A stretch of 32,000 nucleotides of DNA from Ruminococcus albus 7 = DSM 20455. Lineage in GTDB: Bacteria; Bacillota; Clostridia; Oscillospirales; Ruminococcaceae. This document shows, one piece after another, positions 1 through 32,000 of the stretch. How positions within the stretch are numbered: the stretch's first letter is position 1; every line of letters starts with the position of its first letter. The stretch is from contig NC_014833.1 in NCBI RefSeq assembly GCF_000179635.2, positions 3,570,001 through 3,602,000 on the forward strand. The letters are read 5' to 3'. Below the pieces are notes generated by a model. The model made no database searches, had not been told where the DNA came from, and worked only from the letters and a program-made list of their open reading frames with translations. A program made the position numbers and the translations under genes.

Positions 1-521
1 AGATTAGCCTCGAACATTGTGCTGAACTGCTCGGAACCACCGGAATAGCCGCCTGTGTTCATGTTACCGTTGATGATATCCATAACAGGACCCGTAGCGA
101 TTATAACAGGCAGGAAGAATACTGCTCTTGCAAATGTCCTTCCCCTGAACTTCTGGTTGAGTACCAGTGCTATGAATATCGAGAAAATGATTATCAGAGG
201 AGTTCTCAGCGCGGTGTTTTTAAGCATATCTACCAGCGCCAGAGTATACTCCTGATCCTTACGGAAAGCGTTGACGTAGTTTTTCCAGCCGATATACTTC
301 ATATCCATACCGCCGGTAACCGGCTGGGTATCATTGAATGAATAAACCAGCGACATTATCAGGGGTGCTATGAAGAAGTATATCGTACCCAGCGCCCAGA
401 GTCCTATAAAGCCGTAGCCGTAAAGACCCTTCCTCTTTTCATACGAAAGTACGTGTTTTTTCTGATTTGCGGAATTACCGCTCTCGGAAGTCTGAACTGC
501 TTTATTATTCTTTTTGCTCAT
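1..521 (-). CDS. ABC transporter permease, MalF/LplB-like (5' part only; gene continues past the window start)
   Basis: Hand translation of the minus strand from ATG 521-519 gives MSKKNNKAVQTSESGNSANQKKHVLSYEKRKGLYGYGFIGLWALGTIYFFIAPLIMSLVYSFND... and stays open to base 1. A basic N-terminus followed by a TM helix matches the 311-aa permease at 6126-7061. The ATG overlaps the stop of the upstream gene (TAATG). It is not in the ORF track because it has no stop in the window. Confidence 0.7.
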   Translation of the reverse strand, partial: MSKKNNKAVQTSESGNSANQKKHVLSYEKRKGLYGYGFIGLWALGTIYFFIAPLIMSLVYSFNDTQPVTGGMDMKYIGWKNYVNAFRKDQEYTLALVDMLKNTALRTPLIIIFSIFIALVLNQKFRGRTFARAVFFLPVIIATGPVMDIINGNMNTGGYSGGSEQFSTMFEAN

Positions 522-2908
522 TATTTCAAACCTCCTTCGATACATTTTTCAATGCTGACGTTGTTTCCGTCAACAGATGCGGTAGCGTTCTTCTTGTCGA
601 TCTTTACCACAACATCGTTCTGACCATCCTTGGAGTATGTCGTTGTGAGAACATTTCCGTCCTCGCTGATCTCATACTTGCTTATGGTATAATCCTCAAC
701 ACCGCTGATCAGATTCTTTGCTGCCTTGTACTGATTTGCCGCAACATCTGTCCAGCCCCTGTAGTTGGTATAGTACAGGTCATTGTACTCGGTATCCTGA
801 AGCACGTCGCTGTCAGCATAGGTGAAGTCGTAATGGATCTGAGAACCGGAAGCCAGTGCCAGCAGGAATGTTTCATCTGTGTTGGAACTCTTGTTTATAG
901 GACTTGAAGCGTAAGGCACATAGCCGTGGATGACCATCTGATAGAATGGTATATCGTAGTCTGTGATAACGTATCCGCTGGATGATACAGGTATGTTGGA
1001 TACAGTATTCACATACGGCAGTACATAAGCATTAGCCTCATCCGCCATTAGCGAGCCTATCTTACTGCTTGCGTTCTTGTATTCATCTACCAGCAGGTTC
1101 ATAGTCCTGTTTCTGGAATAGGGATCTTTTCTGGGATAATCGCCTACCAGTCTGGAGGACATATAACCAAATCCGGCTTTATCTATACCCTTCTTCTGAT
1201 AGCTCTTTACCATTTCCTCAAAGGTCTTTGAATACTTGCTGGGTGAAAGCAGTGCAGGTGCTACGCCCTTCTTTGCTACACCGAACGACAGGCTGTAGGA
1301 TGACTGTCTTGAATAAGCGTTGGATATTCTTATTGCTGTGCTGGTCAGTGTCCAGTAACCTGCAGATGAACTGTCCATTGTGAAGTTGTTCATCGAAGGA
1401 TATACCTGAACGCCATCGGTGTTGAGGAACTCGGTGAACTTTTTGTTTCCGCCAAGTGTGCCCGAAGGATTTGCCTTAGTGGATATCTTATCCTTTATAG
1501 CTGCATTTGTCCAGTCATTGTAGTTTACCGCGAAGTTGTTTACGCCTTTGCCCTTGAGATCGTCAACTATCTCGCCTGCCTGCTCAAAGCCTGTTATCTC
1601 GGTTTTGAGATTGAAGGGCAGACCCAGTATTGAAGTCCTCTTCAGCACGCCGCCGTAAAGATCCATATACAGCTTATTGGTCATACCCTGCTGCTGCTTC
1701 AGACCCTTCTCGTTGATAAGGTAGTTTCTGTAAACCTCAGCGCAGTCAGCATAGTTTACTTCACCGCCGTCCTTACCTGTTACGGGATAATAGTGTATAC
1801 CGAAGCGCTCGGTCTTGATATCGCCCTTCTCAAATACATTCAGCTTGTTGGCAACGCCGCTCATGAAGAATGCATCGGAGGAACGTGTTTCAAACTCGAA
1901 ATAGCAGCTGTTGTATACCTGCTTGTTCTGACCGCTGACCTGAGCCCTTGCATATACATTGGAATCACCGTCAGTAGCCACTGCAACTATGCCGTTGCTG
2001 CCGCTTACCGTGGATATCACCGGCAGATAAGCCTGCTCGGTAACTCTGGGTGCCTGTAAGGGTACCATGGTATAATCTCTGCCATATACCTGCTGAACGT
2101 AATCGGGATAATTTCCCTTGCCGTTATTGTAATTAATTACAGCACCGCTGCCGTCGGGTATGATCATATAGCCTTCTGTAGGGTTGCCATCATGATCCAC
2201 AGCAGGTGCAGCTGCAAAGTAGGGGCAGAGCTGGAGTTTTGTGAGTATCTTTCCGTCTACGGTAGAAGTGTTCTTCTCCTCTATCTCGGAAGTATTGACA
2301 TAAACGTACAGACTGTCATCACAGAGTTCGTAATGTACCTTCAGCGTAACGCCTTCGGAGTTGTACTTATACTCGATGACCGCACCCTTATCGTTGGTCT
2401 TCCACTTTGTTTTTGCCTTGTTGGAATATACAGGTGAAGCTGACTCAGATCTTTTTTCCTGTCTGAGGTCACCGACCTTGATAGCGCAGCTTGAAGCTAT
2501 CTGCTTTCTCAGACTTGACTTCATCATTACGCCCTTTTCAGGATCGACCACCTGATCCTCGGAGAATACGTTGATAGGAGATGTCCACCAGTAAGTACCG
2601 CTCTCCTTTACGTAAAGACCGAGTCTTTCATTCTTTTCGTCACCGTAGAGAATGAAGTTATCGTTCTCGCTGAGCTTTTCTGCCATATCAGCAGCCTGCT
2701 CATCACTAATCTTTTCGGGAAGCTCGTCCTCGCTGCCCGTAGTTTCCTCATCGCCGGAAGCTGTTTCTTCAGCGCCAACTGCAGCATCTTCGACCGCGGC
2801 AGTATCCTCTTCGGCATCTGCCGAAGTAACAGCCATAGAACCCAGAGGCATCAGCATAGTAAGGCACAATCCAAAGACAATTGCTTTTTTATAACTTTTG
2901 TTATGCAT
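521..2908 (-). CDS. Secreted 795-aa protein of unknown family (signal peptide, acidic linker, large globular region; possibly glycan-active)
   Basis: Long ORF. The N-terminus KKAIVFGLCLTMLMPLGSMAVTSADA looks like a signal peptide and is followed by an E/D/T-rich linker. GGTGGTG RBS lies 5 nt upstream of the ATG. I cannot assign a family by eye. Confidence 0.8.
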   Translation of the reverse strand: MHNKSYKKAIVFGLCLTMLMPLGSMAVTSADAEEDTAAVEDAAVGAEETASGDEETTGSEDELPEKISDEQAADMAEKLSENDNFILYGDEKNERLGLYVKESGTYWWTSPINVFSEDQVVDPEKGVMMKSSLRKQIASSCAIKVGDLRQEKRSESASPVYSNKAKTKWKTNDKGAVIEYKYNSEGVTLKVHYELCDDSLYVYVNTSEIEEKNTSTVDGKILTKLQLCPYFAAAPAVDHDGNPTEGYMIIPDGSGAVINYNNGKGNYPDYVQQVYGRDYTMVPLQAPRVTEQAYLPVISTVSGSNGIVAVATDGDSNVYARAQVSGQNKQVYNSCYFEFETRSSDAFFMSGVANKLNVFEKGDIKTERFGIHYYPVTGKDGGEVNYADCAEVYRNYLINEKGLKQQQGMTNKLYMDLYGGVLKRTSILGLPFNLKTEITGFEQAGEIVDDLKGKGVNNFAVNYNDWTNAAIKDKISTKANPSGTLGGNKKFTEFLNTDGVQVYPSMNNFTMDSSSAGYWTLTSTAIRISNAYSRQSSYSLSFGVAKKGVAPALLSPSKYSKTFEEMVKSYQKKGIDKAGFGYMSSRLVGDYPRKDPYSRNRTMNLLVDEYKNASSKIGSLMADEANAYVLPYVNTVSNIPVSSSGYVITDYDIPFYQMVIHGYVPYASSPINKSSNTDETFLLALASGSQIHYDFTYADSDVLQDTEYNDLYYTNYRGWTDVAANQYKAAKNLISGVEDYTISKYEISEDGNVLTTTYSKDGQNDVVVKIDKKNATASVDGNNVSIEKCIEGGLK

Positions 2909-2930
2909 TTTAACACCACCGTTTCTATAT

Positions 2931-3560
2931 TTAGCCTCGGATCCTATACGCGATCTCTGTATAGATCTGATAGAAGAATACGTAAACCTGCTGGAACAGT
3001 GAGAGCAGAAGTATCGCCAGGAACAGTATCAGCAGCATAGCTATCAGTGTCAGGATCATTGATATGAGCGTTTTGCCGAATGAATACTGATGGCAGGCTC
3101 TCATTGCCTGTATCATAAGAACTAACGACCAGCCATAGCCCAGATAGTAGAGGGCGTTCAGCCAGATCGCTTCCTCCTGTACCAGGAAGTTGGAGAGGAC
3201 CACGCTTATAAGTGTGCAACCGATGAATGGTACCAGAGAATAAGCGGAGTATATGCATATCCTCCTGAATGTGCCCTCGCCTTCCAGCAGTGTGCATATC
3301 GACCAGTTGCCGATGCACCAGGTTATGTAGTATACCACCGACTGAACTATCAGGGGGACTACATTGAATACTTTTACATAGTTACCGTTGAACTGAAAGC
3401 CGGTCAGCTGTCTTGAAGCGACCATTGCCACGAACAGCATGAATACGATGATCATTGAGATCTTCACCGAACCCTGCTTTTTCCATCTCAGATCTTCAAA
3501 ACCCTCAACAGGGTGGAAGATACAATGCTTCAGCCAACCTATAGGTGTAAATTCATACAT
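2931..3560 (-). CDS. Yip1-like polytopic membrane protein (about 5 TM)
   Basis: 209 aa. A short soluble N-terminus (FHPVEGFEDLRWKKQGS) is followed by five hydrophobic helices. GGAGGG RBS. The gene starts 4 nt after the upstream stop. The family call rests on architecture only. Confidence 0.55.
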   Translation of the reverse strand: MYEFTPIGWLKHCIFHPVEGFEDLRWKKQGSVKISMIIVFMLFVAMVASRQLTGFQFNGNYVKVFNVVPLIVQSVVYYITWCIGNWSICTLLEGEGTFRRICIYSAYSLVPFIGCTLISVVLSNFLVQEEAIWLNALYYLGYGWSLVLMIQAMRACHQYSFGKTLISMILTLIAMLLILFLAILLLSLFQQVYVFFYQIYTEIAYRIRG

Positions 3561-3563
3561 AGT

Positions 3564-5159
3564 TTATCTTCCCTCCCTCTTTGACTTCTTTTTGAATCTG
3601 CCTTTGATGACATAGATGTTTTTCTTGTGAAGCTTGGATACTACTATCATCCATACCACCAGCACTGCCAGTATCGTTACCATAGCAGTGAAGTGCTTCT
3701 CGATGAACTCGTTTCTTGCATACTTGAACGCTCTGTCATAGGATCTCTGAGCATAAGCTGTTTCAAAGTAATCCAGAGCCTTCTGGTATTCGCCCTCATT
3801 CAGTGCAGCCTTGCCGAGACCCATGTAAGCCATAGGATAACCGCCGTCTCTTGCGATGACGTTCTCCCATACAGGCTTAGCCTCTGAATATCTGCCCTGA
3901 TCGTAAAGCTCGACAGCCTCATGCATCAGCGTACCGAAGGTAGTTTCCGAATATACGGTAACATCGTTCTTTGAACCGTCAAGCACGTAGATATTTCCGT
4001 TATAAGCCTCCAGCGCATTTGGGTTTGAAAAACTTCCGCGCTGGTCGTTGGTGGAGTTCTTTGTACCGAAGATACAAAGCAGATCAGCATTTCTGTCATA
4101 CTGGAAAACACGTCCGGTGGAGAAATCCAGCACGTTTATCAGACCGTTATCGGATATACATATATCCGTAAGTCTGGTCGAGTATGTCTGGTTCTGTGCA
4201 GCATCGTACTCAGATGCCATATCACCGAATATGTAGGTATCACCTGTGGAGTTGTTCCAGATATTGTAGCCTGCGGGGTTCAGCTTCTTTACTGCGTCCG
4301 TGGTAGCGTTAGCCGCCTCGGTAACGGTATATATGAAACCGCCGTCGTCTATATCGAAGTTTGCATACTCAACAGGTACGTTTCTCTGCATACCCGAGAT
4401 CTGCTCGTTTGATGCGAACTTTCTCCAGAGCTTCTGTGCGATAACGGCAGCCGTTACCTCAACTCGGTTTGCACCGAAGTATCCCTGGAACTTGCCGGTC
4501 TTTGTGAACTGCACCGCACCCTGGTTTACAGAGGTACAAACTGCGTACACGTTCTCTGCCTTATCAGCAACCACCTTTGAGGGGTTGAAAGTCTCAACGG
4601 TATAAAGATCGGTCTCGGGTCTTGTGTATTCCATAACGAGTTCAAGTTCTGTATTGGATTCCACCGAAGCCTTGACCACTCTGGAATTTTCATAGTCTGC
4701 AATGTATATGTAAAGCTTGCCGTCCAGTACGCTGCGCTTTACATAAACACCCGAAGGTGCTGCAAAGTTCTTGCCGTCTGAAGCGCCTGTATAAGCGCCT
4801 ATCAGCTTCAGCTCATCGTCCAGTCTGAGGATACGGTTATTATCGGTATCCGCGATCCAGAACTGTTTGAGTTCAGGTTCAAAGAAAAGATCCTTTGAAT
4901 TTGCAAGTCTTGCGGATGCCTTTTCACCGATGTACAGCGGATCGGAGGGATCCGCAAGTCTGCTGAGTCCCATATCATATCCTGTAACGGTCTTGTCGAT
5001 ACGGTAAGCGTTCTGCGAAGGTATCGGGTCGCCCCAGGCATCGTATATATAGGACTTGTAGGGTTCTCCTGCGTAAGCATTCAGCGTCATCGACATTGCA
5101 GCGACGGCAGCCATTCCTGCGCAGAGAATCTTTTTAAAAGATTTTTTTATTCTCAACAC
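3564..5159 (-). CDS. Exported NHL-like beta-propeller plus TPR protein with a C-terminal membrane anchor
   Basis: GTG start preceded by an AAGGTGA RBS. Signal peptide CAGMAAVAAMSMTLNAYA. Repeated NHL-like blades (FWIADTDNNRILRLD, IYIADYENSRVVK, INVLDFSTGRVFQYD, IYVLDGSKNDVTVY). TPR-like segment (YDQGRYSEAKPVWE...GEYQKALDYFETAY). C-terminal TM helix MVTILAVLVVWMIVV followed by a basic tail. Confidence 0.65.
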   Translation of the reverse strand: MLRIKKSFKKILCAGMAAVAAMSMTLNAYAGEPYKSYIYDAWGDPIPSQNAYRIDKTVTGYDMGLSRLADPSDPLYIGEKASARLANSKDLFFEPELKQFWIADTDNNRILRLDDELKLIGAYTGASDGKNFAAPSGVYVKRSVLDGKLYIYIADYENSRVVKASVESNTELELVMEYTRPETDLYTVETFNPSKVVADKAENVYAVCTSVNQGAVQFTKTGKFQGYFGANRVEVTAAVIAQKLWRKFASNEQISGMQRNVPVEYANFDIDDGGFIYTVTEAANATTDAVKKLNPAGYNIWNNSTGDTYIFGDMASEYDAAQNQTYSTRLTDICISDNGLINVLDFSTGRVFQYDRNADLLCIFGTKNSTNDQRGSFSNPNALEAYNGNIYVLDGSKNDVTVYSETTFGTLMHEAVELYDQGRYSEAKPVWENVIARDGGYPMAYMGLGKAALNEGEYQKALDYFETAYAQRSYDRAFKYARNEFIEKHFTAMVTILAVLVVWMIVVSKLHKKNIYVIKGRFKKKSKREGR

Positions 5160-5204
5160 TACTTATCACCTTTTTCCTTTTCTAGTTCTCATGTCGGATA
5201 CGTA

Positions 5205-6107
5205 TTAATCCTTCATACCGGAATTCGCCATGGTCTCCATAACGTTGCCCTGGGCAACCAGGAATACCAGCAGCGGTGGGATGAGAAGTACAACACTCGA
5301 AGCGAAGGTTACGCCCTGACGTGCAAGACCTGCAGCCGATATCTGCTGTACAACAGTAGGTAGTGTTTTGAGTTCTTCCGAATATATCAGAGCGCCGCCC
5401 TGCATATTCCATGCACCCTGGAATGCGAAGATTATCAGGGTCATCAGTGCGGGCTTGGAGTTGGGAACAACGATCTGCCAGCATATCCTGAACAGACTTG
5501 CGCCGTCCACCTTTGCAGCCTCTACCATAGCGTCATGTATCGTGGACATTGACTGTCTCATCAGGTACAGACCGATAGATGTGGAGATACTTGGGAGTAT
5601 CAGTGCCCAGTAGGTATCTATCATCCTCAGCTTAGCCATTACCATGAACTGCATTATCCATGTAGCGTTTGAAGCGAACAGCAGTGCAAGTACTATCACC
5701 TGGTTGATGAACTTATAACCGGGGAAACGGCACTTTGAAAGCACGAATGCCGCACAGCAGCAAACAAACAGGTTCGCACCGCAGATAACGATGGTTATGA
5801 AGAAGCTGTTGAAGATATATCTGGAAAGCGGCACCTGCCATGAGTTAGCCGCAACTCTGAACATATCCGAGAAGTTCCTTCCCGTGGGATTGATAACGTA
5901 AAGCTTCGGCGGGAACACGAACAGTTCCTCAACAGGCTTTAACGACTGTATCACCGAGTAGTACAGCGGGAATACCATGAATGCACCCAGAAGCACCAAA
6001 AATATGAATATGCAGACATCGCCCGCCCTTGAGCCGTTGATAGGCTTTTTCTTATCAGAGACCTTGAGCTTCTCGATAGACTGCTTCTTTTTCTTTCTTC
6101 CAGCCAT
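5205..6107 (-). CDS. Carbohydrate-type ABC transporter permease (MalG/LplC-like)
   Basis: 300 aa and polytopic. EAA-loop motif EAAKVDGASLFRICWQIVVPNSKPAL. Lys-rich N-terminus. Confidence 0.85.
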   Translation of the reverse strand: MAGRKKKKQSIEKLKVSDKKKPINGSRAGDVCIFIFLVLLGAFMVFPLYYSVIQSLKPVEELFVFPPKLYVINPTGRNFSDMFRVAANSWQVPLSRYIFNSFFITIVICGANLFVCCCAAFVLSKCRFPGYKFINQVIVLALLFASNATWIMQFMVMAKLRMIDTYWALILPSISTSIGLYLMRQSMSTIHDAMVEAAKVDGASLFRICWQIVVPNSKPALMTLIIFAFQGAWNMQGGALIYSEELKTLPTVVQQISAAGLARQGVTFASSVVLLIPPLLVFLVAQGNVMETMANSGMKD

Positions 6108-6125
6108 TTGAAATATTCCCCCCTT

Positions 6126-7061
6126 TTAGTCAAGATACTTGCCGAGTATCCAGTTGACACCCTTGTTGGCAAGAAGCATCGCAGCGAAGAGTACGAAACA
6201 TATCGCTGACGAATAGCCCATCTCATAACGTACCCAGCCGTAGTCTGTAGCGTGGTTCATTATGGTATGTGCAGCGTAGTCGGTGGAAGGCAGACCAACG
6301 AGGTTCTGACCTACCATACCAACTGTGAACGAAGTGGATATCTGCATAACTGCAGCGAACAGCAGCTGGGGTCCCATGGAAGGGATAGTGATCTTGAAAA
6401 GTTCCTGCCATCTGTTCTTGATGCCCTCGATAGCACCTGCCTCGTACATAGACTTGTCTATGTTCTGGAAGCCTGCACGTATCGCAAGGAAGCCTGCGCC
6501 CATGGACATCCACAATTGCACGATGATAACTACCGTGAGTATGTACTTGGTATCAGTTATCCACTGTGCAGGGGATTTGAGTATGCCCAGATCCATCAGC
6601 ACTGCGTTCAGGTAACCGTAGGAGTCACCCGAAAGGATCAGCTGCCAGGTTACATATACCGATGTAGTCATGGAAGGTGCGTAGAATACGAATGTAAAGA
6701 ATGTTTTCAGGAACGGGTTCATCTCGTTTATCAGCCACGCTATAAGGAAGCTGAGAACGTAGGAGAAAGGTCCTGTGAATATCGCGAATATAAGGGTATT
6801 TCTCACCGCGATAAGGAACACAGCGTCATTGACGAACAGTGTGTAGAAATTTGACAGACCCACCCATTTGGGCATCTGTATCATGTTGAAGTTGGTAAAA
6901 CCCATAGGCAGTGACATTAAAACAGGCACCACCGTAAATGTTATGAAGAATATCATGAAAGGAACGAGCATCAGGTAGCAGCCTTTATTGGCTTTAACCA
7001 TGTGCCAGGTATAAGCCCCTCTGCCCTGTTTGTTCATAGGGCCTTCTTTTCTCTTAGCCAT
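6126..7061 (-). CDS. Carbohydrate-type ABC transporter permease (MalF/LplB-like)
   Basis: 311 aa and polytopic. EAA-loop motif YEAGAIEGIKNRWQELFKITIPSMGP. AAGGAGAG RBS. Confidence 0.85.
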   Translation of the reverse strand: MAKRKEGPMNKQGRGAYTWHMVKANKGCYLMLVPFMIFFITFTVVPVLMSLPMGFTNFNMIQMPKWVGLSNFYTLFVNDAVFLIAVRNTLIFAIFTGPFSYVLSFLIAWLINEMNPFLKTFFTFVFYAPSMTTSVYVTWQLILSGDSYGYLNAVLMDLGILKSPAQWITDTKYILTVVIIVQLWMSMGAGFLAIRAGFQNIDKSMYEAGAIEGIKNRWQELFKITIPSMGPQLLFAAVMQISTSFTVGMVGQNLVGLPSTDYAAHTIMNHATDYGWVRYEMGYSSAICFVLFAAMLLANKGVNWILGKYLD

Positions 7062-7081
7062 AACACAACACTCTCCTTTCC

Positions 7082-10021
7082 TTATTCTAATCCGAGGTCT
7101 GCACGCTTACGTGCGATCTCGTCGTTGATATCCTTGTTGTACCAGAACAGGGTATCTCTTGCATTATCATTTTCGTTGACAACTTTTCTGAAAGCGTTCA
7201 TTACGTTTCTTGTAACGCCGTAGGAAGCAGGGATAATGGGTATCTCCACCTGAGTGTTCATCTGATCGAGCAGAAGATCTGCTTCCTTGGTAGTCCATGA
7301 AAGACCTCTCAGTGCTTCCTGGTTAGCAGTGGAATAACGTCCCATAGGTCCGAGTACGGATTCGATGTTGTTGCCGTACTTGGTCTGTGTTTCGGTGCTT
7401 GTGAACCACTTGATGAAATCCCATGCGCCGTCCTTATCGGGAGCCTTGTTGAATATTACACAGCCTGTGCTCTCGGAGTTTGCAGTATGGTTGATATTGC
7501 CGTTTGCGTCCTTTGTACCGGGTACAGCTCTGAAGCTCCAGCAGCCCTTGATCTCGGGAGCCGCAGCTGTCAGCTGATTGTAGAACGAGTAGTCATTTAC
7601 CAGTACAGGCATATCGCCCTGTCTGAATCTTGTGAACGCATCATACTGCTGCTGGAAGCTGTATGTGGTATAGAACTTTGTCCATGTATCGAAGGCTTCG
7701 ATAGCAGGCTGCTGATCGAAAGTCGTCTTCGTCTGATCCTCGTTGTAGTAGTTAAGACCCTGCTGGAGCAGCATCATAGCGAAGGTGCTTCCGTTCTCTG
7801 TAACGGCAGATACCATTGTAACGCCCGCAGTTGCAGTAGCGGGAAGTCTCAGACCTACTTCAAGGTAGTTTCTCTGGAGAGTGGGCAGACAGTTGATTAT
7901 GTTGTCCCATGTAGCCAGATCTGTTTCGGGATCGATATCGTACTGTTCCAGTATATCCGATCTGTAGAACAGCATCGGGAAATTCTGTGTACATGGCAGA
8001 CCGTAAACGCCGCCGTCGTATGTGTACAGTGTCATGATATCAGGAGCGAACCTCTTGGTCACTTCCTCATAGTCGCTGAACTGTGTAAGATCTACCAGTG
8101 TATCTCTTACTGCCAGCTGAATGGGGTAGTCACCGCCCAGGAAGAGTGCCATATCAGGGCCCTTGCCTGAGAATGTAGCCTCAGTGATACCGCCCTGTAC
8201 CAGCTTGAGGTTTATCTTTGTATCGGACTTTGCGTTGTAGTCACTGTCGATAAGTTCCTTGATAACGACCGCATTATCACGGCCGAGTGTTACCCAGCAC
8301 TCCTGTGCATTGGCATCTTCTTCGTTTGAAAGCGAGTTGTAGTCCTCAAAGAATGAACCTATAAAGGACTGGAAACCGTGACCTACTGTTCCTAAGAATG
8401 TCTGCTCACAGTCGGAGAACTCCACATTTTCCGAGCAAAGCTCCAGCTTATCAACTTCAAGGGGCTGCATTCTGTAAGTATTGATAAAGGTCGATACCGC
8501 AGTTACGTTATCCTTGATCTGTCCCATCATCTCGGGGATTATATCAGGCTTCTTCACACATTTGTCAAGTACTATCGCCATTTTTTCAAGCGTTTCGGCT
8601 TCTGTTCCGCCCGAACCCGAAAGCTGCTCGATCTTTTCCTTTTCCTGTCTGAGGAGCTTTGCGTTATACTCGAAATCACCGATGATATCGGGTATAGCCA
8701 CATCTATCATGTAGTTGTTGTACTCATCGGGAGAAGGACCTGTTATCTGTCTTATCTGGCGGTAATAGCTGTTGATATCGAAAACAACATCATCCAGCTC
8801 ACCCATTATCTCACCTATCTCACCGGGAACTGCTTCCAGTGTGAGGGTGTTGGAGCCTGCCTCAAAGAAGAAGTACATAGGATTGCCTGCCTTATTGACA
8901 GGTGAAACGACGTTCCAGTCAGTGTCATAGAAGAACTTGATCTGCTCAGACTCCTTATTGGGAACAACGCCGTTTATGTACAGCCTTCTGTTGGAGTACA
9001 TACCTCTCATCTGGTCCTGTCTGCTGAATATACCTATCTTATAGTAACCTGCCTGTGCTACATTGAATTCCCATGTAACAGCCTGTGTTGACTGGTTCCA
9101 GTTTCCGGCGCCGCCGATAGTATTGTACCTGGTCTTGGTGGGGCTGTATTCCTTGGAACTTGAGGTAGTATAAGATGTCTTGTCAGATGTGGGGTACAGT
9201 GTTCTGGAAGACTTGTAATTTGCAGTTTCACCTTCCAGCACTATACGCTGACCGCTGTTCTTGCTAATTTCGGAAGCCGAGGGAGCGTCATACTCCTTGG
9301 GCTGTTTATAATTGTATACCTTTATATCACCTATAACGAACTGTGCCTTGTCGGATTCGATGGTGATAACGTGCTTTCCTGCATCCATATAGAACTGCAG
9401 AGGCTCGTTGTACAGACCATCTATATCAGCCAGCGGCTTATCCATCTGCCAGGTGGGATATTCTATCTGACCGGGACGCATATCGTTGCCCTTGGCATCC
9501 TCACCGATATCGCCGTCATTTATCCACACCTTGTCAAGAGTTATACGCTGAGCCGTACCATAGGGGCTCTCGCCGTCGATAAGCATCGAGAACTCGATAT
9601 CATTTGTCGTGCCCGGCAGAGCGTAGTACGACATCATAAAGTTGTATCTGCCGTCCTGAGGTATATCCACCTCATAAGAAACAGAACCCTGCTGATTCGA
9701 CCATATAAATACATCGTCAACACCTTCAAAGCTGGTGTCTGCGCCTTTCTCAAGATCGGCACTTACCGAATCAGGCAAATAATCAGAACCCTTTATAACG
9801 ATCTCGTCGATATCGGGTCTTGCTGTATCCTCATATTTTTTCAGATACTTGCTGTACGAATTCTGTCGGATACTATCTGTACCTGTTATAGCTTCCGAGC
9901 TTTCATCGGCACCGCCCGGAGAGTCGTCTGTTTCTGCAAAAGCCGTCGGAACAAAGCAGCTGACACTCAGTGTGAGCGCCAAAGCAGAGCAAACAACACG
10001 CCTAAACATTGTGTTTTTCAC
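7082..10021 (-). CDS. Giant extracellular solute-binding protein: signal peptide, two CBM-like beta-sandwich modules, a linker, and a family-1-type SBP domain
   Basis: Long ORF. The likely start is GTG 10021 (AGGGTGGA RBS 7 nt upstream); an alternative is ATG 10009. Signal peptide FRRVVCSALALTLSVSCFVPTAFA. The C-terminal roughly 430 aa look like an ABC sugar SBP (GPDMALFLGGDYPIQLA..., YGLPCTQNFPMLFYRSDILEQ). The N-terminal half has two modules with the pattern W-x-V-x-V-x-x-x-G-x-Y. Confidence 0.8.
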   Translation of the reverse strand: MKNTMFRRVVCSALALTLSVSCFVPTAFAETDDSPGGADESSEAITGTDSIRQNSYSKYLKKYEDTARPDIDEIVIKGSDYLPDSVSADLEKGADTSFEGVDDVFIWSNQQGSVSYEVDIPQDGRYNFMMSYYALPGTTNDIEFSMLIDGESPYGTAQRITLDKVWINDGDIGEDAKGNDMRPGQIEYPTWQMDKPLADIDGLYNEPLQFYMDAGKHVITIESDKAQFVIGDIKVYNYKQPKEYDAPSASEISKNSGQRIVLEGETANYKSSRTLYPTSDKTSYTTSSSKEYSPTKTRYNTIGGAGNWNQSTQAVTWEFNVAQAGYYKIGIFSRQDQMRGMYSNRRLYINGVVPNKESEQIKFFYDTDWNVVSPVNKAGNPMYFFFEAGSNTLTLEAVPGEIGEIMGELDDVVFDINSYYRQIRQITGPSPDEYNNYMIDVAIPDIIGDFEYNAKLLRQEKEKIEQLSGSGGTEAETLEKMAIVLDKCVKKPDIIPEMMGQIKDNVTAVSTFINTYRMQPLEVDKLELCSENVEFSDCEQTFLGTVGHGFQSFIGSFFEDYNSLSNEEDANAQECWVTLGRDNAVVIKELIDSDYNAKSDTKINLKLVQGGITEATFSGKGPDMALFLGGDYPIQLAVRDTLVDLTQFSDYEEVTKRFAPDIMTLYTYDGGVYGLPCTQNFPMLFYRSDILEQYDIDPETDLATWDNIINCLPTLQRNYLEVGLRLPATATAGVTMVSAVTENGSTFAMMLLQQGLNYYNEDQTKTTFDQQPAIEAFDTWTKFYTTYSFQQQYDAFTRFRQGDMPVLVNDYSFYNQLTAAAPEIKGCWSFRAVPGTKDANGNINHTANSESTGCVIFNKAPDKDGAWDFIKWFTSTETQTKYGNNIESVLGPMGRYSTANQEALRGLSWTTKEADLLLDQMNTQVEIPIIPASYGVTRNVMNAFRKVVNENDNARDTLFWYNKDINDEIARKRADLGLE

Positions 10022-10177
10022 TATTAGATCCACCCTTTCTAAAAATATGCTGTGAAAAAAACCTGAGATCCTCACTGCTTTTCCGGCAGGACATCCGCCC
10101 GCCGTACCGACGCATAGTCTTTAAAACTGTCAAGAGATCCCATCTATCCGGGTCTGTCCTGCAGACCGAATAAACTA

Positions 10178-11110
10178 CTAACTGTCCTCTGCGGGGAAAA
10201 GCATTATGCCGCCCCGTTCTTCGTCAAGCTCCACCCTGACCTTGCCGCCGCCCTTTATCCCCAGCGACTGCATATAGTCCTTCGGAAGCTGTAATCTGCC
10301 TGATCTGTCCAGCACAGCCAGCTCCTCATGTGTAGCTTCATCACCGGTAATTACCTCACCCATTTCGCTGAGGTCCTCCGAGTACGACTTCTTACGGATT
10401 ATCTCCGAGCTCGTCCTGCCGTCCCTTATCGCCACTACCCTGTCGATATGTTCCGCAAGCTTCAGGTCATGGGTGACTATCACCACTGTAACGCCCTCGC
10501 TCCTGTTGAGCTCCTTGAATATATCCAGTATCATCGCAGAGGTCTTTGTATCCACTGAACCCGTAGGCTCATCTGCCAGCAGAAGCTTCGGGTCATTCGC
10601 CATAGCTATTGCTATAGCCACCCTTTGCTGTTCACCGCCCGACATCTGATCGAGCCTGCTGTTTATGCGCTTTTCCAGTCCTACCTTTTTAAGAAGCTCC
10701 AGCGCTCTCGCGCGTCTGCCCTTCTTGCCCTTCAGCAGCATGGGAAGTTCCACATTCTGCACTGCAGTAAGGTAAGGCACCAGGTTCCTCGCATTGTTCT
10801 GCCACACGAAGCCTACGGTATCCCGCTTGTACTCCATGTAGTCCTTGTCTGTAAATTTCAGCAGATCCTTGCCGTTGACTGTAAGACTTCCCGCGGAAGG
10901 TCTGTCAATTCCGCCGAGCATATTCAGCAGCGTTGATTTTCCGCTGCCCGAATTCCCGACGATAGCCATGAGCTCACCTTTCTTCACATCAAGGTCAAGC
11001 CCCTGCAGCGCCACCGCTTCAACATCGGATGTCTTATATATCTTTACAAGGTTCTCGCATCTTATCATGTACTCATCATCAGCTGACTTTTTAATAGTAT
11101 CATCACTCAA
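10178..11110 (-). CDS. ABC transporter ATP-binding protein (LolD/MacB/FtsE-like) with a C-terminal AbrB/SpoVT-like swapped-hairpin domain
   Basis: Walker A GNSGSGKST, signature MSGGEQQRVAIAIA, Walker B LLLADEPTGSVD, H-loop VIVTHD. The last roughly 48 aa (GRLQLPKDYMQSLGIKGGGKVRVELDEERGGIMLFP) fit the AbrB/MazE pattern. The ORF start is a TTG that overlaps the upstream gene by 8 nt; ATG 11068 (MIRCENLVKIYK) is an alternative. Confidence 0.85.
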   Translation of the reverse strand: MSDDTIKKSADDEYMIRCENLVKIYKTSDVEAVALQGLDLDVKKGELMAIVGNSGSGKSTLLNMLGGIDRPSAGSLTVNGKDLLKFTDKDYMEYKRDTVGFVWQNNARNLVPYLTAVQNVELPMLLKGKKGRRARALELLKKVGLEKRINSRLDQMSGGEQQRVAIAIAMANDPKLLLADEPTGSVDTKTSAMILDIFKELNRSEGVTVVIVTHDLKLAEHIDRVVAIRDGRTSSEIIRKKSYSEDLSEMGEVITGDEATHEELAVLDRSGRLQLPKDYMQSLGIKGGGKVRVELDEERGGIMLFPAEDS

Positions 11111-11780
11111 CTATCTCACCGTCCTCCAATGTGTACACCTTATCTGCCACGTCCATCATGCTTGGATCATGGGTGGTCATTATTATAGTCATGTTCTGCT
11201 TGGCAACAAGCTCCTTGAAAAGCTTGACGATGTGCAGAGCGGTATTGGTATCCAGCTCCGCAGTAGGCTCATCAGCGAATATCAGCCGCGGTTCATGGGC
11301 TATAGCCCTTGCTATCGCTACTCTCTGCTGTTCGCCGCCCGACATCTCACTGGGTCTGTGACCCATCCTCTTTTCAAGACCGACCGCCGCAAGACATTCC
11401 TTTGTACGCGCGTCACGCTTAAAGTACGGGTACTTCGCAAGCCTCAGCCCGAAGCTTACATTTTCATAAGCCGTCATCCCCGACATAAGCGCCACCGACT
11501 GAAATACAAATGCCATATCGTACCTTCGCAGGTCATCCCTGGCACCCTCGGACAGCTTTGTGATATCCTTTCCGTCAAACATCACCCTGCCACCCGTAGG
11601 TCGGTCAAGCGCCCCGAGAATATTTATCAGCGTTGTTTTGCCGCTTCCGGAACGTCCCCTGAGTATGGTCAGTTTGCCTTTTTCTATCTCGATATTCACA
11701 TTCTTCAAAGCAGAAACTATACTGCCGTCGCCAATTTTGAAGTCGCGGTAAAGCTCCTCCGTCTTCAGTATAACGTCCAT
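11103..11780 (-). CDS. ABC transporter ATP-binding protein (LolD/MacB/FtsE-like)
   Basis: Walker A GRSGSGKTT, signature MSGGEQQRVAIARA, Walker B LIFADEPTAELD, H-loop IMTTHD. I prefer the ATG at 11780 (MDVILKTEEL, GGAGGGAG upstream). The ORF-track start at 11837 has no RBS. Confidence 0.85.
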   Translation of the reverse strand: MDVILKTEELYRDFKIGDGSIVSALKNVNIEIEKGKLTILRGRSGSGKTTLINILGALDRPTGGRVMFDGKDITKLSEGARDDLRRYDMAFVFQSVALMSGMTAYENVSFGLRLAKYPYFKRDARTKECLAAVGLEKRMGHRPSEMSGGEQQRVAIARAIAHEPRLIFADEPTAELDTNTALHIVKLFKELVAKQNMTIIMTTHDPSMMDVADKVYTLEDGEIVE

Positions 11781-11983
11781 GGGGCTCACTCCCTCCGCGT
11801 TAATCTGCCTGATTTTTTCATCATCAGATTTGTGCATTTTTCACATCTTGTTACATCTTGTTTTTCGTGAATACAACATACAGTGTTCACTGTACAACTT
11901 GTTCAAAAATATTAGCTAAACGGAGTGCAGTATGCTACATCTTTTATCTAAATTATCCAAAATAGCATACTTTGCTATCATTC

Positions 11984-12012
11984 ATTATAACAATTAACCG
12001 ACAATTTGTCAA
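11984..12012 (-). promoter_or_regulatory. Consensus sigma-A-type promoter for the ABC/surface-protein operon
   Basis: The minus strand reads TTGACA, then 17 nt (aattgtcggttaattgt), then TATAAT. It lies about 200 nt upstream of the first ATPase start. Confidence 0.6.
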
Positions 12013-12322
12013 GCGCTAGAAAACGTTTACGCTGGCTTAAATTTTCGCTATAAATTCGCTTTCGCTGTACTGCACAACCAAATTCCTCAAAAATTGTGCA
12101 TTCTGCAACATTCTCGCGCAATTTTTGACTTGGGTTATCGTTTTCACTTGTTCAATTCATAATTATTTTTCAGTTATCTTTGTGTAAAATCACAACAGAA
12201 TTTAAAACGCTGATATGCACAAAATAATTGCGTTAATTTAGTTAAAATTTCATATATTTTCATATAAAAAAAACGAGCCGCCATAATAGCAGTGTCCGTA
12301 AAGATCATTTATGATAACTACC

Positions 12323-12382
12323 GGAGGAAACCTTTCTGAATAAAGGTTTCCCTCAATAATTTTCACAAACGTTCTATATGAG
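12323..12382. repeat. Hairpin plus conserved tail repeat, copy A (copy B at 30359-30418)
   Basis: ggaaaccttt/ctgaat/aaaggtttcc followed by ctcaataattttcacaaacgttctatatgag. It closely matches 30359-30418, with compensatory changes in the stem. Confidence 0.7.
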
Positions 12383-12427
12383 CACAGCTATTACAAGCGG
12401 CTTGTTTTTGATATACGAAACTATGTA

Positions 12428-13678
12428 TCAGAACTTTTTCTTGCCTTTGACGTATGCTGACAGCAAAGATATATCCGATACATTTACCCTGCCGTCACCG
12501 TTAAGGTCTGCTTTATTTGAAGTACCCAGGGTCTTTTTACCCTTTATGTGTGCAGCTACCTTGGAAATATCTGACACATTGACCGAGCCGTCGCCGTTGA
12601 TATCGCCTTTGCTTTTGCTTGCAGTGGATATCACTTCATAAGCCAGACCGTTTTCCTTTGCATACTGTTCAGCAGCGCTGCCCTTATACACCCTCATTTT
12701 GAAGCCCTTTATCTTGCCGTTATCGTAAAAGCCCAGTGCATCGGGGCTGATCTTTGTAACACTTTTCGGGATAGTTACAGTACCCATAGCGGTGCAGCCG
12801 TAAAAAGCATCATACCATATAGTAGTCAGACTGCTTGGCAGCTGTACATTTCTGAGGCTTATGCATCCGTTGAAAGCGTCAATGCTTATCTCTTTGAGCT
12901 TTGACGGGAACTTTACGCTTGCAAGACCAACACAATCAATGAAAGTATTGGCTTCTATCGAAGTGATATTATCAGGCAGGGATATGCTTTTCAGACGTGA
13001 GCAAAGATAGAAAGCGTTGGCGCCAATAAAAGTAAGTGTACTTGGCAGTGATATGCTTTCAAGGCCCTTGCACTTTCCGAATGCATGTATGCCCAGCTTT
13101 GTAACGCCGCTTGGTACGGTCACATTTCTCAGCGCTCCGCACTCCTCAAACGCATAATCAGGTATCGCCTTCAGACCACTGCTTATGGTCAGCGAGCTCA
13201 GGGATTCACAGCCGCAGAAAGCACTGCTCTCCAGCTTGGTCACAGTGTTGGGCATAGCCACCGAGCGCAGGGATATACAGTTCATGAAAGCCTCTTCCTT
13301 TATCTCCTTCAGACCACTCGGCAGATTTATGCTCTGCAGATTTGCACAATAGAAGAATGCGCATATACCTATACTCTTGATAGTGCTCGGCAGAGTTACG
13401 CTTTTTACGGAATGATTGTTGTCAAACGCGTATTTGCCTATGCTGACTACCGTCTTGCCGTTTATTGAGGAAGGCACCGAAACATTTGCTGCACTGCCGT
13501 TATAACCTGTTATCTCAACTGTATTATCTCCGAATACGATATAATTGAATGAACCGTATACCGAATCTGCACTTGCATTGACCACAGTATCCGTACCTAT
13601 GGGTACCACAGGAACAACTGCACCGCCGAACACCATCATCAGCGCACAAAGACCCGTCGCAACTCTTTTCATTTTCAT
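12428..13678 (-). CDS. Secreted BspA-type leucine-rich-repeat protein with a C-terminal dockerin
   Basis: Start set at MKMKRVATGLCALMMVFGG (signal peptide, GGAAAGAGAG RBS). About 23-aa repeats of the form SV.LPS.LK.IG..AF..C..L. The C-terminus GDINGDGSVNVSDISKVAAHIKG...DLNGDGRVNVSDISLLSAYVKG is two Ca-binding dockerin segments. Confidence 0.85.
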   Translation of the reverse strand: MKMKRVATGLCALMMVFGGAVVPVVPIGTDTVVNASADSVYGSFNYIVFGDNTVEITGYNGSAANVSVPSSINGKTVVSIGKYAFDNNHSVKSVTLPSTIKSIGICAFFYCANLQSINLPSGLKEIKEEAFMNCISLRSVAMPNTVTKLESSAFCGCESLSSLTISSGLKAIPDYAFEECGALRNVTVPSGVTKLGIHAFGKCKGLESISLPSTLTFIGANAFYLCSRLKSISLPDNITSIEANTFIDCVGLASVKFPSKLKEISIDAFNGCISLRNVQLPSSLTTIWYDAFYGCTAMGTVTIPKSVTKISPDALGFYDNGKIKGFKMRVYKGSAAEQYAKENGLAYEVISTASKSKGDINGDGSVNVSDISKVAAHIKGKKTLGTSNKADLNGDGRVNVSDISLLSAYVKGKKKF

Positions 13679-13753
13679 AAAACCACTCTCTTTCCTTTTA
13701 TACTCTATACGCACCTGCTTTTTGCAGATGATTAATATGTAATAATATTTAAC

Positions 13754-13782
13754 ATTATACATCATTTTCCGGTAAATGTCTA
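13754..13782 (-). promoter_or_regulatory. Putative promoter of the LRR-dockerin gene
   Basis: The minus strand reads TAGACA, then 17 nt, then TATAAT. It lies inside the 5' extension of the ORF-track model, which supports the shorter start at 13678. Confidence 0.5.
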
Positions 13783-13926
13783 GTCATATTATGCTAAATA
13801 GTTCTTAACTGATATCTATAATTGCGCAGCAGAACATTATATCTCACAAAATGAGCAGTATCACGGCACCCGTCCACTGTGCGTTTTCATCCCGCTGCAC
13901 AGCATTTATTAACTTTTTGTCCCCCC

Positions 13927-13955
13927 TTGCAAAATCGCTGAAACCGTGATATAAT
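13927..13955 (+). promoter_or_regulatory. Putative promoter of the pdxK-trmL-array-degV transcription unit
   Basis: TTGCAA, then 17 nt, then TATAAT, with a TGa extended -10 element. It lies 38 nt upstream of the pdxK ATG. Confidence 0.6.
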
Positions 13956-13992
13956 TATTTGAATAATATTATTATAAAGAGGGATCAGTAAA

Positions 13993-14853
13993 ATGAATGG
14001 CTGCAAAAGAGTTGCCGCAATACAGGATCTGTCAGGTCTTGGAAGATGTTCGCTGACAGTTATAATACCCACGCTTTCCGCAATGGGTGTGCAGGTTTGT
14101 CCTGTGCCGACAGCGGTGCTTTCCGCACACACGGGTTACAGTGAATTCGTTATCCGCGATCTCACGGATTTCATTCACCCCGCCCTGGAACACTACAAAC
14201 GCATGAATACGCATTTTGACTGCATATACAGCGGTTTTCTGGCTTCTGCCGAACAGATAGATCACTGTCTGGAATTCTTCTCCGCTTACCCAGATGCACT
14301 TAAAGTCGTCGATCCCGTCATGGGCGATGACGGCAAAAGCTACGCCACCTACACAGGCGAACTTTGCAAGCGAATGGGCGAGCTTGTGGAAGTAGCTGAC
14401 ATAATCACCCCCAACATCACCGAAGCGGCTATACTTCTCGGTGAGGAATACCCCTCCATGCCCCTTGGCAGCAGCGATGCAAAATCGTGGCTGGTAAGGC
14501 TCTCGGGGCAGGGTGCGCGCACTGTGGTGATCACCAGCGTGAATCTTGCAGGCGGCGGTATGCACACTATCGGCTACGACAGGGAGACCAACAGTTTCTG
14601 GAAGATACGCAACGATTACGTCAGCGGTGCGCACTATTCGGGCACAGGTGATATATTCGCAAGCGTACTCATAGGCTCGCTCCTTAAAGGCGACAGCCTG
14701 CCGATCGCCATGAACAGGGCTACGGCATTTGCCGAGCTGAATGTCAAGGTGACATACAGCTACCAGCAGCCCTGGACAGAGGGTCTTATGCTTGAAAGCC
14801 AGCTGCCCTGGCTCACAAGCTATCAGCAGCTTGACGGGTATTCTGTGCTATGA
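13993..14853 (+). CDS. pdxK: Pyridoxal/pyridoxamine kinase (ribokinase-like superfamily)
   Basis: N-terminus KRVAAIQDLSGLGRCSLTVIIPTLSAMGVQVCPVPTAVLSAHTGY and C-terminal GTGDIFASVLIG anion-hole motif, both typical of the PdxK/PdxY family. AGAGGGA RBS. Confidence 0.8.
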   Translation: MNGCKRVAAIQDLSGLGRCSLTVIIPTLSAMGVQVCPVPTAVLSAHTGYSEFVIRDLTDFIHPALEHYKRMNTHFDCIYSGFLASAEQIDHCLEFFSAYPDALKVVDPVMGDDGKSYATYTGELCKRMGELVEVADIITPNITEAAILLGEEYPSMPLGSSDAKSWLVRLSGQGARTVVITSVNLAGGGMHTIGYDRETNSFWKIRNDYVSGAHYSGTGDIFASVLIGSLLKGDSLPIAMNRATAFAELNVKVTYSYQQPWTEGLMLESQLPWLTSYQQLDGYSVL

Positions 14854-15473
14854 GTAATATGGATATTTTTGACAGTTCAAGATCGGACTCCCTGCGGGCG
14901 GGGGGGCGGGAAAGCCTGTGTGATAAAGAACAGCAGCTTACCCAAAAAGAACAGCAAAGTCCGCAGGACCGCACTCACCGACTGAACATAGTCCTCGTAG
15001 AACCCCGTATCCCCCAGAACACAGGCAATATCTCCCGTACCTGTGCCGTAACTGGCGCAGCACTGCACATGGTAAGACCTTTCGGCTTTGAGATAGACGA
15101 CAAAAAGCTTAAACGCGCAGGTCTTGATTACTGGGATAAACTGGATATATACTATTATAATAATATAGAAGATTTCTTCGCAAAGAACGACGGCGCGTAC
15201 TTTTTCTTCACTACAAAGGGCAGGCAGGTACACTCCGAAGCTGTATACCCCGAAGACAGACCCGTATACATAATATTCGGCAGAGAGGATGCAGGTCTCC
15301 CCGAAGAACTTCTTTACGCTCATCCCGACGAATGCGTTCGCATACCGATGCGCAACACACTGAGAAGCCTTAACCTGTCCAACTCCGTGGCAATAGCCAC
15401 CTACGAGGTACTCCGCCAGTGGGATTACCCCGACCTCGGCAGAGAAGGCAAGCTTACAAAATATACATGGTGA
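14850..15473 (+). CDS. trmL: tRNA (cytidine/uridine(34)-2'-O)-methyltransferase, SpoU/TrmL family, with an N-terminal extension of about 44 aa
   Basis: LNIVLVEPRIPQNTGNISRTCAVTGAALHMVRPFGF...LKRAGLDYW...IIFGREDAGLP...IPM....RSLNLSNSVAIATYE is the TrmL signature. The ATG overlaps the pdxK stop (ATGA). Confidence 0.85.
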   Translation: MSNMDIFDSSRSDSLRAGGRESLCDKEQQLTQKEQQSPQDRTHRLNIVLVEPRIPQNTGNISRTCAVTGAALHMVRPFGFEIDDKKLKRAGLDYWDKLDIYYYNNIEDFFAKNDGAYFFFTTKGRQVHSEAVYPEDRPVYIIFGREDAGLPEELLYAHPDECVRIPMRNTLRSLNLSNSVAIATYEVLRQWDYPDLGREGKLTKYTW

Positions 15474-15516
15474 CAGATAAGATATATACACCATGATGGA
15501 GGATAACAAAATGAAA
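15453..15516 (+). repeat. Array junction repeat, copy 1 (includes the trmL 3' end, RBS and module start)
   Basis: cttacaaaatatacatggtgacagataagatatatacaccatgatggaggataacaaaatgaaa recurs almost exactly at 16077-16140 and 16656-16719. Confidence 0.9.
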
Positions 15517-16104
15517 ATCAAATATAAATACCAAAGCAAGTTTCTTTCGGTTATCAGGATACTAGGAGTGCTAGTTGTATTACATCCTGGTATAATTAAA
15601 TTAATCGCGACACACGTTCCTTCATCCGCAATACCCATGCCTTCATCCGCGATACCCATGCCAGAAGATAAAACATTAGTTTTAATGATCTTCCTTATGC
15701 CTATTATTATATGGCTTTCCTGCATTGCACTGTTCAGCAATTTGCCTATAGAGATGGTTGCAGATGAATACAAACTAAAAGTCACAGTGCCTTTTCGGGA
15801 AACCATTATAAGCTATTCCGATATTGAAAGTATAAGTCTAGATCACGAGTTCAGAAAGGCAGAAATACGCGGCGCAGACGACTATTACAATGAAATACTG
15901 ACGATAACCGATATAAATAAAAAAGAATATGTATATCACAAAAAAATCGAACTTGATCAAAACAAGGTAGCCAAGAACCCCGAATATATGAAGGAACAGT
16001 TTGAGAACAGCAAGTTCTCAAAGCTGAAAGCGTATATCGAGGAACAAATGAAATTTGAGAAAAGGCTAGGAATAAACTTGCAAAATATACATGGTGACAG
16101 ATAA
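15511..16104 (+). CDS. Array module 1: two-TM protein with a PH-like C-terminal domain (uncharacterised paralog family)
   Basis: Start set at the third ATG (MKIKYKYQ), 8 nt after a perfect GGAGG; the other paralogs start MK..Y.Y. Two hydrophobic helices, then ...ISYSDIESISLDHEF... and a C-terminal FSKLKAYIEEQMK motif. It carries a 16-aa read-through tail relative to module 2. Confidence 0.8.
   Translation: MKIKYKYQSKFLSVIRILGVLVVLHPGIIKLIATHVPSSAIPMPSSAIPMPEDKTLVLMIFLMPIIIWLSCIALFSNLPIEMVADEYKLKVTVPFRETIISYSDIESISLDHEFRKAEIRGADDYYNEILTITDINKKEYVYHKKIELDQNKVAKNPEYMKEQFENSKFSKLKAYIEEQMKFEKRLGINLQNIHGDR
15619..15660 (+). repeat. In-frame 21-bp tandem duplication (2 units) inside module 1
   Basis: ccttcatccgcAatacccatg followed by ccttcatccgcGatacccatg. 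It encodes PSSAIPM twice in the loop between the two TM helices. Confidence 0.9.
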
Positions 16105-16140
16105 GATATAAACACCATGATGGAGGATAACAAAATGAAA
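16033..16140 (+). repeat. Array junction repeat, copy 2 (extended form)
   Basis: tatatcgaggaacaaatgaaat..agaaaaggcta..aaactt.caaaata.acatggtgacagataagatataaacaccatgatggaggataacaaaatgaa is shared with 16613-16719. Confidence 0.9.
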
Positions 16141-16635
16141 GAAAAGTACAGTTATGAATCGCTCAAAGACCTTGAGCCGATGGATGCACTATTGTTCGTT
16201 TCGTTAGCATTGTTTATCATAGCATTAATCAAACGTGAAGCTATTGAAACAAAGGTATTCTTCATGCTGCTCGCCATATCGCTCGTGTTATTTAGCTGCT
16301 GGATAATATATTTAAATCTTCAAGGATCCTTTACCGCTGACGACAAAGCTGTCACATTCGGCAAGTTCTCAAAAAAGAGGATAGAGTATTCTTCGATAAA
16401 AAGCATCGATATTTGCAGATCAACAGTAACGCGCAGGCAAAAACGTAAAAGATATGCAAAGCTTGTCGAGTGGATCACCTTCCACTGCGAGGACGGCGAT
16501 CATAAATTTGCGGGCGTACTGGTCCCGGAACGAGAACGCAGCTCGCCGGGTTCAGAAATGTCTATGTACCATAACGACTGGTCTGTCAGCCCTTTTTCAC
16601 GGCTGAAGGTCTACATCGAAGAACAAATGAAATAA
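16135..16635 (+). CDS. Array module 2: two-TM/PH-like paralog
   Basis: MKEKYSYES..., two TM helices, then FTADDKAVTFGKFSKKRIEYSSIKSIDI, ITFHCEDGDHKFAG and FSRLKVYIEEQMK. GGAGG RBS 8 nt upstream. Confidence 0.8.
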   Translation: MKEKYSYESLKDLEPMDALLFVSLALFIIALIKREAIETKVFFMLLAISLVLFSCWIIYLNLQGSFTADDKAVTFGKFSKKRIEYSSIKSIDICRSTVTRRQKRKRYAKLVEWITFHCEDGDHKFAGVLVPERERSSPGSEMSMYHNDWSVSPFSRLKVYIEEQMK

Positions 16636-16719
16636 TAGAAAAGGCTAATGAAAAACTTACAAAATATTCATGGTGACAGATAAGATATAAACACCATGAT
16701 GGAGGATAACAAAATGAAG
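16613..16719 (+). repeat. Array junction repeat, copy 3 (extended form)
   Basis: Same sequence as 16033-16140, but a TAA stop follows ...EEQMK directly, so the stretch that is coding in copy 2 is non-coding here. Confidence 0.9.
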
Positions 16720-17760
16720 ATCAACTATAATTACAGGAGCAACTTTCTTCCGATCATCAATCTATTAGGACTTTGCATATCGTTTGGCATTATCGGAATT
16801 ATTTCAAGCATATATGATTTTCTGGATGATGACTCAATGTTTTCGATAATAATAACACTTAGCCCTGTATGGTTTGGTATTATATGGATTTCCTGCTATT
16901 TTCTGTTCTGCTATTTGCCCGTAGAAATGGTTGCAGAGGAAAACACATTGACAGTCAAGGTTCTTTTCAGGAAAACCGTTATAAGATATCCCGATATTGA
17001 AAGCATTAGTATAGACCACGAGTTCAAAAAGGCAGAACTGCGCGGCGAACATGACGGGTATTATGAGATACTGAAAATAACCGATATCAATAAAAAGGAA
17101 TATGTATATTTCCGAAAACTCGAACTGGATCAGGACGAGATAGCCAAAGACCCCACACTTCTTACGGAACAGTTTGAAAAAAGTGAGTTTTCTCAGCTGA
17201 AAACCTACATTGAAGAACACACTCCTATCATGCTGGCTGAAAGCGGATATCGTGAAGAAAATGGCATGAAAGAAAACTATGCATATTTTTATAACAATAA
17301 CAAAAGAATAATTATATTCTTAGTATGTACGTTTTCAATGATCATCATACCATGCCTGATCGCCGTAGCCATAAATAATCTGGACGGTGTACTGTTGGCA
17401 TTTATAATATTTAATCTGATACTGATCGGAATGATAATCTTGGCGAATCCGCCTTCAAGCTTTGACGCCGATGATAAACAGGTCAAATTCTCTTGCCTCG
17501 GCAGAAAAACGACCATCAGATATGCTGATATAGAAAAGCTGAAACTCGAACACAGCTATTATGACCGCATCATAAAATCGGGTGAAAAACGCTACGTTGA
17601 GACACTGACCATATCCACAAAAGATATAAACTACGTTTTTTCCGCTAAAATGTATATCGACTATGACAGATCAGCCCAAAACCCAGCACTCTTGACAAAA
17701 CAGTTTGAGGACAGCAAATTCTCGCAATTAAAGCGTTATATCGAGGAACAAATGAAATGA
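16714..17760 (+). CDS. Array modules 3a plus 3b: two complete two-TM/PH-like modules fused in one ORF
   Basis: Module 3a (MKINYNYRS...LKTYIEEH) is a close paralog of module 1. A linker TPIMLAESGYREENG follows. Module 3b begins MKENYAYFY at 17266 and has its own two TM helices, FDADDKQVKF...IRYADIEKLKL and FSQLKRYIEEQMK. Confidence 0.8.
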   Translation: MKINYNYRSNFLPIINLLGLCISFGIIGIISSIYDFLDDDSMFSIIITLSPVWFGIIWISCYFLFCYLPVEMVAEENTLTVKVLFRKTVIRYPDIESISIDHEFKKAELRGEHDGYYEILKITDINKKEYVYFRKLELDQDEIAKDPTLLTEQFEKSEFSQLKTYIEEHTPIMLAESGYREENGMKENYAYFYNNNKRIIIFLVCTFSMIIIPCLIAVAINNLDGVLLAFIIFNLILIGMIILANPPSSFDADDKQVKFSCLGRKTTIRYADIEKLKLEHSYYDRIIKSGEKRYVETLTISTKDINYVFSAKMYIDYDRSAQNPALLTKQFEDSKFSQLKRYIEEQMK

Positions 17761-18230
17761 AAGAAAAATACAACTATGATAATATCAGCGGCGACTATAA
17801 CGGCTACGGCTGTCTTGCGTTTATGGCAGTGGCATTTTTCGGGGCAGCGCATATGTTGCGCACGCCTGATGACAACAATATACTGCTGTATATAGCGGGC
17901 GCTCTTTTTCTGGTACTGTTCGTTTTCTACAAAGGCTACCCTTTCGGGTACTGCTTTTTTGAAGCGGGTGAAAGTTCCGTGACATTTACAAGGCTTTTCA
18001 AAAAACAGACCATCGAGTATTCTTCCATAAAAAGTATAGATATAGATACCGAACTGCGCAAGATGTGGTTCAGAGGGAAAGAGTACAGGCATTATGCCGA
18101 AAGGATCATTTTCCACTGTGATGACGGCGAACATATCTTCGCACTGAAACACAGCAGCGAAAACGAGCCTGAACTCACGAACAGTCAGTTTACAAGGCTG
18201 AAAGCATTTATTGAGGAGAACATGGCATGA
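17757..18230 (+). CDS. Array module 4: two-TM/PH-like paralog
   Basis: MKEKYNYDN..., two TM helices, FEAGESSVTFTRLFKKQTIEYSSIKSIDID, IIFHCDDGEHIFA and FTRLKAFIEENMA. ATGA overlap with the upstream gene. Confidence 0.8.
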   Translation: MKEKYNYDNISGDYNGYGCLAFMAVAFFGAAHMLRTPDDNNILLYIAGALFLVLFVFYKGYPFGYCFFEAGESSVTFTRLFKKQTIEYSSIKSIDIDTELRKMWFRGKEYRHYAERIIFHCDDGEHIFALKHSSENEPELTNSQFTRLKAFIEENMA

Positions 18231-18742
18231 AAGAAGATTACAATTACGTTTTTGCAAGCAAGGAAGATGGTCCGGTAATGGGCTGTTTGGTGACAATGGT
18301 CATCTTTGGCGTTCCATTGATGATCGTTGCGCTGACCGATGACACTATGATCGGCACGCTGTTCTTTATTCTGGTCTTTGCCATAGTGCTTGTCATACTG
18401 TATACATGCAAGGCGAGTTTTTCTGCAGATGAACACACCGTAACTTTTCGCTATCTGTTGAAAAAAACAGTTATAGCCTATGAAAACATCAAAAGCATAG
18501 AAGTAAAGGCAGAATACCGCGAGGACCGCGGAAAATGGATCAACAGGTATTATGCAGAAGTCATAACATTCCACTGTGCAGACGGAAAGGACTATACTTT
18601 CGCAGGCAAGCTGGATACTGACTTTGAAGAGATACTCAAAGACCCGTCCTATCTGCAAAAGCTGACGGAGAACAGCAAGTTTACAAGGCTGAAACACTAC
18701 ATCGAGGATCGCACCCCGATCTTCAACGCCGAAACAATATAA
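18227..18742 (+). CDS. Array module 5: two-TM/PH-like paralog
   Basis: MKEDYNYVF..., two TM helices, FSADEHTVTFRYLLKKTVIAYENIKSIEV, ITFHCADGKDYTFAG and FTRLKHYIEDRTPIF. ATGA overlap with the upstream gene. Confidence 0.8.
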   Translation: MKEDYNYVFASKEDGPVMGCLVTMVIFGVPLMIVALTDDTMIGTLFFILVFAIVLVILYTCKASFSADEHTVTFRYLLKKTVIAYENIKSIEVKAEYREDRGKWINRYYAEVITFHCADGKDYTFAGKLDTDFEEILKDPSYLQKLTENSKFTRLKHYIEDRTPIFNAETI

Positions 18743-18868
18743 ATACATTAAAGAATAATACAGATACAAAAACAGCAGCTACGGCTCAGGCATATTTTCG
18801 GTGATACTGCTGCTTGTGCTGCTGACAGGCTGTGCGAAACTCGCGACTGATGGTAACGAAAGGATATC

Positions 18869-19870
18869 ATGAAAAGAAAATATGAATTCAAAGGCAGGGG
18901 CAGATGGACGACCGTAGTATCGGTCATATTGTTTATACCATTAATGGTCTGGTTCGTGCTGGCTGCCGTATATGACAGCGTTGCTGCAATGGGTCTGTGG
19001 CTGCTGACGCTCATATGTTTCATCGCCATAGATCTGACTATCCCCTGTTATTACGATGCGGGAGATACTTCGGTAACTTTCAGCATACTCGGCAAAAAGA
19101 CCCGTATCGACTACTGCGACATACAGTCTGTGGAAATCAGTTACAGCGAGAACAGAACATCTGTAGATAAGACGATAACCTTTGTGTTCCCTTTTGAAAA
19201 GCTTGTTATACAGACCTATACAAAACGGTATGTATTCTGTGCAAAGCTGAGAGACTTCAGCGGCAGGGGCTGTATGGCTGAACTCAAAGACTATATCGAC
19301 GAGCGGATAGGCTTGAAAGAGTACATATCGTCTATTTGCCCGGAAGATGTACAGATAAGCAATGGTATAAAAGGAAAATTCAGGCACACATCTTTGGCGA
19401 TATATTTGTTTACACTGCCGATGTTAGGATCATTGTTCCTTGCAGAGTACGCAGTTATCGCTGAGATACCATACAGCGAATTCGGCTTATATCTGGGTAT
19501 TTTCCTGCTGAGCTGTATTGGTCTGCTGCTTTCGCTATATGCGCCGTTCCGCTTTGAGGCTGATGAAAGCAGTGTGGTTTTCAAAGAGCTTATCCCGCCC
19601 CGAAAGCGAAGGATATACTACTCCGATATAAAAAGCATTGAGCTTACAAGAGAGTATATCAACTCACGGGGCGAATCACGGATAGAGGAAACTATCATTT
19701 TTCATCTGTCAGGCGGTTCGGTAAGATACACGCAGGATAATATAGGTATAGACCTGCGGAAATGCAGTGATCAACTCAGCGAGATAAGGGATGAATTAAA
19801 CAACAGTTTATTTTCGCATTTAAAGCGATACATAGAAAGTAAAATGGAATACCCCAAGGAGGTAAATTAA
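18869..19870 (+). CDS. Array modules 6a plus 6b: divergent double-module paralog
   Basis: MKRKYEFKG..., two TM helices, YDAGDTSVTFSILGKKTRIDYCDIQSVEI and LKDYIDERIG. A second pair of TM helices follows, then FEADESSVVFKEL...RIYYSDIKSIEL, IIFHLSGG and FSHLKRYIESKM. Confidence 0.75.
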   Translation: MKRKYEFKGRGRWTTVVSVILFIPLMVWFVLAAVYDSVAAMGLWLLTLICFIAIDLTIPCYYDAGDTSVTFSILGKKTRIDYCDIQSVEISYSENRTSVDKTITFVFPFEKLVIQTYTKRYVFCAKLRDFSGRGCMAELKDYIDERIGLKEYISSICPEDVQISNGIKGKFRHTSLAIYLFTLPMLGSLFLAEYAVIAEIPYSEFGLYLGIFLLSCIGLLLSLYAPFRFEADESSVVFKELIPPRKRRIYYSDIKSIELTREYINSRGESRIEETIIFHLSGGSVRYTQDNIGIDLRKCSDQLSEIRDELNNSLFSHLKRYIESKMEYPKEVN

Positions 19871-19871
19871 A

Positions 19872-20744
19872 ATGTCAAAAATAAAGATCATGACAGATTC
19901 AGCCAGCGACATCTCTATCGAGAACGAGAAGAAGTACGAAATTCACGTAGTACCATTCAAGATGAGCATGGGTGATAAAAGCTACACCAGCCGCGTGGAT
20001 TTCGACAACGAGAAGTTCTACAAAATGATGGACGAGTATGACGGCATACCACTGACATCGCAGATAACTGCCTTTGAATTCGCAGAGAATTACAAGGAGC
20101 TTTACAATGCAGGTTATACCGATGTTATCTATGTCAGCATAAACTCAAAGGGTTCTGCCACATACAACAATTCCGTCATGGCAGTTGAGCAGTTTTATGA
20201 GGAAGTACCCGAAGCAAAGGGCAAGTTCAATATCATCAATATCGACGGCAAGGGCTACACAGGCGGTTACGGCTATGCAGTGGTAGAAGCTGCCAAGAAA
20301 GCGCAGAAAGGCGCATCTGTAAGCGAGATAGAATCCTTTATCCGCGATTGGGTGGATAACTGCGTTATATTCTTCGGAATGTATTCTCTGCAATATGCCA
20401 AGAAATCAGGACGTATCCCCGCGGCAGCTGCATTCGTGGGTGAGATAATGGGTCTCCGCCCTGTATCCCGCATACAGCATAATCAGATAACCACCGAAGC
20501 CAAGGTACGCGGTGACAAGGCACTTATCCCCAAGATAATCGAACTCACCGCAGGCGAACAGATACCCAAGACACCTTACTGCGTCGTATACGGCAACGAT
20601 ACCGAAGTCCGTGACGAGATGATACAGGCTATGACCAAAAAGCTGGGCTATCCCCCTGCCGATACTTACCAGATAGGTTCTGAGATAGCAGTAAACGCAG
20701 GTCCAAAGGTCATCGGAATTATATTCAAGTCACAGAACAAGTGA
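19872..20744 (+). CDS. DegV-family fatty-acid-binding protein
   Basis: IKIMTDSASDISIE...VVPFKM..GDKSY...and the overall 290-aa layout are typical of the DegV family. An AAGGAGG RBS sits in the last codons of the preceding array gene (1-nt gap), so the two are co-transcribed. Confidence 0.85.
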   Translation: MSKIKIMTDSASDISIENEKKYEIHVVPFKMSMGDKSYTSRVDFDNEKFYKMMDEYDGIPLTSQITAFEFAENYKELYNAGYTDVIYVSINSKGSATYNNSVMAVEQFYEEVPEAKGKFNIINIDGKGYTGGYGYAVVEAAKKAQKGASVSEIESFIRDWVDNCVIFFGMYSLQYAKKSGRIPAAAAFVGEIMGLRPVSRIQHNQITTEAKVRGDKALIPKIIELTAGEQIPKTPYCVVYGNDTEVRDEMIQAMTKKLGYPPADTYQIGSEIAVNAGPKVIGIIFKSQNK

Positions 20745-20758
20745 TATCATAATACTTC

Positions 20759-20788
20759 GGAGCTGTTTTACTGACAGCTCCTTTTTTA
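20759..20788 (+). terminator. Rho-independent terminator after the DegV-family gene
   Basis: ggagctgt / tttactg / acagctcc followed by tttttt. Confidence 0.75.
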
Positions 20789-20799
20789 TGCCTGTAAAT

Positions 20800-20830
20800 A
20801 GAAAAGCGGACAACACAGTATGCTGTCCGC
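20800..20830 (-). terminator. Rho-independent terminator after ptsI
   Basis: The minus strand reads gcggaca / gcatactgtgt / tgtccgc followed by ttttct. Confidence 0.65.
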
Positions 20831-20849
20831 CCGTATCAGCGATCATATA

Positions 20850-22523
20850 TCAGTAGTGAAGTACACGCTGAATATTGCTGTGTACCTGTCGCCTGTCACT
20901 AAGGTTCAGACTGCGTATCATACGCCTTACAGGAAGTATCTGCGGAGGTGCAACGGATAAGGAATCCAGCTGCATATCCAGCAGTATCTCCGTCAGTGAA
21001 AGGTCTGCACCCATTTCACCGCACAGACACACCTTTACTCCCCTGCTGTGAGCATTATCCACCACCAGCTTTATCATCCTGAGTACCGCCAGATGATTGG
21101 GCGGCACCACGTTCTCATAGTTGGGGTTCTGCCTGTCTATCGCAAGTGTGTACTGCTCAAGGTCATTGGTGCCTATGCTGAAAAAGTCAACCTCTCTCGC
21201 CAGCAGATCACTTATCATAACTGCCGCAGGAGTTTCTATCATAACACCCAGCTCCACATCTTCACCGAATGCGATATGCTTGCTTATCAGCTCATCTTTG
21301 ACCTTGTGTATTATATCCTTTACACGGTACACCTCATCAACATCTATTACCATAGGTATCAGTATCGAAAGCTTACCGTATGCCGAAGCCCTTAGCAACG
21401 CCCTCAGCTGGGTCTTGAATATGTCCTGCCTTCGCAGACACAGCCTTACAGCCCTCATTCCCAGTGCGGGATTTTCCTCCTTGTCAAGGCAGAAATAGTC
21501 AGCCGTCTTATCAGCACCGATATCCAGTGTACGTATGACTACACGCTTGCCTTTCATATCCTCTACGACTCTGCGGTAGTTATAGAAAAGCTCCTCCTCA
21601 TCAGGGAAACTGTCCCTCTGCAGATACAGAAACTCCGATCTTAGCAGACCAACTCCGCCCGCATCGTTTTCTATAGCAGATTCAAGATCGGCAAGACCGC
21701 CTATATTGGCATATACCTCTATCTCTCTGCCGTCGCGAGTAACGTTGCGCCTGCCCTTCAGCCGCTGAAGAAGCTCCTTCTTGCGTTCTTCTTCCTCTTC
21801 ACGCCTTGCCAGCTTGATCTGAGTTTCTTTATCGGGTTCTATATATATAACTCCGTCAAAGCCGTCAACTATGGCAAACCGACCGTCATAGTCCTCCAGC
21901 CTCACATCACCCAGACCTATCAGTGCAGGTATGTTCATCGTCCTTGCAAGTATAGCCGTATGCGAATTTGTCGAACCGCCCATGGTACAGAATGCTGCCA
22001 CCTTGGATTTATCCAGCACTGCTGTTTCACTCGGCAGAAGATCCTCCGCACATATTATGGATATATCGTCCAGCACGAACTCTTTAGCCGAAAGGTTCTG
22101 CAGCTGCCTTATGAGCCTCTCGGATGCATCATATACATCCGCTGAACGCTCCCTGATATACTCCGAATCCCCCTGCCGCATCAGATCAGCCAGCGTCTGC
22201 GAAGTCTTTGCCACTGCATATTCGGCATTCAGCTTCTCATCGAATATCAGCCCTCTTACACCGCGCTCGTACTGACTGTCATTGAGTATCAGCTGGTGTA
22301 TATAGAAGATATCAGCGTCTGCTTCACCTATCTCCTCAGCCGTTCTTTCTCTCAGCAGCCTCAGTTCTTCAACCGCACCATCCTTGGCGTTCATATATCT
22401 GTCCCATTCTTTTTCGGGATCATTTATCTTGATCTTAGTAACGTTGACACAGTCACGCTGATAAAAGCTAATTATGCCTCTAGCAATGCCACCGTATACA
22501 GATCTGCCTCTCAGTGTGACCAT
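20850..22523 (-). CDS. ptsI: Phosphoenolpyruvate-protein phosphotransferase (PTS enzyme I)
   Basis: Phospho-histidine region GGSTNSHTAILARTMNIPALIG and a PEP-utilising TIM-barrel C-terminus (FFSIGTNDLEQYTLAIDR, CGEMGAD). Start set at MVTLRG (GGAGGTG RBS 8 nt upstream) rather than the ORF-track ATG at 22544. Confidence 0.9.
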   Translation of the reverse strand: MVTLRGRSVYGGIARGIISFYQRDCVNVTKIKINDPEKEWDRYMNAKDGAVEELRLLRERTAEEIGEADADIFYIHQLILNDSQYERGVRGLIFDEKLNAEYAVAKTSQTLADLMRQGDSEYIRERSADVYDASERLIRQLQNLSAKEFVLDDISIICAEDLLPSETAVLDKSKVAAFCTMGGSTNSHTAILARTMNIPALIGLGDVRLEDYDGRFAIVDGFDGVIYIEPDKETQIKLARREEEEERKKELLQRLKGRRNVTRDGREIEVYANIGGLADLESAIENDAGGVGLLRSEFLYLQRDSFPDEEELFYNYRRVVEDMKGKRVVIRTLDIGADKTADYFCLDKEENPALGMRAVRLCLRRQDIFKTQLRALLRASAYGKLSILIPMVIDVDEVYRVKDIIHKVKDELISKHIAFGEDVELGVMIETPAAVMISDLLAREVDFFSIGTNDLEQYTLAIDRQNPNYENVVPPNHLAVLRMIKLVVDNAHSRGVKVCLCGEMGADLSLTEILLDMQLDSLSVAPPQILPVRRMIRSLNLSDRRQVHSNIQRVLHY

Positions 22524-22768
22524 AGCATTGTCACCTCCGTTCATTTCGTAAAAAGGTCGTAACTCTACATATTAATTATAACACATTCACGTTAGGTTAA
22601 AAAGGCTGGTTTGATTTGTTTACATTATCGACATACTTTTCGGCATTCTTAAAAGTTTTCAAACTATTTTTTTGTTTGATTTAGCTAATTTTATAAGTGA
22701 ATTATTTACATTCACACGAGCATTTAATGCTTTCTCGCGGTATATACGCAATTTTGTGCCGCGGTGTC

Positions 22769-22797
22769 TTTACTTTTGCTTAAAGATATGTTATAAT
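22769..22797 (+). promoter_or_regulatory. Putative promoter of cbiB
   Basis: TTTACT, then 17 nt, then TATAAT, with a TGt extended -10 element. Confidence 0.45.
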
Positions 22798-22866
22798 AAC
22801 TGTGTGTGACAAAACTTAGTTTTCGCCGCGCATGATATGCGGCGGTCAACGGGGAGAAATAAGTCT

Positions 22867-23856
22867 ATGATGATAATGAATTCATTGTGTGCGCTTGCTT
22901 TTGGCTTTGCACTGGATATGATGATCGGTGATCCGAAAAACCGGTTCTATCCTACCGAGATTGTCAGGCGCATGGTGAAAAAACTGGAAAATATACTAAA
23001 AAATGCATACCTCGATTCACCTGATGCACAGAATATGGCAGGTATAATGCTGGTTGTTATGACACTGCTGATATGTATGGGTTCGAGTATTGCTCTGCTG
23101 CTGCTATGCTATAAGCTCAATGTGATAGTCGGCATCATCGCTGAGGGTCTGCTCTGCTGGATGTCCATATCGGGAAGATCCATGCGTCATGGTCTTATGG
23201 GTGTTTTTCGTGCAGTAAGGGCTGACAATGCCGGTGGTGCACGCAGATACCTCAGGCAGATAACTGACCGTGACGTTGATCACATGGATCCTGCTGCCTG
23301 CGCAAAATGTGCAGTTGAAACAGCTTCAGAAAATGCAGTGGATATGCTGGTAGGTCCTATATTCTGGGCTTGTCTTTTCGGCGGACCGGGAGCAGTCTTC
23401 TGCCGCGTGATAAATATTATGGATAATACAGTCGGCTTCAAGGACAATGAGAATATCCACTTCGGAAAGGTCGCTGCAAAGCTGGATGACATCGTCATGT
23501 TCATCCCTGCAAGGCTCGCAGCCGCTTTCATGCGCTGGGATGCAGCTTTTCTCAGGCTTGATAAGAAAAATGCTCAGGAGATATACTTCCGCGATAAGCG
23601 CCGTCTGCCAAGCCCAAATTCGGGCTGCACCATGTCAGTTGCTGCAGGGGCGCTGGATATACAGCTTGGCGGCGATGAGATAAGGAACGGAGTACTGACC
23701 AGACGTCAGCGCATAGGCGATGCACTCCACCCCGTTTCAGCAGACGAAGTATTCTGGATAAACCAGCTGCTGACAGGCACAGGCGCATCAGCCATGCTTT
23801 TTGCCATAGTTATGCGCGTTGCAGCTTATATACTGACAACACTGCTGATAAAGTAA
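22867..23856 (+). CDS. cbiB: Adenosylcobinamide-phosphate synthase (CobD/CbiB family)
   Basis: N-terminus LCALAFGFALDMMIGDPKNRFYPTEIVRRMV and a polytopic layout, typical of CbiB. Start set at MMIMNS (GGGGAGA RBS 9 nt upstream) instead of ATG 22837. Confidence 0.8.
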   Translation: MMIMNSLCALAFGFALDMMIGDPKNRFYPTEIVRRMVKKLENILKNAYLDSPDAQNMAGIMLVVMTLLICMGSSIALLLLCYKLNVIVGIIAEGLLCWMSISGRSMRHGLMGVFRAVRADNAGGARRYLRQITDRDVDHMDPAACAKCAVETASENAVDMLVGPIFWACLFGGPGAVFCRVINIMDNTVGFKDNENIHFGKVAAKLDDIVMFIPARLAAAFMRWDAAFLRLDKKNAQEIYFRDKRRLPSPNSGCTMSVAAGALDIQLGGDEIRNGVLTRRQRIGDALHPVSADEVFWINQLLTGTGASAMLFAIVMRVAAYILTTLLIK

Positions 23857-23877
23857 ATCCTAACTGCAGAGAATTTC

Positions 23878-23923
23878 AGCCATAGTATTTCTGATATGCA
23901 TTCGGAAGTACTATGGCTTTTTG
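23878..23923 (+). terminator. Terminator hairpin after cbiB; one of two copies of a shared hairpin (see 28257-28302)
   Basis: agccatagta / 21-nt loop / tactatggct followed by ttttt. Confidence 0.7.
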
Positions 23924-23981
23924 ATTTAATGGCATTGATGATCTTACGGATCCCTGCCCGGAGATCTTTCAGCTAGCAATC

Positions 23982-24021
23982 AAAGCCCCCCGAGAATTTT
24001 ATAATGCTCGAGGGGCTTTTT
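23982..24021. terminator. Second hairpin in the convergent gap, usable from either strand
   Basis: aaagccccccgag / loop / ctcgaggggcttt followed by tttt on the plus strand. The minus strand has tttg after the stem. Confidence 0.6.
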
Positions 24022-24031
24022 CGTATTGGTT

Positions 24032-24814
24032 TTATTTTCGTTTTATCTTGTCGATATTGCCTTTTATATTCTCACGGATATTTCCAACGCTTAGTTTCTC
24101 GCGGAATTCCCTGTACCTTTCAAGGCTGTTATGCAGTGTATCGGAAAATCTCAGGGGTATGAAGAAATGTGCAACACCGCCCCTCGTCTTTTCACGGAAG
24201 GATTCTATCTGTGCACGTAGTTCATCTATCTTTACTATGATATTATGTTCCCTTGCAAATTCTGCAATATTCACTATATTGTTGATAGATATAGCCAGGT
24301 CAATAAAGAACACTCCGTAATACAGCCCCACAAAGAATGTAAACTGCAGGTTTTTGATCAACAGCTCTACAGTATGGGTTATGGGCGGATCAAGGAAAAA
24401 GCAGTAACCGAAACTCAGCAGCAGCCAGAAAAAGCTGTACATCGGGCAGATTATGCCTTTTATATTGCCCCAGAACTGCGTATAATCCCAAAGCATTATC
24501 TTCAGCTTGACAATGAATATCAGTCCCGTGAAGTATTCCAGGACGGTTATACAGGCTGCCATGATGACGAACAGCACAGCCTTCCTTGTATAGTTATCGT
24601 CTATAGGTATAAACCGTTCTATCTGCCGCAGCCAGAACAAAAGCAGCAGTGCAAATCCGTAAAGCGGGAGATAAGGTCCCGTCAGAAATCCCGGGTTCAG
24701 CCATTTTCGCTCAACATTAACGGGGTCGAAAAATTTTCGGTAGAAAAATTCCAGCACCCAGCCTATCATGCTGCCCAGGGCAAACAGGTAAGCGGTCTGT
24801 ATAAAAGGCAGCAT
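24032..24814 (-). CDS. Polytopic membrane protein (resembles the so-called putative ABC-transporter type IV / DUF1113 family)
   Basis: 260 aa. N-terminus FALGSMIGWVLEFFYRKF...NPGFLTGPYLPLYGF plus about 6 TM helices and a charged C-terminal tail. AGGAGG RBS 6 nt upstream. The family name is from memory of the motif and is not verified. Confidence 0.55.
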   Translation of the reverse strand: MLPFIQTAYLFALGSMIGWVLEFFYRKFFDPVNVERKWLNPGFLTGPYLPLYGFALLLLFWLRQIERFIPIDDNYTRKAVLFVIMAACITVLEYFTGLIFIVKLKIMLWDYTQFWGNIKGIICPMYSFFWLLLSFGYCFFLDPPITHTVELLIKNLQFTFFVGLYYGVFFIDLAISINNIVNIAEFAREHNIIVKIDELRAQIESFREKTRGGVAHFFIPLRFSDTLHNSLERYREFREKLSVGNIRENIKGNIDKIKRK

Positions 24815-24875
24815 AAGTTACCTCCTAAGTAAATATCAAGTTTGTATCTCAGTTCAAGAAAATTATCAGTGTCAT

Positions 24876-25415
24876 TTACAAAGTCTTGTTTTCCCATTCG
24901 CCTCGCGTTATGGAGTATGCGTATGATATTCCGTTTTTCTCATCGGGATATTCCTTCACCTTTTTCATTCCATTCGCTATGGCTGTCTTATATGACGGGA
25001 TGTTTGTATATTTCATATAAGAATAAAGAGTATCATATGTGGTATTTGTAAAAGCCCAGTCCCGTACAGCCTGTGCAGCTTCCTTTCCAAGACCTCTTTG
25101 CCAGTACTTTTTATGCACATGGTAGCCTATCTCGGGAAGTTCTTCACCGTCGATATTCTGCAAGGTAATACCGCAGTCCCCTATCATCTCGCCTGTTTCT
25201 TTAAGTACCAGCGCCCACAGACCGAAACCGTACTTTTTGTAATTATTCAGATTCCACTCTATCCAGCCCCTGACCTTATCCTCGTCAAAAGGCTTGGGAT
25301 AGTGCGCCATAGTTTCCTCATCTGAGAGTATCTCATAAAGCGCATCAAAGTCATCGTGGGTATATTCTCTGAGTATAAGTCTTTTAGTTTCAATTATCAT
25401 ATCCGCATTGTCCAT
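24876..25415 (-). CDS. GNAT-family N-acetyltransferase (RimJ/RimL-like)
   Basis: IETKRLILREYTHDDFDALYEI...WALVLKETGEMIGDCGI...IGYHVHKKYWQRGLGKEAAQAV is the acetyl-CoA binding core. The start is uncertain: 25415 (MDNAD), 25400 (MIIE), or the TTG at 25460 used in the ORF track. Confidence 0.8.
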   Translation of the reverse strand: MDNADMIIETKRLILREYTHDDFDALYEILSDEETMAHYPKPFDEDKVRGWIEWNLNNYKKYGFGLWALVLKETGEMIGDCGITLQNIDGEELPEIGYHVHKKYWQRGLGKEAAQAVRDWAFTNTTYDTLYSYMKYTNIPSYKTAIANGMKKVKEYPDEKNGISYAYSITRGEWENKTL

Positions 25416-25491
25416 ATTTACCGTAGCGTCTTGTTTTCCAACTATGACATCTCTTATCAAACAACTAACAAGTTGTTAACGTATGTATAAT

Positions 25492-25520
25492 ATTTTACTC
25501 CATTTTTCGATATCTGTCAA
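25492..25520 (-). promoter_or_regulatory. Putative promoter of the GNAT gene, followed by a 7-4-7 inverted repeat
   Basis: The minus strand reads TTGACA, then 17 nt, then TAAAAT. Downstream, aacaact-aaca-agttgtt (about 25460-25478) is operator-like. Confidence 0.5.
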
Positions 25521-25562
25521 GGAAAAATAAACGCCTAATTCTTGGTGATATTGCCTATTGTA

Positions 25563-25595
25563 ACAAAAATAAGGCAGGGACGATCGCCCTGCCTT
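25563..25595 (-). terminator. Rho-independent terminator after guaB
   Basis: The minus strand reads aaggcaggg / cgatcgt / ccctgcctt followed by atttttg. Confidence 0.75.
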
Positions 25596-25610
25596 GTATA
25601 ATTGTTTGAA

Positions 25611-27125
<1,515 letters not shown>

Positions 27126-27148
27126 TTATTTACTTATAATATCATATA

Positions 27149-27177
27149 ATAATACACGATTTTCTTTGATTTGTCAA
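27149..27177 (-). promoter_or_regulatory. Putative guaB promoter
   Basis: The minus strand reads TTGACA, then 17 nt, then TATTAT. It lies about 55 nt upstream of the start codon. Confidence 0.6.
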
Positions 27178-27455
27178 CAGAAAATTTGCAAAATAAATAT
27201 TAATTTCACCCATGCCGAAAACGCCCTCATATCACAGTTCTGCAGTAATGTATCCATTTTTTTACACTCGCGTAAAGTCCCGATTTTTCGGCAAATTTGT
27301 GCGACACTTACAAAAATCAAACAAGAAATTCTACACTGTGGATATACTTACGGGTATAGCCAAAAAACGTTATCTGAGTTATAATTATCATGTATTAAAT
27401 TATTCACAGAAAGAATGGAGATGTATTGTAAGACGGATACCCATATAGAAGTTTT

Positions 27456-27493
27456 GCCCCCAAGCGTTTAAGCGCTCAGGGGCATTCTTTTTT
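27456..27493 (+). terminator. Orphan plus-strand terminator-like hairpin in a 470-bp intergenic region
   Basis: gcccccaagcg / ttta / agcgctcaggggc (imperfect stem) followed by attctttttt. No annotated plus-strand gene lies upstream. Confidence 0.45.
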
Positions 27494-27593
27494 ATACGGT
27501 TGCTAAGATAAATCAGAATTTATCAGCATAATCCAAAATGATTTGCTATAACATCACATACTTCTTCCCTTGTATCTTTCCCATTATCTTCTC

Positions 27594-28187
27594 TTACAAC
27601 CGTGAAAAAACCACTATTTGCAAATTCATCATAGTGTTTTTGCTGTTGATAAGAGCAAGTCCGCGCCTATAATTCTCCATTACTGCTTCGGGATCATCGC
27701 AGCTATCAATAACATTTAATAGAAAAAGTTTGTCAGGGTCGCTTCTGTCAAAGAAACGCTCAACACTCATAGACTGCGGTGAAAGCATAACTGCAACATG
27801 ATGATAATCTGATATTTCTTTGAGCAAATCTAACGGTATATTGGTATCAACTATAACCGTTTTCTCTCTTGAAATTGAAATAAGTTCTGCTATTTCAAAC
27901 TCCGCAGCTTCTCTCCCGACACTAAATATCCACCGTTCATATTCTTCCGGAGAGCGGGTTACAAAGTCTTTCCAATCAGTAAGATTGTTTACGTAACAGA
28001 TATCAGGCTGTACTTCTGGTGTCGCCACAATATCAGATATTTGACTGTGATAGTTTTCACCGCAGAATATCATGTCATATCGGTCAGCAAGCATTTTTAC
28101 CATCGTTGATTTTCCGGCATAAGCTGTTCCAGTTATAAAATATACATTTTTAAGATAATGCTTTAGAATGTTGTTTTCGATTTTCAT
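27594..28187 (-). CDS. P-loop NTPase / small-molecule-kinase-like protein, function unknown
   Basis: Start set at MKIENNILK (AAGGTGGA RBS 5 nt upstream). Walker A GTAYAGKST sits about 20 aa from the N-terminus. The size of about 197 aa is typical of nucleotide or antibiotic kinase folds. Confidence 0.7.
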   Translation of the reverse strand: MKIENNILKHYLKNVYFITGTAYAGKSTMVKMLADRYDMIFCGENYHSQISDIVATPEVQPDICYVNNLTDWKDFVTRSPEEYERWIFSVGREAAEFEIAELISISREKTVIVDTNIPLDLLKEISDYHHVAVMLSPQSMSVERFFDRSDPDKLFLLNVIDSCDDPEAVMENYRRGLALINSKNTMMNLQIVVFSRL

Positions 28188-28227
28188 AGTAATCCACCTT
28201 GATAAATTCCGATTTATGTTCGTAACA

Positions 28228-28256
28228 ATTATAGCATAACATTGCCGCACTGTCAA
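28228..28256 (-). promoter_or_regulatory. Consensus promoter of the P-loop NTPase gene
   Basis: The minus strand reads TTGACA, then 17 nt (gtgcggcaatgttatgc), then TATAAT. Confidence 0.6.
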
Positions 28257-28302
28257 TAAAAACGCCATAGTACTTCTGACTGTAAATCAGAAATACTATG
28301 GC
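28257..28302 (-). repeat. Second copy (inverted orientation) of the gccatagta...tactatggc hairpin
   Basis: The minus strand reads gccatagtatttctgat-ttacag-tcagaagtactatggc-gttttt. This is the same as 23880-23923 apart from the loop. Confidence 0.75.
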
Positions 28303-28315
28303 TTAAAACTTCTAT

Positions 28316-29215
28316 ATGAGTATCTTTCTTATGAATCGCACATATTTATTTGCTGCCGCAGCGGCACTGATACTTGCAGGCTGCGGTTCGTTGACCGAGC
28401 GCCCTGCGGACAGTAATGAAAGTTCTAAGAACGTAAAGTCCTCTGATACGGCAGTCAGCAGCACAGCCGAGGTATCCTCTGAGGAAACAGAAGAAAGTCC
28501 GGCTGAAGCGCAGGAAGAAAGTTCCTCCGCCGATGACAGCAGTGATGTGACAGATAGCATCGCGGAAACTTCCGATGAGAGCAAAAACGATGGCATGGCG
28601 GGTCAGTTCACAGGCGGACTTGACGATGACGGCAAAGGTCCCGATGAGAACCATTTCGGGACAGAAGTCGGATTTGCTCCCGGTATATGGTGGGCATTCT
28701 GTAACAGCGGCGATATCTACTATGAATTCTCTACAGACGGCACAGGTATGAGGATCTATCAGGCAGACGGCTTCAAAGAAGGGTTCACCTATGAAATGAA
28801 AGACGGCTATGCTGTTTTCTATTTTGCAGGCAACGCAGGGGGCACTGATGAATATACCCGGGCAAAAGCAGAAGACCGCGGTGACGGTGCGTTACTGACC
28901 TTTGAAAATGACAGCCATACCGAGGAACTTGTATACAGAGACAATATCAGCTTTGACGATTTCAGCTTCTACACAAATAAAGAACTTGAAGATATGGCAA
29001 GGGAATACTGCAAGCAGCACAGTGATTCAGGCTATGAACCCGAATTCTGCGATGTTTCACAGTCAGATTCCAATACAGATATAGTTATACACCTATATGA
29101 TATATTTGACGATCATTCAGCCACTGTAGCATGGTACTATGTTGACCGTTTCACAGGCAAAGGCAAGGATCTTATGGATAAGGAAGTTGATCTTTCCACA
29201 GCGCTGAAAGGCTGA
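28316..29215 (+). CDS. Lipoprotein of unknown function
   Basis: Lipobox LILAGC after a hydrophobic stretch, then a long S/E/D-rich linker, then a globular domain of about 190 aa. The start is ambiguous (ATG 28316 or MNRTY at 28331) and neither has a clear RBS. Confidence 0.7.
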   Translation: MSIFLMNRTYLFAAAAALILAGCGSLTERPADSNESSKNVKSSDTAVSSTAEVSSEETEESPAEAQEESSSADDSSDVTDSIAETSDESKNDGMAGQFTGGLDDDGKGPDENHFGTEVGFAPGIWWAFCNSGDIYYEFSTDGTGMRIYQADGFKEGFTYEMKDGYAVFYFAGNAGGTDEYTRAKAEDRGDGALLTFENDSHTEELVYRDNISFDDFSFYTNKELEDMAREYCKQHSDSGYEPEFCDVSQSDSNTDIVIHLYDIFDDHSATVAWYYVDRFTGKGKDLMDKEVDLSTALKG

Positions 29216-29223
29216 TGACGGGG

Positions 29224-29252
29224 TTGACAATATCTGCGGTCAGGTGTATAAT
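29224..29252 (+). promoter_or_regulatory. Consensus promoter of the N-terminal-dockerin gene
   Basis: TTGACA, then 17 nt (atatctgcggtcaggtg), then TATAAT. It lies 38 nt upstream of ATG 29290. Confidence 0.6.
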
Positions 29253-29289
29253 ATATTAATATCTTTTGATACCCGGGAGGAAATTATAC

Positions 29290-30213
29290 ATGAACAAACT
29301 GATCATGACCGCAGTATCGCTTATATGTGCCTGCAGTATCTCTGCCTATGCAGACGGTGCATCTGCTGCAAAGGGCGATGTGAACGGTGACGGCGCTGTG
29401 ACCATTACTGATGTTTCAAAGATCGCTGCACATATAAAAACTAAAAAAATGATTCAAGGCGAAAGCCTGCAGAATGCCGATGTCAACTACGACGGCAAGG
29501 TAAATATATCAGACCTTTCACTCACAGCAGCTTACATAAAAGGCAAAAAAACTTTTCCTGATGACCCTCGTATCGCTGACGAAACTTTCAAGGGCTATGA
29601 TGCCTTCCTTATGTTCGCTGACGGCAGTATGAACTGGGGCAACTGGAACGGTCAGGGCTATTACAGCGCACCATCCTTCGGTGATGATGCTGATATCACC
29701 AATGACGGTGTCTACAGTGTCAGCATAACCAAAAAAAGCATAACCGCCAAGGACGATACGGGAACGAATCCTTCACTTTTATACGGTTCTGACGGCAGCC
29801 TGCTCCCCGCTAAAGGCTGTACTATGCTCTGTGTAGATATCACAGGTCTTCTCGACGGCACCCTTGCCGCTGACGGAAGTGAGCTTGAAGGTTTCCTTAA
29901 AAGCGGTAATGATGCAAATGTCAATAAACACGTCAAAGGCAAATTCAGGGGAGATGAATTGAATGTGACTGTCACAGGCATAGCCATTGACGGGAACTAT
30001 ATCGAATTTGACCCCTCTAAGATACGCTACGGAAACCTTGATGAAGAGGATAACTGCTATCGTATATGCATAGCTGACCTCCTGTCAGGCTCTGCCGAAG
30101 ATGCAGCCATAGATACCGGCAATCTCAGCTTTAAAAATAGTATCACCGTTGAATTCAGTATATCAGGTATAGATAAAAATGAACATACCTCATATGATGA
30201 TATTTTCGGCTGA
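29290..30213 (+). CDS. Secreted protein with an N-terminal dockerin and a C-terminal domain of unknown function
   Basis: Start at MNKLIMTAVSLICACSISAYA (GGGAGGA RBS). GDVNGDGAVTITDVSKIAAHIK...ADVNYDGKVNISDLSLTAAYIKG are the two dockerin segments. About 215 aa of unassigned sequence follow. Confidence 0.8.
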   Translation: MNKLIMTAVSLICACSISAYADGASAAKGDVNGDGAVTITDVSKIAAHIKTKKMIQGESLQNADVNYDGKVNISDLSLTAAYIKGKKTFPDDPRIADETFKGYDAFLMFADGSMNWGNWNGQGYYSAPSFGDDADITNDGVYSVSITKKSITAKDDTGTNPSLLYGSDGSLLPAKGCTMLCVDITGLLDGTLAADGSELEGFLKSGNDANVNKHVKGKFRGDELNVTVTGIAIDGNYIEFDPSKIRYGNLDEEDNCYRICIADLLSGSAEDAAIDTGNLSFKNSITVEFSISGIDKNEHTSYDDIFG

Positions 30214-30220
30214 TGCTGAC

Positions 30221-30355
30221 CTCATTTCCAAAGACTTCTATTTCTATTTGGCAGGGGCAGACATTCTCTCAAAGAACAGAGAATGTCTGCCTTTTGCTAT
30301 GCTATAAAAGTATAGCTGCCCCTGCCAAATAGAGTTAAAAGTTTTCGGAAATGAG
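30221..30355. repeat. Nested inverted-repeat element (long outer arms enclosing a terminator-like hairpin and a small hairpin)
   Basis: Outer arms: ctcatttcc...ctatttggcaggggcag pairs with ctgcccctgccaaatag...ggaaatgag. Inner hairpin: gcagacattctct/caaagaac/agagaatgtctgc followed by cttttg. Small hairpin: gctata/aaag/tatagc. Confidence 0.7.
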
Positions 30356-30358
30356 TTT

Positions 30359-30418
30359 GAGGGAAACCCTTTTTCAAAAGGGTTTCCCTCAATAATGATC
30401 ACAAACGTTCTGTATGGG
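30359..30418. repeat. Hairpin plus conserved tail repeat, copy B (copy A at 12323-12382)
   Basis: gagggaaaccctt/tttcaa/aagggtttccctc followed by aataatgatcacaaacgttctgtatggg. Confidence 0.7.
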
Positions 30419-30435
30419 TACCCGCAGAGGTGGTA

Positions 30436-31287
30436 TCACACGCCGTGATGTTCCTTACCTGCTGTGAGAGTATTTTTCATTAGCATAGCGATAGTCATGG
30501 GGCCGACGCCGCCGGGTACGGGAGTTATGAAGCCTGCTTTTTCTTTGCAGTCCTCAAAGTCAACGTCACCGCACAGCTTGCCGTTTTCATCGCGGTTCAT
30601 ACCAACGTCGATAACTACAGCACCCTCCTTGATATAGTCAGCAGTGACCATCTTAGCTCTGCCTACAGCAGCGACAAGTATATCAGCCCTTGCGCATACC
30701 TCTTTAAGGTTCTTGGTCTTTGAATGTGTGATAGTAACAGTGCCGTTCTCATGCAGCAGCAGCATAGCCTGGGGCTTGCCCACGATATTGCTTCTGCCGA
30801 TAACTACGCACTCCTTGCCTGCAACTTCTGTGCCTGTAGACTTTATAAGCTCCATAACGCCCGCAGGTGTGCAGGGCAGGAAGCTGTAATCACCTATCAT
30901 TATCTTGCCCACATTTACAGGGTGGAAAGCGTCAACGTCCTTGTCGGGGCGGATGTTGTTAATGATTATCTTATCATCAAGGTGCTTTGGCAGAGGGAGC
31001 TGTACAAGTATACCGTCCACCTTGTCATCCTTGTTGAGCTTGTCTACCAGCGCCAGAAGTTCTTCCTCGGTAGTTTCAGCAGGCAGTGCATACTTGTATG
31101 AATTGAATCCTACAGCCTCGCAAGCCTTTTCCTTGTTCTTTACGTACACCTGTGAAGCAGGGTCGTCACCGACTATAACTACTGCCAGACCTATCTCGAT
31201 GCCCTTGGCCTTCAGTGCCTCGACTTCCTGTCTGATGCCTTCTTTTACCTGTGCCGATACTGCCTTGCCGTCGATTATGTTTGCCAT
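30436..31287 (-). CDS. folD: Bifunctional methylenetetrahydrofolate dehydrogenase / methenyl-THF cyclohydrolase
   Basis: [16 protein letters not shown]...[23 protein letters not shown]...ILVQLPLP...[12 protein letters not shown]...[15 protein letters not shown] are canonical FolD motifs. Confidence 0.95.
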
Positions 31288-31368
31288 ATTAATGACCTCC
31301 TTATTTTTATGGATATCCCCTCTGTATCATCACTATTTTTATTGCAAGTCAACATAGTTGATCAGATA

Positions 31369-32000
31369 TTACTTATCCTTTTCGCTGTCCTTATTCTCGT
31401 CCTCATCGTCATCATCGAGTATGGACTTATAACCCTCATCGGGCACCTCAGTCTTATCCTTTTCAACAGCAGCTTTTAGTGCTTCCTTCTGAGCCTTGAT
31501 CGCTTCCTTGCCGAACTTCTTGTTATATTCCTTTTCCAGCTCTGCAAAGCTCTCGCCCTTGTGCTTAGCCTCAGCTATCTTCTTTTTCAGCTCTTTCTTT
31601 TCCTTCTGCATATCCTCATAGCCTGCATATTCTGCCAGCTGAGCCTTTGAAACCTCAGTTTCATAGAAGAACTTGTAATTGCCCGAACGCTTTGTGATGC
31701 TGCGGAAAACTATCCACAGTACGATAGATGCTACCACGCAGGTACCTGCTACCAGCTGTGATACCCTTATATGTCCAAGATACAGCGAGTCTGTTCTCAG
31801 ACCCTCGATGAAAAATCTGCCCAGACCGTACCAGCCTGTGTACATCAGGAATATCTCACCGTCAAACTTGCGGTGCTTGAAGTACAGATGCAGTATTATG
31901 AATCCCGCAAGACACCACAGGCTCTCATACAAAAAGCAGGGATGTACGGGCGCGAATGCGTCAGTATCCGTCAGAGTGTCATAATGATCCGAAAGGAAAC
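31369..32000 (-). CDS. lgt: Prolipoprotein diacylglyceryl transferase (3' part; continues past the window end) with a long charged C-terminal tail
   Basis: Hand translation upstream of the ORF-track TTG stays open to base 32000 (...[33 protein letters not shown]...). [11 protein letters not shown] and [14 protein letters not shown] are Lgt motifs. After the last TM helix there are about 108 aa of K/E/D-rich sequence. Confidence 0.85.

Follow-up and report, generated by a model that had tools for sequence, protein, structure and literature searches.

Carbohydrate uptake by ABC importers of the CUT1 type is exemplified by MalEFGK2 of E. coli and, in Firmicutes, by systems that depend on a common MsmX/MsmK ATPase. 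Another group comprises the MacAB-like pumps of Gram-positive bacteria, such as Spr0693-0695 of S. pneumoniae, with MacB, LolCDE and FtsEX being regarded as mechanotransmission systems. YknWXYZ of Bacillus is a four-component MacB-type system formed by the Yip1-family protein YknW, YknX as its membrane-fusion protein (MFP), the ATPase YknY and the FtsX-type YknZ (PMC4887032, PMC5985334).

The locus described here lies in a stretch of 32,000 nucleotides of the Ruminococcus albus 7 genome (NC_014833.1, positions 3,570,001 to 3,602,000), hereafter the window, and displays the following features:

11984-12012, minus strand: promoter-like site upstream of A1 (TTGACA, 17 nt, TATAAT, extended TG)
11103-11837, minus strand: ATPase A1, 244 aa; ABC_tran E = 5e-33
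10178-11110, minus strand: ATPase A2, 310 aa; matches ABC_tran and, at its C terminus, a MazE/AbrB-type model
10010-10177, minus strand: A2-SBP intergenic gap; 168 nt long with Met23 as the SBP start, otherwise 102 nt
7082-10075, minus strand: SBP, 997 aa from its GTG start; SBP_bac_1/8 and CBM35-like N-terminal region
6126-7061, minus strand: P1, MalF-like type-I ABC permease; BPD_transp_1; EAA loop YEAGAIEGIKN...
5205-6107, minus strand: P2, MalG-like type-I ABC permease; BPD_transp_1; EAA loop VEAAKVDGAS...
3564-5159, minus strand: NHL/TPR protein, an extracytoplasmic NHL beta-propeller plus TPR; signal peptide; C-terminal TM anchor
2931-3560, minus strand: Yip1-family polytopic membrane protein, 209 aa; Yip1 E = 5e-15; four or five hydrophobic segments
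521-2908, minus strand: DUF5696 protein, 795 aa; PF18952 E = 5e-161; secreted or N-terminally anchored
1-521, minus strand: P3 (5' part), the other MalF-like permease, which runs off the window and has a full length of 320 aa

When ORF coordinates and Pfam matches are considered together, window positions 1-11837 form one tightly packed minus-strand unit in the order A1, A2, SBP, P1, P2, NHL/TPR, Yip1, DUF5696 and P3, with P4 just off the window. This reproduces the gene list and order of the original prediction, including the 8-nt overlap, found between A1 and A2, and the TAATG junction at which the P3 start overlaps the DUF5696 stop. The A2-SBP gap, first put at about 155 bp, measures 102 or 168 nt, and the remaining gaps, first put at 4-20 nt, measure 3-45 nt. 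The probable SBP start is Met23 (coordinate 10009), which stands ahead of the signal peptide and gives a protein of ~975 aa. Extension of the contig completed P3 and revealed a MalG-like P4 of 348 aa, and hence the second permease set expected below coordinate 1; both proteins carry EAA loops, and a convergent gene then ends the unit.

The promoter-like site upstream of A1, recognised by its consensus match alone, agrees at 12/12 consensus positions and sits after a terminator-like hairpin (12278-12292) of the upstream LRR/dockerin gene. The 102-bp gap at 10076-10177 had been pointed out as a possible place for a terminator or promoter; the terminator scan detected no convincing one there (fold z-score -1.25), and the gap has no match in Rfam. 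Across 67 loci (62 different GTDB species), the same gap, taken from tblastn alignments, spans 30-591 nt with a median of 104 nt. The consensus promoter, the short gaps and the terminator scan together suggest that A1/A2 and the downstream glycan module may be co-transcribed.

The eight genes from SBP to P4, here termed the core, resemble CUT1 importers in their SBP_bac_1/8 binding domain and in their permeases, which are of the MalF-like and MalG-like kinds and show EAA loops and MalG-type C-terminal tails. However, the core diverges from them in its single ~980-aa SBP, which has a signal peptide without a lipobox and, besides the C-terminal SBP_bac_1/8 domain, contains a helical linker and two beta-sandwich regions that are CBM35-like; in the presence of two permease pairs within one unit, whose members match the BPD_transp_1 model weakly (36-38 bits; the best NCBIfam match of P1, UgpA, is also weak); in the addition of three conserved proteins (NHL/TPR, Yip1 and DUF5696); and in the fact that the cis ATPases of Ruminococcus are solely MacB-type.

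All eight core genes are one-to-one orthologous, and in the same order, in Ruminococcus, Butyrivibrio and Paenibacillus, which bears out the claim that the unit includes the three non-transporter proteins. Full-length SBP orthologues show 35% identity in Butyrivibrio and 29% in Paenibacillus, the corresponding values for P1 are 48% and 44%, and the Yip1 protein, P3 and P4 have orthologues in both. The Paenibacillus cellulosilyticus core (NZ_CP054609.1) has an ordinary UgpC/MalK-type ATPase in cis (OB_MalK + TOBE_2), as CUT1 systems do, and its NHL/TPR orthologue is fused to the Yip1 protein in a single 719-aa polypeptide, neither trait being present in R. albus. The core of Butyrivibrio fibrisolvens pNP243 (NZ_CP146964.1) comes without an ATPase gene; on its upstream side lie a two-component system and a GH43 gene, on its downstream side two lipoprotein SBPs. 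A1/A2 adjoin the core in neither cluster, and the searchable literature yielded no characterisation of either. Since six Ruminococcus species also carry the core without an adjoining ATPase gene, and the EAA loops of P1-P4 are similar in all three lineages whichever ATPase gene is nearby, the core does not seem to need A1/A2 in cis. No MalK/MsmX-type ATPase occurs in the 32-kb window or 10 kb beyond.

Sequence and Pfam searches match the DUF5696 protein to no GH family. Its AF2 model (pLDDT 76, pTM 0.82) shows a (beta/alpha)8 barrel with one beta-sandwich on the N-terminal side and another on the C-terminal side, and the top Foldseek matches are ZgGH129 (E = 1.6e-25), a 3,6-anhydro-D-galactosidase, and NagBb (E ~ 1e-22), an alpha-N-acetylgalactosaminidase of Bifidobacterium bifidum. 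Matches to GH129 range from E = 1e-25 to 1e-20, with target-normalised TM of 0.61-0.69, and GH31, GH36 and GH97 rank after them. The predicted three-domain architecture and fold are thus GH129-like, although, unlike in GH129, the gene is always located between the Yip1 gene and a permease pair; judged by this fold, which is shared at ~12% sequence identity, the protein is probably an alpha-glycosidase.

As had been proposed, A1 and A2 classify by their sequences as MacB/LolD-type ATPases, not as MalK-type ones. Both retain all catalytic motifs (in A1, Walker A, Walker B, signature and H-loop are all intact), their top-scoring models are LolD, DevA, FtsE and MacB, and MalK-/UgpC-type models are absent from their top matches. 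A1 has LolD as its best NCBIfam match, at 209 bits and under the model cut-off, and LolD, MJ0796, YtrE and MacB as its best PDB matches; for A1 and A2 together, Spr0694 (5xu1) joins this list, in keeping with MacAB-type pumps and with MacB/LolCDE/FtsEX. The AbrB/SpoVT-like tail of A2 (residues ~265-307) scores 22.7 bits, just below the cut-off of 24.7, and many A2 orthologues have a precomputed PF04014 match.

The orthologues of these ATPases are accompanied by FtsX partners of ~950-1100 aa in Paenibacillus, a gut Firmicute and Chloroflexi, and by MFPs in the first two. In P. cellulosilyticus, one operon contains an MFP and an FtsX permease of 971 aa with the A1 and A2 orthologues on either side of them, on the same replicon as the DUF5696 core with its own UgpC ATPase. 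A1 is 45% identical to the Paenibacillus ATPase heading the A1-MFP-FtsX-A2 operon and 59% identical to a gut-Firmicute A1-like protein, and A2 is 60% identical, over its full length including the tail, to the Paenibacillus ATPase following FtsX971. The gut Firmicute arrangement of the A2 family is MFP-MFP-x-FtsX940-A1-A2, and another A2-family locus reads FtsX-A1-A2. Finally, in Chloroflexi and other phyla, one or two FtsX genes (900-1100 aa) precede a fused A2(tail)-A1 protein, the N-terminal half of which, in Chloroflexi, matches A2 including the tail; these fusions argue for A1/A2 acting as a heterodimer.

That an FtsX-like permease is missing, as first stated, is true of the window, but the genome does have an MFP-FtsX pair. 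The pair was traced outside the window's own assembly, in a nearly identical strain and in further R. albus records. In GCA_024689805.1 (98-100% identity to the window across the cluster proteins), MFP355-FtsX985 occupies 19076-23121 and the cluster 45777-59115 on the same strand, 22.7 kb apart; homoserine dehydrogenase and a GH95 gene border the pair, and no ATPase accompanies it. In Hominimerdicola, P4 is directly followed by an MFP and an FtsX of 991 aa that lack an ATPase gene of their own, with no terminator in between. All 27 diverged metagenome FtsX orthologues (41-76% identity) are likewise MFP-FtsX pairs, and no A1/A2 orthologue was found near them, 13 of these loci extending 10 kb in either direction. 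Among the members of the 90%-identity clusters of these FtsX proteins are R. albus 7, SY3 and further records of the species. In about 90% of species, it is the importer genes, not FtsX-MFP, that have the ATPase genes beside them, a distribution expected of importer energisers.

Like MacAB-type pumps, the Ruminococcus system has an MFP and a partner with MacB_PCD and FtsX domains; it differs from them in that the ATPase genes are apart from those for permease and MFP and embedded in a sugar-importer operon, and in the apparently heterodimeric A1/A2 pair, fused in other phyla, with the AbrB-like tail of A2. The likeness to YknWXYZ extends to a Yip1-family protein, an HlyD-type MFP, MacB/LolD-type ATPases and an FtsX-type permease in the same genomes, with the Yip1 gene in one operon with the ATPase genes. 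In contrast to YknWXYZ, there are two different ATPases, one of them tailed; the FtsX of ~985 aa has two FtsX matches and is thus probably two permeases fused into one; the Yip1 protein is part of the glycan core, a module that is also found with no MacB-type genes in its vicinity; the components are encoded at separate loci; and no peptide-resistance context is evident.

The impression of an atypical locus conserved as a unit was confirmed; that it forms a larger envelope machine, as was also suggested, is possible. Of the 70 evaluable GTDB species (Ruminococcus/Oscillospiraceae), 64 preserve the 10-gene order, down to 46% DUF5696 identity, whereas the genes on either side persist in no more than 5 of these species loci, in the closest strains only (6-8 loci when the same-strain copies L001-L005 are included). 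This persistence despite flank turnover indicates that the linkage of A1/A2 to the core is under selection. On balance, we favour the explanation that one operon joins two different ABC systems, with A1/A2 powering the distant FtsX-MFP while their genes are co-transcribed with the glycan module. Because the MacB-type membrane parts are encoded ~23 kb away, A1/A2 are probably not the importer's own motor.

It is less likely that in Ruminococcus A1/A2 replaced, or work alongside, a MalK-type ATPase and directly energise both type-I permease pairs, possibly as one ATPase pair common to two ABC architectures, FtsX-MFP included. In favour of this, the catalytically complete A1/A2 open the operon behind a fully consensus promoter with no terminator before the SBP gene, they stay adjacent to the core while the flanks change, the cluster and its near surroundings contain no MalK-type ATPase, and a pair of unlike ATPases would be well matched to membrane domains that are heterodimers of the MalF/MalG type. 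The original prediction had reached a similar view for want of an FtsX partner, a premise undone by the large FtsX permeases beside the orthologues and by the ATPase-less MFP-FtsX of R. albus. Moreover, an FtsX partner accompanies A1/A2-family genes in 7/7 loci read outside Ruminococcus with enough flank (three short contigs being excluded), Ruminococcus retains its FtsX-MFP pair without another ATPase gene nearby, UgpC serves the orthologous core in Paenibacillus, Butyrivibrio and six Ruminococcus species lack a cis ATPase, and the EAA loops show no Ruminococcus-specific change. To our knowledge, no MacB-type ATPase drives a type-I importer. That the neighbourhood is meaningless, A1/A2 having been left beside the glycan operon by inertia after an ancestral A1-A2 ... 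MFP-FtsX block broke up, is improbable. In its favour, FtsX-MFP lies downstream on the same strand in three lineages at 0.26, 22.7 and ~50 kb, as insertions into a single ancestral block would produce, the core is found without A1/A2 in six species, and unrelated genes follow the pair in two short contigs from relatives. Against it, only a short gap on the same strand separates A1/A2 from the SBP gene in those 64 species, with flanks replaced outside the closest strains, and related systems also adjoin sugar-type genes, with an SBP after A2 in Paenibacillus and an SBP and two permeases before FtsX at locus L090.

Under the favoured explanation of two joined ABC systems, A1 and A2 would combine as a heterodimer into the nucleotide-binding module of an ABC machine of the MacB type (type VII). 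Its FtsX permease of ~985 aa and its MFP would be those encoded without an ATPase gene, further downstream in R. albus and right behind P4 in Hominimerdicola. The core would represent an ancient Bacillota module that captures and imports a complex glycan by means of a CBM-bearing SBP and two complete MalF/MalG-like permease pairs, with the membrane-anchored NHL/TPR propeller working with the Yip1 protein and DUF5696 acting at the surface. The most likely motor of the core permeases would be an ATPase of the MalK/MsmX type, which Paenibacillus encodes in cis and which Butyrivibrio and Ruminococcus presumably encode in trans. Since the A1/A2 genes would be transcribed with the glycan module, the MacB-type machine would be active only during expression of that module, and the two systems would thus probably serve one surface-glycan process. 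For the rumen fibre-degrader Ruminococcus albus, the core module is widely conserved, yet uncharacterised.

The nine open reading frames listed in the original prediction were reproduced exactly on the minus strand of 1–11837, and both the 8-nt overlap between the genes of the two short ABC ATPases (A1 and A2) and the TAATG junction proved to be real. Together with a candidate promoter, these genes are laid out as follows, where SBP stands for the giant solute-binding protein and P1–P4 for the permeases.

12012–11984, minus strand: candidate promoter upstream of A1, matching the consensus at 12/12 positions
11103–11837, minus strand: A1, 244 aa, ABC_tran
10178–11110, minus strand: A2, 310 aa, ABC_tran plus a MazE/AbrB-type tail at 22.7 bits (cut-off 24.7)
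7082–10075, minus strand: SBP, 997 aa, SBP_bac_1/8 at residues 605–901, CBM35-like N-terminal region
6126–7061, minus strand: P1, 311 aa, BPD_transp_1
5205–6107, minus strand: P2, 300 aa, BPD_transp_1
3564–5159, minus strand: NHL/TPR protein, 531 aa, NHL and TPR repeats
2931–3560, minus strand: Yip1-family membrane protein, 209 aa, Yip1 at E = 5e-15
521–2908, minus strand: DUF5696 protein, 795 aa, PF18952 at E = 5e-161
1–521, minus strand: 5' part of P3, 320 aa in full, MalF-like, continuing off the window

A terminator-like hairpin belonging to the upstream leucine-rich-repeat/dockerin gene precedes the promoter. The continuation below coordinate 1, where the second permease set was expected to be completed, was read on contig JHYT01000004.1 (GCA_000621285.1), which encodes an identical 795-aa protein: P3 (320 aa) is followed there by the MalG-like P4 (348 aa), and a convergent PGA_cap gene adjoins P4 downstream, so that the unit comprises ten genes, of which the eight from SBP to P4 are referred to here as the core. 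A terminator, promoter or riboswitch between A2 and SBP was considered and rejected, as this gap contained no terminator-like site in the terminator scan and no significant fold (z-score -1.25), and an Rfam scan of window 1–14000 matched no family. The SBP and the DUF5696 protein carry signal peptides without a lipobox, and the NHL/TPR protein combines a signal peptide with an anchor at its C-terminus.

Several other features of the window deserve mention in their own right. The gene directly upstream of the operon (12428–13765, minus strand) encodes a leucine-rich-repeat protein of the BspA type that carries a dockerin at its C-terminus, and a 315-aa protein with an N-terminal dockerin is encoded at 29266–30213 (plus strand). 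Six consecutive ORFs of 203, 172, 354, 157, 171 and 333 aa occupy 15493–19870 on the plus strand, a stretch with a G+C content of 0.38–0.44, lower than its surroundings; none has a Pfam match at gathering score or better than E ~ 4e-5, and some give weak matches of the bacterial-PH or EbsA-like kind. About 9 kb from the ABC operon, a PTS enzyme I (PEP-utilising enzyme, 564 aa) is encoded at 20850–22544 (minus strand).

When considered as an importer, the SBP and P1–P4 have the binding domain, and the MalF- and MalG-like permeases with EAA loops, of the CUT1 family. Residues 605–901 of the SBP match SBP_bac_8 (E = 6.5e-24) and SBP_bac_1 (E = 7e-20); BPD_transp_1 was found in P1, P2 and P4, with UgpA and UgpE as top NCBIfam models, and P3, which has no Pfam match, can be aligned with annotated sugar permeases. 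Since EAA-x3-G loops are present in all four permeases, they amount to two complete membrane-domain pairs. These loops are similar across Ruminococcus, Butyrivibrio and Paenibacillus, and the idea of a Ruminococcus-specific change in them was dropped after comparison of the three lineages. The lipobox typical of the lipoprotein SBPs of Gram-positive CUT1 importers is absent from the giant SBPs of R. albus, Butyrivibrio and Paenibacillus, and is present in two accessory Butyrivibrio SBPs. No MalK/MsmK/UgpC-type ATPase with a C-terminal OB/TOBE domain is encoded in the window or 10 kb beyond; A1 and A2 share 30–31% identity with Paenibacillus UgpC and neither has a TOBE domain. A MalK-type ATPase for P1–P4 could act in trans.

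A scan with a DUF5696 profile of one genome per GTDB species returned 201 relatives, the best 80 of whose loci were examined, all of them from Ruminococcus or Oscillospiraceae. Gene order was judged by tblastn with the ten proteins, for which 70 loci were long enough, and the order A1-A2-SBP-P1-P2-NHL/TPR-Yip1-DUF5696-P3-P4 is kept in 64 of these, down to a DUF5696 identity of 46%; identities in tblastn were 71–94% for the ATPases and 63–99% for the permeases. No more than 5 of the 80 species loci share the genes that flank the R. albus unit (6–8 loci when the same-strain copies L001–L005 are included). This replacement of the flanks around a preserved unit indicates that the linkage of A1/A2 to the core is selected and not due to inertia. 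The core also occurs by itself: in six species the genes from SBP to P4 are present, the 20-kb locus encodes no ABC ATPase at all, and the SBP gene is preceded by a sigF operon or by thrS. These loci (L023, L038, L039, L041, L068 and L078; upstream region 1–2800) represent a Ruminococcus subclade plus one further species; upstream of the L023 core is a spoIIAA-spoIIAB-sigF operon on the opposite strand, and the gene upstream in L078 is thrS. Among annotated plasmids, tblastn found DUF5696 in two records only, both with the entire SBP-to-P4 block, in which each gene and its R. albus counterpart are reciprocal best matches. On plasmid pNP243 of Butyrivibrio fibrisolvens the block comes without an ATPase gene; it is preceded by a GH43 gene and a two-component system and followed by two lipoprotein SBPs. 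A Paenibacillus cellulosilyticus megaplasmid encodes a UgpC-type ATPase with OB_MalK and TOBE_2 domains upstream of the core. In the latter species the NHL/TPR and Yip1 parts are fused in one 719-aa protein, which argues that both work as one membrane-anchored unit.

The assignment of the two ATPases to the LolD/MacB type was correct, as judged from the NCBIfam models ranked highest for both (LolD, DevA, FtsE and MacB, all below equivalog cut-offs), from the closest PDB chains (LolD, MJ0796, Spr0694, YtrE and MacB) and from the low identity to UgpC; both also have an ADEPT Walker-B context. The LolD equivalog itself (TIGR02211, cut-off 307.75 bits) was missed by A1 (209.4 bits) and by A2 (231.5 bits). 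R. albus is Gram-positive and, to our knowledge, has no Lol pathway. The AbrB-like tail of A2 scores under the Pfam cut-off for PF04014 in the window protein, and many orthologues at 75–95% identity carry a precomputed PF04014 match; its G-R-L-Q-L-P ... V motif is kept in Paenibacillus, gut-Firmicute and Chloroflexi relatives. A search with A2 of 1.84 billion representative proteins revealed that tailed ATPases are widespread, and many of the top matches are fusions of about 550 aa, which join an A2-like N-terminal half, tail included, to a C-terminal half nearer to A1 than to A2. Such fusions argue that A1 and A2 form a heterodimer. The alternative of two homodimeric ATPases, one per permease pair, arose because only A2 has an AbrB-like half-barrel, and was rejected on account of these fusions and of the operonic association of the pair with a single double-FtsX permease. 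Two further proteins join a tailed A2-like ATPase to a polytopic membrane domain, N-terminal and by eye Acyl_transf_3-like in P0267 (737 aa), and C-terminal and about 500 aa long in P0277 (858 aa); in locus L089 a separate, Pfam-annotated Acyl_transf_3 gene follows a fused ATPase. Together, they hint at a link to surface-glycan modification.

An FtsX-type permease is present in every context of the A1/A2 family with enough flanking sequence (the contigs of the A2 relatives P0247 and P0253 are too short upstream). An Ardenticatenaceae MAG and L089 (GCA_963790575.1) have two FtsX genes (921–1111 aa) with a fused ATPase, a common gut Firmicute has the order MFP-MFP-x-FtsX940-A1like-A2like (MFP, membrane-fusion protein; its A2 is 59% identical to that of R. 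albus), and another contig has FtsX-A1like-A2like. The most telling context is that of P. cellulosilyticus, whose operon A1(45%)-MFP-FtsX971-A2(60%, with tail)-SBP520 (L097, NZ_CP054609.1 244038–251165) lies on the same replicon as its UgpC-DUF5696 cluster. Sugar-type binding-protein genes thus recur beside these MacB-type systems, namely the 520-aa SBP after A2 in L097 and, in L090 (3842–11695), an SBP and two BPD permeases directly before FtsX947 and a fused ATPase; the L090 importer genes have no ATPase of their own.

The original prediction stated that no FtsX/MacB-like permease is present, which holds for the window but not for the organism. Four Hominimerdicola-clade species of GTDB have an HlyD-type MFP (350 aa) and a 991-aa FtsX with MacB_PCD 260 nt after P4, with no terminator-like site in between and without an ATPase gene of their own. 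No FtsX or MFP gene was found in the window or in the roughly 10 kb around the other 76 GTDB loci. When metagenomes were scanned with an FtsX alignment, the matches fell into two groups, one made up of many copies of the Hominimerdicola arrangement and the other of 27 diverged FtsX orthologues (41–76% identity), each paired with an MFP and flanked by no A1/A2 orthologue (13 of the 27 loci have a 10-kb flank on both sides). Directly before every Ruminococcus FtsX orthologue lies a gene for an HlyD/BSH-type MFP of 350–355 aa, and FtsX clusters at 90% identity contain records of R. albus 7 (ADU23620.1), R. albus SY3 and others. In GCA_024689805.1, whose cluster proteins are 98–100% identical to those of the window, contig JAILDB010000098.1 carries MFP355-FtsX985 at 19076–23121 and the ten-gene unit at 45777–59115 on the same strand; P4 and the downstream pair are 22.7 kb apart, and the pair is flanked by homoserine dehydrogenase and GH95 genes, with no ATPase. 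After the pair, at L178 13490–17818 in this assembly, the same-strand GH95 gene is followed by a GH26 gene with CBM35. In another MAG both loci (L037 and L139) are about 50 kb apart on one 92,428-bp contig. That MFP-FtsX is found downstream on the same strand, at distances of 0.26, 22.7 and ~50 kb, points to an ancestral block A1-A2-[core]-MFP-FtsX that was later split by insertions. We infer that A1/A2 pair physically with FtsX985.

The original interpretation is thus supported in part: the locus is unusual and uncharacterised, but a split MacB-type system is the most likely assignment of its odd ATPases. A1/A2 would be the heterodimeric motor of a MacB-type machine built of FtsX985 and the MFP, and the eight-gene core would be a glycan capture and uptake module, whose permeases are probably powered by an ATPase of the MalK/MsmX type, supplied in cis in Paenibacillus but in trans elsewhere. 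The Ruminococcus genes for the MacB-type ATPases would be co-transcribed with the glycan module, so that the FtsX-MFP machine would work only when the module is made. The MacB-type system YknWXYZ of Bacillus has a Yip1-family protein as its fourth component besides MFP, FtsX and ATPase (PMC4887032, PMC5985334). All four component types are encoded in the Ruminococcus genomes as well, with the Yip1 gene within the core, and by analogy a physical link of the MacB-type machine to the core is conceivable. We infer these steps, the YknWXYZ-like link included, from gene content and context.

Alternatively, A1/A2 might power the type-I permeases, alone or besides FtsX; they adjoin importer genes in ~90% of species and the R. 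albus locus has no MalK-type ATPase within the range searched, but the FtsX-type permeases of their relatives point to the split MacB-type system, and we regard this alternative as rather unlikely. Chance retention of A1/A2 beside the core is unlikely, since the flanking genes turn over. A bolder and quite improbable extension would unite all twelve proteins in one composite envelope machine, with a type VII (MacB-like) mechanotransducer made of A1/A2, FtsX985 and MFP that is coupled physically to the other parts through Yip1 and NHL/TPR. These other parts would be a GH129-like surface enzyme, the CBM-bearing giant SBP and two type-I importer channels, and ATP hydrolysis by one heterodimeric ATPase pair would drive or gate plant-glycan capture, trimming and uptake; in the extreme version, A1/A2 would dock on both FtsX-type and MalF/MalG-type membrane domains.

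The DUF5696 protein was modelled with AlphaFold2 from 63 orthologues (pLDDT 76, pTM 0.82), and the predicted N-terminal beta-sandwich, (beta/alpha)8 barrel and C-terminal beta-sandwich correspond to the GH129 architecture. In a Foldseek search of the PDB, GH129 chains fill the first 11 places (E = 1.6e-25 to 2.9e-20), led by ZgGH129 (E = 1.6e-25) and including NagBb (E ~ 1e-22), with target-normalised TM scores of 0.61–0.69; GH31, GH36 and GH97 rank below, and an earlier, poor model from 12 sequences (pLDDT 55) ranked the structural matches identically. At the sequence level, a profile search found no meaningful PDB match and no GH structure, and Pfam reported DUF5696 only, with no weak GH match even at E <= 10. 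Acidic residues D416, D590, D650, D652 and D694 of the modelled barrel are invariant. The protein is probably a distant GH129-like protein and a putative alpha-glycosidase.

Among the papers searched, none mentions DUF5696 and nothing relevant was found on the Yip1/NHL/ABC combination. In an R. albus 7 transcriptome study, the CapA gene Rumal_3179 and an ABC operon with two permeases and an SBP, Rumal_3184-3187, are all more than 4-fold up on cellulose versus cellobiose (PMC4300822), the only one of the papers searched to contain tags of the Rumal_318x series. As a PGA_cap/CapA gene is the downstream neighbour of the ten-gene unit, Rumal_3184-3187 may be the same locus, although tags counted from CapA differ by one from the gene order of the unit.

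The locus warns against equating an ATPase encoded in an operon with the ATPase of the transporter. MacB-type ATPase genes that sit inside an importer operon, probably apart from the permease they serve, are an unusual case, which makes cross-talk between two ABC architectures directly testable. The DUF5696 protein, the NHL/TPR-Yip1 pair, the giant CBM-bearing SBP and the doubled permease set are all without a known role; on the strength of its model, with a fold like that of GH129, DUF5696 is a candidate for a new family of glycosidases. In the rumen and the human gut, Ruminococcus species are key degraders of fibre, and the cluster is conserved across this genus, its eight-gene module being a defined unit and a candidate for complex-glycan uptake.

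Follow-up and report, generated by a model that had tools for sequence, protein, structure and literature searches.

Between the trmL and degV genes of Ruminococcus albus 7, we found a tandem array of eight paralogous modules, each a PH-like domain anchored in the membrane by a transmembrane (TM) hairpin, in which module number and type change between close relatives through recombination. Taking the structural and the evolutionary parts of this description together, we hold it with high confidence. More tentatively, the array may be a cassette set of membrane-anchored binders protecting against membrane-acting antagonists, a role that we regard as possible but short of probable.

Organization of the array and its transcription unit

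The features below are numbered from the first letter of the window, that is, the whole 32,000-nucleotide stretch of DNA that was analysed.

13927–13955, + strand: promoter-like site ahead of pdxK, TTGCAA-17-TATAAT with an upstream TG (consensus match only)
13993–14853, + strand: pdxK-like pyridoxal/HMP kinase gene, conserved upstream flank (Pfam Phos_pyr_kin, 1.5e-22)
14850–15473, + strand: trmL-like SpoU-family RNA methylase gene (Pfam SpoU_methylase, 4.7e-35)
15450–15510, + strand: junction copy 1, comprising the trmL 3' end, a spacer and a GGAGG ribosome-binding site
15511–16104, + strand: g1, module 1, 197 aa
16074–16134, + strand: junction copy 2, with the identical 21-mer at 16090–16110
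16135–16635, + strand: g2, module 2, 166 aa, ITFHCEDG type
16653–16713, + strand: junction copy 3, with the identical 21-mer at 16669–16689
16714–17760, + strand: g3, modules 3a (16714–17265) and 3b (17266–17760) fused, 348 aa
17757–18230, + strand: g4, module 4, 157 aa, ATGA overlap with g3
18227–18742, + strand: g5, module 5, 171 aa, chosen for modelling
18743–18868, + strand: 126-bp spacer, in this genome only
18869–19870, + strand: g6, modules 6a (18869–19363) and 6b (19364–19870) fused, 333 aa
19872–20744, + strand: DegV-family gene, conserved downstream flank (Pfam DegV, 1e-57)
20759–20781, + strand: intrinsic-terminator-like hairpin, nine pairs and then a T run, at the end of the unit (from sequence)

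As the initial annotation had it, six + strand genes occupy 15511–19870 between trmL and degV; with the double-length g3 and g6 split in two, there are eight modules, alignable over the whole module length. An HMM built from the family and run on the window returned exactly eight full-length matches (126–220 bits). The Pfam matches of the neighbours (Phos_pyr_kin, SpoU_methylase and DegV) agreed with the housekeeping character ascribed to them, g3/g4 and g4/g5 each showed the described ATGA overlap, and no earlier terminator was seen, the hairpin at 20759–20781 being the sole good one found on the + strand. The degV start lies 1 nt past the g6 stop, and the site at 13927–13955 is a candidate promoter for the operon. 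The host unit in R. albus-group genomes is pdxK-trmL-[array]-degV. The array had also been thought more A+T-rich than its neighbours; this holds upstream (G+C of 0.37–0.44 in the array vs 0.51–0.53 in pdxK and trmL) but not immediately downstream, where the G+C of degV (0.44) is about equal to that of the 3' end of the array. Further downstream of degV it is 0.47–0.49.

In the alignment, all eight modules have K2, A(D/G), I..Y..I, E and LK..I in common. The proposed N-terminal motif MKxxYx[YF] was found in seven of the eight and is absent from module 6b, which starts IKGKF, its first codon being ATA and not ATG as in the others. The C-terminal motif in its strict form occurs in six modules, and a relaxed LKx[YF]I[ED] in all eight, while the FH[CL]x[DG]G block, previously counted in five, is present in four. 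The membrane part proved the most divergent, as claimed (column pair-identity of 0.10–0.25, vs values reaching 1.0 in the C-terminal domain). Among the single modules, g1 carries a tandem duplication (SSAIPMP x2) in its TM1–TM2 loop, and g4 has no relative above 39% identity in nine other genomes. The fusions arise via loss of the stop codon between adjacent modules: that of g6 also occurs in RUI259 and P0003, the counterparts of 6a and 6b in AD2013 are separate genes, and double-length relatives (P0001 and P0078) were found in other assemblies.

Fold of the module and its relatives

The module is a "split" PH-like domain, composed of the conserved MKxKY strand at the N-terminus, the TM hairpin, six beta-strands and a capping C-terminal helix with the motif S.F..LK.YIE. 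In the AlphaFold2 model of g5 (pLDDT 88.3, pTM 0.78), these are strand 2–8, TM helices 12–36 and 40–60, six strands at 63–128 and helices at 133–168, and the model of g6 shows two separate units of TM hairpin plus PH-like domain with a disordered linker between them. The PH-like nature suggested earlier for the C-terminal block was borne out by this g5 model and by Foldseek, which placed it in the PH superfold (Rtt106, Pob3, SSRP1, PTB) with a probability of 0.84–1.0 among the matches listed and an E-value of about 2e-3. The outer loop of the hairpin is very short, and judging from the model the N-terminal strand and the PH-like domain must share one side of the membrane, which by the positive-inside rule would be the cytoplasm.

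The suggested assignment to bPH_2 (YdbS/YdbT) had to be abandoned. None of the six proteins matched PF03703 at E ≤ 1, nor did any of 100 relatives at E ≤ 0.01, and neither Pfam nor NCBIfam has a model for the family. Remote links run instead to bPH_5 (PF10882) and bPH_6 (PF10756), two bacterial families of unknown function with membrane-associated PH domains, in which a PH-like beta-domain likewise comes after a TM hairpin. The window proteins match them at 13–17 bits, however, and together with the family core stay below the cut-offs; the MKxKY strand before the hairpin and the S.F..LK.YIE helix are features of the modules' own. Two peripheral relatives, taken from family-profile matches with E-values of 5e-8 to 1e-5 over the whole library, do score above the Pfam cut-offs, P0184 that of bPH_5 (57 bits) and P0214 that of bPH_6 (27.5 bits), and hhalign aligned the family with P0184 at 84% probability (E 7.8e-6). 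By these profile comparisons, the family appears remotely linked to bPH_5 and bPH_6, for neither of which did we find hypervariable tandem arrays reported.

Turnover, exchange and selection in the array

Across nine R. albus-group genomes, the trmL–degV interval holds 2, 3, 4, 5, 8 or 11 modules. Strict conservation in relatives, named beforehand as the refuting outcome, was clearly not seen; the paralogs form a diversifying set, as had been proposed, with variable copy number and a repertoire that is mosaic across relatives. A set of 60 modules from ten genomes, the tenth contributing one module from an unrelated locus, fell into 35 types at 65% identity, in mosaic order. Types turn over almost completely between genomes with flanks 93–96% identical, and over the nine related genomes amino-acid identity is 90.6–99% for the pdxK-like flank; for the DegV-family gene it is 86–99% in relatives. 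Such turnover of number and types between close relatives is as in genes of microbial conflict. A three-member array also occurs at a different locus in a second, unrelated genome. The open reading frame is intact in 59 of the 60 modules and, because only one (in AR67) is broken, the genes are evidently being kept intact.

The array expands, contracts and reshuffles through recombination at module junctions conserved at the DNA level, and this includes exchange between lineages. Among the junctions the 3' end of trmL, whose last codons are part of the repeat, recurs unchanged in three copies; in junction copy 1 the exact 21-mer CATGGTGACAGATAAGATATA lies at 15466–15486. The C-terminal tail of g1 (NLQNIHGDR, then the stop) is encoded by a duplicate of the 3' end of trmL, translated in a different frame, and the internal linker of g3 contains an out-of-frame relic of a module 3' end (LKADIVKKMA, then a stop). 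The 126-bp spacer, which contains a lipoprotein-signal-like relic ORF (ILLLVLLTGCAK..., with GTG at 18801 and a stop overlapping the g6 ATG), is probably a recombination scar. Between lineages, WIN_2 (g2) and module 1 of R. albus 8 share 90% nucleotide identity (dS 0.21), vs 80–82% (dS 1.2–1.6) for the flanks of the same two genomes, and WIN_8 is 95% identical to its RUI259 counterpart, with flanks at 88–90%. WIN_1 compared with AD2013 is mosaic, rising from 40–65% at the 5' end to 83–92% at the 3' end.

For the modules, pooled NG86 dN/dS over 16 independent pairs was 0.64 (0.49–0.77) in the TM hairpin, 0.28 in the PH strands and 0.32 in the C-terminal helices. The flanking genes gave dN/dS values of 0.02–0.07 (pdxK-like), 0.07–0.13 (trmL-like) and 0.04–0.09 (degV). 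As no whole region of the module exceeded 1, positive selection is not demonstrated, and the fast evolution of the TM anchor may simply reflect weak constraint.

Possible roles of the modules

An immunity or resistance role fits the evolutionary pattern of the array, as judged from sequence comparison. Each module would be a membrane-anchored binder with its own antagonist, for instance a bacteriocin or toxin that a competing rumen strain inserts into or delivers to the membrane; the fast-evolving hairpin, and perhaps also the PH domain, would recognise it, and the array would serve as a constitutively co-transcribed library of such specificities. A precedent comes from membrane-anchored PH proteins found repeatedly in leaderless-bacteriocin clusters (PMC11580447), among them DdE and DdF, which help their producer to avoid self-poisoning (PMC8657885). 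The arrays of orphan immunity genes in polymorphic toxin, T7SS or T6SS systems, including those of staphylococcal DUF443 (TsaI) and DUF600 (EsaG) and the acquired interbacterial defence clusters of Bacteroidales, are likewise tandem sets of diversified paralogs with strain-dependent number and types, cassettes swapped between lineages and expression independent of a linked toxin. They are, however, homologous to toxin-adjacent immunity genes somewhere, a pairing not found for the module family, and the polymorphic-toxin survey that we searched lists no PH-fold immunity family (PMC3482391). The window itself, as first noted, has no toxin, secretion or bacteriocin gene, and no toxin, bacteriocin, T7SS/LXG or ABC-exporter gene stood beside a family member in the window or in twelve other contexts. 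Immunity-type neighbours are loose only: a sub-threshold SUKH-1 match (E 0.003) two genes from a member in L025, and SUFU, Imm7 and SdpI 7–8 kb from members in L025 and L020. Also counting against immunity, hardly any of the module protein would face the outside of the cell, such a role does not account for the tight and conserved coupling to degV, and the family lies outside bPH_2, home of the experimentally studied DdE/DdF and YdbS/T. A distant member inside a Ter stress-response cluster (YceG_bac, TelA, TerD, TerD, member, PRTase_2/TRSP, ATPgrasp_Ter, C-C lyase) speaks for a function in stress or as an adaptor more than for specific immunity.

That member is translationally coupled in its cluster, which suits the proposal that each module acts as a membrane chaperone or adaptor for a particular client, or else takes part in a membrane stress response, with paralogs for different clients; we think this rather unlikely. 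The hairpin would grip the TM helices of a partner membrane protein and the PH domain would hold the part in the cytoplasm, as in EROS/CYBC1, the eukaryotic NOX2 chaperone and an example of a hairpin and PH domain clamping a membrane protein; otherwise, modules might tether cytoplasmic factors, e.g., DegV/FakB or Ter-type machinery, to the membrane. EROS has the identical topology, a PH domain split by H1/H2 with six strands and a C-terminal helix (PMC11161758), and Foldseek matched it at full length (167 columns, E 3.6e-3, probability 0.97), but the TM-score is just 0.33 and sequence identity 8%, neither profile nor sequence searches connected the modules with EROS or Ycf4 families, homology is not established, and EROS is a single-copy eukaryotic gene. 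Purifying selection on the PH domain would agree with such a role, as would degV, always directly 3' of the array in the R. albus group with start and stop adjacent or overlapping, although no family member outside the group was linked to degV in the contexts examined. Nor would 2–11 copies and near-total turnover of types be expected of a housekeeping set between such similar flanks. The same hypervariable copy number, mosaic content, movement of cassettes between lineages and G+C below that upstream could instead mark a small defence island of anti-phage proteins (superinfection exclusion or abortive infection), each module blocking DNA entry or sensing infection for a different phage group, which seems to us quite improbable. 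Exclusion systems typically employ small two-TM proteins like the modules, resistance to phages and colicins is associated with the classical ter operon (the Ter-cluster member is again relevant), and PADLOC gave weak matches to PycTM, the two-TM effector of Pycsar (E 0.0076 and 0.042). Against it, neither PADLOC nor PHROGs gave a significant match, tblastn with module 2 found no homolog in 50,697 phage records or 72,556 plasmids, IMG/VR yielded none to module-2 subfamily patterns, and the R. albus arrays have neither a known defence gene nor an integrase or prophage beside them.

Very unlikely, in our judgement, is a device for export of, and self-protection from, the cell's own leaderless or small peptides, with PH domains oligomerised into a membrane conduit; membrane-bound bacterial PH proteins have been proposed to form rings acting as transporters or pores (Xu et al., PMC2817789). 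The models here are the bPH_2 proteins of YdbS/YdbT type, the only membrane PH proteins of bacteria whose role has been tested, namely in bacteriocin export and self-protection: DdE and DdF are both needed for enterocin DD14 export, avoiding self-poisoning, and the same study reports LnqC/D of lacticin Q and Orf7/8 of aureocin A53 as homologues of YdbS/YdbT (PMC8657885). Like the modules, these proteins have two TM helices and a cytoplasmic PH domain, and the fused g3 and g6, with two units, recall the three-unit YdbT. But bPH_2 is unmatched, ydbS/ydbT form a fixed pair in bacteriocin or sigma-W-type units whereas the modules form a variable array lacking bacteriocin genes, the intergenic gaps of the array (30–126 bp) leave no room for a small peptide gene in or near it, an ABC transporter or regulator does not accompany it, and strain-to-strain change in subunit number and type is unexpected for an export machine. 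Least credible is that the array is a near-neutral product of recombination-prone repeats with no specific function. Junction repeats favour unequal crossing-over, relics and a broken module are present, and dN/dS is several-fold above that of the flanks; at 0.28–0.64, however, it still denotes purifying selection, nearly all modules are intact, core residues are invariant across all 60, and the family persists in other lineages as at least 211 clusters at 50% identity.

The array genes and their protein family

The interval between trmL and degV (15511–19870) is occupied by six genes, all on the + strand, of which g3 (348 aa) and g6 (333 aa) are of double length:

15511–16104 (+), g1, one module
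16135–16635 (+), g2, one module
16714–17760 (+), g3, modules 3a and 3b
17757–18230 (+), g4, one module
18227–18742 (+), g5, one module
18869–19870 (+), g6, modules 6a and 6b

After splitting g3 and g6, the eight modules (WIN_1 to WIN_8) align over their full length, with invariant K2, A, I..Y..I, E and LK..I, and a family HMM found eight full-length matches in the window (126–220 bits) and no more. Alignment and HMM therefore agree with the initial annotation, which described six same-strand genes, two of them double-length, encoding eight copies of one module. The start codons chosen there (MK) are the true starts, because the ATGs further upstream (MMEDNK) share bases with the GGAGG ribosome-binding site. 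Both ATGA overlaps are present, the only good terminator is that at 20759–20781, and the lower G+C content noted by eye was verified, at 0.37–0.44 in the array versus 0.51–0.53 in pdxK/trmL directly upstream (degV, downstream, is at about 0.44). One count needed correction, as the FH[CL]x[DG]G block, reported for five modules, occurs in four of the eight. The remaining genes of the window are housekeeping (sugar ABC system, LRR-dockerin protein, PtsI, CobD, IMPDH, FolD, and Lgt), and no Rfam element was found in it.

The array proteins had no match above cut-off in Pfam, NCBIfam, PADLOC, or PHROGs; sub-threshold matches were to bPH_5, bPH_6, and EbsA. The resemblance to bPH_2 (YdbS/YdbT) suggested earlier was not recovered by sequence, since PF03703 gave no match at E ≤ 1 in the six proteins, nor at E ≤ 0.01 in 100 members of the wider family. 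For bPH_5 (PF10882) and bPH_6 (PF10756), the best window scores (16.6 and 17.0 bits) missed the gathering cut-offs (22.5 and 22 bits). Two peripheral double-unit relatives were above cut-off, P0184 for bPH_5 (57 bits) and P0214 for bPH_6 (27.5 bits), and hhalign gave 84% probability for the family against P0184. Judged from these profiles, the relation to bPH_5 and bPH_6 is one of remote homology, not membership, and the proteins form a new family within the bacterial PH clan, distinct from YdbS/YdbT. Matches to Pox_LP_H2 (24 bits, under cut-off), DUF423, DUF986, and PycTM were taken as chance or TM-driven. PADLOC yielded chance-level matches only (PycTM 0.0076, KwaA 0.0051, BnzA 0.0012), a PDB sequence search with the family profile returned only noise, and Foldseek against viral structures retrieved only unnamed small beta-proteins.

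A word-indexed search found 77 proteins, all from Ruminococcus or Oscillospiraceae and none with a Pfam domain (0/77). An exhaustive profile search of 1.84 billion representatives gave 211 relatives with E ≤ 1e-3, of which 95 reached E ≤ 1e-10; almost without exception they are 150–190 aa long. The relative P0163 (342 aa; locus L024, 144–1172) has the PH-like part without the TM hairpin and about 200 extra N-terminal residues, and could represent either a soluble fusion or an artefact of gene calling. These residues looked SUKH-like by eye; the link was rejected, with no Pfam match even at E ≤ 10 and no significant similarity to a SUKH-like protein neighboring a family member in another genome (locus L025).

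Fold and membrane topology

The AlphaFold2 model of g5, built from a 35-sequence alignment (pLDDT 88.3, pTM 0.78), consists of a beta-strand (residues 2–8), two helices (12–36 and 40–60), six strands (63–128), and C-terminal helices. These 1+6 strands and helices correspond to the PH-like superfold, a seven-stranded bent beta-sandwich with a C-terminal alpha-helix cap. In the model, the conserved MKxKY N-terminus joins the sheet as one of its strands, which makes the TM hairpin an insertion in the PH-like domain. Foldseek searches of the PDB with g5 matched Rtt106, Pob3, SSRP1, PTB, ICAP1, and GRK2-PH with probabilities of 0.84–1.0 and E-values of 2e-3 to 4e-2; the presence of the hairpin in the query keeps these E-values modest and the TM-scores low. 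A further Foldseek match, to EROS, was full-length (TM-score 0.33); the published description of EROS has a PH domain “separated by H1 and H2”, with six strands and a helix after it (PMC11161758). The array module shares this topology, in which a TM hairpin interrupts the PH domain as in the EROS/CYBC1–Ycf4 type, and no Pfam match to the EROS or Ycf4 families was found for the array proteins and 100 family members. As in bPH_2, the PH domain comes after two N-terminal TM helices, and some of the proteins contain this layout twice, with the difference that here one strand lies ahead of the hairpin. For g6, the model contains two independent hairpin and PH-like units with a disordered linker between them.

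Across 60 modules, the hydropathy profile gave short hairpin loops that are acidic or neutral, and Lys/Arg are located at the N-terminus and after TM2. The orientation is probably N-in/C-in, with the PH domain in the cytoplasm; the fold class and topology of the family as such can be considered established. The longest exposed loop among the window modules is the predicted outer TM1–TM2 loop of g1, where a 21-nt tandem duplication (15606–15647) has given rise to SSAIPMP-SSAIPMP.

A fixed chromosomal site with extreme turnover

In all R. albus-group genomes retrieved by our survey, which was searched with a subfamily alignment and is thereby biased towards R. albus-like loci, the family sits between trmL and degV. 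The description of a paralog array varying in copy number was confirmed, with 2–11 modules at one locus in nine genomes.

Modules between trmL and degV in nine genomes
RUG13404: 2
RUG10798: 3
R. albus 8: 4
bin128: 5
window: 8
AD2013: 8
RUI259: 8
KH2T6: 11
AR67: 11, one broken

The broken module of AR67 (locus L009, 14449–14941), split into ORFs of 75 and 66 aa, is the only one among 60 (1/60). These 60 modules from ten genomes (59 from the nine at trmL–degV and one from an unrelated UBA2864 locus) form 35 clusters at 65% identity and follow a mosaic order; the relatives of g4 in the nine other genomes do not exceed 39% identity. Fusions are also polymorphic: AD2013 has eight separate genes, modules 2 and 3 are fused in KH2T6 and AR67, and RUI259 has the g6 fusion too. 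The chromosomal site is fixed and its turnover is extreme, and the tandem, diversified paralogs differ in number and type between strains, as in orphan immunity arrays.

At the DNA level, the module junctions, made up of the 3' helix motif, spacer, ribosome-binding site, and first codons, are more conserved than the interiors (repeat families D2 and D5). An exact 21-mer, CATGGTGACAGATAAGATATA, comprising the last codons of trmL and the spacer, occurs three times in the window (0 expected by chance), and KH2T6 and AD2013 have repeats of it too; the window copies are:

15466–15486, end of trmL
16090–16110, after g1
16669–16689, after g2

Each copy also contains a weak predicted promoter-like match (GTGACA-16-CATGAT, 9/12). 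The g1 tail, NLQNIHGDR-stop, is trmL sequence in another reading frame; the g3 linker preserves, out of frame, a remnant of the end of a module, LKADIVKKMA-stop; and in module 6b ATA replaces ATG. The g5–g6 spacer (126 bp; 18743–18868) contains an open frame ending in KNSSYGSGIFSVILLLVLLTGCAKLATDGNERIS and a stop codon, with the lipobox LTGC, whose sole possible start is the GTG at 18801 and whose stop overlaps the g6 ATG. Absent from all 24 other loci compared (24/24), this frame has the appearance of a decayed lipoprotein signal peptide. The 21-mer copies, the g1 tail, the g3 and spacer relics, and the ATA of module 6b are scars of unequal crossing-over and of illegitimate joining at these conserved junctions. 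We rejected assembly errors as the source of the double-length genes, as fusions are seen again in independent assemblies (the relative proteins P0001 and P0003, and RUI259), and the loss by module 6b of its own ATG also counters this reading. The possibility that the array conceals a leaderless-peptide gene was likewise rejected, the intergenic gaps being too short and the sole small ORF being the spacer relic.

By NG86, with region values pooled over 16 independent pairs, dN/dS was 0.64 (0.49–0.77) for the hairpin, 0.28 (0.23–0.34) for the PH strands, and 0.32 for the C-terminal helices; single module pairs ranged from 0.21 to 0.54 and the flanks from 0.02 to 0.13. dN/dS was below 1 in all regions; purifying selection is relaxed, most strongly in the membrane part. 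For several modules, similarity between genomes exceeds that of the housekeeping flanks: WIN_2 and its R. albus 8 counterpart share 90% nucleotide identity (dS 0.21), against 80–82% in the flanks (dS 1.2–1.6), and WIN_8 shares 95% with RUI259, against 88–90%. Compared with AD2013 in successive 90-nt windows, WIN_1 gave 65, 40, 62, 92, 87, and 83%, with flanks at 93–96%. These module–flank contrasts and within-module mosaics argue strongly for the exchange of cassettes between lineages and for intramodule recombination.

Genomic contexts and functional readings

The linkage to degV is limited to the R. albus group. Loci L020 and L021 (L020, 7607–8992) carry a second tandem array, unrelated and with three members, flanked by a VanY carboxypeptidase gene and by genes for an OmpR-type response regulator and a histidine kinase, with SdpI/SdpR-like and Imm7 genes 7–8 kb away on the contig. 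A distant single member, P0126 (L027, 9343–9918; L028, 3430–4005), lies within a Ter stress-response cluster (TelA, two TerD, PRTase_2/TRSP, ATPgrasp_Ter, C-C bond lyase, StiP, and PELOTA), in whose visible part no TerC gene was found. Its neighbors are TerD on one side and PRTase_2/TRSP on the other; it is translationally coupled, its stop and start codons overlapping with theirs, and may be the membrane component of the cluster. In L025 (10001–11774), the gene after that of the member P0103 overlaps it and encodes 124 aa; next comes a protein of 281 aa whose match to SMI1/KNR4 (SUKH-1) is sub-threshold (E 0.003), and no more than 8 kb away are a MacB/YknX pair and a gene of the SUFU family. 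Other single members adjoin a DUF1385, HAD, DUF3592, or PBP-like gene. DUF3592 membrane-protein genes are beside or near members at L022 1384–1821, L023 1091–1528, and L009 17567–18109, a proximity in two unrelated contexts that may be coincidence. An adjacent toxin gene was found in none of 12 further contexts (0/12), a small sample against 211 clusters. A mobile-element origin was rejected, as neither plasmids nor phage records (tblastn, module 2 as the only query) nor IMG/VR (module-2 subfamily patterns) yielded a homolog.

As stated in the initial annotation, the window contains no toxin, secretion, or bacteriocin gene, and housekeeping genes flank the array there and at every other R. albus-group locus; the bacteriocin or antimicrobial-resistance cluster typical of bPH_2 is absent from all of them. 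The variability pattern is that expected of inter-microbial conflict genes, and among bacterial membrane PH proteins only those acting in bacteriocin export and self-protection have had their roles tested (PMC8657885; PMC11580447); ring-forming membrane PH assemblies have also been proposed (Xu et al., PMC2817789). Because of this pattern and these precedents, we rank first, tentatively, the reading of the array as a collection of membrane-anchored specificities for immunity or resistance, a reading whose main weaknesses are the missing cognate toxin and the dN/dS below 1. An EROS-like or Ter-like role as chaperone, adaptor, or stress factor, which recalls the interrupted PH domain and the setting of P0126, is rather unlikely, and the extreme turnover at the locus would itself then call for explanation. 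Anti-phage exclusion, for which no PADLOC model matched beyond chance level, is improbable. Peptide export would have a precedent in bacteriocin export and is rated very improbable, and neutral expansion, to be set beside the purifying selection, is the least credible of these readings.

The fold class is known, as is the idea of an immunity array; the family, the split-PH architecture in bacteria, and a hypervariable cassette array within a housekeeping operon all appear to be undescribed in the libraries and literature searched. It is possible, if on balance doubtful, that the array is a polymorphic cassette system of a new kind for immunity or resistance, with a split-PH membrane clamp as its building block and, in architecture, a bacterial counterpart to EROS. 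In such a clamp, the fast-evolving TM hairpin would set the specificity towards one or another membrane-inserting toxin, a common scaffold or oligomerisation surface would be supplied by the conserved PH domain and C-terminal helix, and new specificities would be swapped among strains via recombination at the conserved module junctions. If true, this would offer a general function for bacterial membrane PH domains, which are widespread, almost never functionally assigned, and of open role since 2010. Modules determining specificity towards bacteriocins, toxins, or phages would add a new fold to the immunity repertoire and partly explain strain-level competition of Ruminococcus in the rumen, where this bacterium is an important fibre degrader. 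Whichever reading applies, the locus is a natural experiment, with one scaffold, dozens of types, one fixed site, and clear traces of cassette exchange; the family merits a Pfam entry, and the trmL–degV interval is a handy hotspot for strain typing.

Elsewhere in the window, the gene at 12428–13765 (−), directly upstream of the operon, encodes a leucine-rich-repeat protein of BspA type that has a type I dockerin at its C-terminus and whose slot is taken in relatives by dockerin proteins of other sizes or by unannotated proteins. A second stretch of low G+C (0.36–0.38) spans 27000–29215 and includes two divergent ORFs without Pfam match, at 27594–28268 (−) and 28316–29215 (+); it is followed by a dockerin protein gene (29266–30213).
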